A stretch of DNA of 64,000 nt from an uncultured Aminicenantes bacterium (GCA_965195285.1 CBDAFS010000003.1:1-64000), one strand, 5' to 3'; positions 1 to 64,000 are shown, numbered from the stretch's first letter. Numbers and translations: made by a program. The notes: generated from the letters alone by a model not told the origin.

Positions 1-278
1 CCGCTCAGGAAGATGATGGGAACCTTGCTGCTCTTTTCCTCCATACGCAAGCGCCGGCAAACCTCAAATCCGTCGATATCGGGCAGGCGAATATCCAGTA
101 ATATCAGATCGGGAACATCCCTCTTCACCAATTCCAGAGCCCGGGCCCCATCTTCGGCCTCCCGGACTTCGAATCCCCTTGACTTTAAAATTTCCGATAC
201 GACTTCCCGGATACTCGGGTCATCATCAACCATTAAGATACATGCGCCTGATAAATCTATCCTGGGATTTTCATTCAT
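1..278 (-). CDS. Response regulator receiver-domain protein (3' end runs off the window)
   Basis: Manual translation of the minus strand from ATG at 278: MNENPRIDLSGACILMVDDDPSIREVVSEILKSRGFEV...PDLILLDIRLPDIDGFEVCRRL...VPIIFLS, a CheY-like receiver. The + strand ORF 13..363 is its shadow. Confidence 0.9.
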   Translation of the reverse strand, partial: MNENPRIDLSGACILMVDDDPSIREVVSEILKSRGFEVREAEDGARALELVKRDVPDLILLDIRLPDIDGFEVCRRLRMEEKSSKVPIIFLS

Positions 279-428
279 TTTTCATTTCCCCATATTCCAT
301 ATAACCAAATCAGAGCAATACTCTCCCTTTGGATTCAAACACAATATCGTTAAACTATCTTAATCCATCAATATAATGATATGTTATTTCAGGATTAAGG
401 TCAATTATTTTCATCAACCTTTTTCTTT

Positions 429-962
429 TTAATACCCTCCCCAGAAACTTCCGATTTTAATGGTCCAGTAGGATTGATCGGAAATTGATCCCGATGCAAA
501 TGCATAGTGGTACCTGGCACTGAACATCATACCGAAGTTTCTGAATCTTCTAATGGCAAAACCAAACTCCGGCGAAAGCCCAAAATGCCAGGTATGAGTC
601 CAGTATCCAAGAGCGTGCGTGTTAAGATAATAAGTACCGATACCGAAACCTAAAAAAGGTTTGAGATTCCAGTTTTGGCCAAGATAAACACGCACGTTAA
701 ACAGTGCAGGAAAGGCATGAATACGACGGTTATCTTTGTAAAAATAATTCCAATCCATTGAGAATCCGGTGGAAACCGAGGGTCCCAAAAACCGATGCCC
801 CTCGATACCAGCCCCGGCAAAACTGGTGGAGTTGATAAAATCATAGGTGTTTCCGGCAGGAAAGGAAATCTGATAAGACAGGCCGGTAAAATAGGGTGTT
901 CGAGCTTGGGCCATTAAACCGGTCAAACAAAATATCAACACAATTAAAAAAAATTTTTTCAT
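429..962 (-). CDS. Small outer-membrane beta-barrel protein (OmpW/OMP_b-brl-like)
   Basis: Signal peptide, alternating aromatic beta-strands (KPFLGFGIGTYY, YWTIKIGSFW), AGGAG RBS. Confidence 0.65.
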   Translation of the reverse strand: MKKFFLIVLIFCLTGLMAQARTPYFTGLSYQISFPAGNTYDFINSTSFAGAGIEGHRFLGPSVSTGFSMDWNYFYKDNRRIHAFPALFNVRVYLGQNWNLKPFLGFGIGTYYLNTHALGYWTHTWHFGLSPEFGFAIRRFRNFGMMFSARYHYAFASGSISDQSYWTIKIGSFWGGY

Positions 963-1312
963 TTTATCTCCTTTTTAAATTGATTTATACTCAGCAATAT
1001 CTATTTGTTTTCTTTTTTCACGCGAACAGATTCTGTTTATACATGATGAAGTTTATATGGCCAATAAGAGACCGAGACCAAAACTAAAATAGTTTTCATG
1101 TTTATCTCTCCTTTTATGATCCAAAATTATTTATTTGCCTCAAAATTCAGTATGTTGATCCGGACATTTTTGCGATTTTGCCCATATTAATGGTTAAATG
1201 GTTAAGTAAATTTATATTACTATTAAATAATTAACTAAAACAATAGGACTTTAGTCCAATACCGAGTCGCACCTATTTTCAAATCTAAAACGAATAAAAA
1301 TAGAAAATAGAA

Positions 1313-1342
1313 AATAGGGTCAGGTCTTTCATTTTAGCGTTT
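1313..1342. repeat. Left copy of a 30-bp perfect inverted repeat flanking the RAYT pseudogene
   Basis: AATAGGGTCAGGTCTTTCATTTTAGCGTTT is the exact reverse complement of 1801-1830. Confidence 0.95.
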
Positions 1343-1781
1343 ATCTTTTTATTATTCGACTGACAGTTGTATAATGTAAATTCAAGTAATCTGCTATCTC
1401 TTTTTGGGAATAATTAGTTTCATGATAAACAAACTAAATTATCTCATCTCTACGCTTTCCTGACTTCATCTCTTTTTGGAATATCTCATCCAAAACAGGT
1501 TCAATTAATATTTTCTGGCTCCAATATTGAGCATAAATTTTATTTAGCTGCATCATCAACTTTGATAAATTACCTTTTGGGGTTTCAACTAAAAAATGAT
1601 AATGATTATTCATAAGGCAATATGAATGAACTTTACAACTGTAACGGTCAACTATTAAAGATATAGTTTCCAGGAAAAATATCCTGTCGGAATCATCAAG
1701 AAATATCGATCTCCGATCGATACCTCTGGTTGTTATATGATAAAAAGCTCCGGGGAATTCTATCCTTAATGGCCTCGCCAT
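1341..1781 (-). pseudogene. REP-associated tyrosine transposase (RAYT, Y1/IS200-like), internally deleted and with a nonsense codon
   Basis: MARPLRIEFPGAFYHITTRG start and YCLMNNHYH HUH motif. The sequence jumps abruptly to the C-terminal region. An in-frame TAG at 1434-1436 is followed by FVYHETNYSQKEIADYLNLHYTTVSRIIKR* (HTH tail) ending at 1341. Confidence 0.85.
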
Positions 1782-1800
1782 TTCAATCTTATAACATAGC

Positions 1801-1830
1801 AAACGCTAAAATGAAAGACCTGACCCTATT
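1801..1830. repeat. Right copy of the 30-bp inverted repeat flanking the RAYT pseudogene
   Basis: AAACGCTAAAATGAAAGACCTGACCCTATT. Confidence 0.95.
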
Positions 1831-1923
1831 ATATTCTGTCAAAGAAGAGATTTAATATCCGGAAATATTATCAATTGAATTTTTATTGATAATTGAATTG
1901 AATCGTGATAATATGTTTGTCCG

Positions 1924-2007
1924 GCCGGGGTGGCGGAATTGGCAGACGCACGGGACTTAAAATCCCGGGAGGGCAACCTCGTGGGGGTTCGATTCCCCCC
2001 TCCGGCA
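1924..2007 (+). tRNA. tRNA-Leu(TAA)
   Basis: GCCGGGG/CTCCGGC acceptor stem, anticodon arm CGGGA-CTTAAAA-TCCCG, long variable arm, GTTCGATTC T-loop. CCA not encoded. Confidence 0.95.
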
Positions 2008-2011
2008 CTCC

Positions 2012-2779
2012 CTACCTTTTCTGGCCCTCTTCGATGATCTTTTTAGTCAGGTCCTTAACCTTGACCCCCTTGGGGATGGTGAAATTAAAAATCCGGTCAT
2101 CCACCTCCTCATTGACGGCCAGGTTCAGAAATTCCGATGAACTTTCGATAACCTCTTTTTCGGTTTTATTCCAGCTGCGGGTGACCAGATTCAGCCAGAC
2201 CCCGTTGATCAAACGGTATTTTTTAAAATCGATCCGGCTGACCAGGTCACTGTGCAGATCAAAGGACTCCACCCGGTACAGAAAGCCATTATCCGGATCC
2301 ACCCAGATCCGGAACCGGCTGACAAACTCATTGGCTTTGGTGGGCTTGCCCTCATAGACATTGACCTTTTTCCAGCCATAATATTTCTCACCCACTTTTT
2401 CCAGCTCGGGCACCCCTTCCAGGAGTTCCCGTTTTTTCTGCTGGGGATCCTCCAGCTCTCCCTTGTACTGTCCGGGGGAATAGAGCCAGACGGTTTTATC
2501 ACGTTTGCTGTAAAAATGCGCTTTTTTGCCATCTGACACCAGCACAAAGGAAAAGGGCGGGCGGGCCTTAATGAAGACCTTCTTTCCCTGGCTGACATAT
2601 TCCATTTTCATGTAATTGTAATTCTTCCCGCGCTTCATCTCCACCACCATTCTGGCCTTCAATGATTTGAGTTTTTTCTGATTCTCAAAGTAAGAGGAGA
2701 GAAGCTCCCGGGTGGTAACGGCATGACAGAAAAAAACCGCCACCAGCCCCAGCATGATCCCAAGTCGAATTTTTCTCAT
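2012..2779 (-). CDS. LolA-like outer-membrane lipoprotein carrier/sorting family protein
   Basis: Signal peptide; LVSDGKKAHFY, RIWVDPDNGF and VNEEVDDRIFNFTIPKGVKV are LolA-fold signatures. Confidence 0.7.
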   Translation of the reverse strand: MRKIRLGIMLGLVAVFFCHAVTTRELLSSYFENQKKLKSLKARMVVEMKRGKNYNYMKMEYVSQGKKVFIKARPPFSFVLVSDGKKAHFYSKRDKTVWLYSPGQYKGELEDPQQKKRELLEGVPELEKVGEKYYGWKKVNVYEGKPTKANEFVSRFRIWVDPDNGFLYRVESFDLHSDLVSRIDFKKYRLINGVWLNLVTRSWNKTEKEVIESSSEFLNLAVNEEVDDRIFNFTIPKGVKVKDLTKKIIEEGQKR

Positions 2780-3270
2780 ATTTCCACCCTGATAATCTTG
2801 AATTGGTTATCCCCTTTGACAAAAATCAGTCCCCTGAATTGGTTTTCAACCGAATCGTTAGCCCGGAACACAATCAGTGACCTGGTCCGGTACAGCCCGG
2901 ATTCGATTTTTCGGACCGATATTTCCCTCAATTCCAACGTCAAACCACTATTGAAAAATTGGGCTTCCCAATCGGGAAAACCGATTTTATAGGGATTGCT
3001 GTCCGACATGTCTACCGCTGCTATAAATTCAGAATACTGTTGATTATTCTGATACTGTTGCCACTCCAGCAGAAACTGTTTGACCTGATATCTTCTCATA
3101 AAACCATGACCGACATTCAGCAAAATAATGATAACGGCCACCAGAATCAGAACCCGGCCCACCGAATTCTTAAGGATTTTTTTCCCCCACTTGTAAAAAT
3201 AGGAATTCTTATACAGGTATTTGTCCAGCTTATAAAACCGGCCGGTTTTTTTTTTTTCATCAGGAGTCAT
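2776..3270 (-). CDS. Hypothetical single-TM membrane protein
   Basis: ORF with one hydrophobic helix; overlaps the downstream gene by 4 nt; start uncertain (3270 or 3318). Confidence 0.6.
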   Translation of the reverse strand: MTPDEKKKTGRFYKLDKYLYKNSYFYKWGKKILKNSVGRVLILVAVIIILLNVGHGFMRRYQVKQFLLEWQQYQNNQQYSEFIAAVDMSDSNPYKIGFPDWEAQFFNSGLTLELREISVRKIESGLYRTRSLIVFRANDSVENQFRGLIFVKGDNQFKIIRVEI

Positions 3271-3327
3271 TATAACTGCTGAGCCAGTAATAATCAACAG
3301 GGAGACCCGACAATCCAAAGGAGGGAG

Positions 3328-4854
3328 TCATAAAGACATCCGTAAGCTGACCAACAGGTAAAAGGTCTCATTCTGAATGAAACCGGCCAGCCGGATGGGA
3401 AATCCTTTTATGTTCAGATAGAGGCTCAGACCATACCCGAAATCGCTTTCATCGGCCTGAAAATATTGGGCCAGCAGTCCGATTCTGAAAAGTCTGGCCA
3501 GGGGCCGGCTGGAGAATTCAGCCGAGATGAAGGTCGAATCTCGGCTGAGCATCTGTTCAACATTAATGATGGCCGTTTTCTCAAAGGGAATGAGGCTGAC
3601 ATTGAAGGGATAGGTCTCACCGGAAAAACCGTTCCACTGGCCAAATAAATTGAAGTCACCCAGAGACATGTCCTGGATTAAATCGAAGCTGAGCCGCTGC
3701 CGGTTGTAGTTGTGCAACACCGAGGTTCTCAGTTCCAGATCGGCCCTGATAACAGTCCGGTTCAACGGCGACCGGTAACCATAAGATAGAACAATTCCGG
3801 GTTCGGCAATCAACTGGTTTTCCAGGCCGTCAAAATTCTTATGAAATCCTCCTGAAAAAAACAGGCCAACGGTCATATGCTTCAGCAGGGAAAATGACAA
3901 TTCTGGTGTATATCGAAATGACAAATCATTGATTCCCTCAAAAGAGGTATAAAAAACTTCCATCCTGGCGGAAAACCGGCTTTTCTCCAGGTAGCGGCGG
4001 TAATCATGGGGATCGATGATCAGCTTAAAAATAGTGGAATCTCCCTGATCGACAAAACGGGCGGTCAAATCTAAGAAATCCAGTTGGTTATTATTTTTTG
4101 CCCCACTGATGAGGTTAAACAATTGGAATCCACCGAAAGCAGAGTACTCAATACTGGATGTCAGGCGCCTCATTTTCTTTTTCTCGGGAATGATCCTGAG
4201 AATAACCTTCCCGTCCCGGTTCAACACCACTGAGCGAAGGACATAAAATGACTCGGTAAATAGCATCTCCTCCAGGACCAATTTAACCTCCCGGCTGTTA
4301 AAGGGTTTATTGAGCAAATGGCTGAAAAAACGGTGAACAATTCGGGTTTCGATCAAATCATCCGCAACCTCCACGCCCTGCAAAATTCCCTCATCAATAT
4401 CAATGATTAATTGGCCGTTTTCTCTCATTTCGATCCCGGTCAACTGCCAGTGGGTATAACCCTTGGTTTTACATACACCATAAAAAGCAGTGAGGCATTC
4501 ATTAAAATCCCGGGAATTGAAGGAAACACCCGTTTTTAAACCCAAATACTCCAGCAGCTCTTTTTTATCATGAAGCGTATTCCCCCTGAATGATACCCGT
4601 TCAAGCAGAGGATATTCGACAACGCTGAAAGTAATGGAATGCTGGTTTTCAATGAATGTAACAGATCGAAAAAAACCGGTTTGATCGAACAGTTTTTTGA
4701 TCTGTTGGGAAGATAATTCCGCTTTGGCTCTTTTTAACAGTTGATGAGGATTTTGTAAAACAAACCCCTTAAAAATGAGATCTTTTGCACTTATAAATGA
4801 AATTAAAAAAAAAAAGAATAAAGGGAGAAAAATATATTTTCTCCCTTTATTCAT
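3328..4854 (-). CDS. POTRA-domain Omp85/BamA-TamA-like outer-membrane protein
   Basis: Signal peptide; VVEYPLLERVSFRGN and IDIDEGIL POTRA signatures; beta-strand-rich C-terminus. Confidence 0.6.
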   Translation of the reverse strand: MNKGRKYIFLPLFFFFLISFISAKDLIFKGFVLQNPHQLLKRAKAELSSQQIKKLFDQTGFFRSVTFIENQHSITFSVVEYPLLERVSFRGNTLHDKKELLEYLGLKTGVSFNSRDFNECLTAFYGVCKTKGYTHWQLTGIEMRENGQLIIDIDEGILQGVEVADDLIETRIVHRFFSHLLNKPFNSREVKLVLEEMLFTESFYVLRSVVLNRDGKVILRIIPEKKKMRRLTSSIEYSAFGGFQLFNLISGAKNNNQLDFLDLTARFVDQGDSTIFKLIIDPHDYRRYLEKSRFSARMEVFYTSFEGINDLSFRYTPELSFSLLKHMTVGLFFSGGFHKNFDGLENQLIAEPGIVLSYGYRSPLNRTVIRADLELRTSVLHNYNRQRLSFDLIQDMSLGDFNLFGQWNGFSGETYPFNVSLIPFEKTAIINVEQMLSRDSTFISAEFSSRPLARLFRIGLLAQYFQADESDFGYGLSLYLNIKGFPIRLAGFIQNETFYLLVSLRMSL

Positions 4855-4871
4855 TTAGAAAAATTCAATAC

Positions 4872-5267
4872 CTATCTAACCGGAACAACAGCCGGATTGA
4901 AAGTATCGGTCAAGGCCAGGCGTCCGCCTCTGGCATTATAAGCTTTGGCCGCATTCATGGCATCCAGGCCTGCAAACACCTCCAACACAAGTACTCCGAG
5001 CCAGATAATATACCACATTGACCAGGTTACAGCCCACCACAACACAAACCAGGCAATGTAAGCGACGATTCCCAGATAGAGCCAGAAGGTAACACCCTCA
5101 CCAACCCAGATATGACCGAGGCCGGGCAGAATGACCGAAAGCCAGAAGGCAATCCAGGGTTCTTTATATTCAGGATCACCGGGTCTTACCGCGGCATTTA
5201 ACAAAACGGGCTGGATCAGGATGAATAAAGCAACTAGCATTAATAAAAACTTGATCTCCAGTTTCAT
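4872..5267 (-). CDS. Small membrane protein (TM2/DUF5683-like)
   Basis: KEPWIAFWLSVILPGLGHIWVG motif; AAGGAGG RBS before ATG 5267. Confidence 0.6.
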   Translation of the reverse strand: MKLEIKFLLMLVALFILIQPVLLNAAVRPGDPEYKEPWIAFWLSVILPGLGHIWVGEGVTFWLYLGIVAYIAWFVLWWAVTWSMWYIIWLGVLVLEVFAGLDAMNAAKAYNARGGRLALTDTFNPAVVPVR

Positions 5268-5339
5268 GTGTCCTCCTTTGTAAAGGGATATAACATAAAA
5301 TAATTTAATTTTCAATATTATAAAAAAAAATACTTGAAT

Positions 5340-5367
5340 TTGACTTTTTAATCTGATTTGCTACAAT
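5340..5367 (+). promoter_or_regulatory. Sigma70-like promoter, probably giving a leaderless transcript of the LysE gene
   Basis: TTGACT-N16-TACAAT ending 7 nt before ATG 5375; no Shine-Dalgarno sequence. Confidence 0.55.
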
Positions 5368-5374
5368 TTTTTTA

Positions 5375-6061
5375 ATGCCTTCCATAATATCCTTCTATAT
5401 TTCCTGCTTTTTTATCTCCTTTTTTCTGTGCATTCCTATCGGCCCGGTGAATATCGAAGTGCTTCAAAATGCTATCAAGAGATCCTATGCCCAGGCCATC
5501 AGCGTTGCCATCGGAGCCGCTATCGGAGATGGAACCTGGGCCCTGTGTGCATTTTTCGGCATTTCCCCTTTTCTGTACTCCCGTCATATGGAGGCTGCTT
5601 TTTTTATTTTTGCTTCTATTATCACTGCTGTACTGGGTATCCTGGCCCTGAAAGATGCCCGGTTCATTGAAAAAACCGAAGCACACATCATTGAGAAAGC
5701 CAAAACTCGCCGAAAGAGATGGGCCCTTCTCAAGGGACTGACCATGGTCATGGTCAATCCTCTGGGTATTGTTTCCTGGATGGTCAGTTTGTCCTTTCTC
5801 AGGAAAGTCCGCATTTATATCCCTCTGACCCTGAATTATGAGATCATCTTTTTCCTGGTGGTTATTGCCGGGGCAGGCACTTATTTTCTGGTACTCATCA
5901 TCGTAACCACCAAAATGAAGAAGGTATTCAGTCCGGAAAGAACCCATAAAATCATCCGATTCCTGGGGTATTTGCTGATTGCATTCGGTCTGTATTTTCT
6001 TTTCACTGCCATCAAATTATTTTTTTTCAACGGGCAATCATATATCCAGCAGATATCATAG
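5375..6061 (+). CDS. LysE/RhtB family translocator
   Basis: IPIGPVN and MVNPLGIVSW motifs; about 6 TM helices. Confidence 0.85.
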   Translation: MPSIISFYISCFFISFFLCIPIGPVNIEVLQNAIKRSYAQAISVAIGAAIGDGTWALCAFFGISPFLYSRHMEAAFFIFASIITAVLGILALKDARFIEKTEAHIIEKAKTRRKRWALLKGLTMVMVNPLGIVSWMVSLSFLRKVRIYIPLTLNYEIIFFLVVIAGAGTYFLVLIIVTTKMKKVFSPERTHKIIRFLGYLLIAFGLYFLFTAIKLFFFNGQSYIQQIS

Positions 6062-6106
6062 GTATAGGTAAAGGCAAAGGCATTGGTGAAGGTTTAGGTT
6101 AAGGCA

Positions 6107-7174
6107 ATGATTTTTACAATTTTCGGATATCCCAAAACCGGAAAAACCCTTTTATTTAATCTTCTGACCGACAAGCAGGAAGATATTTCCAAATTTTCAA
6201 CTGCTGCCAACAAGTATCATACCGCCATCATTGATGTACCGGACCAGCGATTGAAAAAACTTGGCGAATTGGTGAAATTGCCCCCGGTTTATGCCCAGAT
6301 CAATTATCTGGACACGGGACCGATTTCATTCGGAGAGGTTAAAAATTCCACATTCATTGATTTGTTGAGGAGGGCAGACGGACTGGTCCACATAGCCAGG
6401 GGATTCGAAGATCCGGAACTGATTCATCCGCGGGGATCAGTTGATCCAATGAGGGATATTCGGAATATGGAGGAAGAACTGTTGCTGGTGGATTTTATGA
6501 CGGTTGAAAAAAGACTGGAAAAACTGGAAATCGATTTAAAGAAGATGAAGTCCAAAGAACTGGAAGAAGAATTCGAATTACTGAATCGACTCAAGGACTT
6601 CCTGGAAGCCGGAAATCCCTTAAGACAATTTATCCTGAAACCGGGCGAAGACCAGATGATCAGGGGATTTAAATTTCTGACCATCAAACCCCTGATCAAT
6701 GTGATCAATGCCGATGAGAATTCCTATGCTTCTCTGCTTCCCTTCCGCAAAGAACCGGAAAACAATACCGTTACCATTGTATTCTGTGCCAAGATTGAAA
6801 GGGAATTACTGGAACTGCCCGAAGCCGAAAGACTCGTCTTCCAGAAAGAATTCGGCCTGGATCAATACGGTTATATAAAGGAAAGTTTTGTTAAAACCAG
6901 TTATCATCTGATGAATCTGATTTCATTTTTTACCATCGGCAAAGCGGAAACCAAAGCCTGGACCATTTCACAAAACACGTCCGCCTATGAAGCGGCCGGG
7001 AAAATTCACAGCGATATCCAGCAGGGATTTATCAAGGCTGAAGTTATCCATGTGAAAAATTTCCTGGAAACCGGGGGGTTTATCCAGGCACGGGAAAAGG
7101 GAATTCTGAGACTGGAAGGAAAAGAGTATCTCATCAATGATGGAGAAATTATTCATTTTCGCTTCGGAAAATAA
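6107..7174 (+). CDS. ychF: Ribosome-binding ATPase/GTPase YchF family
   Basis: GYPKTGKTLLFN P-loop, VPDQRL, AAGKIHSDIQQGFIKAEV, LEGKEYLINDGEIIHFRF. Confidence 0.9.
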   Translation: MIFTIFGYPKTGKTLLFNLLTDKQEDISKFSTAANKYHTAIIDVPDQRLKKLGELVKLPPVYAQINYLDTGPISFGEVKNSTFIDLLRRADGLVHIARGFEDPELIHPRGSVDPMRDIRNMEEELLLVDFMTVEKRLEKLEIDLKKMKSKELEEEFELLNRLKDFLEAGNPLRQFILKPGEDQMIRGFKFLTIKPLINVINADENSYASLLPFRKEPENNTVTIVFCAKIERELLELPEAERLVFQKEFGLDQYGYIKESFVKTSYHLMNLISFFTIGKAETKAWTISQNTSAYEAAGKIHSDIQQGFIKAEVIHVKNFLETGGFIQAREKGILRLEGKEYLINDGEIIHFRFGK

Positions 7175-7245
7175 ATTCAAATCCAGTCATTTTGCATTTG
7201 ACTTTTTAAATCAAATAGATTATAGATATTTTAGAAGAGGTAAAA

Positions 7246-7767
7246 ATGACTAAAAAGATAATGGTACTTTTGTTCACATTATTACTGTGTTCTGCGATTT
7301 CTTCCCAATCTCTTTCCCAATTGGGATTTATCATTAAAAAGGCAATGCCCAACATTGATACCATTACCGTCATTTTTAACAAAGTGATCATCGAAAGAAT
7401 TGAGAGAGAGGCCCGGCCCGCAACCCTGATCACGAAGATGAAATACATCATTTTCCCGGTTCGAAAAAAAAGCGATATTGCCAAAAAGATATCTCAAATC
7501 CTGAAAATAGACAATGTAGCGATATTGGTAATTACCGACAACAGTTTATTAATCCCTTCTACGATCCAGTTCATTGCCCAGAAGACTCTGGAATCCCAGA
7601 TCCCGGTTATTACGAACAGGTCAAAGGATACCCTTCAGGGAGCATTACTGAGCATTTTTACGGAAGATTCAAGAATCAAAAAGCACATCAACAAAATTAC
7701 TGCCTCTGCCTTGAGTCTGGATCTATCCGAAGCTTTCCTCGCGGAATGCACGGTAGATGCGGAATAA
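7246..7767 (+). CDS. Exported hypothetical protein (possible periplasmic-binding-like fold)
   Basis: Signal peptide, RBS, alpha/beta pattern. Confidence 0.55.
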   Translation: MTKKIMVLLFTLLLCSAISSQSLSQLGFIIKKAMPNIDTITVIFNKVIIERIEREARPATLITKMKYIIFPVRKKSDIAKKISQILKIDNVAILVITDNSLLIPSTIQFIAQKTLESQIPVITNRSKDTLQGALLSIFTEDSRIKKHINKITASALSLDLSEAFLAECTVDAE

Positions 7768-7775
7768 CCACAGAC

Positions 7776-8864
7776 CTAAGCTGACTGATTGAACACCTGC
7801 TCGGTTAAAAGATTAAATTCATATTCAAAATTCGGAGTAAAAATCTTCTTTCCGATTTTTTCTTTGATTTTTTTTATTTTCCAAAATTTTCCCTCATCCA
7901 TTTCATCGGTATTGATGGTGATGGTACTGTTGTATCGGGCATAAAACAAAAATACCAGTTCGGATTCAACCTCAGACTTCCAAACATACCGGGTCACGAA
8001 ATGCACCGTAAGATCCTTGATTCCCAGTTCCTCCTCTGCTTCCCTTTTTAATGCGTCTTCCACTTTTTCACCGCTGGTTATGTGTCCGCCCACGGCTATG
8101 TCCCATTTTCCCTGCTGAATTTCTTTGTGCAACGACCGTTTCTGCAAAAATAGACGGTCCCTATCATCCAAAAGATGAATGTGGACTACCGGATGAAGTA
8201 AATCCGGTTGGGAATGACAGACACTCCGGGGAGCCCTGCCAATAACCCGGCCCTCCCGATCAACCAGATCAAACCATTCTTCATCCTGGTATTGAGACAG
8301 CCATTTCTGTTTTTTCTTTTTGTTTCTGATAAATTCAAACATAAAAAACATCACAAAAATAAGGTAAAACAATCCTCCGCTGATGAAAGCCCAGGCCTGC
8401 TTAGACATTAAAAAAGCCGAATAAACAATGAGAACGGTATGAAAAAGAAACAGGAAAAATATGATTTTTAAACTTCTATTGAACTGATTTAGGCCTTGAT
8501 CATCCAGCTGGATATTCTTCATATACCTTTTGGAAATCAACAGGATAATATTTGTGGGCGAATAAATGGAAATCCCCAGGATAGTACAAAATATCAACTC
8601 AATAATGGCCGGCTTCAGTTTAAAGAATATTTCATTTTCAAGCAAAATCGAAATCATTCCCAGCACCACAATCAGTCCGATATCCAGCAGGATGAACTTA
8701 TCAACAATTTTTTCCTTTATATATGAAAATATGAATTCAACGAGACCAAAACCAATGGCAATCATGAGCCCCACCCGGGTGCCCCATATGGAATCAGCTA
8801 CAATGAAAATGATCAAAGGCAAAAATCCCGGGGCCAGGCTCTTGAGCAGTTTTAATTGATCCAT
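7776..8864 (-). CDS. IspA/YciB-like membrane domain fused to a NUDIX hydrolase (IDI-like)
   Basis: N-terminal FLPLIIF...FFKLKPAII multi-TM region; C-terminal Nudix box GGHITSGEKVEDALKREAEEELGI. Confidence 0.8.
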   Translation of the reverse strand: MDQLKLLKSLAPGFLPLIIFIVADSIWGTRVGLMIAIGFGLVEFIFSYIKEKIVDKFILLDIGLIVVLGMISILLENEIFFKLKPAIIELIFCTILGISIYSPTNIILLISKRYMKNIQLDDQGLNQFNRSLKIIFFLFLFHTVLIVYSAFLMSKQAWAFISGGLFYLIFVMFFMFEFIRNKKKKQKWLSQYQDEEWFDLVDREGRVIGRAPRSVCHSQPDLLHPVVHIHLLDDRDRLFLQKRSLHKEIQQGKWDIAVGGHITSGEKVEDALKREAEEELGIKDLTVHFVTRYVWKSEVESELVFLFYARYNSTITINTDEMDEGKFWKIKKIKEKIGKKIFTPNFEYEFNLLTEQVFNQSA

Positions 8865-8865
8865 T

Positions 8866-9747
8866 TTATGATTTCATCCATCCGACATATCGACCGGCAA
8901 AACTGACAATTCTCGAACCCAGTGCAACTCCCAGTTCTTTGAGCTTTTTCTTAAACGGCAGCTTTCTTGAAATAATATAGAATGTATCTGAGATGAATTT
9001 CAGTATCATTCCACCAGTAACCAGGAACAAACCCAGTACAATATTCAAGGACCTGTATCTAAATGCTTTCAGGGATTGTCCCAGGCGGACTTTGATCCGG
9101 TACAATTCCTTGAGAGAATAATTATGAGAATGAGTGACCATTGACTTTGGTTGGTAAACAATCCGGTAACCCTGATCGATGATATTTCTGGCCCAATTCT
9201 GGTCCTCGGCAATCAGTATATGGTCATCAAATGGATATTGCTTCCAAATGGACCGTGGTATGACGCAACTGACCGTCGAAAACAACAGGGAATCCCGGGA
9301 GTTAAAACGGGATATGACCTTTCGGGAATCTGGCATCGAACACCGGATATCGCGTTCCATATAAAGATGACAATCTTGTCGGGGAATATGACGGCTGAAA
9401 ACACCGGCAAAGGACCGGTCTTGCTTGATACTGTCAATGAGTATCTTCAGCCAGTTTCTATTGGCCGGAATGGCATCGGCATTTAAAAAAACGATATATT
9501 CCCCTGCTGTCATTCGAGCGCCTGTGTTTCTGGTCTTTCCATGTCCGAACTCCTCCGGTTTTATGGAGACCAGTTTGACAGAGGGAAAACTTTTCACAAT
9601 CCGTGTGGTTTGATCGGTTGAACCGGAATCGATTACTAAAATATCAAATTGAAGATCTGTATTCTGGTCGAAAATGGCGTCCAGACATTTTTTTATATAG
9701 GTTTCCTCGTTTCGGGTCGGAATGATTATTGAAACATTCAATTTCAT
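8866..9747 (-). CDS. Glycosyltransferase family 2 (rhamnosyltransferase-like)
   Basis: SIIIPTRNEE, IDSGSTDQT, FGHGKTRN, FLNADA, AEDQNW. Confidence 0.9.
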   Translation of the reverse strand: MKLNVSIIIPTRNEETYIKKCLDAIFDQNTDLQFDILVIDSGSTDQTTRIVKSFPSVKLVSIKPEEFGHGKTRNTGARMTAGEYIVFLNADAIPANRNWLKILIDSIKQDRSFAGVFSRHIPRQDCHLYMERDIRCSMPDSRKVISRFNSRDSLLFSTVSCVIPRSIWKQYPFDDHILIAEDQNWARNIIDQGYRIVYQPKSMVTHSHNYSLKELYRIKVRLGQSLKAFRYRSLNIVLGLFLVTGGMILKFISDTFYIISRKLPFKKKLKELGVALGSRIVSFAGRYVGWMKS

Positions 9748-9923
9748 GAAAATTTTACTTTTTACAATAACTTCATTTCTGGAAAATGATTTCAATGCAA
9801 TTATGAATTATTCCTGATATTAATTCAAGACCTATCAATTGTCAATCAATTCATGACCGCATTTCTGTTTTACTCCAGCCATCAAACCATTCTTGACATC
9901 CAGGAGTAAAAATGAGAGAATAA

Positions 9924-10916
9924 ATGGGGAAATTCATGTTTATCAATCATACTTCAAAAGAAGTAACGGCAAAAATCGTCTATTACGGCCCCGGCTTAAG
10001 TGGAAAGACAACAAATCTGCAATATATATTTTCGGTAACCAATCCCCAATCTAGGGGCGAGCTGGTCAGTATCGAGACCGATATCGAGAGGACCCTGTTT
10101 TTCGACCTCCTGCCGATCAATGTGGGATTGGTGAAAGGATATCAGACCAAATTCCAGCTCTATACCGTGCCCGGCCAAATCTTCTATGATTCAACCCGGA
10201 AACTGGTATTGAAGGGCGCCGATGGAATTGTTTTTGTATGTGATTCCCAGGAACCCATGGAAAAAGCCAATATTGAAAGTCTAAAAAATCTGAAATCAAA
10301 TTTAAAGGAACACAATCAAAATTTGGCTGATCTCCCCTGTGTTTTTCAATACAACAAGAGGGATTTGGGTAATACACTCCCGATCAACGGCCTGAACCAA
10401 CTTCTGAACAATACCAACAGACCTTTTTTTGAAGCCACGGCAACCCGAGGTGAAGGGGTTATTGAAACCCTGCGAGAAATCTCCAGCCTGACTCTTATCC
10501 AGATCAAGAAAACAATCGAACATACTAAAAATATAAAAAAGGAAAGTATTCTTATTGATTTTGATACCAATGAAAACCAGGAAATCATCAAGAAAGAAGA
10601 GCTACCTTTTAAAAAGATCTCGCTGGAAAACATCTCCAGTATAAATGATAATGAATTTATCCTGGACCTTGACCAATTTGATGAAAGAGAGGAAGAGCTG
10701 AAGATCATTGAAAAAACAGTGAAGGATTCAGGCCTTGATCTCCTGAACACAATGGAGGATAAATCAAGAATTACCATTATCAAGAAAGTTCCGCTTCAAA
10801 ATTCCGAACTGTCCATTGTAGTAAAGGATTCCAATTCCAAAACACTGGAATCCATCAACCTGGATGTAAATCCGGAAGTCAAGAAAATCACCCTGATTCT
10901 GGATGTCAAAGACTAA
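9924..10916 (+). CDS. MglA-like small GTPase with C-terminal extension
   Basis: KIVYYGPGLSGKTTNL, RTLFFDLLP, LYTVPGQ, QYNKRDL. Confidence 0.9.
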   Translation: MGKFMFINHTSKEVTAKIVYYGPGLSGKTTNLQYIFSVTNPQSRGELVSIETDIERTLFFDLLPINVGLVKGYQTKFQLYTVPGQIFYDSTRKLVLKGADGIVFVCDSQEPMEKANIESLKNLKSNLKEHNQNLADLPCVFQYNKRDLGNTLPINGLNQLLNNTNRPFFEATATRGEGVIETLREISSLTLIQIKKTIEHTKNIKKESILIDFDTNENQEIIKKEELPFKKISLENISSINDNEFILDLDQFDEREEELKIIEKTVKDSGLDLLNTMEDKSRITIIKKVPLQNSELSIVVKDSNSKTLESINLDVNPEVKKITLILDVKD

Positions 10917-12273
10917 AATCTATATTTCTTTTCTCATTGTACTGACCTTTAATGCCTGCTCCATGGTTCAAAGAAATTCTCCGAAAGCGGAAATCCAGCC
11001 TCTTCCCCCGTATCTGAAAAGAGCTGAAATGCAGTTTCAGAAAGGGGAGAAAAAGTTTTCGGAAGGGGATATCCAAGCTGCCAAATACCATTTTGACCGC
11101 ACCATTAATATTTTACTGGACTCGGATTCAAAAAATCCGTTAATCAACAATCAGTTTAAGAATTATATCGATAAAATTTCAGAAATAGAACTCTATTACC
11201 TTCATTGTATTGAGCCCGATAACCTGGAGGAACACGAGACTTTTCTGCAGGAAGTCATATCCTCTCCCCTATTTGTTCCCAGTGAAAGAGAGATATCAGA
11301 GGTGAAGCAAAAACTTGACCAGAAAAAACCAGAACACACCATCCCCCTTATTGTCAACAGCAATGTGGTCTCGTTTTTGCATGCCTTTCAAACGGTTCGC
11401 AACCAGAGTATTCAGAGAGCATTAAACCGATCGGTAGAGTACTTAGATACCTTTAAGAAAATTTTTAAATCATACGAGCTTCCCGAAGAACTGATTTATA
11501 TTCCCATCATTGAAAGCGGATTCCGCTATAATGCCCTTTCCAGGGCCCGGGCCCGGGGCATGTGGCAATTTATGGCTTCCACAGCCAGAATGTTTGATCT
11601 TAGGGTTGACTGGATAGTCGACGAAAGGCTCGACCCATTCAAGTCTGCCATTGCAGCGGCAAAGTATTTCAAATGTCTGTATGATGAATACGGAGACTGG
11701 TTTTTGGCACTGGCCTGCTATAATGGCGGCACCCGCAGAGTCAACAGAGCCATTTCTCAGCTCAAAACCAGAGACTTTTTCGTAATAGCCCGGACTCGTT
11801 ACCTGAGACGGGAAACCCGAAATTATGTTCCGGCTTTTTTAGCCTCGGTGATTATTGCTCAATCTCCCACAGAATATGGTTTTTTTCTTCCGGAATCATC
11901 TCCCCGGTGGGCCTACACCAAAATCGTTAATATACCGTCTCCGGCAGATCTGCAGGCAGTGGCCAAAATATCCGGTATTGACTTGGAAACCATAAAGGAT
12001 TTGAATCCCGATTTGATCAGAGAATTTACCCCCTTCAACAAGAAATTCCATGCGCTCAGAGTTCCGCTGAATCTGGATGAAAACCTTTTGAAGAACATCA
12101 AGAGACTTCCGCCGGAAAAAGAATATTTCGTAGGCTGGTACCGGGTCAAAAAGGGAGACAGTCTTTATAAAATTGCCAGGAAATTCGGAACCTCTGTCAA
12201 AAAGATAAAAAAGACCAATAAGTTACACTCAAATCTGATCAAACCGGGTAAACAATTGTTAATTCCCCGGTAA
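10903..12273 (+). CDS. mltD: Membrane-bound lytic murein transglycosylase D-like lipoprotein (SLT + LysM)
   Basis: Lipobox FNAC; IIESG, GMWQFM, YNGG, ETRNYVP; C-terminal LysM YRVKKGDSLYKIA. Confidence 0.85.
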   Translation: MSKTKIYISFLIVLTFNACSMVQRNSPKAEIQPLPPYLKRAEMQFQKGEKKFSEGDIQAAKYHFDRTINILLDSDSKNPLINNQFKNYIDKISEIELYYLHCIEPDNLEEHETFLQEVISSPLFVPSEREISEVKQKLDQKKPEHTIPLIVNSNVVSFLHAFQTVRNQSIQRALNRSVEYLDTFKKIFKSYELPEELIYIPIIESGFRYNALSRARARGMWQFMASTARMFDLRVDWIVDERLDPFKSAIAAAKYFKCLYDEYGDWFLALACYNGGTRRVNRAISQLKTRDFFVIARTRYLRRETRNYVPAFLASVIIAQSPTEYGFFLPESSPRWAYTKIVNIPSPADLQAVAKISGIDLETIKDLNPDLIREFTPFNKKFHALRVPLNLDENLLKNIKRLPPEKEYFVGWYRVKKGDSLYKIARKFGTSVKKIKKTNKLHSNLIKPGKQLLIPR

Positions 12274-12307
12274 ACCCCTGCTGGTTACAGCCATAAAAAA
12301 AAACATG

Positions 12308-12329
12308 GGGTCAGGTCTTTCATTTTAGC
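12308..12329. repeat. Solo copy of the RAYT-associated repeat
   Basis: GGGTCAGGTCTTTCATTTTAGC, 22/22 identical to 1317-1338. Confidence 0.85.
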
Positions 12330-12455
12330 ATTTTATTAAAGATGAACTTTAATTAACACTTTCCATCATTCCCTTTTTTTTCGAAATCTGTTGATTGTAT
12401 TATCCCAAATCCACCGCTTGAATTTCCTAATTTGATGAAAAATATGATCAGTAAT

Positions 12456-12525
12456 GGGTAAGGGCAAGCCTTACCCCTACAAAAACATGAATAAAAAATG
12501 TAGGGGCAATCCCTTGCGGTTGCCC
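12456..12525. repeat. Inverted pair of GTAG-family REP hairpins (REPIN-like)
   Basis: Minus-strand GTAGGGGTAAGGCTTGCCCTTACCC (12456-12480) and plus-strand GTAGGGGCAATCCCTTGCGGTTGCCC (12500-12525), each a GTAG tetranucleotide plus a palindrome. Confidence 0.75.
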
Positions 12526-12595
12526 ATCATTACAGGATTGTGGATTTTGGATTATGTCATCTAATTGTTTTTATTTTACTGGTTTGGTATAAGGA

Positions 12596-13648
12596 GTGAT
12601 GATAAGCCAACTAAAATCGATTATCCTGAACGGACTCGATGCAATCCTGACAGATGTTGAAGTGGGATTTTCCCGGGGAATCCCGGGAGTTACCATTGTC
12701 GGACTTCCCGACAATGCCATCAAAGAGAGCCGGGAACGGATCAAACTGGCCATCAAACATGCCGGTTTTGAATATCCGGTAGGCCAGAAAATTGTGGTCA
12801 ACCTGTCACCCGCAGACCTTCGCAAGGAAGGATCTTCCCTGGACCTCCCTATTGCAGTCGGAATATTAAAAAACAAGTATGAACTGAAAAGTCCGGTTTT
12901 CAGAAATTATCTTTTTTTTGGTGAACTCAATCTGAAGGGTGATCTGAATCCGGTCCGGGGTGTTCTGAACCTGGCCTTATTTGCCAAAAAAAACGGCTTC
13001 AAAGGAGTGGTTATTCCTTACAAAAACGGTAATGAAGCGTCTTTTGTCAGCGGAATCGATATCTATGCCTTTGAAAACCTGAAATCCGTAGTGGATTTCA
13101 TTATTGCCCCGGATCAAACGCTGCCGTTCAAGGGATCCCGCATCATCAAAGCCAGTGAAAACCAGGAAGAGGATTTCAGTGAAATCAAGGGACAGTACCT
13201 GGCCAAGCGGGTTATGGAAATTGCGGCTGCCGGTTTTCATAATGTATTGATGATCGGACCGCCCGGATCCGGTAAATCCATGCTATCAAAAGCCTTACCA
13301 TCCATTCTCCCGGATATGGAAGAAGAGGAGACTCTGGAAACCTCATTGATTTACAGTGCTACCGGCTATTTAAACCAGGACAACTACATTGTTTCCAAGA
13401 GGCCCTTCCGTTCTCCCCACCATACCATTTCAGACGTGGGGATCACCGGGGGCGGTAAATATCCGATCCCAGGGGAAATATCACTGGCCCACAATGGTGT
13501 ACTGTTCCTGGATGAACTTCCATACTTTAAAAAAACCGCCTTAGAAGTATTAAGACAGCCCCTGGAAAATGGAGAGATTACCATCTCCCGTTCTCTCACT
13601 ACCCATACATTTCCGGCAAAATTCATGCTGGTTACGGCAATGAATCCC
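12596..13648 (+). pseudogene. comM: ComM/YifB Mg-chelatase-like AAA+ ATPase, 5' part (interrupted by an integrative element)
   Basis: [56 protein letters not shown]; breaks at TAMNP. Confidence 0.95.
13633..13648 (+). repeat. att core, left direct repeat
   Basis: TACGGCAATGAATCCC, identical to 24755-24770. Confidence 0.95.
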
Positions 13649-13774
13649 ATCACTCCGTATTATAACTGAATCTTAGGGGTTTTGGGTAACGTGAGAGTAA
13701 CAGAGAATTTACTATTTTCTCAATATTTAATAAACTGGGTCTTCTGAAAAACCACTAAATTGACCCCCTCCGAT

Positions 13775-13993
13775 TTACTTTTTTAATTTAACAATCTCAA
13801 TTTCTCTTTTAGTGCCACAATGTAAAACTACAACATAATTATTTTCACTTTTTTCCTTTATTTCAAATAGAGAGCAACTCGATATACATTTCCTTTTATT
13901 CATAAAAGGACACATACAATTTCTGTCTCCATCTTTACCATAAACTAAATAATACATATCCTCATCTATTGAATCTAAAAAATAGTCTTGCAT
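13775..13993 (-). CDS. Small Cys-rich hypothetical protein (element cargo)
   Basis: 72 aa with CMCP..C..SC..HC; AGGAGG RBS; upstream TTGAAA-N16-TATAAT. Confidence 0.6.
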   Translation of the reverse strand: MQDYFLDSIDEDMYYLVYGKDGDRNCMCPFMNKRKCISSCSLFEIKEKSENNYVVVLHCGTKREIEIVKLKK

Positions 13994-14078
13994 TTAAACC
14001 TCCTTTTATGGTTTTTAATCTCTCCGCTCCAATTATATTGATGTGAAATTATATTTCAAGTTTATATTTTGAGATATT

Positions 14079-14636
14079 CTATAAAAAGCCTTTTTGTAAT
14101 TCTTTATAAGCATTTAATACATCAAGTAATGCTTGCTTTCTTTTCTTTTTAATTTTCATTTGATGATATTTTGTATCTCCAGAAAATCTAACAGCAATCT
14201 TTTGAGCTTTTGTAATTTTTTCAAGCATAGTAATATAAGATTCAGTTATCAATTTATCATACCACTCGACTCGTCTTGGACTATGAAAAATTTCTGTTTT
14301 TCTTTTTAGTGGATCAAATTCTTTTCTAAATTTCTCATCATCAGCTTTTACAATTATCCTGTTAAAAAAAATCCAACCATTTGGTTCAGCTTGAACTCTT
14401 AATCGTAGCAATACTTTTCCTTCTTCTGTTTTTCCAATATACAAATAAAAGCAATCATTTCTCCTAAGCAGATTCGTGTTACTCTTGGGTGTTAATTTTG
14501 AATGATACCATGTGATTCCTTCCATATCATCTGTTTTTTTTCTCAAATTATACTTTTGCATAAAAACAGATTCATTAAATGTAAAAAGTGATAATACAAA
14601 AAACAATAAGATGATTCCTAAAAATATTTTTTTCAT
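14079..14636 (-). CDS. Exported hypothetical protein (element cargo)
   Basis: Signal peptide, AAGGAG RBS, lies downstream of a terminator. Confidence 0.65.
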   Translation of the reverse strand: MKKIFLGIILLFFVLSLFTFNESVFMQKYNLRKKTDDMEGITWYHSKLTPKSNTNLLRRNDCFYLYIGKTEEGKVLLRLRVQAEPNGWIFFNRIIVKADDEKFRKEFDPLKRKTEIFHSPRRVEWYDKLITESYITMLEKITKAQKIAVRFSGDTKYHQMKIKKKRKQALLDVLNAYKELQKGFL

Positions 14637-14681
14637 CTCTCACTCCTTTTTATTTATATTAATAATACTATATCTTGATAT

Positions 14682-14723
14682 AAAAAAAAAGGGACCCCGC
14701 CCCATTTGTTAGACGGGGATCCC
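14682..14723 (-). terminator. Rho-independent terminator ending the element's main operon
   Basis: Minus-strand GC-rich hairpin GGGATCCCCGTC...GGCGGGGTCCC followed by T9. Confidence 0.75.
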
Positions 14724-14775
14724 CGGAGGTAAATTTATGTTACCACCCTCAAAATTTTGAAGGTTTAATTCTGTA

Positions 14776-15624
14776 TCAATCCACCGGCTGGCCAAAGGGC
14801 ATGTTTGCTCTTTGAGAAAGGGGGTCCCAAAAAGGGTGTGGTTCAGGCTGTGGTGTAAATTCTACCGGGATTAAATCTTTCCCGCTTCCGGATTCCTTAA
14901 ATGCTTTGACATCTTTTGAATAGGCAACGAAGCGGCCCATCGGCTCACCTTCCTTAATAATCACCGTTGCGGAGTTATACGCTCGAACAGAAGCCCCCGG
15001 AAATACTTCAACCCTGGAATTATTGGAAGCCCTGCAGGACTGGCTTGAAGTAAAGATATAGCCGGTTGATTTATCATGCAGATTTGTTTCAGCCCTGCAG
15101 TTACATTCCTGAATAACTTTACTGTCATTATACGCCCAGCATTGACCGCCATTCTGATTGACCTGGGAGCGGTTCAGAGCTACAATCGCCTGACCTTCTG
15201 AGCAGGTAGCTGATCCCTTGTAAATTAAATGAGATTTTGCCCACCCAGAGAGTAACTTCAAACATTCCTTTTTAATTTCATCGATATGAACCCAGCCGGG
15301 AATCTCAAAAGGTTGATGCCGCAACGCAAATTTCCACTGATCAAAAGGTACTAAATAATCAGCATTGACATAACGCACCATTCCACCGGGAGCCATCCTT
15401 AAATCAACTTTGGGTCTCATCTGGCAGGCAACGAACCCCTCAAGCTGGCCAGGCCCCGCCGCCTGGACTTCATGCCAGTCAGTGAAGCCGTAAGTCTGAT
15501 TTAAAAATTCCCTTTCATTAAGAAAATTGCCTCGCCTGTTATAATAATGATCAAACCCGCCTGCCTTTTTCTTTTTTAGGATAATCAAGGCTTTTAGAAA
15601 ACATTCCGACGCTGGCATGGTCAA
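14776..15624 (-). CDS. Hypothetical protein with short beta-solenoid-like repeats
   Basis: Recurring A-x-N/D-x-S-x-V units (ALNRSQV, AYNDSKV, ASNNSRV, AYNSATV). Confidence 0.6.
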   Translation of the reverse strand: MTMPASECFLKALIILKKKKAGGFDHYYNRRGNFLNEREFLNQTYGFTDWHEVQAAGPGQLEGFVACQMRPKVDLRMAPGGMVRYVNADYLVPFDQWKFALRHQPFEIPGWVHIDEIKKECLKLLSGWAKSHLIYKGSATCSEGQAIVALNRSQVNQNGGQCWAYNDSKVIQECNCRAETNLHDKSTGYIFTSSQSCRASNNSRVEVFPGASVRAYNSATVIIKEGEPMGRFVAYSKDVKAFKESGSGKDLIPVEFTPQPEPHPFWDPLSQRANMPFGQPVD

Positions 15625-15968
15625 TCAATTATTGGAATGGCTGGGTTTTGATTCGGATCTGTGTAGTCAATTTCATCTGGCTTCTTTTCAGTTTCATCCG
15701 GTTCTGGTTGAAATAAATCTGAATCTGTAACGATTGCCGGGTTAAATTCCGGATTGCAATAATCAGTTTTTAGATTCAAAAATTCCTGCAAGGTTTTCAT
15801 GGCCCAGCTACCCGCTTTTTCCAAAAGGACATTATCAAGGTACATTTTACCGTCTTCGTTTTGGTTCGGCCATTCTATCAACTGGCCTCCCGGAAGTTCA
15901 AGGGTGTCTGAAAATTCACCCTTTGCCTTTATCATTTGTTTTATTACGGTTTTTTCCTGTGTATACAT
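15621..15968 (-). CDS. Hypothetical acidic protein
   Basis: ORF with GAGGTG RBS, coupled to its neighbours. Confidence 0.6.
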   Translation of the reverse strand: MYTQEKTVIKQMIKAKGEFSDTLELPGGQLIEWPNQNEDGKMYLDNVLLEKAGSWAMKTLQEFLNLKTDYCNPEFNPAIVTDSDLFQPEPDETEKKPDEIDYTDPNQNPAIPIID

Positions 15969-15979
15969 TTTATCACCTC

Positions 15980-16546
15980 TTAATTTTTCCTTATTTCCTG
16001 AGCTATAATCGCATTAAGTTTTTTCCTTTCCTCTGACAAAACCCATTCACCATTTTTTAACACATGGCCGGTTGCTTTCATTCTGATTGCCTGCTCTTCA
16101 AGTTCATAAGGTGTTTTTTCAAAACAGGCAAAGTCCTTTTTCCATACCGCCCACTTTTTATAATATGTTCCCATGGGCTTTTCCTGATCCGCAGGAATCC
16201 GTTTCCAGCCTCCTATTTTTGCAATCTCTTTTTCATGCCCCCTCATTTCCAGGGAGACTTCCTCCAAGCGTACCCTGGCCGCATTGTATAGGCCCTGAAT
16301 CCGGTTCACCTTGTCTTTTTCAATCTCGGCCTCTTTACGCTGTGTCGTTATCTTTTCCAAAGCCTCCAGCCGGGGCTTGTCTTTTTCCGCTTGCTTCTCA
16401 TTTTCCTTTCTTGACTTGTCAAGCCATTTTTGATTTACATCTTTACTCTGATCTGTCATTTTGTCAAAATCAATGTCGCCAACATCCGAAGTTGAAACAT
16501 TGTCTAACGGCTTTTCTTTCTTTCTGAAAATTTTTGGTACTTCCAT
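15980..16546 (-). CDS. Hypothetical coiled-coil protein
   Basis: Charged helical ORF with GGAGGT RBS, directly after the terminase-like gene. Confidence 0.65.
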   Translation of the reverse strand: MEVPKIFRKKEKPLDNVSTSDVGDIDFDKMTDQSKDVNQKWLDKSRKENEKQAEKDKPRLEALEKITTQRKEAEIEKDKVNRIQGLYNAARVRLEEVSLEMRGHEKEIAKIGGWKRIPADQEKPMGTYYKKWAVWKKDFACFEKTPYELEEQAIRMKATGHVLKNGEWVLSEERKKLNAIIAQEIRKN

Positions 16547-16569
16547 AATTTACCTCCCAGTAAATTTAT

Positions 16570-18174
16570 TTAATCTCGGTCGCTGTAGTCATGCTCCGAA
16601 TCGTTGCTTGTGACTACTCGATTAATTTCATCCCCTTTCAATTCTATGATTTTGGTTTTATTCCTTTTTAAATCCCGGTCAAAACTATCATCAATTTGTG
16701 AACCGGGGCGGCCGTTCCCCATTAAACTATTGGGGCCGTATAACGATTCATTTGAATACCCGAAATATCCGCCGCCTGATTGATTATACTTAACGGCATA
16801 AGAACAGACCGCCATTGCATTTGATAAATCGCAATGACTCCCGTCTTTTCCCCTGGGTGATATTACGGTGTCCTTTCCTGAAAGTGTTACTTTCCTTAAT
16901 AAACTTAAAAGCTCATTGCGTAATCTCTCAGAATCCGGAAGCTCAATATTATTATCACTAAATTCCGGGATCAGTAAAATAAAACATTCGCTTGCGTTTT
17001 TATCACTGTATTCAATTTTAATCCCGCACTTATCAAACGCCTCAAAAACCCACTGGCTGCCATATCGATCCGAAAGGCATTTATTAATTTTGTATGATTT
17101 CATGGTCCCTGCAAAACGTTCAGCAACCTCGCTGGGTGTCATTTTACTTTTAACAGGTATGACTTCATCCAAAAGGTCAATGATGATTTTCCCATTCTCT
17201 AAATGAGATATACATAATGAATGGCTGTTAGCCTTGCCGCCGCTCATGTCGATTCCCGCTGAATATGAAAACTCACTCTTATAAGGTAACATTTGACGGC
17301 CCGGTACGATTGCCATATCGATTGAAACTGAATTGAATAAGCTGGATATATCATCCCTGAAAATACTCTCATATTCACAAAGTCCCCTGGCTCGATCTTT
17401 TGCAATCGCCCGGTCTATTTTCTTTTGACTAAATGTCGGATTCATTTTCCTGGTAGTACTCAACCATATTAGAGTTTCAGGATCATCCTTTCCATAGTAT
17501 TGATCATACATAGAAAATAAATAACCTTGACGGGAAAATGCACTTGATATACCAATCAGTAAAGAACCCTCCATGATCCCCGGCTCCAATGCTGTAATCA
17601 CTTCATCCGCTGGGTTTGCAAAGGTCTCTGCATTTTGCCAAAAGGCCAGTTCATCCAAGCATACCACCGGGCCATATAACGGGCCTCTGATTGCACGATA
17701 ATCTGCTACCCGGATCATAATTTTTACCCGTCCAGAATTTAGGGTGATATCCTTTTGCCTTTCAATGTTGATCTCTTTTTTAAAGAGGGGATTTGAGTTA
17801 AGCATACCACTGATAAAATTGTATATAAGACTTGCACCCGTTTTATCCTGAGCCAAAATCGGAAGTATCAACTGTTCACCGATTGCCAGCTTATCCAGGA
17901 ATTGATCTATGCTGAACAAAACTGAATATACAGATATTAGGCTTGTACAAAATGACTTGCCTCCCTTCCTTCCTACAATAGCGTATACTTCTTTAAACTT
18001 CTGATCAGGGGGCTTTGATCTACCAGTACACTTTTTATAGATTTCATATTCCTGATCTGTAAATGGAATGGCATATATTGACTTTAAGAAAGCCCGCCAT
18101 GCAGTCCAAGTTGACATATCTTTAAACAAATAACCCAATAATCCGGGATCATCCATACATTCAATGATATTCAT
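16570..18174 (-). CDS. Terminase large subunit-like protein (ATPase + RNase H-like nuclease)
   Basis: Walker A AIVGRKGGKS, Walker B VCLDELAF, motif III-like GISSA, nuclease acidic motifs GIDMSGG, SDRYG, HCDLSNA. Confidence 0.8.
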   Translation of the reverse strand: MNIIECMDDPGLLGYLFKDMSTWTAWRAFLKSIYAIPFTDQEYEIYKKCTGRSKPPDQKFKEVYAIVGRKGGKSFCTSLISVYSVLFSIDQFLDKLAIGEQLILPILAQDKTGASLIYNFISGMLNSNPLFKKEINIERQKDITLNSGRVKIMIRVADYRAIRGPLYGPVVCLDELAFWQNAETFANPADEVITALEPGIMEGSLLIGISSAFSRQGYLFSMYDQYYGKDDPETLIWLSTTRKMNPTFSQKKIDRAIAKDRARGLCEYESIFRDDISSLFNSVSIDMAIVPGRQMLPYKSEFSYSAGIDMSGGKANSHSLCISHLENGKIIIDLLDEVIPVKSKMTPSEVAERFAGTMKSYKINKCLSDRYGSQWVFEAFDKCGIKIEYSDKNASECFILLIPEFSDNNIELPDSERLRNELLSLLRKVTLSGKDTVISPRGKDGSHCDLSNAMAVCSYAVKYNQSGGGYFGYSNESLYGPNSLMGNGRPGSQIDDSFDRDLKRNKTKIIELKGDEINRVVTSNDSEHDYSDRD

Positions 18175-18243
18175 GTTATACCCTGAATAAAGCCCTTTTA
18201 AATCGATTGTAAGGGGCGATCTCTATCATATCAGTATCATTCA

Positions 18244-18663
18244 TCATGTTTTTTCACCTTTCTGTTTAGATTGAATGTAGTCTTTAAGGGTATTCCCCTT
18301 ATCTGCTTTCCTTTCAAGCCCCAGCTCACGGAGGGACCTTTGAATATTCGCACAAAACCCCAGGTATGAATTAGCCAACACCGGGGTCAACCGCCCGGAC
18401 TGCGTAAAAACTCCCTTTTCAGACACCCAGGATTCTATCAGGACCCGGCAACCAATGAGATTTACTGTTTGGTCAATCAGTATTAATTGAGCCTGGGAAA
18501 GGGTAGACAAACCCCCCAGGTCATTTATGATATTTTCCCGGACCCGGTCTAACTGAGTCTTTAAGTCTTTATGATCCGCTGGCAATATACCGGATTCCTT
18601 AAACCGATAAACTCCATGCTCACCTTTCCGGGGCCGCCCTCTTTTACGCTTTTTATCAATCAT
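18244..18663 (-). CDS. Putative terminase small subunit-like protein with AT-hook
   Basis: KRGRPRK AT-hook; helical body ending SLRELGLER; directly upstream of the TerL-like gene. Confidence 0.55.
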   Translation of the reverse strand: MIDKKRKRGRPRKGEHGVYRFKESGILPADHKDLKTQLDRVRENIINDLGGLSTLSQAQLILIDQTVNLIGCRVLIESWVSEKGVFTQSGRLTPVLANSYLGFCANIQRSLRELGLERKADKGNTLKDYIQSKQKGEKT

Positions 18664-18702
18664 TTTATCTAATTTTTACCTCATTATATCGTTATTATTT
18701 AA

Positions 18703-19014
18703 CTATTTTAATGATATTTTAATAATACGCCCGGTATTCGTTACCCGGTTGTTACTTTTTCTAATCAAACCCCTTGAAACCCTGATATAATCAGGCTTTT
18801 CAATTTCTGACAGGTTCCTTATAGGTAACCAGCACTTATTTATCAAATATAAACAACCTCTAAGCATAAAAAACTGGAAAACGTGTTTGTGATTTTTCTT
18901 TATTAAGAGGGTTGCTGATTGCCTAAAATCAGCTAAACCCTTACTCTCTTTTAAGAGAGTTTTAAAAGATTTTAGCGAAAGTTGAAATGCTTTATTATCA
19001 TTCATTTTAGGCAT
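18703..19014 (-). CDS. Hypothetical basic protein
   Basis: 103-aa ORF co-oriented with the element's operon; no clear RBS. Confidence 0.4.
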   Translation of the reverse strand: MPKMNDNKAFQLSLKSFKTLLKESKGLADFRQSATLLIKKNHKHVFQFFMLRGCLYLINKCWLPIRNLSEIEKPDYIRVSRGLIRKSNNRVTNTGRIIKISLK

Positions 19015-19018
19015 TTTC

Positions 19019-19081
19019 TGTTACAGTTAAGTTAAGTAAACGTTTCACTTAAGTTAAGTAAGTGTTACAGTTAAGTTAAGT
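19019..19081. repeat. Three iteron-like direct repeats with 22-bp period (putative origin)
   Basis: TGTTACAGTTAAGTTAAGT (19019), CGTTTCACTTAAGTTAAGT (19041), TGTTACAGTTAAGTTAAGT (19063). Confidence 0.8.
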
Positions 19082-19095
19082 CTCTCTTTTTTTTA

Positions 19096-20319
19096 TCATT
19101 TAATTAATTCCTTATCATTCACATTTTTTGACTTTTTAAACTCGAAAATAGCACTTTCTCTATTTATGGCATACCCTTTCAGCAACTTCTCTTTTACTGC
19201 AAATTCACATAAATTTTCAATCATTTTTTTAAATCTATACTGTTTGACTCGATTTTTAAAAACCCCCTTATTATTCAAATAATCATTTTTTTTTATAGTT
19301 CCGCATAATTTATTTAATTCTATTTTTTTAGGTTTTCCATGCTTGTAAAAGTTTCCGGTTTTTATCAGAAATTCCAAAAAGTTCAAATCCCATTCCCGGA
19401 CTTTTTTAAATGCTCTCAGGTTTGCGATTAAATCAGAATGAATTATTACATAAAAAAGGGACTGGGAATCTGTTAAGTCTGTGATTAAGGTTAAGTTATT
19501 TAATTGGAGATAAAGTTTACTGGTTGAAATATTTTTTGATTCAGTTTTTGGATTAAGATTGAGTTTTTCCAATGGAATAAATTTAAAAATCGGTTCATCT
19601 GAATCTATAAAATTATAAACTTTAGAATCGGTTTTATCCGGGAAAATCATATAACAAGGAAACCTTTTTTTTGTAAGTCCCACCATAGCCTTTTTTATTT
19701 TTACCAGTTCTGTGCCTTCAGTATCTTTAAAACCCAAACTTTTCATTAAGTCCACGAAATAAAAGGGAGTGATTTTGAGGTTATTATCTGATAGAATTTT
19801 GAAACCACCGAAAATAGCGAATTTTTCATAAACAGAGAGTTTGTAATTTTCCAGAAAATTTTTCCCACACCGTTCCAACATTTCATTGGCCCGTTTTATC
19901 TGTTTTTTTATATCTTTTTTTTCTTTTAAATCTGTAGTTTTTTTCAAATTGTTTTCCAGTTCCCGGACATCTGAATTAATTTTTTTAAAAGTCGCTGACT
20001 TGGTGGTCAATGATGTATTCAAATAATTTACCGGGAGTTTGATTATTTTTTTACTCCAATATTTTTTCCCCTTCAAATTGATAAAATAATCTATTCTATT
20101 TTTTAATTCTGCTTTGTCCTGAGTGTCGAAAAATAAAGATAATTTTAAAATATTTTCCTGGGATAGTGAATCGAATATATCTGATATATTAAAACAACTC
20201 AAAACATAAAAAAATTTATCCATCTCATTTCCGCTATGGCTCTGAGCCAAACTTTCAAACCTTTTATGATCATTTTTCCTGGTATGTAATATTAAATTTA
20301 AAACATTTTTCTCATTCAT
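19096..20319 (-). CDS. Hypothetical Lys-rich protein, putative replication initiator
   Basis: Translationally coupled to the helicase (TAATG overlap) and immediately followed by the iteron-like repeats; function inferred from position only. Confidence 0.5.
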   Translation of the reverse strand: MNEKNVLNLILHTRKNDHKRFESLAQSHSGNEMDKFFYVLSCFNISDIFDSLSQENILKLSLFFDTQDKAELKNRIDYFINLKGKKYWSKKIIKLPVNYLNTSLTTKSATFKKINSDVRELENNLKKTTDLKEKKDIKKQIKRANEMLERCGKNFLENYKLSVYEKFAIFGGFKILSDNNLKITPFYFVDLMKSLGFKDTEGTELVKIKKAMVGLTKKRFPCYMIFPDKTDSKVYNFIDSDEPIFKFIPLEKLNLNPKTESKNISTSKLYLQLNNLTLITDLTDSQSLFYVIIHSDLIANLRAFKKVREWDLNFLEFLIKTGNFYKHGKPKKIELNKLCGTIKKNDYLNNKGVFKNRVKQYRFKKMIENLCEFAVKEKLLKGYAINRESAIFEFKKSKNVNDKELIK

Positions 20320-21746
20320 TATCCAATCCTGTCACGTGACCCATAGTCTTCCGATTCTTCAATCTCGTTCTCTAATGTTCGGTTAAACTCTGTCATCCGG
20401 GTTGTATACTTTTGAAATTTCAACCTATATTCACCCTTGAAATAACTCAATTTGTTTTTAGCAAAACTGACTTTTAAAATAGGCTCCTTTTGATCTGAAT
20501 CGAAAAAGTCATTTTCATTTTCAGGTTCTAATAATAAAACCAAGTCGGCCCGGTAAACCAGGCGTTTACTCCCGGATATATCGGAAATGGTCAAACGCCG
20601 CTCCTTTGATTTCCCATTTTTATATTTTTGGTCTTTGTCTTTTCGTACCTCTGCCGTTGTGATTATCGGGATATCATAGTTTGATACAATTCGTTTAATA
20701 ATTTCCGCTTGCCGCTCATCACGTTCATTGCCCTGAAAATTTCCAACATCCAGATAATGGAAACCGTCAATAAAAATCACCGTATTTTTATTAATGGCCA
20801 GAGACCTCTCAATGATACGCCTAACCTCTATAATCTTAAATCGCTCTATAACATCAAGCCGTTTATCCAGGAAGTATTTTTTTACTTTTTCGACTGTCTG
20901 CCTTTGCAGATCCCCGGCTTTTATCTTTTTACCGTCAATCTGAAAAGAGGTATTATCACCCTGCCGCTTGTCAATATCCATTAATTCAATCCCTGAAATA
21001 TTGCTATACAGTCGATTCAGAATTTTATTGATTGAATCATCCAGGGTGAAATATAGACATCTTATTTCCGGGTTACTTTTCAATAAGTCTAAAAATAGAT
21101 TTACTAAAATGGCAGTTTTCCCGATATTCGATTCAGCACCTATGATATAAAATCCGGCCTGTATACCGTCCACCGCCTTTGTTAACTGAGGGTAATTTTT
21201 CAATATATAACCTTTTGGGTTTTCCGGTTCTCTTTTCAAGTCCTCAGTAAATTTTTTATCAATTCTCTGATCAAGGGTCAGTTCCGGGCTATATGACCTG
21301 TCGGTAATTTTTAAAATATCTGCATTTAATTGATTTACGATTTCATCCGGTTCATTTTGGAGTTTAAGTGATTCAGCACCCGCCCTTTGGGTCGCCTTGA
21401 ATATTTCCCTTTTTTCTGATTCTTTCTTTACCTTTTCGGCATATTCAGAGACGCTTATATTTTCCGGGATCCCGTCAACCAGCCCGTTAATATAATCATA
21501 CCCACCAATAAATTTTAATTCTTTTTTCTCTCTGAGGCATGATGATATTGTAACCGTATCAGCTCTTTTCTTTTTATCTGTCAGTTCGATAATGGCCTTT
21601 GCAATTTCCTTATGTCCATCTTTGTAAAAATCATCAATATCAATAATAGAAAAAACATCATTAATATATCGGTTGTCAATCAACATAGCACCCAAACAGG
21701 CCTTTTCTGACATTTCATCAAATGGTAACGTTTCATTCTGAGTCAT
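20319..21746 (-). CDS. DnaB-like replicative helicase (element-encoded)
   Basis: DnaB N-terminal domain (LPFDEMSEKACLGAML, DDFY..HKEI, GGYDYI); Walker A GAESNIGKT; IFIDG; ISDISGS; KNK. Confidence 0.85.
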   Translation of the reverse strand: MTQNETLPFDEMSEKACLGAMLIDNRYINDVFSIIDIDDFYKDGHKEIAKAIIELTDKKKRADTVTISSCLREKKELKFIGGYDYINGLVDGIPENISVSEYAEKVKKESEKREIFKATQRAGAESLKLQNEPDEIVNQLNADILKITDRSYSPELTLDQRIDKKFTEDLKREPENPKGYILKNYPQLTKAVDGIQAGFYIIGAESNIGKTAILVNLFLDLLKSNPEIRCLYFTLDDSINKILNRLYSNISGIELMDIDKRQGDNTSFQIDGKKIKAGDLQRQTVEKVKKYFLDKRLDVIERFKIIEVRRIIERSLAINKNTVIFIDGFHYLDVGNFQGNERDERQAEIIKRIVSNYDIPIITTAEVRKDKDQKYKNGKSKERRLTISDISGSKRLVYRADLVLLLEPENENDFFDSDQKEPILKVSFAKNKLSYFKGEYRLKFQKYTTRMTEFNRTLENEIEESEDYGSRDRIG

Positions 21747-21762
21747 TTTTTACCCCCTGTTT

Positions 21763-22233
21763 TCATTTTTCAATCCCATACAATCCCAATAAAAGGGCTT
21801 CCGCAATTCCATCATGTTTCCGGTATTTTTCCCAATCTATTTGATCCGGAAAAAGCTGTTGTGCTTTTATTATAGAATCCCCTTTTCCTTTTCCGATCAG
21901 GCCATGATATTTTTTCCACCGCACCGGCACTATAATTTCATGTCTTATATTCATTGATACAAAAATATTTCTGAAAGTATAAAACCCGCCGCCGGTCATA
22001 AAGTTTGACTTTGAGGACTGGCCCGGATAAGCATGAAGTAACTCAATAAATGCCCGGTCAATAATATCCCTATGAGTAGTAAAAATATTCCACAAAACCC
22101 TTAAATCATAATCCCAGCTTTTCTTCTTATTTTTTATGATATCCAGCACCGGCATTTTATAATAAAATTCTATTCTCTTATTATCCATTATTGCAATGGC
22201 CCCGTTTTTTCCAACATCGATACTGGCTATCAT
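21763..22233 (-). CDS. RuvC-like Holliday junction resolvase (phage type)
   Basis: IASIDVGKNGAIA, AFIE, PVRWKK, HDGIAEALL. Confidence 0.75.
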   Translation of the reverse strand: MIASIDVGKNGAIAIMDNKRIEFYYKMPVLDIIKNKKKSWDYDLRVLWNIFTTHRDIIDRAFIELLHAYPGQSSKSNFMTGGGFYTFRNIFVSMNIRHEIIVPVRWKKYHGLIGKGKGDSIIKAQQLFPDQIDWEKYRKHDGIAEALLLGLYGIEK

Positions 22234-22454
22234 TTATATTTCCTGACTTCCTTTATGTCGCCATCAATAGATAATTGACCGATCCGAATTAAAAGGTCGG
22301 CTTTGATTTTATAGGGACTTGATAATTTTCCCAGTTTCCCGGATTGAATTAAATACGAAAAGAATCGGAGCAGATCCCTTGAAGTCATTTTGCCCGTTTC
22401 GTACTGGATGATCCAGAAAGAGAGTCGATGATCTTCATCAATGAAATTTTCCAT
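22230..22454 (-). CDS. Small hypothetical phage-like protein
   Basis: 74-aa ORF overlapping the resolvase start (ATGA). Confidence 0.55.
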   Translation of the reverse strand: MENFIDEDHRLSFWIIQYETGKMTSRDLLRFFSYLIQSGKLGKLSSPYKIKADLLIRIGQLSIDGDIKEVRKYK

Positions 22455-22473
22455 AGTTCACACCAAAGCCCCT

Positions 22474-22710
22474 TTATTTTGAATTGTTAATAATATGATC
22501 AGCGGCCTGGGTTTCCACTTCTTTTTGAGTTCTAACAGGATTTGAAAAAATAAAATTATCCAGGTCTGACTTTTTGAAAATGATTTTTTTCTTAGACGGT
22601 TTGAAATATTTGATTTGCTTTAAACTGGTCAGTTTATAAAGCCAATGAGTTGAAATATTCAAATATAAAGCCGCCTGTTTTACGTTCATGATCTGACTTT
22701 GTTCTGACAT
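22474..22710 (-). CDS. Excisionase-like HTH_17 DNA-binding protein
   Basis: MNVKQAALYLNISTHWLYKLTSLKQIKYFKP...IIFKKSDLDNFI; GGAGGT RBS. Confidence 0.85.
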   Translation of the reverse strand: MSEQSQIMNVKQAALYLNISTHWLYKLTSLKQIKYFKPSKKKIIFKKSDLDNFIFSNPVRTQKEVETQAADHIINNSK

Positions 22711-22825
22711 AAATACCTCCAATATTATTTATTCACCTATATTGTGCTATATGTTGGGGGATTAATCTTACGGGGTTTTCCGCTATTTTCTATGATTTTC
22801 TATGGAAAAATAAAATAATTTTAGA

Positions 22826-23458
22826 TTATTCGACTTTTTCCTGAAATTTTTCTTTAAAACGAATTAAATCAGAACCTTTTATTTCAAACTTTTTTGATAT
22901 TTTTGATTTTTCAGCTTCTAAAGATATCAACCCATCTTCTTTATGATTTTTCCCACCATGTATATAATTTAGTATTGACCTTTCATCACAATTATAAAGC
23001 TCTGCCGCTTCTTTTACTGAATAGATTTTATCCGGGTCAATTTTTTGAGTTTCCCTTCCAAGCCCGGCTTTAACGTTTTTTGATTTTTTTAAATTCTCTA
23101 ACTCAAACAAATTTTTTTCATACTCTATTAAAGCTTCCAATTTTTCAATAATAGATGGTACTTTAAAATCAAATTCTTGAAGTAATTCTTTTCCATGTTT
23201 TGTAAAATCTACAGCAAAAGAACCATCGATTTTTTGTTTTTCATCTTTTAAAACTTTTAAGAGACATTCAATTCTATTTTTCCTTTTTTTAATTTCTTTA
23301 CATGGTTCTATAATTAATTCATATTTCTCATTTTCTAATTTTACATATAAATAAATCCAATACCTTTGCTGTGTCGGTATAGGCCAAGCTCTAATATCTT
23401 TACCTTCAAATTCTGCAATTTCTTTTTCTACGGCTTTTAAAAATTCATGTTCATTCAT
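22826..23458 (-). CDS. Hypothetical protein with C-terminal HTH
   Basis: KIYSVKEAAELYNCDERSILNYIHGG; overlaps the integrase stop. Confidence 0.65.
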   Translation of the reverse strand: MNEHEFLKAVEKEIAEFEGKDIRAWPIPTQQRYWIYLYVKLENEKYELIIEPCKEIKKRKNRIECLLKVLKDEKQKIDGSFAVDFTKHGKELLQEFDFKVPSIIEKLEALIEYEKNLFELENLKKSKNVKAGLGRETQKIDPDKIYSVKEAAELYNCDERSILNYIHGGKNHKEDGLISLEAEKSKISKKFEIKGSDLIRFKEKFQEKVE

Positions 23459-24554
23459 AATTCACCTCAATTTCCGGTAGTAAATCAACCGCCTGTCTCT
23501 TTTTATCATCTACAATTTTAGAATAAATCTCTGTGGCCTGCAAAGTTTTATGACCCAGCATTTTTGACAGCGTATAGATACCAACACCACTGGTTAGACT
23601 CATAACGGCAAACGAATGCCGGGATACATGGAAATGAACATTTTTATCAATCCCTGCTCTGGCCGCCCAAACTTTTAACGCCCTGTCAATCTGTGAATGA
23701 TTCTGTATTTCAAAAACCCTTTTTCCTTTCAATTTGTCAAATTCAATATTTTCAATATTCAATATTTTCTGAGCACTTTTTGAAAGGTAAAGATATTCAT
23801 ATCCCTTTGTCTTTTGCTGTCTAAAATCAATCCTATAATAAACATCACCTTTAACAATATCTTTTTGAAAATCATTCCAGTTTAAATTAAAGGCGTCATT
23901 TTTTCGTAACCCGGTATAACAGCAAAAAAGAAAAATCTTTTTCACCCCTGAATTATTGCAAGGTGTGTTTGCCAGTTTCTGAATTTCCTCAAAAGTTAAA
24001 TGAGTCCTTTTAGTTTCCAGGGATTTTATATTTGAAACATTACTTCCGGGACTGGTTTCGATTATTTCATCTCTTACCGCTTGATTTAGGGTAGCTTTAA
24101 TTTTAACAAAATAATTATGGGCCGTGTTTTGATGAAGTGAATCCTGGAATAACAAAAACTCTTTAAACTGCTCTAAAAATGACCGGGTAACATTTTCAAT
24201 AGTAATATCTTGTAAACCCTTTTCAATTAAAAACTTTTTCAAATAATTCAAGGTATTTTGCCATGCCCTATTGTTTTTTGATCTCTCATTTTTGAGCTTA
24301 TTAAAGTATGTTATAAAGCTCCCCTTTTTCTTAAAATTAGATATTGAACCGTTATTAGAGCTGGCAATCTCTAACTGTTTTCTGGCTCTGATATTTTCTG
24401 CAAGTCTCCAGGTTTCTTTATTGACCTCTTTATCATTTTCCAGGTAGAGGTTTAAAAAATCATATTCACGTTCCCCATTATTGTAAATATCTAAATAAAG
24501 TGAACGTCTGTTACCTTTCCCTTTTAGCTTTTTTTCTCTAATTTTAACACTCAT
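23451..24554 (-). CDS. Site-specific tyrosine integrase (arm-binding + SAM-like + catalytic domains)
   Basis: RSLYLDIY arm domain; catalytic R (YTGLR), K (QQKT), HxxR (HVSRHSFA), H (LGH), Y (TEIY). Start at 24554 has an AAAGGA RBS. Confidence 0.95.
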   Translation of the reverse strand: MSVKIREKKLKGKGNRRSLYLDIYNNGEREYDFLNLYLENDKEVNKETWRLAENIRARKQLEIASSNNGSISNFKKKGSFITYFNKLKNERSKNNRAWQNTLNYLKKFLIEKGLQDITIENVTRSFLEQFKEFLLFQDSLHQNTAHNYFVKIKATLNQAVRDEIIETSPGSNVSNIKSLETKRTHLTFEEIQKLANTPCNNSGVKKIFLFCCYTGLRKNDAFNLNWNDFQKDIVKGDVYYRIDFRQQKTKGYEYLYLSKSAQKILNIENIEFDKLKGKRVFEIQNHSQIDRALKVWAARAGIDKNVHFHVSRHSFAVMSLTSGVGIYTLSKMLGHKTLQATEIYSKIVDDKKRQAVDLLPEIEVNYE

Positions 24555-24754
24555 GATCAATCCTTTAAATTTGATTGAGTAACATTTTAATTTGTTACTC
24601 ATTATAATAGTAACATGAAAGTAACATAATATCAACTATAATGTATAATAATATGAAAAAATAGAAAAATATAAACATCATGGTATATCCTTTGTTTACA
24701 AGCTTATAAAAGGATATACAGTCAAATATAATCATATAAAAGATTGATGATAAA

Positions 24755-24770
24755 TACGGCAATGAATCCC
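24755..24770 (+). repeat. att core, right direct repeat
   Basis: TACGGCAATGAATCCC, identical to 13633-13648. Confidence 0.95.
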
Positions 24771-25253
24771 TGTGAAGACTCAATCGGAATCAAGGAATAT
24801 CAATATTACAATTGCACGGAATCCCAGCGAAGAAACTACTATTCAAAAATTTCAAAACCACTGCTGGACCGAATTGATTTGCAAATTGAGGTGAAAAAAG
24901 TCAAAATTGATGAAATCACCTCCACTGTTCAGGCAGAAAGTTCCAAGGATATCAAGCACCGAGTGGTGAAAGCCAGGCAAGCTCAACTCCAGCGTTTTAA
25001 AAACCTCAAACATAAAATATTCGCCAATGGGCAAATGTCCAATAAAGAAATAAAACAATTTTGTTCCCTCACCCGCCAAAGTGAAGAGCTCATAAACAGC
25101 GCCATTGACAAATTGAATTTAAGCGCCCGGAGTTATTTTAAAATTCTGAAAATTGCCAGAACTATTGCCGATCTCGAAAATGCAACTGAAATTAAAACCA
25201 GCCATCTTCAAGAGGCCCTCCAGTATCGAAACCTTGACCTGTTCCGTCTATAA
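24755..25253 (+). pseudogene. comM: ComM/YifB, 3' part
   Basis: TAMNPC...KISKPLLDRIDL...LSARSYFKILKIARTIADL...EALQYR; joins the 5' part in frame to give 511 aa. Confidence 0.95.
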
Positions 25254-25264
25254 GAAATGAGTGA

Positions 25265-25840
25265 TCAATCCTGGATGGTAAGCCGGGTGGAGTCATCCTC
25301 ATTCTGGTAAAAATCGGTCAGCAGCCGGACCAGTATCGGTGCGTATTTTTCTCCACAACCATAACAAACTGGCCTGAAAACAGCGGATGATGAATAATCA
25401 AATAAAAAAAGTCCCAGTGGTATTTTGGTCTGGCTTCTTCTTCCGCACATAGCGCAGGGTTCTTCTCGGTTGATATTGTTGAATTTTATCACCAGATGCG
25501 GATGCAAATCATATTCAAACCCGGCATCAATCACATCACCGGTCTTACAATCCAACAATCCGGAACTTCCCAGTTCGGTAATCTTGGAGTAATATTTTGA
25601 TTTATTCCAATGCGGGAGAGATTTCACATATTCTTTAGCTTCTGCCACGGTTTTAAATCGCGTCTCATCACTTCTGTCTTTAAAAGTACTCAGAATGGTT
25701 ACATCTATTTCTTTATCAATTTTTATATCCCCGACCAAACAATGCAGGGTACCATCGCCCACTTCAACCCATTCTACCCAGCCATTCCCATCAGAAGATT
25801 CAAAAATTAAATTTCCATTCAAATTATATTGTTTTTTCAT
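25265..25840 (-). CDS. Hypothetical protein with two CxxC pairs
   Basis: CAMC...CYGC. Confidence 0.55.
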   Translation of the reverse strand: MKKQYNLNGNLIFESSDGNGWVEWVEVGDGTLHCLVGDIKIDKEIDVTILSTFKDRSDETRFKTVAEAKEYVKSLPHWNKSKYYSKITELGSSGLLDCKTGDVIDAGFEYDLHPHLVIKFNNINREEPCAMCGRRSQTKIPLGLFLFDYSSSAVFRPVCYGCGEKYAPILVRLLTDFYQNEDDSTRLTIQD

Positions 25841-25919
25841 TTTCTAACTTAGACATACCATAAAATCGAGTAAATTAAAACCATAGTGAATTTAAAATTT
25901 TAATTTAAAATGAAATATA

Positions 25920-25948
25920 TTGACAAAAGAACATTAGACTGTTATAAA
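25920..25948 (+). promoter_or_regulatory. Sigma70-like promoter
   Basis: TTGACA-N17-TATAAA with extended -10 TG. Confidence 0.6.
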
Positions 25949-25971
25949 TTGCTCATCGGATTCAGGTTGAG

Positions 25972-27156
25972 ATGTTAGAGAAACTTAAGCAAATAATGGC
26001 AAAAAAGTCCAGTACGGCAGAACTCTATGAAAAAAAGGGTCAATTAACCGATGCCTATCAGGAATACCTGAGAACCGGTAATATTGCCAAGGCAGGCGAT
26101 ATCCTAACAAAAACCGGTAAATGGAATGATGCGGCAAGCCTATTCATCCAAAACAACGAAATTGACCTGGCCAGAAGAGCAATCGAAAAATGCTTTAAAA
26201 GCGGAAAATCATGGGAAACATATCCGCTTGAGAAAGAAAACTCTATTACCATAGAAGACTGGCTGAAAAAAAACAACCAGACCCGACGGTTTGTTCGATA
26301 TGTTCAGGATGTTGAAACATTCACCCCGACCGGAACTCCTTTAGTCATTGTCCTGGCCGGCAGATTAAAAAAGGCCGATGAACACAAAAATGCAGCTGAA
26401 CTATATAAGCGAGGTTTTTACCTGGTCAATCAAGGTAAATCAAGCAAAGCCATAAAAAATGAAGTCTGGCTGAAATATGCAACTGAATGTTATGCCAAAG
26501 CTAAATTGTATATTCTGGCAGCTGAATGCTTGAAATCTCTCATGCTAACCGAAGTGCAAATCGGAACAGATATTTCAAAAGATTATCGATATAATCCCTA
26601 CCGTAATTATACTTATCATCTTCAAACGGCAAAGGATCTCAATTTTCTTAAAGCGTTCATAGACAGCTTGGAAGATTTTGATCCGTTTAATATTGCCTAT
26701 GATTTGATTAAAATCAAGGAAACCCTACTCTCACTGGAATTGTTTTTCAAATATTACGGAAGAATTGCCAAGAAATATCTATCCGAAGAGGAAACTGAAA
26801 TCCGAAACGAAAAGGTCAGTTATTGTTTGAACCAGTATGTTGTATACTACCGAAACAAGAAGGAATATATTAAAGCTGCGGAAATTGCGCTGATCAATTC
26901 TCAAAAGAAAAATGCCGCTGAATTGTATAAACTGGCTGAACAGGAAAAAAAGGACCCTGAAGGAAAGCAGCTAATCTACAAAAGTGAAAAGGTTAGAAAA
27001 ATTATTAAATGCCCCCATTGTAATGAAGAGGTCAAACCCGAATGGGCAATTTGTCCAAATTGTGAAAACAGTTTATCATTGAATACCTGTGAATGCGGTG
27101 AACAAATAAAGCCTCACTGGAAAATTTGCCCGAACTGCCGTCGAAAGCTCGGATAA
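25972..27156 (+). CDS. Helical-repeat (TPR-like) protein with C-terminal double zinc ribbon
   Basis: AAxLY/F helical repeats; CPHC..CPNC..CEC..CPNC. Confidence 0.7.
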   Translation: MLEKLKQIMAKKSSTAELYEKKGQLTDAYQEYLRTGNIAKAGDILTKTGKWNDAASLFIQNNEIDLARRAIEKCFKSGKSWETYPLEKENSITIEDWLKKNNQTRRFVRYVQDVETFTPTGTPLVIVLAGRLKKADEHKNAAELYKRGFYLVNQGKSSKAIKNEVWLKYATECYAKAKLYILAAECLKSLMLTEVQIGTDISKDYRYNPYRNYTYHLQTAKDLNFLKAFIDSLEDFDPFNIAYDLIKIKETLLSLELFFKYYGRIAKKYLSEEETEIRNEKVSYCLNQYVVYYRNKKEYIKAAEIALINSQKKNAAELYKLAEQEKKDPEGKQLIYKSEKVRKIIKCPHCNEEVKPEWAICPNCENSLSLNTCECGEQIKPHWKICPNCRRKLG

Positions 27157-27176
27157 TCTCCTCTGTTTCCCCTGCA

Positions 27177-27929
27177 CTATTTCTTTAGCAGATTCCTTTC
27201 GGTGAAGGTTTCCGAAGGGATTTGCACGTCAAAATCAATTCGGGTCAGAAGCATTTCAGTCCTGGAGTTTTTTCTGAGTTTATCCTCCAGGATGATCCGG
27301 GTAGGATAGAATCGGTTTTGATAGGTCTTTATTTCATCAACTGTCATCACTTTCAATAGTTTACCGCTCTTGGAATAGAGTTCTTCCTTCAATCCCAAAA
27401 AACGTTCCTTATCCACCCAGATTTTACGGGTAAAATAGGTCTGTTTGGGAAGGTTGGAAACCAGAACCACCAGATAGCATAAACGATCATCTATGGTTTC
27501 CTCTCCGGCTACTTCAGCTGTATACTCTTCCCGCAGTTTTGTTGCCCGTTCGGTCATATCCTCAAAGGAAAAATCAGATCCCATCATGCTCTGACGCAGC
27601 ATATGGCCGGAAAGCCTCATCACCCGTTCCGCTGAAGGATAATAAATCTTTACAATATCTTCAATTTTTAAAATTTTGGTACCCCGATCTCGTGCCGGAC
27701 TTAAAAATTTAATGAATGATTTTTTATTTCCTTCTGAATAACTGACCAGCTTTTTGGTAATAACCCGGTTTTTTATGGTAATGATCATTTCAGATTCTGC
27801 ATATGCGGTCTTATAAACCATGTTCTGGTCAATCCTATCCAGGATATCCATGGCATCGGTAAGATCCTGAGAAAAATTCCCGTTAAATGCCCAAAATCCA
27901 ATCAATAGAGTCCATATGATTTTTTTCAT
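27177..27929 (-). CDS. Outer-membrane lipoprotein-sorting protein (LolA-like)
   Basis: FLSPARDRGTKIL, MMGSDFSFEDM, FTERNL. Confidence 0.85.
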   Translation of the reverse strand: MKKIIWTLLIGFWAFNGNFSQDLTDAMDILDRIDQNMVYKTAYAESEMIITIKNRVITKKLVSYSEGNKKSFIKFLSPARDRGTKILKIEDIVKIYYPSAERVMRLSGHMLRQSMMGSDFSFEDMTERATKLREEYTAEVAGEETIDDRLCYLVVLVSNLPKQTYFTRKIWVDKERFLGLKEELYSKSGKLLKVMTVDEIKTYQNRFYPTRIILEDKLRKNSRTEMLLTRIDFDVQIPSETFTERNLLKK

Positions 27930-27941
27930 CTATTTTCTCCT

Positions 27942-29210
27942 CTACACTTTTAATTCGGTTCGAAACGCTTCTACCGGAGACATCTGGGCCGATTTGAATG
28001 CCGGGTAGAGAACCGCCAGCAAGGTAACCAGTATTCCAAAAATCATGGCCCCGATCAGGATCGCGAAACTGAAATCCGGATAGATGAATCGTCCATAAAA
28101 CGGGACAGGAATATCAATTTTATCCATCATCCCGCCTGAAAAAGCGGCAAAATCAATGCCCACTTTTTCCACATAGGCGGACAATGCTCCGCCCAGAATA
28201 CCTCCCATTACGGCTCCGATGATTCCGATATAAAATGCCTCCGAAAGAACCATGAAAAACACCTCCCGATTCTTGAAGCCCAGGGCCTTGATCACCCCGA
28301 TTTCATGATATCGTTCCATCACCGCCATCAGCATGGTATTCAGTATTACCAGGCCGGCAATAAACATAACGACCCCCATTATGACATTGTATATACTGGA
28401 AACCATAGGCATCAATTCAATAAATTCATTCTGCTGCCAGGGAATGACCTTGTATTCATGTCCGGACTGGCTATCATTCAGTATGGCTCCCACTTTTCGG
28501 GTCACTTCAAAGGACCTCCCCGGATCATTCAGATAAATCAGAATCTCATGCAGCGAATCGCCGCAATCCAGCATCTCCTGGGCTTTTTTCAGCGGGATAT
28601 ATAATAAATGTTTATCAAACACTGAATATCCGGTCTCGAAAATGCCCGCAATCGTGAAGGGTAACGCATAGGTGGAATAATTGATATCCGTGGTGACAAG
28701 CAGGAGTTCCTCTCCAACTGTAACCTTAAGTTCTCTGGCCAGTTTTTTTCCGATGATTAAATTCAGTCCGGATTTATTCAAATATTCTCCTTCGACAATG
28801 GATTTGGACAATTCCAAAAATCTGTCACTCATTTCCGGATTTATCCCGATGGCAACCGCTGCTTCGGTGTTGCTGCTGTGGCTGAGCAGCACATTGAATT
28901 TGATCCGTTTAATAATGGAATCAACACCTTCAAGTTGAGAAATTTCCCGGTACAATTGAGCTGTGTCATTGACCAGATATTCTTTGGGAAGAATACGTTC
29001 CAATCGCAGATATTCACTGTGGACAATTCGAACATGTCCGATTTGAGTTCTCACGATGGTATTGCTGGCCCCGCTTAAAATACCGGCTATGTAGCTCTTG
29101 GCAAAAATAATGGAAAAGACACCGACAACAATTGCCGTGAGAGTCAGAAAAGTCCTTCTTTTATTTCTCCAGATATTTCTCCAGGCTAGTTTTAATAAGT
29201 TTATGATCAT
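27942..29210 (-). CDS. ABC transporter permease (LolE/FtsX/MacB family)
   Basis: LAWRNIWRNKRRT; NTMLMAVMERYHEIGVIKALG; PVEA. Confidence 0.9.
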   Translation of the reverse strand: MIINLLKLAWRNIWRNKRRTFLTLTAIVVGVFSIIFAKSYIAGILSGASNTIVRTQIGHVRIVHSEYLRLERILPKEYLVNDTAQLYREISQLEGVDSIIKRIKFNVLLSHSSNTEAAVAIGINPEMSDRFLELSKSIVEGEYLNKSGLNLIIGKKLARELKVTVGEELLLVTTDINYSTYALPFTIAGIFETGYSVFDKHLLYIPLKKAQEMLDCGDSLHEILIYLNDPGRSFEVTRKVGAILNDSQSGHEYKVIPWQQNEFIELMPMVSSIYNVIMGVVMFIAGLVILNTMLMAVMERYHEIGVIKALGFKNREVFFMVLSEAFYIGIIGAVMGGILGGALSAYVEKVGIDFAAFSGGMMDKIDIPVPFYGRFIYPDFSFAILIGAMIFGILVTLLAVLYPAFKSAQMSPVEAFRTELKV

Positions 29211-29222
29211 CTTCTCCTCCTG

Positions 29223-30500
29223 TTAAATATGCCTCAGAGCCTGAATGGGATTCATTTTGGCTGCTTTGCGGGCCGGATACATACTGGCCAATACGGCAAT
29301 GAGAGTTCCAAAAACAAAGGTCATCAACAGGGTGCCAAAGGTCAAGTCCGCAAAGTAGACATCCTTTACCGGATAAACGGATTCCATCATTCTTTCCAAG
29401 TTGGCGCTTTTGGTCAGGAAGGACATGGACCAGCCTTTAACTTCCAGATACCAGCTTCCCAGCCCTCCCAGCAGGCAACCCAGCAGGCTGCCGAATATGC
29501 CGATGAACCCGCCCTCGAAGATGAAGAGTTTCATAATCTCACCCTTTTTCATGCCCAGAGCCGCCATCATGCCGATCTCCCGGGTACGCTCCAAAACCGC
29601 CATCAACATGGTATTGATTATTCCCATGGAGGCGATAAACAACAGGATGAAGATAATCATCCCGGTCCCCTTGCTCTTCATCTGGCTGATCATGAGAAAA
29701 TCACCGGCCAGATCCTTCCAGGAATAGACTTCAAGGTTCAGGTTTCTTGATTTCAGTCGCTCCCGGATTCCAGCCATAACCCGTTCGATAACCCGGTCAT
29801 CGCCGGAGTTCAGCCGGACCACGATTTCAGTCACATCTGTTTCCAGGCTCAAACCTTCCTGGGCAATACCAAGTGGAATGATGATTCTCATATTATCAAC
29901 GGTCGGATTCCCGGACTCAAATATTCCCTTGACTTCCAGATCCATGGCATTCCAGCTGAAATCCTCCTCATCGGATGAGGTAATCATCCGTACCGTAATC
30001 AAATCTCCCACCTTCAACCCGATGTCCCTGGCCAGATCTTTCCCGATCAGGACTTTTGCCTCCCCGGGCTGCAGCCATTCCCCTTCCAAAATTGACTCCT
30101 TTATATTGAACAGATCGGGATCCTTGTCCGTCTCAACGGCAACCCCGAGACAGGGTAACTCATCCACACCTTTAATCAAACTTGCGCCGAACAGAATTCG
30201 ATTCTCAGTCGCCTTGACATCCTGAATTTCGCCGATCAGTTCATGAACCTCCTCGGATCTATTTATGGTCAAATCCATGGGAACCTTATCCTTGCGGTCA
30301 AAATACCCTTTTTGAAAGATTTTGACATGAGAGGTCTGACAATTGATGATATTGGAAATGGATTGTTGATCGATTCCGTCCAGAAGACTGATTGAAATCA
30401 CCAGCAGGGCCAGCCCAATCGAAATGGCTGTCAGGGTAATAAAGGTTCTCCGTTTAAACCGGAACACATTGCGAAATGCCAACTTGAGTAAACTTCTCAT
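29223..30500 (-). CDS. ABC transporter permease (LolE/FtsX/MacB family)
   Basis: LAFRNVFRFKRRT; NTMLMAVLERTREIGMMAALG; PIQALR. Confidence 0.9.
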   Translation of the reverse strand: MRSLLKLAFRNVFRFKRRTFITLTAISIGLALLVISISLLDGIDQQSISNIINCQTSHVKIFQKGYFDRKDKVPMDLTINRSEEVHELIGEIQDVKATENRILFGASLIKGVDELPCLGVAVETDKDPDLFNIKESILEGEWLQPGEAKVLIGKDLARDIGLKVGDLITVRMITSSDEEDFSWNAMDLEVKGIFESGNPTVDNMRIIIPLGIAQEGLSLETDVTEIVVRLNSGDDRVIERVMAGIRERLKSRNLNLEVYSWKDLAGDFLMISQMKSKGTGMIIFILLFIASMGIINTMLMAVLERTREIGMMAALGMKKGEIMKLFIFEGGFIGIFGSLLGCLLGGLGSWYLEVKGWSMSFLTKSANLERMMESVYPVKDVYFADLTFGTLLMTFVFGTLIAVLASMYPARKAAKMNPIQALRHI

Positions 30501-30502
30501 GA

Positions 30503-31192
30503 TTACCCCCTTTTCTCATCGGATTCGATTTTTCCGTCTTTTAATTTGATGAGCCGATGGGCAAAGTCCATGACCATCTTATCATGGGTGGAAAATATGA
30601 AGGTGGAGTTGGTTTTTTGATTTAGTTCCAACATTAATTCCAAAATCTCTCTTCCGGTCTTGGAATCCAGGTTGGCCGTGGGTTCATCGGCCAGTATCAA
30701 TTGGGGTTTCTTGACCAGTGCCCGGGCCACAGCCACCCGTTGCTGCTGGCCTCCGCTCATCTCAGAGGGTTTCCTGTTGAAAAAATCCTTGAGCCCCACC
30801 TCGGTCAATATATCTTCGACCATGGATTGGCGCTCTTTAAGACTCATATTACCCTTGAGAATCAGGGGAAACTCAACATTTTCAAAAGCCGTCAGTATGG
30901 GTATCAAATTAAAGGTTTGAAAAACAAATCCAATGTTATACCGACGGATATTGGCCAGTTCAGTACTCTTCTTGGCGCTGATTTGTTTTTCATCCAGGAA
31001 CACTTCTCCCCGGGTGGGAACGTCCAGGCAACCGATGATATTCAATACTGTGGTCTTTCCGGAACCGGAAGGACCCGCAATAGATAAAAACTCTCCCGGT
31101 TCCACAGAAAAGGAAATATCATTAAGAGCGGGAAATGAAATGTTATTGGTTTTATAAATTTTTGAAACGTTCTCAACTCTTATGATCGACAT
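30503..31192 (-). CDS. ABC transporter ATP-binding protein (LolD-like)
   Basis: GPSGSGKT, MSGGQQQRVA, ILADEPTANLD, STHD. Confidence 0.93.
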   Translation of the reverse strand: MSIIRVENVSKIYKTNNISFPALNDISFSVEPGEFLSIAGPSGSGKTTVLNIIGCLDVPTRGEVFLDEKQISAKKSTELANIRRYNIGFVFQTFNLIPILTAFENVEFPLILKGNMSLKERQSMVEDILTEVGLKDFFNRKPSEMSGGQQQRVAVARALVKKPQLILADEPTANLDSKTGREILELMLELNQKTNSTFIFSTHDKMVMDFAHRLIKLKDGKIESDEKRG

Positions 31193-31203
31193 GTAAACCT
31201 CCT

Positions 31204-32343
31204 TTAGAAATTTATTTTGAGCCACAAAAAAAATGCAGGTGAAATTTCTTGGTATTCCCCGTCCTGGGGAACAGAATTGAACTCCCCCCCGGATTGACCC
31301 AGAGGAAGATAGAAACCACCGGCTAACTGAATATTTTGACCCAGTTCATATCGAATGACCGGGCTGATTATATATGAACCATCACCCCAGTTGGCGATAT
31401 AACTCAGTGAGACAGAAAATAAATTTGAAAACCCGTAACTCAGCATGGACAAAAAATATTTGCGGCCCAGTGTGAAACGTTCTCCTGAATAAAGCAACTC
31501 ATAATCATGCTCACCTATACTATCGGCACCACTGGAGTCATAAAAAAATTCACTCAGCCAGTACAGTCCGTTCCCCAACGGAAAAGTATAATCAAAGCCT
31601 AACACCAGTTTTAAGTCGTTATTCTCGCAGGTTTTAAAAATACCTCCCTCAATCCACCAGCCGATAAAATTTTCACCCCTGATATCCAAACCATAAACCG
31701 TTGTTCGGGTAATCCCGGAACGGATCAAGGTCAGGCCCATATCTACACCCACAACCTGGGTTTTGGCCCGCAACGCATACCGGGAAGTTTCAAAATTGTT
31801 ATCCGGTGAAAACACACCCATGATTCCGGAAGATGCTCCCAGGGGGACATAGATTTTAGCGGCATTGGCCCCGGGCTTTTCCTCTTTGGGTTCCAAAATA
31901 TTAACCCGGTTGAAGATATCCAGCGGTGCCCACAAATAGGAGACTCCCAGCGCTATCCGTTGTTTCCCGATGGAAATATCAAAATGTTTGAAATATAGAT
32001 CCACATAAGCCCGATCCAAGTTGATACTTAGACTTTCAATGTCCACTGATTCCGGTTGGTCGTATGTCCCCGGCGGTTTGGTAATAAAACCATAAAAAGT
32101 AAAAAAATCAATGGCAACATTCACTCTCACCTTATCAGACGGGGAAGCCATGAGAATGAGCCGGAGCCGGTTGTAATCCCCCAGATTGAATTTCTCACCA
32201 ATATCACACCATTCCACTTCCGGTTCCAGGGCCAGGTAAAACCGGTTTTCGAAGTACCCGGATACCTCAATCCCTGCCGGCAGGATCAAAACCCCCATCC
32301 ACATGACCATGATCATAATTGAAAATATTTTTTTTACATTCAT
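31204..32343 (-). CDS. Outer-membrane beta-barrel protein of the Lol-like ABC operon
   Basis: Signal peptide; LDRAYVD, SIGKQRI; C-terminal LKINF. Confidence 0.7.
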   Translation of the reverse strand: MNVKKIFSIMIMVMWMGVLILPAGIEVSGYFENRFYLALEPEVEWCDIGEKFNLGDYNRLRLILMASPSDKVRVNVAIDFFTFYGFITKPPGTYDQPESVDIESLSINLDRAYVDLYFKHFDISIGKQRIALGVSYLWAPLDIFNRVNILEPKEEKPGANAAKIYVPLGASSGIMGVFSPDNNFETSRYALRAKTQVVGVDMGLTLIRSGITRTTVYGLDIRGENFIGWWIEGGIFKTCENNDLKLVLGFDYTFPLGNGLYWLSEFFYDSSGADSIGEHDYELLYSGERFTLGRKYFLSMLSYGFSNLFSVSLSYIANWGDGSYIISPVIRYELGQNIQLAGGFYLPLGQSGGEFNSVPQDGEYQEISPAFFLWLKINF

Positions 32344-32344
32344 T

Positions 32345-32452
32345 TCAAATGAGATTACCCCTGCTTCTTTTCTTTCCGCTCAATTCCTGACCAGGTAAGA
32401 ATGGGACCATCAAAGCGATTACCACCAAAACCGAAATGATTATTCTTTTCAT
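32345..32452 (-). pseudogene. 35-codon remnant of an exported protein gene
   Basis: AAGGAG RBS, then MKRIIISVLVVIALMVPFLPGQELSGKKRSRGNLI*, i.e. a signal peptide and almost nothing else. Confidence 0.5.
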
Positions 32453-32474
32453 GGGTTTTCTCCTTTTTTTATGG

Positions 32475-33164
32475 TTATTTGTTCATTTCTTTTGAAAACA
32501 TCTCGATGATCCGCCTCTCAACCACGGAAAAAGATCCCTCCGGAGCTCCCAATATGCGTTCAACCGACCGCTCGTAAACCTTTAATCGCCTTTCGATTTT
32601 ATCCAGATTTTCCGGCTTTTTTTCTGCCTCCAAGAGCAGTTTAACCGTGGATTCGCTTAAACTTAATGACATGGAGAATATCAATTCAGCGGTTTCAACT
32701 TCATCTGCAGGATTAAAATGACCTTCCTCAATTCCCTGCTTAATGACTTTAACAAATTCAGGTGTTAACCATTTAAGGCTCTGCTGAAGCATCTTGTAAC
32801 GCATGATTAAATTTTCATCCCTGTACATTACTTTCATGAGCATTTTCATCAATTCCATGTTCTCAACTTTATAATCCCGTATGGTTATAAAAAATTGATT
32901 TAATTTTTCCAGAGCATTGATATCCGGTTTTTCCACTAATTTATTTACCCGATCTAAGGTGGCCCTGGACCAGCGGTCAACTATTTTATCCAGCAGATCA
33001 TCTTTGGAACTAAAATAGTGGTAAAAAGTACCTTTGGCCACGCCGACTTTTTCAATGATATCGTTGACAGAGGTGAGTTCATATCCCTTTTGGAAAAAAA
33101 GCTGCTGGCCAACATCCAGTAATTCGTTTAATCTTTCATCATATTCTTTGGATACTCGAACCAT
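32475..33164 (-). CDS. TetR/AcrR family transcriptional regulator
   Basis: LFFQKGYELTSVNDIIEKVGVAKGTFYHYFSSKDDL; AGGAGG RBS before ATG 33164. Confidence 0.93.
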   Translation of the reverse strand: MVRVSKEYDERLNELLDVGQQLFFQKGYELTSVNDIIEKVGVAKGTFYHYFSSKDDLLDKIVDRWSRATLDRVNKLVEKPDINALEKLNQFFITIRDYKVENMELMKMLMKVMYRDENLIMRYKMLQQSLKWLTPEFVKVIKQGIEEGHFNPADEVETAELIFSMSLSLSESTVKLLLEAEKKPENLDKIERRLKVYERSVERILGAPEGSFSVVERRIIEMFSKEMNK

Positions 33165-33175
33165 GAGCAACCTCC

Positions 33176-33239
33176 TGACCGAACGTCGGTCTAGACCGAC
33201 CGTCAGTCTAATAATAGTATAAATCTTTTTATCTGTCAA
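33176..33239 (-). promoter_or_regulatory. Promoter with tandem palindromic TetR-type operators
   Basis: TTGACA(33234-39)-N17-TATTAT; operators TAGACCGACCGTCAGTCTA (33192-33210) and TGACCGAACGTCGGTCTA (33176-33193). Confidence 0.75.
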
Positions 33240-33297
33240 CCTTTGTTGAAAAATAAAGTAAATTTTATCGTTTGGTTTGCGATCAAATCCGGGTTTA

Positions 33298-33624
33298 CTA
33301 ACCTGACGGTTTCTTTATGATGATCAGCGGATCATCAGTCCATATATTATCTCCATCAAAGACCGCAACCATATATTTTACAATTTTCAGGTGATCAGAT
33401 CCGGGTTTCACCGGAATCGTGGTGGTAACCTTTTCATTATTCTGGGCCCTGAAACGTCCTTTCTCAAGAGGTGAATCCCTGCCAATATGAACAGCAAACG
33501 GGTGTCCCTCAGGACAATTCCACTCAATGGTATCACCGGGATCGATATAAATTATCTCATTTCCATGATAATCGAAATTCCCGTCTTTAACCGTAAACGA
33601 GATAGTGTGTGATGTAGACATCAT
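33298..33624 (-). CDS. Small beta-sandwich (cupredoxin-like) hypothetical protein
   Basis: IDPGDTIEWNC, KYMVAV, DDPLIII; AGGAGG RBS. Confidence 0.55.
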   Translation of the reverse strand: MMSTSHTISFTVKDGNFDYHGNEIIYIDPGDTIEWNCPEGHPFAVHIGRDSPLEKGRFRAQNNEKVTTTIPVKPGSDHLKIVKYMVAVFDGDNIWTDDPLIIIKKPSG

Positions 33625-33682
33625 TCCTCCTTGTTATTCTATTTTAATATTTAAAAAAATTTCATTTAAACACAATTTCAGT

Positions 33683-36277
33683 TCAATCAGTGATGTTTTT
33701 TTCTACCCATTTCTGGTAGAGTGGATCCTTTTGCAAATCAAAAAGATCCGGCTCCCGTCTTATATCCTCCAATGAACCATAACGTATCATATATTCTCCC
33801 ACAGCATTTAAAGCTTTCTGCCGCTGTTTCAAAAGCTCAAAAACCATGATCGATCTTCTTATAATTTCGGTTTCATTGGGGGCCAGTTCCAGTGCTTTTT
33901 CAATTAATTTGCCGGCCTGTTCCCGTTTTTTAATTTTTACCTGATAAAGAGCCAGGATGGAATAAATTTCAGCACTTGCCGGTTCTTCAATCAATGCCTT
34001 TTCAGCCAGCTCAATAGCCTGCCGATAAACAGTCATGGATTTTTCTTTGTATTCCGGTATCAATCGATAGGCATCAGCCAGATTTCCCTTTAAAATATAA
34101 TTATGTTGGTTTTGCCTGACCGCCTTTTCAAACATCCTGGCTGCATCCTGATAACGTCCGTGGAAAAAATATAAAGTACCAAGATTGGAAATTAAATCAG
34201 GATCCACTTTAATACGGTAAGAATTTTCGAACATTTCGAGCGCCTGATCCATTTTTCCGATGGTATAATAAATTCCTCCCAGGTTGATATAGCCAATATT
34301 ATTCTCAGGTGCCAGCTCAATAACCTTCCGGTACATTTGAACCGCCTCTTCGAGCCGGCTGTTTTTATAATAAAAATAACCCAGGTAATCGTAACCTTCA
34401 TAATAATCAGTTCTTGTATTTATTGCTTTTTTATAGCTTTCTTCCTCTTTCTTTGAATTTTGTGTAACCTCATAACCCTTAGCCAATTCCAAATAAGCAT
34501 AAAAATCCTCTGGATTGTCAATCAACACTTTATGGATTTGTTCAAACGCTTTATTAAATTGTCGCCTTTCCTTATAAATTTCACTTAGTATTATATGGGC
34601 ATGCTTTTCTCTTTCATTGTTTTTTAGTGCTTTATAACAATATGATTCAGCTTTTGAAATCCATTCCTGTTCTTTTGTCAATTTAAATTTATTCCAGTAT
34701 GCTTCAGCCAGCAAGGCATTGGCCAGACTATAAACAGGATCCTGTTTGATGGCCATTTTTAAACAATCAATGGCCATTTCAATATCCTGTGTTTTCATAT
34801 TTTTTGCCAGATAGCCGAGTCCTTTGATATAATTTTCAAATGCACCGGGCAAAGATGTGCCGGCGGCAATCAACCGGGATTGTATTTCAGAAGTCACTTT
34901 AATATCAAGCATATCCAGTATTTTCAATATCACCCCATCCTGCCATATGGAAAGATTGGTTATGTGTCCGGCCAACATTTCATATTTCATCTGCTGTTCT
35001 GATTCAGGATTCTCAAACTTAATTCCGAATTCGATCAAATTACCCTTTCGCCTTAATGTTCCTTTAATGATAAGATTTACAGCAAAAAGTTTCCGGGCGT
35101 CCTGCCCCGTTTTAACCTTTTTATTCTCCAATGATTGTGACGAGACCGTCCAGAAATCTTGTTCATATTTTTCCATCTGAATCAGTTTATCGGTTATCAT
35201 TCGAGCCATCCCAATCCCAAACACCCGCACAGCCGGATCGTCTCCATCAACAGAAAAAGGCAATACAGCCAGATGTTTCTGAGCCGGGACTTTATTGATA
35301 CCCACCCAATCCATTATCATTCTTCTGGAAGTTGGAATCACCAGGACAATGCCTAACAGTATTGATATGAGTAAAAACGGAAATAAGAATTTTCGCCTGG
35401 AAACCCGGAACTTCTTTCTGAAGGGGCCGGTCTTCAGTTTAGTGGTGTGTCTTTCCATGCCGAGCTGTTCCCTTAAATTGACCAGATCGGAACGTAATTC
35501 TGACATGGACTGATAACGGTCCCTGGTTTGCTTGCTCATACATTTTTTGATGATTTTGATTAGCTTTCTGGGAAGTTGTACCTCCAGGTCTGAAAATCCG
35601 GAAGGGTCCTTTCTGACAATCGAATAGACCATTGAACGGGGTGAATCACCACAAAAGGGAAGCTTTTTGGTTATAATTTCATACAACACCACTCCCAGAG
35701 ACCAGATGTCGGTTCGGTGATCCACATTTTCTCCGCTGGCCTGCTCCGGTGACATATAGGCAGCCGTTCCAACCGCAATACCGGTTCTGGTCAGGCTGGT
35801 ATCACCCCCAAGCTTGGCCAGCCCGAAATCAAGAATTTTGACTTCTCCACGCGGGGTGATCATGATGTTGGCCGGCTTGATATCCCGATGAACAATGCCC
35901 GCTTCATGGGCCCTATTCAAGCCATCACAAATTTCAACCATAATGTCCAGTGTGGATTCCAGAGTCATTGAATCCTGTTCAATCTTCTGTTTGATGGTTT
36001 CACCCTCATAAAAAGCCATGGCAATAAACATCTGTCCTTTTTCGGTTTCATCAATCTCATAAATGGTACAGATATTGGGATGATCCAGAATGGAGGCTGA
36101 ACGGGCCTCATGGATGAAGCGTTGTTTGGCAATGGTATCCTGGGTAATGTCCATGGGTAAAAACTTCAAGGCTACGGTTCGCTTCAGTTTGGTATCCCTG
36201 GCCTTGTAGATGGCACCCATTCCGCCTTCGGCAATTTTATCAATGATTATGTAGTGGGATACGGTTTGACCTATCAT
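33683..36277 (-). CDS. Hanks-type Ser/Thr protein kinase with TM, TolB-N-like and TPR domains
   Basis: GGMGAIY, VALKFL, HRDIKPAN, DFGLAK, YMSPEQ; LAVLPF; multiple TPRs. Confidence 0.93.
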   Translation of the reverse strand: MIGQTVSHYIIIDKIAEGGMGAIYKARDTKLKRTVALKFLPMDITQDTIAKQRFIHEARSASILDHPNICTIYEIDETEKGQMFIAMAFYEGETIKQKIEQDSMTLESTLDIMVEICDGLNRAHEAGIVHRDIKPANIMITPRGEVKILDFGLAKLGGDTSLTRTGIAVGTAAYMSPEQASGENVDHRTDIWSLGVVLYEIITKKLPFCGDSPRSMVYSIVRKDPSGFSDLEVQLPRKLIKIIKKCMSKQTRDRYQSMSELRSDLVNLREQLGMERHTTKLKTGPFRKKFRVSRRKFLFPFLLISILLGIVLVIPTSRRMIMDWVGINKVPAQKHLAVLPFSVDGDDPAVRVFGIGMARMITDKLIQMEKYEQDFWTVSSQSLENKKVKTGQDARKLFAVNLIIKGTLRRKGNLIEFGIKFENPESEQQMKYEMLAGHITNLSIWQDGVILKILDMLDIKVTSEIQSRLIAAGTSLPGAFENYIKGLGYLAKNMKTQDIEMAIDCLKMAIKQDPVYSLANALLAEAYWNKFKLTKEQEWISKAESYCYKALKNNEREKHAHIILSEIYKERRQFNKAFEQIHKVLIDNPEDFYAYLELAKGYEVTQNSKKEEESYKKAINTRTDYYEGYDYLGYFYYKNSRLEEAVQMYRKVIELAPENNIGYINLGGIYYTIGKMDQALEMFENSYRIKVDPDLISNLGTLYFFHGRYQDAARMFEKAVRQNQHNYILKGNLADAYRLIPEYKEKSMTVYRQAIELAEKALIEEPASAEIYSILALYQVKIKKREQAGKLIEKALELAPNETEIIRRSIMVFELLKQRQKALNAVGEYMIRYGSLEDIRREPDLFDLQKDPLYQKWVEKNITD

Positions 36278-36453
36278 CGTCTCAATTCCATACTATGAAA
36301 TCTGACCTTGACCTGAGAATCTTCATCTCCGGAAAAGTAAATCACTTGAATACGGGTTTTCATAACAATTCCGATTTTCAAAACCCTAAATCAATACGTC
36401 CCAACCCTTTTACATCATATATTCAGGGTTTACTGATTATATTTATTATGAGA

Positions 36454-37305
36454 CTATTTCTTTGAAATCCCGTCTATCTTTCCAGGTAAAGATAAAATGG
36501 CCCGGACAATATCCACAACCAGATAATACAATACGAAAACGATGTAGGCAATAAAAGGCAGGAGACCGGCTGTCAGAATTGACATCGCATTGGCATTTCC
36601 CGAAATCCAGGCTTGTGAGATTTTTGCATCACTGAAGAGCCCAAATGAATCGATAAACAACATGATAGTCCCAATGGCGACACCCACCCCAAAAAATATT
36701 GGCACCAGCTTCATCAAACCCTTGATAAAAAAAGTAACAATACCAATCGCTTCCTGGCCGGCTGAGGTCTCTTTAACAATTTCTATGGTAATGGTTTTGA
36801 AATTGAAAGAAACAATGGCAATGAATTCAAAGAATACAAAAACACCCAGTCCCATCAGGAAGGTGTTGAAGTCTCCGGTTCTGATAAGGCCGATAAGATG
36901 TATAATAAAAACAATCAATCCGGCAATCACGAAAATAAAGGCGACGCAGTCCAGAAAGGCCCTGGATGCCAGGCTGGTGGAATTATTTTTAATCAGATTC
37001 TCACCCGCATTCGAGAACCTGTGGGCAATGTACTGTACCACCATAACCACAAAAAGCCATGCAATCCCGATTAAAAAAGCATAAAAATCATTGACCCGAA
37101 TCGCATATATTATCGCAAACAAAAATCCCAGAATGGCCGCCACAATAAGGCCGAAATGTCCGATGACCATAACCCATTTCAAAGTAAAACCCAAAACCTT
37201 CTCTGAAAACAGGGTTCTCAGAAATTCAATCAATTTTTCAATTAATCTGACTCCAAAAAGGTGACCCTTGATTTCCCCTTTTTTGCTCTTTGCTTTTGCT
37301 ACCAT
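36454..37305 (-). CDS. Polytopic membrane hypothetical protein
   Basis: About 6 TM helices; AGGAGG RBS; upstream TTGACA/TATAAT. Confidence 0.7.
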   Translation of the reverse strand: MVAKAKSKKGEIKGHLFGVRLIEKLIEFLRTLFSEKVLGFTLKWVMVIGHFGLIVAAILGFLFAIIYAIRVNDFYAFLIGIAWLFVVMVVQYIAHRFSNAGENLIKNNSTSLASRAFLDCVAFIFVIAGLIVFIIHLIGLIRTGDFNTFLMGLGVFVFFEFIAIVSFNFKTITIEIVKETSAGQEAIGIVTFFIKGLMKLVPIFFGVGVAIGTIMLFIDSFGLFSDAKISQAWISGNANAMSILTAGLLPFIAYIVFVLYYLVVDIVRAILSLPGKIDGISKK

Positions 37306-37823
37306 GTTGCCTCCTGTTATAAAATTAATATCCATTACATATTATATTTTCAAAAAAAAGATGTCAAGCTTCAGCATTAAGATTTCTATCTCCACCCTAC
37401 ATCGCCTGACTTTATTTTTTCACCCGTAAATATTATAATGCTGACACCCATGTCATTTAAATTTAAACTTCTCCTGTCTCTGTTTATTTTCTGGTTAACA
37501 ATATTCTGAAACTAAAAGAGGGGCAAAGATGGTGGATTCATTTTCATGATCATGAAACCTACGACATATTTTTTCAAACCCAGGAAACCAGCTGAAGTTC
37601 GATGTCCATTCATTCAAATTGGATTCCGCCCCGGAGGGAAGCCCGCGATTCGGTCTGCTGAAAATACTCATCTCTCTGGCCAACAGTCAGGCCCTTTTCA
37701 GCAAGCGGATTAATCTGAATTGATTGAATTACGGTAAAAGCCATTATATCAGGAGGAATCGGTCAAATGCAAAGTATGCCCATTTAATCAGGAGTTGAAA
37801 TACATAAAACCACAATGTCGTCT

Positions 37824-39131
37824 TCAGCGAATATAACCCAGGGTTTTGAGTTCTTTTAATTCTTTTTTATCCAAACTTAACTCCACAGTTTCTTGCTTGA
37901 ACTTTGTACAGTTTGATTCAAATTCGATAAATTTATATTTTAGCAGATTAAAAATATTTAAATCTTTATTATAAAGATTGTTCGTCTCATCTGGATCAAC
38001 GGTAAGATCATATAGCTCTTTTAAATCCCTATGGTTAAAAATACATTTCCAATTTTTATGAATCACTGATTTTATGAGAATGTCTTTACTTGTCAGTTTT
38101 ATGTGAAGGTGAGAAAAAATATATCGGGGATTTTTTTCTGATTTACTGCTGAAGACAATCGGCATAAGATTTAATCCCTCATCATTTTGACTTCCATCAA
38201 GGTGAAGATAACCTCTTAAAGTAGGCAAAATATCAATATTACTGACATTATTCCTGATCCGCTTTGGCTGCCTATCTCTTTCCGGGAAGTAAATAAAAAA
38301 AGGTATTTGAATAACTTCAGAATACAATGTCCTACCATGATTTATTTGACCATGATCCCAGAATTCTTCACCATGGTCCGAGGTAATAATAAGAACTGTA
38401 TTTTTATGCCATTCAAACAGCACAAACATCTCCCTTATCATGTCATCTACATAACTGATTTCACTATCATATCTTGATATTATATTGGCCTTCATCTTCT
38501 TGCCTTTTTGATACCAGGGTTTTCTCTTATGATAAGGTTTATGGGGATCATTATAATGTATATATAAGAAATATTTTCCATTGGTTTTAATTTTTGGCGC
38601 CCATTTTTTCAATTGATCATTTACTTCTTTTTTATTTCCCCGGTAATAATCAAACTTGTTGAATATATCAAAGCCCTGGGTAAAACCTTCTTGCTCACAG
38701 ATATTGATATTATTAGCCACTCCATAAGTATAATATCCGTTTTCTTTTAGCACTTCCGGGATAGTTTTTATTTTTTCAGGAATACGATTGATTGTCACTT
38801 CTTTCTTTTTGGGCCGCGGCAGAAACCCCATTACTACACCATGTTGAAAAGGGTAAAGAGAGGTAAAAATTGAAGCTGTAGATGGAGCTGTCCATGAAGA
38901 TGCTGCAAAAGCCTTTTCAAAAACCACACTTTTAGCTGCGATTTCAGAAAGAAAAGGAGCAGTATTTTTTTTATAACCATAAAATGGAAGATGATCGTGT
39001 CGTAAGGTATCAATAACTATCAAAACCACATTTACATTCTTATGGTGTTTTCTACAACCCGGTAGAAAGGTAAAATAGATTATTCCCAACAGAATCATTA
39101 AGGCATAAAAACTTTTATTTCTAAAATTCAT
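37824..39131 (-). CDS. Sulfatase-like (alkaline phosphatase superfamily) lipoprotein
   Basis: Lipobox LPGC; NVVLIVIDTLRHDH, WTAPS, DPHKPY, TSDHGEEF, ELYDL..DP.E, LKTLGY. Confidence 0.85.
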   Translation of the reverse strand: MNFRNKSFYALMILLGIIYFTFLPGCRKHHKNVNVVLIVIDTLRHDHLPFYGYKKNTAPFLSEIAAKSVVFEKAFAASSWTAPSTASIFTSLYPFQHGVVMGFLPRPKKKEVTINRIPEKIKTIPEVLKENGYYTYGVANNINICEQEGFTQGFDIFNKFDYYRGNKKEVNDQLKKWAPKIKTNGKYFLYIHYNDPHKPYHKRKPWYQKGKKMKANIISRYDSEISYVDDMIREMFVLFEWHKNTVLIITSDHGEEFWDHGQINHGRTLYSEVIQIPFFIYFPERDRQPKRIRNNVSNIDILPTLRGYLHLDGSQNDEGLNLMPIVFSSKSEKNPRYIFSHLHIKLTSKDILIKSVIHKNWKCIFNHRDLKELYDLTVDPDETNNLYNKDLNIFNLLKYKFIEFESNCTKFKQETVELSLDKKELKELKTLGYIR

Positions 39132-39153
39132 GATGCTTAACTATGTTAAAAAA

Positions 39154-39226
39154 CGCGCCTGGCTGGATTCGAACCAGCGGCCTTTGGTTCCGGAGACCAA
39201 CACTCTATCCTCTGAGCTACAGGCGC
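39154..39226 (-). tRNA. tRNA-Arg(CCG)
   Basis: Reverse complement GCGCCTGTAGCTCAGAGGATAGAGTG-TTGGT-CTCCGGA-ACCAA...GGTTCGAATCC...CAGGCGCG. Confidence 0.95.
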
Positions 39227-39375
39227 ATGGGAACATTATATCAGAAATACTTCTTACAAAAAAGTATTACCATTATGATTAATCCCCATTCATCATTACC
39301 ATCGATTTAGACCCCAAATTATACTTGACAAAATCGACATTACTCTATACCATAAGAAATTAAAAAGGAGGATAA

Positions 39376-40086
39376 ATGAAAAAATTATTGGTAATTGTTA
39401 TATCAGTACTTTTCCTAACTATTTTATTGAATGCAGATTTTTTAATCAAAACCAAAATGCACATGGATGCTTTTGAAATGATGGGCCAAAAACAGCCGGC
39501 CACCGATGAGATGGTGGAAAACTGGATTGGCAAGAATAGAATGCTCACTCATCAGCAGGAAAAAATATTCATCGTCCGGATGGACCTTAAGAAAATGTAT
39601 TACGCCATGTCCAAAACAAAATCTTATATCGAAATCGACCTGCCCTTTGATTTTTCATCACTATTACCCCCGGAAGCGGTCCAAATGATGAGCATGATGA
39701 AAATGACCCTGAAGGTCACTCCCACCAAAAACACCAAAATGATCAACAAGTGGAATTGTCAGGAGTACATAGTCGAAATGAAGATGGCCATGGGTTCTTA
39801 TACCATGAACATGTGGGTAACCCGGGATATCAATATCAATCTGGATGCCTATGCTGAGATGTATACCAATGTGACCGCAATGGGTTTCATTGAGAATGCG
39901 GATGAATACAAAAAGATCAAAGGCTACCCGATCCATGTTGACATGAATATGAATATGATGGGAATGAATATCAAGGGATTCAATACCGTTATCGAAATTA
40001 TTGAAAAAACTCCACCCAAAGGGCTTTACTCCCCTCCGGCCGGATTCCAGAAAAAGGAAAAACTGGGCATGCAGGATTTCCGTTAA
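39376..40086 (+). CDS. Exported DUF4412-like protein, Met-rich
   Basis: Signal peptide; TKMINKWNCQEY, MWVTRD, IKGYP, YSPPAGF. Confidence 0.7.
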   Translation: MKKLLVIVISVLFLTILLNADFLIKTKMHMDAFEMMGQKQPATDEMVENWIGKNRMLTHQQEKIFIVRMDLKKMYYAMSKTKSYIEIDLPFDFSSLLPPEAVQMMSMMKMTLKVTPTKNTKMINKWNCQEYIVEMKMAMGSYTMNMWVTRDININLDAYAEMYTNVTAMGFIENADEYKKIKGYPIHVDMNMNMMGMNIKGFNTVIEIIEKTPPKGLYSPPAGFQKKEKLGMQDFR

Positions 40087-40133
40087 TAAATCCCCCTGCC
40101 GATCAATTTACTGAATTCCGATTTGATTGATAG

Positions 40134-40826
40134 ATGTTAAACAAACTGTACTGTATATTTATCGCCATTTTTACATTATATTCCTCTATTCAAGCGGATA
40201 TCCTTATCAAGCAGAAAATTCAGAATAACCTCTCCGGTACGGAAATATCGGAAATATGGATTGGGAAAAACCATTACGCTTCCATTCAAAAACGCGAATC
40301 CATTATTGTGGACCTGATCAAAAATGTGCTCTATCGCATCAATCATTCGGCCAGAACTGTCCAGGAATTGGCCATGCCGGTCGAAACCCTGGACTATTTT
40401 CCCCAACCATTAGCCGGACTGCTGGGAGACATGCTGGATTCAATAACCGTTCAGGTTCAATCAATTGATCAAAACCAAACCATCAACAAATGGCAATGCA
40501 ATCGATATGAGGTGGATATTTCGGTTCAACTGGCAGGAGTCCCGGTAATCATCAGCATGGTTATCTGGGCAACTGTTGATGTCCCCTTCGATTGGAGATC
40601 GGTGAACCGAAGATTGAATTTCAATATGATGAAAACCCTGATGAGTTTGAATGAGGAGATTCAGGAAGAAATTAAAAAAATAACCGGTTTCCAAATCGCA
40701 TCGGATATTCGCATCCAGATTGCCGATACCCGGATGAATCTTCGCACCGAAGTGATCGAAATATCACAACGATTACCAGACTCCAAAACCTATTCAATCC
40801 CGAATGATTACCGACATTTGCAATAG
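40134..40826 (+). CDS. Exported DUF4412-like protein (tandem paralog)
   Basis: Shares ADxLIK, WIGKN, INKWxC, KKIxG and YSxP motifs with the upstream gene. Confidence 0.7.
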   Translation: MLNKLYCIFIAIFTLYSSIQADILIKQKIQNNLSGTEISEIWIGKNHYASIQKRESIIVDLIKNVLYRINHSARTVQELAMPVETLDYFPQPLAGLLGDMLDSITVQVQSIDQNQTINKWQCNRYEVDISVQLAGVPVIISMVIWATVDVPFDWRSVNRRLNFNMMKTLMSLNEEIQEEIKKITGFQIASDIRIQIADTRMNLRTEVIEISQRLPDSKTYSIPNDYRHLQ

Positions 40827-40878
40827 ACTGAAAAACAAAAAGCCATGAACCCTGTCAGGTAATCCCTGTCAGGAATGA

Positions 40879-42171
40879 TTAATCAATACTATTCAAGAGT
40901 TTTCTGATTGAAACCAGTGCCTCTGAAGGCGACACTTGCTCAGTTGGATTGAATTGATTTTCTGAATTCAGTTTCATCAACTGGGCATTGATCACAAACT
41001 TGATGATGGCATAATATTTATGAAGCGGAGAAATATCCTCAGGCTCAATCACTTCATCCAAAGGATTGATTTTAATAGAATAGCCCTCGTTCTCCAGATA
41101 AAGGCTCAAGGTATACAGGACCACTGCAAAGGCCGAACGACTGATATCGGTAAATCGCTGAAATCGATGGTCCGGTCTGATCTCCATTATCTTCAAGGTA
41201 CATAATCTAATAATGTAGTCCCGGGCAAATGATCCGGAAATATCTGTGATAATGATGGGAGTGGAATCAAGTTTCAAATAACGATTGAAATAATGACCGA
41301 TCAGGGCGGCCAGGTCTTCACGGTTTAAATAATACTTGAAAAATATATTTTTAAACTTCACAGGAAGATCGGATTCATAAAATTTGATTTTCAAATCGGT
41401 TATTTTATCCAACAGTTCTTTATCCCCCGGTCTTAAATCCAGAATCCTTTTATAGACGATCAGAGCAGAATCATATTTCTCCATCTGCTCATAGATCTGG
41501 CCCAGTTTGGTAAGGATGTCTTCGCGGTTGGGTAGTTTTTCGATAATTTTTTCAAAATGATAGGCCGCATTCTCATATTGCTGGTTTTGATAATAGAAAT
41601 CGGCAATTCTGATTTTAATCTCTATGATATCCTCTGAATAGCTGGCTGCATCTTCAAGTGCTCGGATATAGGCATCATTGTTTTTATTTTTTATTTTTTC
41701 CGCTTTATTCAAGTAAAATTGGGTTTGACCGGACCGAATATGATCATACCGCAACTTTACCCAGGCATTCTCGGGATATTTGGCTCTCAAATGGGCATAT
41801 ACCCGGAAGGCCCGCTCAATATCATCGGACAATTCAAACAGGGTCGCCATGCCCAATTCGGCTTGAATATTATTCGGATTAATTTCCAGAGCCCTTTCAA
41901 AATTCTGTTTGGACAGGCTTATTTTTTTCTGGAGCAACAGGGTGTAACCGAAGGCAACGAATAACTTTTCATCCTCAAGATTACTTTGCTGGAAACTTTC
42001 CATGGCCATCCTGGGGTTTCCTTCTTTAAGTTTATTCCAGCCCTCCATATATGGAGAATCATAATATTCTGACTCACCCAGATCCGGGATATTTATATGC
42101 GGGGCTACCTGTTTCACACCACCGCAACCCAACAGGATTAGCACCAGAGACAACACGATCAACCATTTCAT
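40879..42171 (-). CDS. TPR lipoprotein with degenerate SLH-like C-terminus
   Basis: Lipobox LLGC; TPRs; FNPTEQVS and ISRSAFA SLH-like motifs. Confidence 0.7.
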   Translation of the reverse strand: MKWLIVLSLVLILLGCGGVKQVAPHINIPDLGESEYYDSPYMEGWNKLKEGNPRMAMESFQQSNLEDEKLFVAFGYTLLLQKKISLSKQNFERALEINPNNIQAELGMATLFELSDDIERAFRVYAHLRAKYPENAWVKLRYDHIRSGQTQFYLNKAEKIKNKNNDAYIRALEDAASYSEDIIEIKIRIADFYYQNQQYENAAYHFEKIIEKLPNREDILTKLGQIYEQMEKYDSALIVYKRILDLRPGDKELLDKITDLKIKFYESDLPVKFKNIFFKYYLNREDLAALIGHYFNRYLKLDSTPIIITDISGSFARDYIIRLCTLKIMEIRPDHRFQRFTDISRSAFAVVLYTLSLYLENEGYSIKINPLDEVIEPEDISPLHKYYAIIKFVINAQLMKLNSENQFNPTEQVSPSEALVSIRKLLNSID

Positions 42172-43484
42172 TTTATATAACCTCCGAATTTCTCCTTGAA
42201 TTTTATCATTTTTTCTCTCGAACATAAAACCTCGAGATGGAGCCAGTCCCCTTTCCGGTCATGATGGGTCACAATGGCCCAGTTTCGGATCGAATTCAGG
42301 CTCTTTAAATCCTGAGGAATGGCAAAGGAAAAACGCTGAAAATCTTTAAAATATTTTAAAAATAATATTTTTTTCAAAACCAAAATACCCCTCCCTTGTG
42401 TTGCCGACACAAAGACCTCCGATTCCGAATCGCCCTTCTGAAACCCGGATTGATTCCCGGAATCCCATTTTTCATACTCAGGATCTTTTTTCATTTCGAT
42501 TATATCGGGTGAGTCCGGATTCAGCAGATCCGTTTTATTGTAGACATCAATGATCCTATCCTCTGGAATTTTTATCTCCTCCAGCACTTTTTCTACTTCT
42601 TTTTTTTGATTCAGATAATCGGGTCGGGAGATATCAATGACATGCAACACGATATCTGCATGTATCATTTCCTCCAGGGTTGCCCGGAAGGATTTGAGTA
42701 ACTCACTGGGCATTTGCCGGATAAATCCAACCGTATCGGACAACAGAAAATAGAATCCCCTCTCAATTTCATTCAAATCCACCCTCCGAAGCAGAGGGTC
42801 CAACGTTGAAAACATCTTGTTGGAAATAAATACATTTTCGCCGGTCAATGTTTTAAACAGAGTAGATTTCCCCGCTGAAGTATATCCAACCAGAGAGACC
42901 ACCGGAATCGGAAATTCATCTCGGTTTTTTCGCTGTATATTCCGGTTTTTGATCACCCTGACCAACCGTTTATTGATGATCGAAATCCTCTTTTTTATCC
43001 GCCTCCGATCTACTTCAAGTTTTGTTTCTCCCGGGCCTCTGGTCCCGATTCCACCTCCCAGTCTGGACAGTTCAACACCCTTTCCGGTCAATCTGGGAAG
43101 CAAGTATAAATGCTGGGCCAACTCCACCTGAAGCTTGCCTTCGAGCGATCTGGCCCGGGTAGCAAAAATATCTAAAATCAGGCGGGACCGATCGATAACT
43201 TTCAAGTCGAAAAATCTCTCCAGATTTCGCTGTTGAATATTGGTCAATTGATTGTAAAACACAACCAAATCAATATGTTTTGCATAGGCAAAATTCTTTA
43301 TCTCTGTAGCCTTGCCCTTACCAAGGAGATATTTTTTATCCGGAGCATTCCGTTTCTGAAAGAAGACTTTAACCACATCTCCACCGGCACTGCGGGTTAA
43401 CTGTTCCAGTTCCTCCATGATGTAATCGATTTCATAACCCTGCTTCCGGGTATCAAACATGCCCACCAGTATCGATTTTTCCAT
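42168..43484 (-). CDS. hflX: GTPase HflX
   Basis: EGKLQVELAQ, GGGIGTRGPGETKLE, VGYTSAGKST, DTVGFI, NKTD. Confidence 0.96.
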   Translation of the reverse strand: MEKSILVGMFDTRKQGYEIDYIMEELEQLTRSAGGDVVKVFFQKRNAPDKKYLLGKGKATEIKNFAYAKHIDLVVFYNQLTNIQQRNLERFFDLKVIDRSRLILDIFATRARSLEGKLQVELAQHLYLLPRLTGKGVELSRLGGGIGTRGPGETKLEVDRRRIKKRISIINKRLVRVIKNRNIQRKNRDEFPIPVVSLVGYTSAGKSTLFKTLTGENVFISNKMFSTLDPLLRRVDLNEIERGFYFLLSDTVGFIRQMPSELLKSFRATLEEMIHADIVLHVIDISRPDYLNQKKEVEKVLEEIKIPEDRIIDVYNKTDLLNPDSPDIIEMKKDPEYEKWDSGNQSGFQKGDSESEVFVSATQGRGILVLKKILFLKYFKDFQRFSFAIPQDLKSLNSIRNWAIVTHHDRKGDWLHLEVLCSREKMIKFKEKFGGYIK

Positions 43485-43502
43485 TAGGCTTTCAACACCA
43501 GA

Positions 43503-44426
43503 TTACCGGCCTCCGGCTGTTGATAAACGGGACTTTATCCACTCAACAATTTGCTCGAATTGAGAAGGATTAAACCAGGCAATGTCCCTTTCCTGCCGAA
43601 ACCAGGAGAGTTGCCGCTTGGCAAAATTTCGGGTGTGCTGTTTGATCAGATTTGTGGCGGTCTCCAGATTTATCAAACCATCCAGGTGCATGGAGATTTC
43701 TTTATAACCCAACGATTTGAATGGGGGGCAATTGGCCGGATATTTTTTTCTCAACAACTGAACTTCCCGGATTAAACCTGAATTCAGCATTTGATCCACC
43801 CGCTGATTGATTCTCTGATACAATTCATCCCTGTCCAGGGTCAGTCCGATCCGGATAATCAAATAGTCCCGGAAGGGAGTCCGGGTCGTTTTGAAGATTT
43901 CCGTTGGAGGCAATCCCTGGTTGTGGTAGATCTCCAAACCCCTGATGATTCTAATCCGATCATTGGGACTGATTTTCACTGCATATTCCGGGTCCACCCG
44001 GTTTAATTTTTCCCAGAGCGAGGACAACCCATCATGATCCGCCTGCTGGTTCAATTCTTCCCTGGATACTTTATTTTCAGTCTGCTCAGGGAAAATGCCC
44101 CGGATCATGATTTTCAAATATAAAGCCGTACCACCGCAGACAATGGGAAAACATCCCCGGCTGATAATATCTTCAGATACCTTAAACGACATGCTCAGGA
44201 ACCTGGCCGCATTATATTGTGAACAATCGGAAAAAACATCAATCAGATAATGGGGAATCTTCTTTAATTCTCCTTTGTCCAGTTTTGCGGTTCCGATATT
44301 GAAGTCACGGTAAACCTGCATGGAATCGGCGGAAATGATTTCTCCATCAAGTTCAGGGGCCAGCGCCAAAGCCAGTTTACTTTTTCCCACTCCGGTTGGT
44401 CCGAGTACCTGAACGATTCTCTTCAT
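43503..44426 (-). CDS. miaA: tRNA dimethylallyltransferase
   Basis: GPTGVGKS, ISADSMQVY, IGTAK, GGTALY, TRNFAKRQLSWF. Confidence 0.96.
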   Translation of the reverse strand: MKRIVQVLGPTGVGKSKLALALAPELDGEIISADSMQVYRDFNIGTAKLDKGELKKIPHYLIDVFSDCSQYNAARFLSMSFKVSEDIISRGCFPIVCGGTALYLKIMIRGIFPEQTENKVSREELNQQADHDGLSSLWEKLNRVDPEYAVKISPNDRIRIIRGLEIYHNQGLPPTEIFKTTRTPFRDYLIIRIGLTLDRDELYQRINQRVDQMLNSGLIREVQLLRKKYPANCPPFKSLGYKEISMHLDGLINLETATNLIKQHTRNFAKRQLSWFRQERDIAWFNPSQFEQIVEWIKSRLSTAGGR

Positions 44427-44553
44427 GTATTTAATACTTTTTCCTTCCCCCAATTGTTATCATGTCCCGATTAACACGTGATGAGGGCATACAGACCAAC
44501 AAACAATATTATTAAAAAAAGCATCTGTTTCTCCTGTAATTTCTGTTTCCGAT

Positions 44554-45693
44554 TCAATGGAACCATTTTAATATTTGTTGTTCATATTCAATTCCCAGAT
44601 GTTTTTTGACTGCATATATCTCCGCATACAAAATCTCTTCCAATCCTTTGACGAACTCCCCGATATACTGTTCAAAATCATAATACCACACCGATTTCAG
44701 AATGGGCGTTTTCTGTATACTACCATCTGTCCCTAATGTCACTTTTTTTAAAAAAAATGGGAGTTTTTCCACAACATCCTCAATGGATTTTGAAAGTATG
44801 GACAGGGCTATGGGCCCGATTTCCTTTGATAGGATCTTATATATCATTTCATATTTCAAATTGAAATATCCCAGGGCTTCATCAAAAGATACAAATGTAC
44901 TGATGGAAATCACCCCCGCTTCTTCGGAATAGACTGACTTTTTTTTCCCTGAGGGGTCAAATCGCCTCTTTACAGGTAACTCGGCCTTTTCACTGGAAAT
45001 GATCTCCAGAACCAGAAACATTAACAGTATCCTCAGGGTATCAAATTTCAGCAGCTCACTCATTTTTAAGATATCCTTGATCCTGGATTCCTTCTCTACC
45101 AGTTGAAGAATATGAAGTTCATAGGGTTTCAGCTCCAGCCCCCGGGCTGCATCCGGATTATATAGAAACAAATGGTTGATATTTTCCAGTTTCTTAAATA
45201 GAACTTCTTCATCTTCAAAATCCCTCATACCCTCCACAATAATGGATAAAATATCAACATCCAGGACAATGTTCTCATTGAATTCATTTTTTTCCGTCTT
45301 GATCCGGTATTCGGCATCCCCCACCTGAAAAAATGAAAAAAGCAGACACTTCAAGTGACTCTGAATGGCCTTCCAGAAGTGGTCATTACTCAGAAAGTCG
45401 AGTTCCAGTAAGGCTCTTCCAAAGCGAATTTTATTCTTTTTCATCCGCGCAGAGGCTTTCTTGGCCGTGCCCTCATCTATGATTTTTTCTCTTATCAGGT
45501 ATTGTCCCAGTGTATTGTCCTCTGATCCCGAACTGGCAAAGACAATTTTACGATTTTCGACGATAATGGTGCTGATCCGGGCTTCATGATGGAGCTCGAG
45601 GGTACCTGAAATGGATTTTTTATACATGCCATATAAAATGGAGGGAAAGTCCAGAGCCTTCATCTCTCCTGAAAGTGAAAAAACGTTTTCCAT
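44554..45693 (-). CDS. DUF4388/PatA-N-like domain protein
   Basis: LSGEMKALDFPSIL..SGTLEL..IVFASS..LGQYL..RFGRALL. Confidence 0.7.
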   Translation of the reverse strand: MENVFSLSGEMKALDFPSILYGMYKKSISGTLELHHEARISTIIVENRKIVFASSGSEDNTLGQYLIREKIIDEGTAKKASARMKKNKIRFGRALLELDFLSNDHFWKAIQSHLKCLLFSFFQVGDAEYRIKTEKNEFNENIVLDVDILSIIVEGMRDFEDEEVLFKKLENINHLFLYNPDAARGLELKPYELHILQLVEKESRIKDILKMSELLKFDTLRILLMFLVLEIISSEKAELPVKRRFDPSGKKKSVYSEEAGVISISTFVSFDEALGYFNLKYEMIYKILSKEIGPIALSILSKSIEDVVEKLPFFLKKVTLGTDGSIQKTPILKSVWYYDFEQYIGEFVKGLEEILYAEIYAVKKHLGIEYEQQILKWFH

Positions 45694-47168
45694 TAAAATA
45701 TCATTGATAGTTCAAGTTGCTTTGACTTGTTGCTATCCCTTTCCACCTGGATCTGGTCCAGAATTTCTTTGGTTACATCACCGGTTGGATAAACACCTGA
45801 AAAACAGGCCTTGCAGAATGACTTGATGGATTTATTTTCTTCCCGGACCGCTTGCTCCATATCTTTGATATCCTGATATATCACCGTATCGGCATGAATC
45901 TTCAAGGCCACCTGAGCCGGGGTTGAATTCCTGGCAATAAATTCGCTTTTGGTCTGCATATCAATCCCATAGACACATGGACTGACCAGCGGTGCCGAGT
46001 AAGAGGCAAAATAAACCTTGGAGGCCCCCGCATCACGAACAATCTGGATGATGGATCTGGAGGTGTTTCCCCTGACAATGGAATCATCCACAAGCAGGAC
46101 TTTCTTGCCCTCAAACACACTGGCGATAGGACTCAATTTCTGGCTGATGGACTTTTTACGAATCTTATCGCCGGGCATGATAAAGGTTCTGCCGATATAT
46201 CGATTTTTAACCAGCCCCTCCCGATAGGTCTTCTTTAAGATGCGCGCAATTTCAATGGCTGCTGCCCGGGCTGAATCCGGTATGGGAACCACCACATCAA
46301 TATCAATATTGGCCATTTTTATCTTTTTTGCCAAACGATTTCCCAGCATGACCCTGGCTTGATACACATTGATTTTGTTGAGAATTGAATCCGGACGGGC
46401 AAAATAGATATATTCAAAGATACAGGGCCTGAAAGGCTTCCGGGCTATTTTTTTTTCAAATACATTTTTTCTTTGATCGATGAATATGGCGGAGCCGTGT
46501 TCTACATCACGAATATTCCTGAATCCGATTGAATCCAGTGAAACACTTTCCGAGGCAAAGGCAAAAGAATTAACCAGTTTATCTTTTTTAATACCAAACA
46601 GCAACGGCCTCAATCCGAAGGGATCCCGAAACCCAACCATTCCGATTCCGGCAATGTACAGAACCACGGAATAACTGCCCTTAACCCTCCTGAATACATA
46701 ACGCACGGCATTGAATATGAGTTCGGGCGAAATATGCTGGGAATGGAACTTTTCAAGGTATTCGGCAAAGACATGCAGGATCACCTCCACATCACAATTG
46801 GAATTGATAATCTTATGCGATTTTTCAAACAATTCCTTTTTCAGCTGCAAGAAATTGGTCACATTTCCGTTATGGGCACCACAAATTCCAAATGGAAAAC
46901 TGATCCAGAAAGGCTGAGCATCTTCCACCGAACCTTCGCCAACCGTGGGATAACGGGTGTGGCCGATACCTATATTGCCCTTCAAGCGGGTGATATTGGT
47001 GCCGTCAAAAATATCTTTAACCAGACCATTCCCCCTTTTCAGATGGAAACGGCCATCGTAAGTGAGAATTCCGGCTGAATCCTGACCTCGATGCTGAAGG
47101 GTCATCATAGCCGTATACACTTTGGCAACAACCTCTTCGTTATCAAATAATCCAATCACACCACACAT
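45693..47168 (-). CDS. purF: Amidophosphoribosyltransferase
   Basis: MCGVIG N-terminal Cys, QHRGQDSAG, GHTRYPT, CIFEYIYFARPDS, VDDSIVRGNT. Confidence 0.97.
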   Translation of the reverse strand: MCGVIGLFDNEEVVAKVYTAMMTLQHRGQDSAGILTYDGRFHLKRGNGLVKDIFDGTNITRLKGNIGIGHTRYPTVGEGSVEDAQPFWISFPFGICGAHNGNVTNFLQLKKELFEKSHKIINSNCDVEVILHVFAEYLEKFHSQHISPELIFNAVRYVFRRVKGSYSVVLYIAGIGMVGFRDPFGLRPLLFGIKKDKLVNSFAFASESVSLDSIGFRNIRDVEHGSAIFIDQRKNVFEKKIARKPFRPCIFEYIYFARPDSILNKINVYQARVMLGNRLAKKIKMANIDIDVVVPIPDSARAAAIEIARILKKTYREGLVKNRYIGRTFIMPGDKIRKKSISQKLSPIASVFEGKKVLLVDDSIVRGNTSRSIIQIVRDAGASKVYFASYSAPLVSPCVYGIDMQTKSEFIARNSTPAQVALKIHADTVIYQDIKDMEQAVREENKSIKSFCKACFSGVYPTGDVTKEILDQIQVERDSNKSKQLELSMIF

Positions 47169-47369
47169 GAAATGCCCTTTATACCATAATTGTTTATATC
47201 CTGAATCACAAAAAATGTCAATATTGTAATTCACAACCCCCGTCCCCTACTTAGTTGATTTCTTATCATTTTTCCTATAGTATCTTCATGAGAGTTAAGT
47301 AATTTCAATACTAATTTAATATTAATTATAAAAATAGTTATATGGCCTTATTTCACTTTACAAATTAAA

Positions 47370-48470
47370 ATGATATTAAAAGAAAAATATGCTGTAATCG
47401 GAGCCGGATGCGGTGGGCAGGCTATAACAGGCTATCTTGCATCCATAGGCGTTGATGTGACTTTATATAACAGGTCAAGTGACAGGATCAGACCTTTACA
47501 AAAAGAATGTTATATTGATCTGGAAGGCACCATGAAAGGGAGAGGTAAATCGCATTATATTGGTACGGATATTTCTAGAGCTCTTGCAGGGAGAAATATT
47601 ATCATGGTTGTTATAACAGCAGATGGACACAAAGAGATTGCTCAAAAGATTGCTCCATATTTAAGTGATGGCCAGATAATCATTCTTAATCCAGGAAGGA
47701 CATGTGGTGTTCTGGAATTTGATTATACACTTAGAAAATGTTGTTGTAAAGCTGATGTTGTAGTCGCAGAAGCTAATACTTTAGTGTTTACAGTAAGAGT
47801 AAAAACTCCTGGGATTGCAACAATAAAAGGTGTAAAAAGAGAGGTTTCTGTTTCAGCATTAAATGCTAAGGATACAGCAAACCTAATTGGCAGAATTCAT
47901 TCTACTTTTCCTCAATTTGTTGCTGCGACCTCTTTTTTAGAGACAAGTTTTGGTAATATAGGAGCAATATTTCATCCTGCAATTACATTGTTGAATAAGG
48001 ACAGGATTTTATCAAAGGAGACATTTGATTTCTACATAGAAGGAGTTACGAAAAAAGTTGCTGATCTTATTGAAAAAGTTGATTATGAAGCACAAAATGT
48101 AGCAAAAGCATTAGGGACAAAGTCATTGTCTGCCAGAGACTGGCTAAGTTCCAGGTATGATCTGGAACTTTTTGATTTCTTTACCATGATAAAATCAAAC
48201 CCAACCTATTATGGAATAAAGGCACCGACATCATTAAACCACAGGTACTTATGGGAAGACATTCCTACAGGACTTGTACCTATATCCTCATTTGGAAGCG
48301 CACTCGGTGTTTCAACAGAGGCGATTAATTTTCTGATTGATGAGGGTTGTAATATTTTGCAGAGAAATTTTTGGGAAGAAGGAAGAACACCTGAAAAATT
48401 GGGTTTATCTAGAGAAAATATTTTGTCAGACCTGGAAAAAATAATTGATTATAAAAAAGAGATAGCATAA
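47370..48470 (+). CDS. NAD/NADP-dependent octopine/nopaline (opine) dehydrogenase family protein
   Basis: AVIGAGCGG Rossmann motif, NPGRT, AEANT, NIGAIFHP, RYLWEDIPTGL. Confidence 0.88.
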   Translation: MILKEKYAVIGAGCGGQAITGYLASIGVDVTLYNRSSDRIRPLQKECYIDLEGTMKGRGKSHYIGTDISRALAGRNIIMVVITADGHKEIAQKIAPYLSDGQIIILNPGRTCGVLEFDYTLRKCCCKADVVVAEANTLVFTVRVKTPGIATIKGVKREVSVSALNAKDTANLIGRIHSTFPQFVAATSFLETSFGNIGAIFHPAITLLNKDRILSKETFDFYIEGVTKKVADLIEKVDYEAQNVAKALGTKSLSARDWLSSRYDLELFDFFTMIKSNPTYYGIKAPTSLNHRYLWEDIPTGLVPISSFGSALGVSTEAINFLIDEGCNILQRNFWEEGRTPEKLGLSRENILSDLEKIIDYKKEIA

Positions 48471-48532
48471 ATTATTGATTTTTTAGTTAATCTGGTACTC
48501 TAAGATAATACTTTCAGATTTATAGATAAAAA

Positions 48533-50398
48533 ATGACTAATCAAATAACATTCTCTGATATAATAGGTCTGGCTAAGACAGGATTAGATGTTCATACTCT
48601 TGGATTATCATCTATTAATGAAATATTACGAGAATGCGGATTTAAAACAATAGTAACAGATTCGATTGTTTCAAAAGCTTTTTCAGAACCGAGAGAACTT
48701 AACAATTTTATGTTAATAGAGAAATGGATTTGTGAGAATAAAATTACTGTTTTAGGATTTAGTTACAGACTGGATATTGACGATGGTGTATTGCTATTTA
48801 AGAGACTCATGAATCAACTTGAGAAGAAAAAACTGTTGAAAGTTACCGGGGGGCATATTAAGAAGATTTATTTTGCAGGACTGCCGAAAGCTTGTGACAT
48901 AATAAAACACATCTTCAGAAGTGAAGTAGGTGTTTTTTACGGTGATGAAACACCTATTGAAAGCCTTCAAATTTTAGGGATTGATTCTTCCCTGGCACCC
49001 CTGGATATTATTAAGAGACACCACTATGATATTATATTAGAAGAATTTGGAAAAGACATTATTCAAAAAGCTGATTATGTGTCAATTGAACCTGTTGACA
49101 GGTATTCGTCAAAAAACTTTGGATCAAAAAAAGAAAGACTCGTAGACAGGATAAAGCATAGCGGGGAAAACAACCTGCCTCCATTAATCAGGACGCATGC
49201 AGGTCCATATCAACAGAACAGAGATGAGGCTGTAAATCAATTTGCAGAATGGTCACAGCAGCTTGCTAAAAATAGACTATTAGATGTGCTTTCTATAGGG
49301 ACTTCACAACTATCCCAGGAGAAATTTGGAGAAAACTGGGACGGGTTGCCCAATGGCGGTGGAGTACCAATAAATTCTCCTGAAGAATATCGTATGATCT
49401 ATGATGTTTCACGTCCGATGCTTGTCAGGACATATGCGGGGACGAAAAACATAAAGCAACTTGCCAGGATGTATGAGGATACAATAAATATTGCCTGGCA
49501 TGCATTATCTTTATGGTGGTTTTCACAGATTGACGGAAGGGGTCCGAATTCAGTTCTTGATAACCTGAAAGAGCACTTTGATACAATTAGATATATTGCA
49601 TCGACGGGTAAACCTTATGAAGCAAATGTTTCACATCACTTTGCTTTCAGGTCATCGGATGATATTAGTTACGTTGTATCTGCAGTCCTGGCAGCCAGAG
49701 TGGCAAAAAGAGTGGGAATCAAAGATTTTGTTCTTCAAATTATGTTAAACGATCCGAAATACACCTGGGGTGTAAATGATCTTGCCAAGGCAAGAGCAAC
49801 TCTTGAACTTGTAAGGAAGCTTGAAGATGCGGATTTTAGGATATATCTTCAGACAAGGGCCGGACTGAATTATCTCTCTCACGAAGCAGAAAAAGCAAAG
49901 AGTCAGCTTGCTGCTGTCACTGCTTTAATGGATGATATTGAACCATTTAATATACATAGCCCAAGTATTATTCATGTGGTTGGTTATTCCGAAGGAAGTC
50001 ATTTAGCTACGCCGCAAATAATAGATGAGAGTATTCGGATTACCAGAAAGGCGCTTTATTCATATAGGCTTCTGAAAATAAAAGGCAATGTTGATGACAT
50101 GTCAAGGCATCCAGATATAGAAGAGAGGATGAGTTTTCTTATTCAAGGGGCTAAAAAGGTATTAAGAACGATTGAGTACTGTATAAAGAATCCATATACG
50201 TCACAAGGATTATATGACACATTCAAAATGGGTTTTCTTCCTGTGCCCCGGTTACTGTATTGCAGGGAGGAATTTCCAGAAGCAGTGAGATGGCAAACCA
50301 AAATAAGAAATGGCGGTGTTGATATTTATGATAATAATAAAATGATGTCCCCAAAAGACAGGATGGATTATATTAAAGAAGAGGTTCTACGAAGATGA
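48533..50398 (+). CDS. Cobalamin-binding domain fused to a putative mutase-type TIM-barrel domain
   Basis: Base-off B12 motif DVHTLG...GFSY...FAG at the N-terminus, then ~450 aa alpha/beta domain (RTHAGP, SIGTSQLSQ, NGGGVP). No CxxxCxxC radical-SAM motif. Confidence 0.7.
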   Translation: MTNQITFSDIIGLAKTGLDVHTLGLSSINEILRECGFKTIVTDSIVSKAFSEPRELNNFMLIEKWICENKITVLGFSYRLDIDDGVLLFKRLMNQLEKKKLLKVTGGHIKKIYFAGLPKACDIIKHIFRSEVGVFYGDETPIESLQILGIDSSLAPLDIIKRHHYDIILEEFGKDIIQKADYVSIEPVDRYSSKNFGSKKERLVDRIKHSGENNLPPLIRTHAGPYQQNRDEAVNQFAEWSQQLAKNRLLDVLSIGTSQLSQEKFGENWDGLPNGGGVPINSPEEYRMIYDVSRPMLVRTYAGTKNIKQLARMYEDTINIAWHALSLWWFSQIDGRGPNSVLDNLKEHFDTIRYIASTGKPYEANVSHHFAFRSSDDISYVVSAVLAARVAKRVGIKDFVLQIMLNDPKYTWGVNDLAKARATLELVRKLEDADFRIYLQTRAGLNYLSHEAEKAKSQLAAVTALMDDIEPFNIHSPSIIHVVGYSEGSHLATPQIIDESIRITRKALYSYRLLKIKGNVDDMSRHPDIEERMSFLIQGAKKVLRTIEYCIKNPYTSQGLYDTFKMGFLPVPRLLYCREEFPEAVRWQTKIRNGGVDIYDNNKMMSPKDRMDYIKEEVLRR

Positions 50399-51381
50399 AA
50401 AAATTTAAGATAGGTTTACTAAATAAAAAAAGGGGAAATTTCAGGTTGCAGGAAAAGTTTTCAGATTCTGAAGATGTTGTTGATGAGACATACAAAGAAA
50501 TTGCCCATCACTATGAAGCTTTGAATAATGGAGACTATGATGTTTATACAATAGTATGGGGACCGGAATTTATTAACGATTTGAGGAGGTTAAAAGTTGA
50601 TCTTATTTTTAATGTTTCAAGTATGGTAGAAGCAGCGATACTGGAAGAGTTAGAAATCCCTTATGTTGGTTCCGATACTTTCACAATAGCACTTGCAACG
50701 GATAAATCTTTGGCAAAAAGGATGTGGCAGAATGCAGGTTTACCGACATCTCCTTTCCATGTAGCCAGGACTGAAGCCGACTGCCAGATTTTCAAGGAGA
50801 ACCCTCCTTTTGACTATCCACTTTTTATTAAGCCTTTGGCAGGTAGAGGCAGTGCCGGGATAACCAGGGAATCTGTCGTTAAAAACTATGACCAGTTAGT
50901 AAAAGGTGTACTGGAAAGATATAGAGCCATTGGGCAGCCGGTTCTGATTGAGAGATTCCTGAAAGGTAGGGAAATAACATTCGGTATTTTAAATAATGAT
51001 GAAGATATAAGGTCACTCCCACCTTTAGAGGTTGCTTATCGTGAAGGTGATATTACCCTGACGTTTGAGAAGAAAGAAATGGATAATGATAATTTTTTCT
51101 GTCCGGCAAGACTAACAGATGAAGAGACATCGGATATGCAATCGCTGGCAATTAAGGCTTACAAAGTACTGGGTTTCAGGGATTATGGAAGGATTGATAC
51201 CATATTAACAGAAGACGGCCCCTTTCTTCTTGAAGGAAATACTTTTGCAGGTTTAATGTGTACACCTGAAGAAAAACCTCATAGTTATATAGGATTTATG
51301 GCTGTTGCAGAAGGAAAAGGCGGCGAGGAGTTGCTTGATGAAATAATACAGGGTGCAGTAAAGAGGTATAATTTAAAATAG
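50395..51381 (+). CDS. ATP-grasp ligase, D-Ala-D-Ala ligase-like
   Basis: IPYVGS, DKSLAK, FIKP..GSAGI, IERFLKGREIT, YGRID, LEGNT. Confidence 0.85.
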   Translation: MKKFKIGLLNKKRGNFRLQEKFSDSEDVVDETYKEIAHHYEALNNGDYDVYTIVWGPEFINDLRRLKVDLIFNVSSMVEAAILEELEIPYVGSDTFTIALATDKSLAKRMWQNAGLPTSPFHVARTEADCQIFKENPPFDYPLFIKPLAGRGSAGITRESVVKNYDQLVKGVLERYRAIGQPVLIERFLKGREITFGILNNDEDIRSLPPLEVAYREGDITLTFEKKEMDNDNFFCPARLTDEETSDMQSLAIKAYKVLGFRDYGRIDTILTEDGPFLLEGNTFAGLMCTPEEKPHSYIGFMAVAEGKGGEELLDEIIQGAVKRYNLK

Positions 51382-51441
51382 ACAATTTGGCATGTCAGTA
51401 CCCAGGATTGAGATCAATCTAAAAAAAATACAATGGTTAAA

Positions 51442-51512
51442 TGGAGCCAAGCGGAGTCGAACCGCCATCTTAGCCTTGCGAAGGCTATGTTCTCCCATTA
51501 AACTATGGCCCC
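51442..51512 (-). tRNA. tRNA-Ala(CGC)
   Basis: Reverse complement GGGGCCATAGTTTAATGGGAGAACA-TAGCC-TTCGCAA-GGCTA-AGAT-GGCGGTTCGACTCCGCT-TGGCTCCA; G3:U70 and A73 alanine identity elements. Confidence 0.88.
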
Positions 51513-51536
51513 AATAAAGTTTTTTTATGCCGCGGG

Positions 51537-52547
51537 TCAAAAAGGATCGCAACTCTGAATCAAACCACTCACTTCATTCCATTTTTGATCATTCATTTTT
51601 GCCCCGATCACCTCAACCACTTTTCCACCCACACAGGCTCCCATTTTTCCGGATATCTCCACCGAATAACCATTCATGAGACCGTACATAAAACCCGCCG
51701 CATACAGATCACCCGCTCCGGTGGTATCAAGGGCCTGAATTGAAATCGGCTCTATTCGGTATTGTTGGGATTCATGCTGGATGAAAGATCCACTTTCCCC
51801 GCATTTTACCACCGCAATCCTGCACTGTTTGGCAATTTCCCTCAGGGCTTCCCGGGGATTTTCTTTTCCGGTGAAAGTCCGGGCTTCATCTTCATTGGCC
51901 AGTACAATATCCACATATTTACCCACTATATAATCAAGATATTCCCTGTTTTCCTCAACCGTGCCAAAACTCGAAAAATCCATGACAATTTCAAGCCCGG
52001 CATCTTTGGATGATTGAAAAACCTTTTCAAGCATTTCTCGGTAGGGTATCAGATAAGCTTCAACCAGTAAATAATCATAGTTTTTAAATATATCACCGCC
52101 AATATCGCACATGAACAACTCATTGGCAGCTCCCAGATAGGTGGCCATGGTTCTCTCGGTATCCGTAGAAATCAGAGAAATCGACTTTCCGGTCTCTAAC
52201 TCGCCTTTAAAGAGATGGGCCTGAATGGAGTTGGAAGCCATATCGGACTGAAAAAAACTGCCAAACTCATCATTGCCGATGGTTCCGATAAAGCCGACCG
52301 GTACTCCCAGTCGAGCCAAACCGCTAACCGTATTGGCAGAAGATCCGCCACTGGATTTATGATGCTCCAAATGGGCGGTTTTTTCCAGTATGTGCCTTAC
52401 TTTTTCTTTTTCAATCAGGGTCATTCCCCCCTTGGATAATCCCAATTCATCCAAAAGGCTGTCATCATCAATTTGAATCAGGATATCCACCAGGGCATTT
52501 CCGATTCCCAGTAACCGTTTCCGGTTATCTTTCTGCCCGGGATTCAT
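51537..52547 (-). CDS. PfkB family kinase (adenosine kinase-like)
   Basis: GIGNALVDI, GGSSANT, ERTMATYLGA, DTTGAGDLYAAGF. Confidence 0.9.
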   Translation of the reverse strand: MNPGQKDNRKRLLGIGNALVDILIQIDDDSLLDELGLSKGGMTLIEKEKVRHILEKTAHLEHHKSSGGSSANTVSGLARLGVPVGFIGTIGNDEFGSFFQSDMASNSIQAHLFKGELETGKSISLISTDTERTMATYLGAANELFMCDIGGDIFKNYDYLLVEAYLIPYREMLEKVFQSSKDAGLEIVMDFSSFGTVEENREYLDYIVGKYVDIVLANEDEARTFTGKENPREALREIAKQCRIAVVKCGESGSFIQHESQQYRIEPISIQALDTTGAGDLYAAGFMYGLMNGYSVEISGKMGACVGGKVVEVIGAKMNDQKWNEVSGLIQSCDPF

Positions 52548-52912
52548 AGTTTTCCATTCACGATTTTTTCAATTTGATTGTTATCATTCATGATCAGGAC
52601 AACCGAATTCAGGGAATTCAATTCCCGTTCATCAATCAGGGCATAGGCAGCGATGATGATGGTATCGCCTTTGGAAACCAGGTGGGCAGCAGCTCCATTC
52701 AGTACAATATCCTTTGAACCTGCCTGTTCTTGGATCACATAGGTTGCAAAACGGTTTCCATTTGAAATATTATATACTTCAACTTTCTGAAACTCTCTGA
52801 GATTGGCCTTGGTCATGATCTCTTCATCAATACCAATACTTCCGGCATAATCCAGGTTGGTACCGGTTACCCTGGCTTTATGAATTTTTGAAATCAGAAA
52901 GGGTATTAACAT
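52544..52912 (-). CDS. panD: Aspartate 1-decarboxylase
   Basis: SKIHKARVT, YAGSIGID autocleavage site, NGNRFATYVI, LNGAAA. Confidence 0.96.
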   Translation of the reverse strand: MLIPFLISKIHKARVTGTNLDYAGSIGIDEEIMTKANLREFQKVEVYNISNGNRFATYVIQEQAGSKDIVLNGAAAHLVSKGDTIIIAAYALIDERELNSLNSVVLIMNDNNQIEKIVNGKL

Positions 52913-53758
52913 TTATATTTCTCCTAAAATAAAATTATCAATAAGGCGGGTGTTACCCACCCTGATGGCAGCTGCCACCAGGGTGTTTTCCGGATCCACG
53001 CTGTCCAGTAGTTCCAGATGATCGAGACTCACTATCTCTATATAATCAATTTTGATCAATCGATTCTGTTTCAATATCACCTCTATCTCTTCTTTCAGGG
53101 CAGCTGAATCTTCCCGGCTTTCACCAATACGGCTTTGAGCTGTACTCAGTGCAGTGTGCAGTAAAACGGCTGCTTGCCTTTCCTGATCGGAAAGGTATCT
53201 ATTTCTGGATGACAGTGCCAGTCCGTCATCATCCCTGATGATGGGCAGCACCTTTATATCCAAATCCAGGTCCAGATCCGCTACCATTCTCTTGATGATG
53301 ATGGCCTGCTGGGCATCCTTTTGACCAAAATAAGCCGTGGTCGGCTGAACCAGGTTAAACAACTTCAATACCACGGTGGTCACCCCTCTGAAATGGGTCG
53401 GGCGGGTTTTACCGCAGAGGACGGTTCCCAATTTTTTTACTTCAATAAAGGTGGCATAATTCGCCCCGTACATTTGATCCGAGCCCGGGGAAAAAATACA
53501 ATCCACTGACCGGGCTTCCAATAGTTGTCGATCTTGTGGAAAATCGCGGGGGTATCGATCCAGATCCTCTTCGGGACCAAACTGGGTGGGATTCACAAAT
53601 ATGGAAACAATAGTAGCCTGATTTTCTTCAAGGCTTTTGTCGATCAGGCTGAGATGCCCGTCATGTAGATAACCCATGGTGGGGACAAAACCGATTTTCT
53701 TCCGATTTAATGCCCGGCGGTATTGTCTGAATTCATCAATTTGAGAAATGATTTTCAT
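52913..53758 (-). CDS. panC: Pantoate-beta-alanine ligase
   Basis: FVPTMGYLHDGH, SIFVNPTQF, FGQKDAQQ, LSSRN, RLIDN. Confidence 0.97.
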   Translation of the reverse strand: MKIISQIDEFRQYRRALNRKKIGFVPTMGYLHDGHLSLIDKSLEENQATIVSIFVNPTQFGPEEDLDRYPRDFPQDRQLLEARSVDCIFSPGSDQMYGANYATFIEVKKLGTVLCGKTRPTHFRGVTTVVLKLFNLVQPTTAYFGQKDAQQAIIIKRMVADLDLDLDIKVLPIIRDDDGLALSSRNRYLSDQERQAAVLLHTALSTAQSRIGESREDSAALKEEIEVILKQNRLIKIDYIEIVSLDHLELLDSVDPENTLVAAAIRVGNTRLIDNFILGEI

Positions 53759-54600
53759 TTTATGAATGTTTCGATATCTTTCTGTAAATGATAGCTTTCA
53801 TCATCACCGGGAAATGATCCAGCCTGGATATCATGAATATATTGTTTCAGGGCCTCCTGGATGATCCCGTTTAAATCCGCGTATTTTCTGACAAATTTGG
53901 GGAAATACAAACTGGTCAATCCCACCAGGTCATGAAATACCAGTATCTGTCCGTCACAAAATCTACCTGCCCCGATTCCGATAGTGGGGATTTTCACCGA
54001 TTCAGTGATCTTCCTGGCCAGCTCCAAGGGAATGGACTCCAGAACCATGGCAAATACCCCGAGTTTCTCCAGTTCGATCGCATCCTCCAGGATTTCCCTG
54101 GCCACCTCCCTTTTTTTCCCCTGCACCTTAAATCCCCCCAATCTATGAACCGACTGGGGAGTCAGGCCTAAATGCCCCAGGACCGGGATTTCAATATTTA
54201 GGATAGCCTCAATCATCTTAAACCGTCTTCTCCCTCCTTCCAGCTTCACGGCTTCGGCTCCGCCTTCCTTCACGCAGCGGATGGCATTCTCCAGGGTTTT
54301 TTCAATACTCACGTGATAGGAGTGAAAAGGCATATCACTGACTACCATGGAAAGGGTATTGGATCGCGATACCAACCGGGTATGGTAAACAATTTCATCC
54401 AGGGTCACTCTCAAGGTATCCTTTTCGCCCTGGATCACCATGCCCAGGGAATCCCCGACCAGAATAAGATCAATTCCAGCTTCGGAAGCGATTTTGGCAG
54501 TGGGAAAATCATAGGCGGTTATTGCCGATAGCTTCTCACCCTGTTCCTTGATTTTTTTCAGGTACAAAACAGTACGTTTTTCTTGGTTAGGCTGGAGCAT
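53755..54600 (-). CDS. panB: 3-methyl-2-oxobutanoate hydroxymethyltransferase
   Basis: TAYD, LVGDSLGM, AVKLEGG, GHLGLTPQS, IGIGAG..CDGQILV. Confidence 0.97.
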   Translation of the reverse strand: MLQPNQEKRTVLYLKKIKEQGEKLSAITAYDFPTAKIASEAGIDLILVGDSLGMVIQGEKDTLRVTLDEIVYHTRLVSRSNTLSMVVSDMPFHSYHVSIEKTLENAIRCVKEGGAEAVKLEGGRRRFKMIEAILNIEIPVLGHLGLTPQSVHRLGGFKVQGKKREVAREILEDAIELEKLGVFAMVLESIPLELARKITESVKIPTIGIGAGRFCDGQILVFHDLVGLTSLYFPKFVRKYADLNGIIQEALKQYIHDIQAGSFPGDDESYHLQKDIETFIK

Positions 54601-55225
54601 AATATCTTATTCCTTTTTTATGGGTTTTGATTTCCTTCATCAGTTGCTGAACTTCATTATGATTTTTCAAGTTCACCTTTTCCATATTGACAACCAGCAA
54701 CGGTGAACGGTTGTAATTAAAAAAATAATAATTATAGGCTTCAAAAACTTCTCTCCAGTATTCCTGGGGAACTTCTTTTTCACCGTTGGTTCCGCTGTCC
54801 TGAATTCTTTTCAGCATCTCAGAAAAAGAAATCTGTAAATACACCACCAGATCCGAATGAATGATGTTTTCAAGAAACAGATTGAACATCTTTTTATAGA
54901 TCTCCAGTTCCTCATCATTCAGGATCAGATGGGCATAGATACCATCGCGGAAGAATATATAATCGGAAACGGTCATTTTATGAAAGAGTCCCTTCTGCTT
55001 GATTTCCAGTTGCTGTGAATAACGGTTCAGCAGAAAAATCAGCTGGGTTTTCAGGGAAACCAAGTCCTCACCTCTGGCCAACGATGAAAAAAAATCCTTT
55101 AAAAAGGGATTTTCCTGATTGTCACAGATCAACCGGGCATTGAATTGCTCGGAAATAATCTGGGCCAGTCTGGTTTTTCCCGAACCAATCAACCCATCAA
55201 CTGCAATATATCTGAACTCATTCAT
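54587..55225 (-). CDS. Deoxynucleoside kinase family protein
   Basis: YIAVDGLIGSGKT, ENPFL, TQLIFLLNRY; usual position upstream of panB. Confidence 0.85.
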   Translation of the reverse strand: MNEFRYIAVDGLIGSGKTRLAQIISEQFNARLICDNQENPFLKDFFSSLARGEDLVSLKTQLIFLLNRYSQQLEIKQKGLFHKMTVSDYIFFRDGIYAHLILNDEELEIYKKMFNLFLENIIHSDLVVYLQISFSEMLKRIQDSGTNGEKEVPQEYWREVFEAYNYYFFNYNRSPLLVVNMEKVNLKNHNEVQQLMKEIKTHKKGIRYYAPA

Positions 55226-55234
55226 CAGGCCAAA

Positions 55235-55263
55235 ATTATATCACTTATTGGCAGGCATGTAAA
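55235..55263 (-). promoter_or_regulatory. Sigma70-like promoter for dNK-panBCD-kinase
   Basis: TTTACA-N17-TATAAT ending 9 nt before ATG 55225. Confidence 0.55.
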
Positions 55264-55406
55264 ACCGGATTCTCACCCATATGATCCCCTGATCAGGTCT
55301 TCGTATAGCCCACAGTTAAATCCTTTATGCTTGAATCCGGACAGCAGGGTCAGCGGTACGGACTTGGCCTGAATCTCTCTCACACCCATGATTTACATCG
55401 GGAAAT

Positions 55407-56225
55407 TCAACTTCTCAATTTTCGAACTTGCCGGGCAATGATTTTTTTTATTTTTTTAAAAGTGGGGGGAGGACCGGTCCTGACAGATTTACCATTTATA
55501 TACAGGGCATCTGAAATCCCCCACTCTAAAAAAACATCTCTATTAATGGTTTGAATCTCCTCAAACTCCACCAGGTTTCCGAATTCTTCCGATGCCTGTT
55601 TTGCCCTCTCATGAACGATATTTTGAGCCGGACACCATCCATTTAGGAATGAAGTTACCTTCACCTTCCCCGGTATGAACTCAGGTTTTTTTTTCATTCT
55701 GATCCATCTAGGGGATACGGCATCATCAGAAAATGGTTTCCACAAGAGAACCTGCCCTAAAAGACCCATTTTATCTACTCTGGTATAACCTTGCTTTTTA
55801 AACCAGGAGGCCTTCATCCAGAACGGTAAGGGGATTCCCCAGGCAACCATGCCCTTGGCACCTCTACTTCTGGCATCCGCCTCTGCGGCCTGAATCAGGG
55901 CTTTTCCCATGCCCCTTCCCTGAAAATTTCCCCGGCCCTTTTGATATCCATGCACCCAGATGCATTTGATAACATACAGATCCTCACCGGCTGTAAAGGA
56001 ATGTTCGATGGGAATATACTGGATCATCCCCCCTACCCGGCCATTCTCATCCTGAGCCAGTTTGACTGCCAATCCTTTATCCTTCATTCGCTCATACCAC
56101 AATTCCTTATAATTTCCGGCTTCTTTCATTTCATCCGACCAGTCCTCCAGGCAGACAAAATAGGACTGTTGATGGGCTTCATCCAGGTCAATGATTTTTA
56201 TATCTTTAAATTGATTCATAGCCAT
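55407..56225 (-). CDS. GNAT acetyltransferase (YoaP-like) with thioredoxin-like C-terminus
   Basis: GMIQYIP, IKCIWV, QGRGMGKALI, FKKQGY; WCP...GISDALYING. Confidence 0.8.
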   Translation of the reverse strand: MAMNQFKDIKIIDLDEAHQQSYFVCLEDWSDEMKEAGNYKELWYERMKDKGLAVKLAQDENGRVGGMIQYIPIEHSFTAGEDLYVIKCIWVHGYQKGRGNFQGRGMGKALIQAAEADARSRGAKGMVAWGIPLPFWMKASWFKKQGYTRVDKMGLLGQVLLWKPFSDDAVSPRWIRMKKKPEFIPGKVKVTSFLNGWCPAQNIVHERAKQASEEFGNLVEFEEIQTINRDVFLEWGISDALYINGKSVRTGPPPTFKKIKKIIARQVRKLRS

Positions 56226-56257
56226 CCTCCTGAAATATTAAATTGCCCATGAAAAAC

Positions 56258-57043
56258 CTACTTTTGCATCAGGGCTTTTTTTATGACATTTTTTGAAATC
56301 CCGTATTTATCCTTGAAAAAAGTAAAAATATCCTCCCGGGAATGAATCTCCGGCTTCATTGGGCTGCGCCTTTCCTTGCTGGCTCCTTCCACAATAATGA
56401 CGATTTCACCCAACAGGTGCTCCGGTTCCAGAACCGTTTCCAGCGATTCCAATTCACCCCGGATCATTTTTTCAAACCGTTTGCTGATCTCCTTTCCAAT
56501 GCAAAATCGCCGGTTTCCCAGTACCGAATAAGCCGCTTTTAGAAAATTCTCCGCCCGGCGGGGAGACTCGTAAAAAACCAGGGTGTGGGGACAAGGAGCC
56601 AAGGATTTAAGACCTGACACCAGTTCACCTCTTTTTCGCGGGGGAAACCCCATAAAAACAAATGATTTCGGATTGATACCCGAGGCCACCAGGGCCGGGA
56701 TAAAAGCAGTGGGGCCCGGCAGGGGAATGATTTCAATTCCATTTTCAATGGCTTTTTCGATCAGAATATAGCCGGGATCCGAGATCAGGGGAGTTCCGGA
56801 ATCGGTGATCAGGGCTGCATCCCGGGTCCTGAGCATGTCGATAATGGCATCGGCCTTCCGGGATTCATGGGGTCGGTAATAACTGATCAACTTTTTTTTA
56901 ATTTCCAGATGAGTCAGCAATTTCAAAGAATAACGGGTATCTTCAACAATAATGAAATCGATTTTCCTCAGAGTATCAATGGCCCTAAGAGTAATATCTT
57001 TCAAATTTCCAATCGGAACCGGAACCAGGTACAACCTCATCAT
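56258..57043 (-). CDS. rsmI: 16S rRNA C1402 2'-O-methyltransferase
   Basis: PIGNLKDITLRA, EDTR, DSGTPLISDPG, FYESPRR, KEISKRFE. Confidence 0.95.
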   Translation of the reverse strand: MMRLYLVPVPIGNLKDITLRAIDTLRKIDFIIVEDTRYSLKLLTHLEIKKKLISYYRPHESRKADAIIDMLRTRDAALITDSGTPLISDPGYILIEKAIENGIEIIPLPGPTAFIPALVASGINPKSFVFMGFPPRKRGELVSGLKSLAPCPHTLVFYESPRRAENFLKAAYSVLGNRRFCIGKEISKRFEKMIRGELESLETVLEPEHLLGEIVIIVEGASKERRSPMKPEIHSREDIFTFFKDKYGISKNVIKKALMQK

Positions 57044-57068
57044 TTATTATACTTTCCTAAGAAATTGT

Positions 57069-57884
57069 TTATTTATTCCAATCCCTCAAATACCGGAACT
57101 CCAGGCCGATGGTTCGGTTCTGCAACTTGGGGATGGGGGGCATGGTTCGCTTGAATTGTGAATTTACGATCAAATTTTTTATCTTTTTAATCCACTCTTG
57201 GGGATATCCCAATTTTTGAATGTCTTTATCCTTCTTCCTCCTGTCAATCAGCTGGTAGAGGATTTCATCCAGTTTCCGGTAGGAAATCCCGATTTCCTTT
57301 TCATCGGTCTGATCCTTCCATAAATCGGCAGAGGGTTTTTTATTGATGATAGCCTCAGGTATCTTGAGATACCGGGCAAAATCGAAGATCTGGGTTTTGT
57401 AGAGATCACCCAGGGGAAAGAAGGCTGCTGCCGAATCACCAAACAGGGTGGAATAACCGATCAACAATTCACTCTTGTTGGAGGTACCGATCACCAGGGC
57501 CTTTTTGCGTATGGAAAAATCATATAAAACCGACATCCGCTCCCGGGCACATTTGTTTCCAATTAACATCCGGTTATTGGTGGGATATTGATCAAAATAG
57601 GCATTCACAGCGGGGGAAATATCGATCACTTCATATTTTACCCCAAATTGATCGCAGATCATCTTGCCATGGGTCAGGCTTTCCGGTGATGAGTACTGAT
57701 AGGGCATCAACAGGGCGAAGCTGTGATCCTTACCCAGGGCCTCCCGGGTCAGGGCCAGAACCACCGCCGAATCAAGACCGCCCGAGACCCCCAGAATTCC
57801 ATTTTTAAAGTTGTTCTTTTGAATCGAATCCCGGATGAAACCGACAATCACCTTCTTGGCAACTTCAAAATTGATCTCAATCAT
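57069..57884 (-). CDS. nadE: NAD+ synthetase (synthetase domain only)
   Basis: GVSGGLDS, ARERM, GTSNKSE, DLYKTQ, KPSADLW. Confidence 0.95.
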   Translation of the reverse strand: MIEINFEVAKKVIVGFIRDSIQKNNFKNGILGVSGGLDSAVVLALTREALGKDHSFALLMPYQYSSPESLTHGKMICDQFGVKYEVIDISPAVNAYFDQYPTNNRMLIGNKCARERMSVLYDFSIRKKALVIGTSNKSELLIGYSTLFGDSAAAFFPLGDLYKTQIFDFARYLKIPEAIINKKPSADLWKDQTDEKEIGISYRKLDEILYQLIDRRKKDKDIQKLGYPQEWIKKIKNLIVNSQFKRTMPPIPKLQNRTIGLEFRYLRDWNK

Positions 57885-58710
57885 TTAATATCCTCTTCAA
57901 CTCCTTCAGAATGACCCCGGGTTTGTCATCCCGCAGATAATTGCTTCCGAGCCTGGCCCTGCGGACCGCTTCTAGGTCGATTTCAAAATCCAGGTAATCC
58001 TCCTCAAAGCAATCAGCCCGTTTCACAATGCCCTGGCCGGCCCGGGCAAAAAACGATCCGCCCGGGAAACCAATGCCGTCCTCAAATCCGGTGCGGTTCA
58101 CAAACACATAATGCTGATGGTAAAAAACGGAATACACGTACCCCATGTTTTCCCAGAGCTGAAGGGATTTGAAATGGTCTTTGTCCAGCATCCGGTGGGG
58201 GCTGTTGGATATGCCGATCAGAAAATCCACACCCTGCAGAAAATAGAGATAAGCATGCACGGGAAAGAGAATTTCCCGGCAGATGATCAACCCCACCGTA
58301 AATTCTTTGATTTTAAAGCTACGGAAAGTATCCCCTGCTCCGAATATCATTTCTTCCTGGAACATGCCGAAATTGGGCAGCTGGACCTTTCGATGGACAT
58401 GGCGGAGATCCCCTTGGGAAAAATACAGGGCTGAATTGTATATGATTCCGGGAATTTCTTCATAGGGGGCTCCCACCACGATATCAATTCCCCGGCTGAG
58501 GTCTTTCAATCTTTTGACCTCCGGGCTGGCCGGGTTCAGGGCCACATCATAGACAATATCCATCAGATGGTAGCCGCTCAGGCTCAATTCCGGAAAAACA
58601 ATCAGCTTACATTTATCCTCAACCGCCCGGTCAATCTGATGACAGTGGTATCTCATATTCTTTTTCAGATTTCCAAGGACCGGACTGAATTGAATGCCCC
58701 TCACTTTCAT
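57877..58710 (-). CDS. Nitrilase-family amidohydrolase, probable stand-alone glutaminase subunit of NAD synthetase
   Basis: E-K-C triad in FPELSL, RKVQLPNFGMFQE, ICRE; overlaps the nadE start. Confidence 0.85.
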   Translation of the reverse strand: MKVRGIQFSPVLGNLKKNMRYHCHQIDRAVEDKCKLIVFPELSLSGYHLMDIVYDVALNPASPEVKRLKDLSRGIDIVVGAPYEEIPGIIYNSALYFSQGDLRHVHRKVQLPNFGMFQEEMIFGAGDTFRSFKIKEFTVGLIICREILFPVHAYLYFLQGVDFLIGISNSPHRMLDKDHFKSLQLWENMGYVYSVFYHQHYVFVNRTGFEDGIGFPGGSFFARAGQGIVKRADCFEEDYLDFEIDLEAVRRARLGSNYLRDDKPGVILKELKRILND

Positions 58711-58849
58711 ATCCCCAATATACCACACAAAAAAAAATCAATCAACCGCGTTCATCTTCAATTGATAAGACAATCATGGATCACATATTTCAACAATTTA
58801 TTTGACAATATTTTTTTTTCGGATACAATATTTCAACAGATTTCGGAAG

Positions 58850-60220
58850 ATGAAACAGAAATACATCCAACCCCTTTTCATTTTCAGTCTTGGCCTGCTG
58901 GTATTCACCCAGCAGCTGGTATCTCAGTCCCTCCTCCGGCATCAATATTTCCGGATGAAAAACGGGTTACAGGTGTTCCTGAAGACCAAACCGGGAATTC
59001 CGCTGGTCAACATGGTGCTGGCAGTCAATATCGGTTCAAAGGACGAATCCAACTCCGAAAGCGGACTGGTCCACCTGATGGAACACCTGCTGATGTTTTC
59101 CGGAACTGAATCCCATACCCGTTATGAGCTCATTCAATTGTGGAGACAAAAAGGTTGCTATGTCAATGCCCATACCGATCATGACCTGATGACCCTTGAA
59201 ATCTCCTGTCCGGTCCGGCAGGCCGAATACTGCCTTTCATTGTTAAAAGAGAAGTTGTTTACACTCAAACCACAACCCAAGGATTTGCTCAAGGAAAAGC
59301 AAATCATTGCCGAAGAAATCATTCAAATGCAGGACGATGTTTTCCAACAGGGAACCGACCGGGTTTTAAACCTGCTATTTCCCGATCATCCCTATGCCAA
59401 CCCGATATACGGACAGGCCTCTGTTGTCAAAAATGCCCGGCTGGATCAGGTCCAAGCAATTTATAACCGCTATTTCAGACCCTCCAACTGTTCACTGGCC
59501 GTGGTGGGAGATGTTGATCTGGATGAAATGAAAAATTATATCAACCGAACATTTGCCGATCTGAAACCGCCAGCTATTCCTTGGCCTGTCCCGGCCAAAG
59601 CAAAGCCTTTAACCCGGAACCGGGATGAGACCCTGGAAATGGATATCGAACAGGCCATGCTTGTCATCGGTTTTTCGGCCCCTGAATTCAATCATAAGGA
59701 TCAATTTGCCCTGTCTGTACTGGGACACATCCTGGGTAAAGGACCCAATCCATTGCTGGGGTTTGCCATCCGTTCCCGAAAAAAGCTGCCATCCAGTTTT
59801 TCAGCCCGGTACATTAAACTTAAATACACCGGGGCCTTCCTGGTCTATCTCAGAACCGATCCCAAAAGGGTTAAATTACTGAAAAGACAGGTCATTAAGT
59901 TCCTGAACAGGACCAATACCTTTCGCTATGCAAAAACCGATTTCCTGAAAAAAGACCGGCTCCAGGTCATCGATTACCTGGAGAGTGCCCGGAATGATAT
60001 TAAACTGAGCGCCGAAAAATTCAAGGAAAGGGGGATCAACTCAGCCGTATCTTTTTCCCGGTTCATGCTCTTGAGAAATCCCGGGAAACAGATTGACTTC
60101 CAGCAGGAAATGCAAAATGTTTCAACGGCTGATCTGAGACGGGTGGCATCCAAATATCTGTGCGGAAAATCCCATGCAACCGTTTACATTCTGCCTTTGA
60201 AAAAAAATGAAAGACAGTAA
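58850..60220 (+). CDS. M16 family zinc peptidase (catalytic subunit)
   Basis: GSKDE..SGLVHLMEH inverted zinc motif, NAHT, HPYANP; signal peptide. Confidence 0.9.
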   Translation: MKQKYIQPLFIFSLGLLVFTQQLVSQSLLRHQYFRMKNGLQVFLKTKPGIPLVNMVLAVNIGSKDESNSESGLVHLMEHLLMFSGTESHTRYELIQLWRQKGCYVNAHTDHDLMTLEISCPVRQAEYCLSLLKEKLFTLKPQPKDLLKEKQIIAEEIIQMQDDVFQQGTDRVLNLLFPDHPYANPIYGQASVVKNARLDQVQAIYNRYFRPSNCSLAVVGDVDLDEMKNYINRTFADLKPPAIPWPVPAKAKPLTRNRDETLEMDIEQAMLVIGFSAPEFNHKDQFALSVLGHILGKGPNPLLGFAIRSRKKLPSSFSARYIKLKYTGAFLVYLRTDPKRVKLLKRQVIKFLNRTNTFRYAKTDFLKKDRLQVIDYLESARNDIKLSAEKFKERGINSAVSFSRFMLLRNPGKQIDFQQEMQNVSTADLRRVASKYLCGKSHATVYILPLKKNERQ

Positions 60221-61490
60221 ACGTATCCGTCCCTGGCTTGTTATCGTATTATTGATTGCGGTTCCGGTATCTGTTGCCAGCAAAAAACTGCAATTGGAAA
60301 ATGGAATCAGGCTGATTGTAGAGCAGGATCTATCTTCCCGGACCACGGTCATTCAAATCCTGATCAAAGGGGGAAAACAGGCTGAACCAGTTTTGAAAAA
60401 CGGACTGGCTTATCTGACCACCCGTCTTTCCATCGAATTGCCGGATGCCCTGAAACAGAAAAAAATCATTGAAATGGCTTCCAGGATTAACTTCCGGGTC
60501 TTTAGCCAATTCTGCGTCATTACCCTTAACTGCCTGTCGGAAAATGTAAGCGATACCCTGGAGATATTTTCAACTGTTTTTTCCAAGCCCTTATTTTCGG
60601 GGTTACGGATCAACCGGAACAAGAACCAAATGCAGCATCTCCAAAAATTGAAAAACGAAAATGATCTGAAATGGAGTCAACAAAAACTAAAACAGATTTT
60701 TTTCAATTTGCCCCAATACCACGGCTCTGTTTACGGAGATCCGGAATCTCTGAAAAATATTTCAGGAAAAGACATCCTCGAGTTTCACAGACAATATTTT
60801 CATGGTTGCAATATGACGGTTGCGGTTTCCTCAAATTTGCCCGAAACAGAACTAATCCCGGTGTTAAGCCAAAGCCTTTCCAGGATTCCTTCCGGACATC
60901 AAATTCAATTCCAACCGTTGGAATTGAACCGGCCCGATAAAAGGAAATTTTTTCTCAAACGAAGAAAAAAACAGTTTTTTATTGCCCTGGCCTGGGTAAA
61001 TTCAGAATTGAATTCCAGAAATTTCGCCCGAATTATTTTATTGGAAAATCTGATGGGCAAAGGAATCGGGTCCATATTATGGGAATTAAGGGAACAAGAA
61101 AAACTGGCCTACCAAGTAGATTCATTCTCAGATATATACCAGAATGCCGGGCTCTTCCTGGTTTATCTGAAGACCCATCCGGAGAAGCTGCCCCGGGCCC
61201 GTGAAAAGTTAACCCGGCTGGTATCAAAACTCTACCAGGAAGGGCTCAATCAGAAAATCCTGAAAGTCCATAAAAATTATGCCCGGTCTGATTTTCTACG
61301 ATTAAATGAAACCAAAGAGCGGCGGACTTTCTATCTGGCATTTTTTGAAGCCCTGGGATTGGGGTATCAATACCTGGATCAGGTTCCGGCCGACATTGAC
61401 CGCATCCGGGATGGGGATTTTAATGATTTTTTGAAAATCATTTTCAATCCTGAAAATCGGATCGAATTTGTCACCGGTCCCGAAACCTAG
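60207..61490 (+). CDS. M16 family peptidase-like (non-catalytic partner)
   Basis: LENGIRL, GLAYLT in place of HxxEH, LWELREQEKLAY. Confidence 0.85.
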   Translation: MKDSKRIRPWLVIVLLIAVPVSVASKKLQLENGIRLIVEQDLSSRTTVIQILIKGGKQAEPVLKNGLAYLTTRLSIELPDALKQKKIIEMASRINFRVFSQFCVITLNCLSENVSDTLEIFSTVFSKPLFSGLRINRNKNQMQHLQKLKNENDLKWSQQKLKQIFFNLPQYHGSVYGDPESLKNISGKDILEFHRQYFHGCNMTVAVSSNLPETELIPVLSQSLSRIPSGHQIQFQPLELNRPDKRKFFLKRRKKQFFIALAWVNSELNSRNFARIILLENLMGKGIGSILWELREQEKLAYQVDSFSDIYQNAGLFLVYLKTHPEKLPRAREKLTRLVSKLYQEGLNQKILKVHKNYARSDFLRLNETKERRTFYLAFFEALGLGYQYLDQVPADIDRIRDGDFNDFLKIIFNPENRIEFVTGPET

Positions 61491-64000
61491 TCCGGAATAA
61501 CATTTGGTAGATCACCGGCATAAGCAATAAAGTGGTAAAAATGGAGAACAAGATCCCACCGATAACCACGATAACCAACGGTCTTTGTATTTCAGATCCG
61601 ATTCCTGAAGCAAAGAGTAGAGGCAAAAGCCCGATAATAGTAGTAAATTTGGTCATCAGAATGGGCCTCAACCGTAAGGCAACACTATCACGGATTGCTC
61701 GGTCAACATCATGGGTGTTGACAGTCTTTCGTTTAAAAAATGAAATCAACACCAGTGTGTTTTCCAGGGCAATTCCCAGCAAGGCCAGAAAACCGATAGT
61801 AGAAGGAACCGACAGGTAAGTTCCGGAAATCCATAAAGAAAGGATCCCTCCGCTCAAAGAAACCGGTAGATTCACCAGGATCACCAGAATGTCTCTCCAG
61901 GATTTCAAATAATCGAATAACAATACCAGGATCAAGATCAAGGTGACAAAAAGGACAACATATAATTTTTTTTCTGCCCTTGCCTTGAGTTCAAACTGGC
62001 CTCCCCATTTCAAATAATATCCGAAGGGAAGCTCAATTTGGTCATAAATTTTCCGGGTGGACTCCCTGACAATGCTACCGATATCCCTCCCTCTCACATT
62101 ACATTGAACCGCAATATAGCGTTTTCCATTCTCCCGGGTAATGTTGGAGAAACCGGTTGTCTCAACCACCTCGGCCACATCAGATAATGGAATCATCTGG
62201 TTTTTACCGGAATGAACAAAATACCGACTTAAATCTTTCAAATCCTTTCTGAACTCAGAGCCATAACGTATGAACACATCGTACACCACATCCCCCTGGT
62301 AAATTTTGCTCACGACCTTTCCACCGAATGCAGCCTCGATTTCCTTTAGTACATCGGTCGGATTCAGGTCATGGCGACCCAATTCCTGTCTTTTCATCTT
62401 CACCACAATCTCATTCTGGCCGGAAACCCGGGTTACCTGAGCATCACTCACCCCCTGAATTTTTTCCAGGATAGCTTTGATTCTATCTGCCACTGATATT
62501 AACCGATTGAAATCATCCCCATACACTTTAATAGCCAGATCGGCTCGAACTCCGGTGATCAGGTGATCGAGATTGTGCTTGATGGGCTGGGTAAAGTTCA
62601 GTATAACACCGGGAACATTTTCCTTTATCCTGGCTTCAATACTCTTGATTAATTCATCCTCACTGTCAAAGTCCCAGTATTTCCGATCCTTTAGAATAAT
62701 AATGGAATGCCCCACATTTACCGGATGGGGATGGGTACCGGCTTCCCCCCTGCCGATCCGACCATAAATCTTGTCAACAGCTTGAAATTCCATTATTAAT
62801 TGCTGAATCCGCTGAATTACTTTTTCTGATTCTTCCAGGGAAGTATTTTGAGGTAATAACTGTTCCAGCTGAATGGTTTGCTCATTTAATTTGGGGATAA
62901 ATTCGGACCCCATATTGAGAACCACAACCATACTGAAGATAAAAATCAGGACAAAACCGACCACTACTATTTTTTTCCTTGGGTAAAAATAATCAAATAT
63001 TCTGAGGTATGTTTTTTTTAAAAAATTGAAAATGAATGCGGTAGAGAACAATTTTCTGGGCCCAAAACAATTCATCAGCGCCGGAGAAATAAACACCGCA
63101 TAAATGATGGCAGAAGTAATGGCTATCAATAGAGTCAATCCAAAAGGCCTGAACATTTTTCCTTCGACTCCGGAAAGTGTCAAAATGGGAATGAAGGAAA
63201 AAATGATTAAAATCATGGCGTAACTCAGCGGTTTCAAAACTTCTCCGACAGCCGATAAAATATCCTGGCTATGGCAAATCCCTTTGGAACTTTCCTCCCG
63301 TTTGCGGGATATGTTTTCCACCACCACCACAGTGGCATCGACCAGAAGCCCGATGCCAATAGCCAAACCTCCGAATGACATCAGGTCGGCTGTCATACCG
63401 GTTAAGGCCATCACCACAAAGGTTATAGAGACGGCAAAAGGAATGGACAGGGCCGAAACCAGTGCCGAAGACAGATCATTGATAAATAGAAACAGAATAA
63501 TCGCCACCAGGATAATGCCGATGATTAAGGCTTCGGATACAGTCCTAAAGGCAGCTTTGATAATCAGCGCCTGATTATAGACCGAGACCAATTTTATACC
63601 CTCGGGCAATCCGGAGTTTATATCCTTGATCTTCTTATCTATCCGATCGATCAGCTCTGAAGTGTTGACTCCGATCAGTTTCATGACAATTCCGGACACA
63701 ATGCCAGTCTTCCGGTTAAGCAAGGCTTCACCTCTCTTTATAGCTGCTCCCGGTCTTATCTCGGCTATGCTGTCCAGAAAAACCGGAACCGATCCAAATT
63801 CTTTCACAACCACTTGCTTTAAATCTTTAATCTCTGAAAATAACCCCAGTCCCCGGATGATATATTCCTCTTTGTTTCGGACAATATAACCCGCAGTTAT
63901 ATTACGGGAACTTTTTTTTATCCGGTCGACTACCGTATGCAGATCAAGATTATATTTAAACAGTTTACCGGGATCGACTATGATCTGAAACTGTTTCACC
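61471..64000 (-). CDS. CusA/CzcA family heavy-metal RND efflux transporter (5' end outside window)
   Basis: LMSFGGLAIGIGLLVDATVVVVENI, EGKMFRP, GSEFIPKLNE, RLRPILMT, GSEIQRPL. Confidence 0.93.
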   Translation of the reverse strand, partial: VKQFQIIVDPGKLFKYNLDLHTVVDRIKKSSRNITAGYIVRNKEEYIIRGLGLFSEIKDLKQVVVKEFGSVPVFLDSIAEIRPGAAIKRGEALLNRKTGIVSGIVMKLIGVNTSELIDRIDKKIKDINSGLPEGIKLVSVYNQALIIKAAFRTVSEALIIGIILVAIILFLFINDLSSALVSALSIPFAVSITFVVMALTGMTADLMSFGGLAIGIGLLVDATVVVVENISRKREESSKGICHSQDILSAVGEVLKPLSYAMILIIFSFIPILTLSGVEGKMFRPFGLTLLIAITSAIIYAVFISPALMNCFGPRKLFSTAFIFNFLKKTYLRIFDYFYPRKKIVVVGFVLIFIFSMVVVLNMGSEFIPKLNEQTIQLEQLLPQNTSLEESEKVIQRIQQLIMEFQAVDKIYGRIGRGEAGTHPHPVNVGHSIIILKDRKYWDFDSEDELIKSIEARIKENVPGVILNFTQPIKHNLDHLITGVRADLAIKVYGDDFNRLISVADRIKAILEKIQGVSDAQVTRVSGQNEIVVKMKRQELGRHDLNPTDVLKEIEAAFGGKVVSKIYQGDVVYDVFIRYGSEFRKDLKDLSRYFVHSGKNQMIPLSDVAEVVETTGFSNITRENGKRYIAVQCNVRGRDIGSIVRESTRKIYDQIELPFGYYLKWGGQFELKARAEKKLYVVLFVTLILILVLLFDYLKSWRDILVILVNLPVSLSGGILSLWISGTYLSVPSTIGFLALLGIALENTLVLISFFKRKTVNTHDVDRAIRDSVALRLRPILMTKFTTIIGLLPLLFASGIGSEIQRPLVIVVIGGILFSIFTTLLLMPVIYQMLFRTRFRDR

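Follow-up and report, generated by a model that had tools for sequence, protein, structure and literature searches.

In an uncultured sediment bacterium of the Aminicenantes, comM is interrupted by an 11-kb mobile element, within the 64,000-nucleotide stretch of DNA analysed here (the window). On balance, and with slightly more belief than doubt, we regard it as a complete, integrated, helper-dependent satellite of the PICI kind, which supplies its own complete terminase (TerS and TerL) and carries no head, portal or tail genes. The element probably represents a not-yet-named kind of phage parasite.

Insertion in comM and gene layout

A repeat search located two direct copies of a 31-nt sequence, at 13618-13648 and 24740-24770 (81% identical, spacing 11,122 bp). 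The final 16 nt of each copy, TACGGCAATGAATCCC, are identical and form the left (13633-13648) and right (24755-24770) att cores. The 5' part of comM (12596-13648, plus strand; 351 codons, counted to the last base of the att core) contains the Mg_chelatase and ChlI domains, and the 3' part (24771-25253, plus strand) contains Mg_chelatase_C (Pfam, 3e-32). ORF 12596-13669 on the plus strand encodes the N-terminal portion of a ComM/Mg-chelatase protein (PF01078, 6.3e-70, profile positions 1-159 of 207; PF13541, 7.3e-42), and ORF 24744-25253 the C-terminal portion (PF01078 positions 151-206; PF13335, 3e-32). By arithmetic on the coordinates, the junction 13648->24771 keeps the frame (351 + 160 codons), so precise excision would restore a single comM. 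These results bear out the preliminary description of a complete unit with both att repeats, and the spacing of 11,122 bp between the cores, together with the terminal integrase gene, matches PICIs in size and att features.

All 15 ORFs of the element are open and lie on the minus strand. ORF calls and family scans support the gene order and single orientation described earlier, with 15 ORFs in place of the 13 counted then. The scans were made against Pfam, PHROG and NCBIfam (Pfam only for the last two ORFs, of 72 and 185 aa) and left five ORFs without an assigned function. PADLOC gave no defence-system match among 10 ORFs including TerL. The GC content shifts sharply at ~18.5 kb, which indicates past recombination.

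Integration, regulation and replication genes

The tyrosine integrase gene (23451-24635; PF00589 6.3e-18, PF13102 4.7e-20, PF17293 3.9e-6) probably has its true start inside the listed ORF. It is accompanied by a 210-aa protein whose C-terminus has an HTH_17-like motif (22826-23458; HTH_17 6e-4, below cut-off; phrog_2655 excisionase, 0.0019), which is a possible regulator, and by a small Xis/AlpA-type HTH protein (22474-22722; PF12728 HTH_17 2.4e-9, above cut-off). Near int, these two ORFs match HTH_17, the second more strongly, and no match to an AlpA family model as such was obtained. These genes are followed by those for a DUF7417 protein (22230-22454; PF24192 1.5e-8, phrog_3908 1.3e-7), a RuvC-like Holliday-junction resolvase (21763-22233; phrog_1770 3.1e-17, without a Pfam match) and a DnaB-type replicative helicase (20319-21746; Pfam DnaB 7.5e-22, DnaB_C 2.1e-15). 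No primase was matched among the element ORFs in the family scans. The combination of DnaB and RuvC had been considered atypical, a view that the relatives do not support, since their replication modules are interchangeable and DnaB-like matches occur in four loci.

The start of a 407-aa protein (19096-20319) overlaps the dnaB stop, and its own stop is followed by three 19-nt direct repeats (19019-19081; 22-bp period, 100/84/100% identical), which may be origin iterons or a pac site. Seventeen representatives of this protein, none of them named, were found in a library of 1.84 billion, and no relative was found in the PDB. Its earlier designation as a putative Rep, a replication initiator, is a positional one, from its place between dnaB and the iterons.

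Terminase genes

The large terminase subunit TerL (16570-18174) was identified as an ATPase and nuclease by phrog_9 (6.2e-11) and phrog_4914 (2.1e-4). Residues G68, R69, G71 and K73, D174 and E175, and D309, D369 and D449, which we take to be the Walker A, the Walker B and the three nuclease aspartates, respectively, are invariant across six homologs, although these share only 37-41% identity with the window TerL. The earlier label "TerL-like" is upheld by the phrog_9 match and these motifs, but not by Pfam, in which the TerL_ATPase match is sub-threshold (19.8 bits against a cut-off of 23.7).

The small-subunit candidate TerS (139 aa, 18244-18663) is supported by its position, as a TerS homolog stands immediately before TerL in 5/5 family-level loci and ahead of the TerL-portal pair in the IMG/VR locus L070. 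Its predicted model is all-helical (pLDDT 75), and the best PDB fold match is the HK97 small terminase 8pop_B (probability 0.97, but E 0.29). The designation "TerS-like" therefore holds by the conserved gene position and a weak structural match, but not by any family match in the Pfam, PHROG and NCBIfam scans. The element thus has the TerS and TerL pair of the cf-PICI type. Next to TerS, a 103-aa ORF (18703-19014) with a sub-threshold Pfam match and no homologs in the fetched loci is a doubtful gene.

Search for head and tail genes

Downstream of terL lie a 188-aa Lys/Glu-rich ORF (15980-16546) and a 115-aa acidic ORF (15621-15968), both orphans without family matches in Pfam, PHROG, NCBIfam or PADLOC. 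Homology searches recovered only the 188-aa protein itself, with no usable Atlas match, and only the 115-aa protein itself among 5.8 billion clusters. Portal and HK97-type capsid proteins usually exceed both sizes, and the two ORFs are therefore too short for these roles. They could be small accessory head proteins, and 115 aa is within the size range of a head-tail adaptor. The next gene (14776-15624) encodes a 282-aa protein with eight homologs at 45-57% identity, modelled as an N-terminal alpha/beta domain and a C-terminal beta-solenoid (AF2, pLDDT 83.4). Foldseek found nothing in the PDB at E<=1e-3 for this model; the best BFVD match is an uncharacterised siphovirus protein (3.5e-4), and the nearest Atlas clusters are viral hypothetical proteins. 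The predicted fold led us to reject this protein as an HK97 capsid or portal candidate.

A terminator-like hairpin with a T run (14718-14695; 8 pairs, 6 G-C) marks the end of the long operon, downstream of the 282-aa ORF and ahead of the two last genes. These putative cargo genes encode a 185-aa protein with a hydrophobic N-terminus (14079-14636), which its sequence suggests is possibly exported, and a 72-aa Cys-rich protein (13775-13993), beside which lies a promoter-like site (14059-14032; 11/12 matches). Neither has a Pfam or PADLOC match.

In the whole element, the Pfam, PHROG and NCBIfam scans (Pfam only for the last two ORFs) revealed no gene for a capsid, portal, protease or tail protein, nor any match to head-tail adaptor, connector or HNH families, in agreement with the preliminary description. 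The five ORFs without assigned function would leave room for a very small but complete virus with structural genes diverged beyond recognition. We consider this highly improbable, because no ORF besides integrase, DnaB, the 407-aa protein and TerL exceeds 282 aa, the 282-aa protein is a predicted beta-solenoid, and ~6 kb of the 11.1 kb serve integration and replication, the remainder being too small for portal, capsid and tail as judged from usual gene sizes.

Relatives of the element

A TerL homolog is present in 6/72 genomes of the family and 20/401 of the phylum. TerS-TerL pairs with an integrase and a replication gene nearby were found in genomes of other Aminicenantes, other Acidobacteriota and Alphaproteobacteria; among 24 fetched loci with a called TerL ORF, an integrase-cluster ORF is present in 16 and a TerS-cluster ORF in 17. 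Sixteen relatives are bounded by repeats and span 10.4-18.1 kb, most of them at tRNA genes or tRNA-like sequence. Five are from Acidobacteriota, with 19-50-bp flanking repeats 10.4-16.1 kb apart (4/5 at tRNA genes), and 11 are from other lineages, with 24-57-bp repeats 10.6-18.1 kb apart. Relatives are carried by cultured Bradyrhizobium, Methylobacterium, Methylocapsa and Acetobacter strains, which makes the proposal testable at the bench. Accessory genes lie downstream of TerL in related islands, for instance one for a SocA/Panacea-domain protein.

Head or portal families are absent from the 25 listed of 172 PHROG families matched by 132 ORFs downstream of TerL in the 24 genome loci, and from the 25 listed of 40 matched by 53 ORFs inside the five bounded elements, tallies in which single weak head matches could be hidden. 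In addition, jackhmmer with seven portal seeds recovered no portal in the genome loci. Tail-related genes do occur in a few relatives: one bounded element has a Neck1/tail-completion match (3.7e-13), another a tape-measure-like match, and the closest relative (L008) a 1045-aa fn3 protein with tail-type matches, and Methylobacterium and Acetobacter relatives encode proteins partially matching (8-52% of the query) genes whose annotation is mostly tail tape measure, transglycosylase or lysozyme-type. Homologous elements thus do not consistently carry head or tail genes, but the class is not uniformly free of structural genes. Of the two findings that would have overturned the preliminary reading, a capsid or portal among the unassigned ORFs and head or tail genes as a regular part of related elements, neither was obtained with the scans and models used.

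TerL in phages and islands

As a control, the PHROG search does recover portals in phages: on IMG/VR contigs, TerLs of the same family (30-35% identity) adjoin a portal gene in seven PHROG-scanned loci. The portal directly follows TerL in L061, L065, L067, L070, L073 and L076, and L072 is also counted as portal-linked as it shares the portal cluster of L069. L061 and L065 carry an integrase, and L065 also a tape-measure gene. These integrase-bearing prophages with a portal beside TerL are consistent with the element being a decayed prophage, whose head and tail genes were deleted just after terL and whose remnant perhaps excises without spreading as a satellite. The phage-like replication module (DnaB and RuvC-like resolvase) and the recombination indicated by the GC shift point the same way. 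Such decay is nevertheless quite unlikely, since an identical truncation would be needed many times to account for the 16 bounded relatives. Moreover, the window TerL belongs to a clade of six portal-less TerLs (SH-aLRT support 100), and the element has kept its two att cores and its 15 ORFs intact. Island TerLs have dN/dS of 0.10-0.28 (four usable pairs) and retain their catalytic residues, which points to purifying selection and argues further against decay.

In the TerL tree, portal-linked TerLs are scattered among island TerLs, and two islands of one genome have only a 1.9-kb TerL segment in common, at 96% identity. Exchange of TerL cassettes with phage lineages fits a need to match the portal of the helper. 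It is conceivable, at a little short of even chances, that head-less islands of 10-18 kb with integrase, replication genes, TerS and TerL form an unnamed satellite class across phyla (Acidobacteriota including Aminicenantes, Alphaproteobacteria and others), which brings a terminase holoenzyme to helper procapsids and keeps its fit to their portals by TerL cassette swaps with phages.

Helper, packaging and use of the terminase

Across the whole genome (94.9% complete), PF05065, PF04860, phrog_145 and phrog_12 had 0 matches each, and the sole phrog_9 match was the TerL of the element; no resident helper prophage was detected by these profile searches. The phrog_146 search had no match in any control genome and is uninformative on the helper. 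Element DNA was found in one sequencing run only, the probable source sample, where the contig spans the integrated form, and no virome run was found to contain the element sequence. No pac site or capsid-size gene was identified in the element.

On these negative results, the element might instead be an integrative, self-replicating island that does not travel in helper capsids and uses its terminase otherwise, for anti-phage cutting or mis-packaging or for processing its own concatemers. The full replication set of the element and the accessory genes downstream of TerL in related islands would suit such a role. We consider it unlikely, because PADLOC gave nothing among 10 ORFs, TerS and TerL are conserved together, islands and phage lineages exchange the TerL cassette, in keeping with a need to match the helper portal, and a nuclease acting by itself could dispense with a conserved ATPase motor.

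In the preferred reading, a satellite with its own terminase, the observed parts are the genes and sites, and every step of the following cycle is inferred, including reliance on a helper, docking on its proheads and encapsidation. Excision at the 16-bp core would be the work of the tyrosine integrase together with the small HTH protein of Xis/AlpA type, and would restore comM. The 407-aa protein would bind the three iterons and load the element's own DnaB, and replication would yield concatemers cleared of branches by the RuvC-like resolvase. TerS would select a pac site on element DNA, and TerL would cut the DNA, dock on the portal of a helper procapsid and fill it with satellite DNA. Packaging would probably be headful, with several 11-kb units per procapsid, as no capsid-size gene is evident, and helper tails would complete the particle. 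The 188-, 115- and 282-aa genes may be accessory and possibly interfere with the helper, and the two genes past the terminator may be cargo. The element TerL must fit the portal of its helper; such a helper is not known.

Comparison with known systems

A literature search found no published class of this composition, although supplementary datasets could contain one. Published passages agree with the preliminary description that PICIs usually carry at most TerS, that cf-PICIs carry TerS and TerL with portal and capsid, and that PICMIs have no terminase.

The element resembles classical PICIs (SaPIs and Gram-negative PICIs) in size (10-18 kb), in a terminal integrase gene next to that of a small HTH protein of putative Xis/AlpA type, in its own replication module followed by iterons, in TerS, and in accessory or cargo genes at the far end. 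Classical PICIs, however, rely on the TerL of the helper, whereas the element has its own TerL with intact motifs. They usually carry pri-rep and an ori next to it; for replication the element has a DnaB-type helicase, the 407-aa putative initiator and three iterons. P4-like satellites have the psu/delta/sid capsid-size genes and an alpha primase and use the cos and terminase of the helper; the element has no match to P4 gene families and a terminase of its own.

Like cf-PICIs, the element has both TerS and TerL on the island. According to published passages, the gene set of cf-PICIs further includes capsid, protease, portal, head-tail adaptor, connector and HNH genes, which were not found in the element by family scans or in the fold of the 282-aa protein. 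VEIMEs are described in published passages as small integrase-bearing marine elements without a major capsid gene, with TerS homologs and "motor-like ATPases", whose concatemers are packaged in full-size capsids. The element is likewise a small integrase-bearing element of an environmental bacterium with a TerS candidate and no major capsid gene. VEIMEs are, however, defined by their presence inside virions, and TerL, which the element carries, goes unmentioned in those passages. A figure legend of another preprint gives the share of VEIMEs with terminase genes as 8%, the subunit being left unspecified.

Temperate phages with a TerL of this family resemble the element in TerL sequence (30-35% identity), in the TerS-cluster gene that precedes TerL in L070, and in the integrase of L061 and L065, but have a portal right after TerL and, in L065, a tape-measure gene. 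The element also differs from an intact tailed prophage in its 11.1-kb size and its lack of portal, major capsid and tail genes. If the proposal is true, satellites exist in Acidobacteriota, and terL is an unsafe phage marker for prophage and virome pipelines. To our knowledge, known satellites either borrow the large terminase of their helper (PICI, PLE, P4) or also build heads (cf-PICI). An element bringing only a complete packaging enzyme would take over its helper at a different point, with a motor foreign to the capsid being filled, and would thereby pose a sharp question of TerL-portal compatibility.

Boundaries and organisation of the comM insertion

The insertion in comM is 11,122 bp long and is flanked by a direct repeat of 31 nt (13618-13648 and 24740-24770; repeat family D8), the final 16 nt of which are identical in both copies. 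According to Pfam, the ORF at 12596-13669 (+) covers the first three quarters of the Mg-chelatase/ComM ATPase domain, and the ORF at 24744-25253 covers the remainder of that domain together with the C-terminal domain. By arithmetic on the coordinates, a codon ends at 13648 and the next begins at 24771; the comM frame is thus kept, and excision at the repeat core would restore a comM of ~511 codons. Adjoining the 3' end of comM is a 191-aa Cys-containing ORF (25265-25840, -) with no Pfam match.

The window DNA was present in one DNA run from a marine sediment metagenome, the probable source, where the element is in its integrated form: contigs from this run span the integrated element, and neither an empty-site junction nor a circle junction was found among them. 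A second run of the same study contains almost none of the window DNA, and no RNA run is listed with it. One read contig carries a short joint of 13701 to 14018, with 812 other letters separating the two sides.

All credible ORFs in the element lie on the minus strand. They include, in order, a tyrosine integrase to which three Pfam domains map, a 210-aa protein whose HTH_17 motif is weak, an 82-aa Xis/AlpA-type protein (HTH_17), a protein matching the DUF7417 family, a 156-aa protein matching the PHROG annotation 'Holliday junction resolvase' at 3.1e-17, a DnaB-type helicase with both Pfam domains, and a 407-aa protein whose start overlaps the dnaB stop. The last has no family match; its 17 representatives in a library of 1.84 billion are all unnamed, and its profile gave no meaningful match and no solved relative in the PDB. 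It is a putative Rep by position only. Just beyond its stop lie three 19-nt repeats with a 22-bp period (repeat family D3). In SaPI-type islands the origin is usually placed after the replication gene, and by analogy these repeats may be the origin, with a pac site as the alternative. A doubtful gene of 103 aa (-) is followed by the small terminase (TerS) candidate of 139 aa (18244-18663, -), the large terminase (TerL) of 534 aa (16570-18174, -) and three minus-strand ORFs of 188, 115 and 282 aa. Next comes a strong terminator-like hairpin, and beyond it are two further minus-strand ORFs, one of 185 aa whose N-terminus is hydrophobic and one of 72 aa, rich in Cys. A PADLOC defence scan of 10 window ORFs returned no matches.

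GC content is 28-35% at 18.5-24.7 kb, the replication and integration half, and 39-42% at 14.5-18.5 kb, the packaging and accessory half, with flanks of ~40%. This shift inside the element makes it a mosaic, and the GC contrast of its halves marks two sources that have recombined.

The large terminase and a probable small terminase

The 534-aa protein matches phrog_9 at 6.2e-11 and also phrog_4914, while its Pfam TerL_ATPase match falls below the cut-off. Over the alignment, five homologs taken from related genomes share 37-41% identity with it, and G68, R69, G71, K73, D174, E175, D309, D369 and D449 are kept in all five. We take these invariant residues to be the Walker A and Walker B motifs and the three acidic residues of an RNase-H-like nuclease, and judged from its sequence the protein is a large terminase. 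It has an unusual residue make-up and a long branch in the tree. Its profile had no matches at E<=1 among PDB sequences, and tblastn against 50,697 GenBank phage records gave a single match, at 24.5%; a close cultured phage relative is therefore not known.

The 139-aa protein had no family match, either alone or over the 15 members of its TerS cluster, for which Pfam likewise returned nothing relevant. A homolog stands immediately upstream of TerL in all five family-level loci, and another precedes the TerL-portal pair of an IMG/VR phage locus (L070). A model built from the 15 sequences is all-helical (pLDDT 75), and its top fold match among 350,542 PDB chains is the HK97 small terminase (8pop_B, prob 0.97, TM 0.51/0.56, E only 0.29). 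The protein is probably a small terminase.

A search of IMG/VR with the TerL alignment yielded 17 loci at 22-35% identity. When the proteins downstream of TerL in eight of them (L061, L062, L065, L067, L069, L070, L073 and L076) were scanned with PHROG, seven had strong portal-family matches (1e-32 to 4e-93), and L062 had a tape-measure-like gene in place of a portal. A further locus, L072, has a portal cluster in common with L069, and L068 and L074 carry replication genes upstream of TerL. These portals beside IMG/VR TerLs indicate that the TerL family occurs in real tailed phages, and that the scan does detect portals where they are present.

Evolution of the large terminase

A quick IQ-TREE analysis with SH-aLRT support only was run on the 35 TerL-cluster ORFs with a length of 420 aa or more; the fragments L055 (split) and L060, and L057 (TerL ORF not called), were left out, as were IMG/VR loci L063, L069, L071, L072 and L075, whose TerL ORF lies outside the cluster. 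The window TerL groups with five Aminicenantes-family loci (SH-aLRT 100), and none of these six is linked to a portal. The six portal-linked rows are scattered on the tree and need five changes, on coarse context labels. Two loci of one genome, L046 (9243-11155) and L047 (8796-10709), have only 1.9 kb in common, essentially TerL, at 96% nucleotide identity between unrelated flanks; L046 and L052 have 4.2 kb in common. dN/dS was 0.28, 0.15, 0.16 and 0.10 for island TerL pairs and 0.43 for a mosaic pair, and three pairs were saturated. From these values, and from the sharing of TerL only, TerL stays functional within the islands and travels as a cassette.

A decayed prophage, the remnant of a phage of the kind that carries portals beside this TerL, has to be set against a TerL kept functional in portal-less loci, and we consider it improbable. 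Against an island that uses its terminase for interference or for processing its own DNA stand the empty PADLOC scan, the recurring TerS-TerL pair and the exchange of TerL as a cassette; such a role is conceivable, if unlikely.

Downstream ORFs and head genes in the genome

The preliminary description recognised no capsid or portal gene in the element and pointed to the three ORFs after TerL as places where one might be concealed. The 282-aa ORF (14776-15624) has eight homologs at 45-57% identity; none was found in 300 other genomes of the class or in GenBank phages, and its closest Atlas clusters are viral hypothetical proteins. Its model (pLDDT 83.4) pairs an alpha/beta domain at the N-terminus with a beta-solenoid at the C-terminus, with fold matches to a beta-helical cyclase-associated protein in the PDB (E 0.18) and to an uncharacterised siphovirus protein in BFVD (3.5e-4). 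The predicted fold is neither HK97 nor portal. The 188- and 115-aa ORFs are orphans. Portal and HK97-type capsid proteins exceed them in size, so they cannot be either, and they may have a scaffold, decoration or adaptor role. The products of 15621-15968 and 14776-15624 end in a Pro/Glu-rich tail with F-x-P-x-P-E, a motif conserved in the 282-aa family. A C-terminal Pro-Glu-Pro motif common to the 115- and 282-aa ORFs, seen by eye, was not significant (BLASTP E 3.8).

Across the whole source genome, which is 94.9% complete in 62 contigs, PF05065, PF04860, phrog_145 and phrog_12 had no matches each, and phrog_9 matched the window TerL only. The helper search with phrog_146 matched no control genome and so carries no weight. 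A tiny complete virus is very improbable, the two orphan ORFs being too small for a portal or an HK97-type capsid and the 282-aa ORF having a beta-solenoid.

Related loci in the family and phylum

TerL was matched in 6 of 72 genomes of the bacterial family, the window's own genome counted, and the five family loci matched at 38-45% identity. Ten proteins downstream of TerL in these five loci included no head family. In the closest relative, L008, the second gene past TerL, behind a 184-aa ORF, encodes a 1045-aa protein (5294-8431) with three fn3 domains and tail-type PHROG matches (major tail protein, 1.8e-14). Just past TerL in L009, after a 57-aa ORF, is a SocA/Panacea-domain protein (11565-12191; 1.1e-17), a match that suggests toxin-antitoxin or defence cargo. 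Two TerS-TerL loci, L011 and L012, occur ~80 kb apart on one contig of genome G051, with TerLs 68% identical.

In the phylum sample, TerL was matched in 20 of 401 genomes, and 20 further loci were fetched. Among 24 loci with a called TerL ORF, an integrase-cluster ORF was found in 16 and a TerS-cluster ORF in 17, and the genes usually run from the integrase through small genes and a large replication protein to TerS, TerL and variable genes. Sequence set A1 comprised ORFs of 100 aa or more located no further than 6 kb past TerL, with the clusters of TerL, integrase and TerS removed. When 132 ORFs lying up to 6 kb downstream of TerL were compared with PHROG, 172 families matched; the 25 listed are transposases, helicases, primases and unknowns. 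jackhmmer with 7 portal seeds found no portal in the downstream ORFs of the genome loci.

Direct repeats delimit five relatives: L010 (45 bp, tRNA-Thr, spacing 10,655 bp), L042 (43 bp, tRNA-Arg, 13,487 bp), L050 (48 bp, tRNA-Glu, 16,085 bp), L051 (50 bp, tRNA-Pro, 10,770 bp) and L045 (19 bp, tRNA not found, 10,431 bp). PHROG matches for the 53 non-core ORFs of these relatives fell into 40 families; the 25 listed contain no portal or capsid family, and include one Neck1/tail-completion match (3.7e-13) and one tape-measure match (4.3e-8). Set A5 omits three clusters (integrase, TerL and TerS) as well as one large replication protein each from L010 (7731-9005) and L051 (11521-13860), set A4 omits the 214-aa L064 member, and set A6 omits P0022 and P0025-P0027.

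Related loci beyond the phylum

A search that took a single genome for each species gave 44 loci, many of them from Alphaproteobacteria; L078-L082 duplicate loci already in the set, and the other 39 (L083-L121) were studied by clustering their ORFs, by an att search and with seeds for integrase and portal. An integrase-like ORF is present in 24 of the 39, in most cases co-oriented with TerL and 5-7 kb upstream of it, the TerS cluster in 23, and a portal-seed match in one (L083). Eleven are bounded by repeats of 24-57 bp lying 10.6-18.1 kb apart, most of which look like tRNA ends by eye. One of the eleven is an entire Acetobacter pomorum contig of 14,168 bp (L089 1-14168), which runs from integrase through TerL to a 667-aa protein between identical 51-bp ends; it could be the circular, excised form of a related element or an assembly effect caused by a repeat. 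Cultured strains with bounded islands of this type include Bradyrhizobium erythrophlei GAS478 (L087), Methylobacterium aquaticum DSM 16371 (L114), Methylobacterium alsaeris MA0201 (L097) and Acetobacter pomorum LHT 2458 (L089). The large post-TerL proteins of L114 (13275-15911, Methylobacterium) and L089 (12063-14066) match phage genes, mostly annotated as tail tape measure, transglycosylase or lysozyme-type, over 8-52% of the query; the large downstream proteins of L114, L089 and L087 had no match in the PDB.

Interpretation and comparison with known satellites

We slightly favour, as the best explanation of the element, a helper-dependent satellite that brings its own TerS-TerL. Going by gene content at every step, concatemers of the satellite would be packaged by its own TerS-TerL into procapsids of the helper.

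In the openly accessible literature searched, no satellite class with TerS and TerL but without head genes was found. In the accessible text on VEIMEs (PMC9618062), TerS and 'motor-like ATPases' are reported and TerL is not mentioned, and a figure legend in another text states that 8% of VEIMEs encode terminases. For Tycheposons, the passages available mention a capsid protein or TerS. In the available parts of de Sousa 2023 and the cf-PICI preprint, terL distinguishes cf-PICI from PICI, and classical satellites rely on phage TerL.
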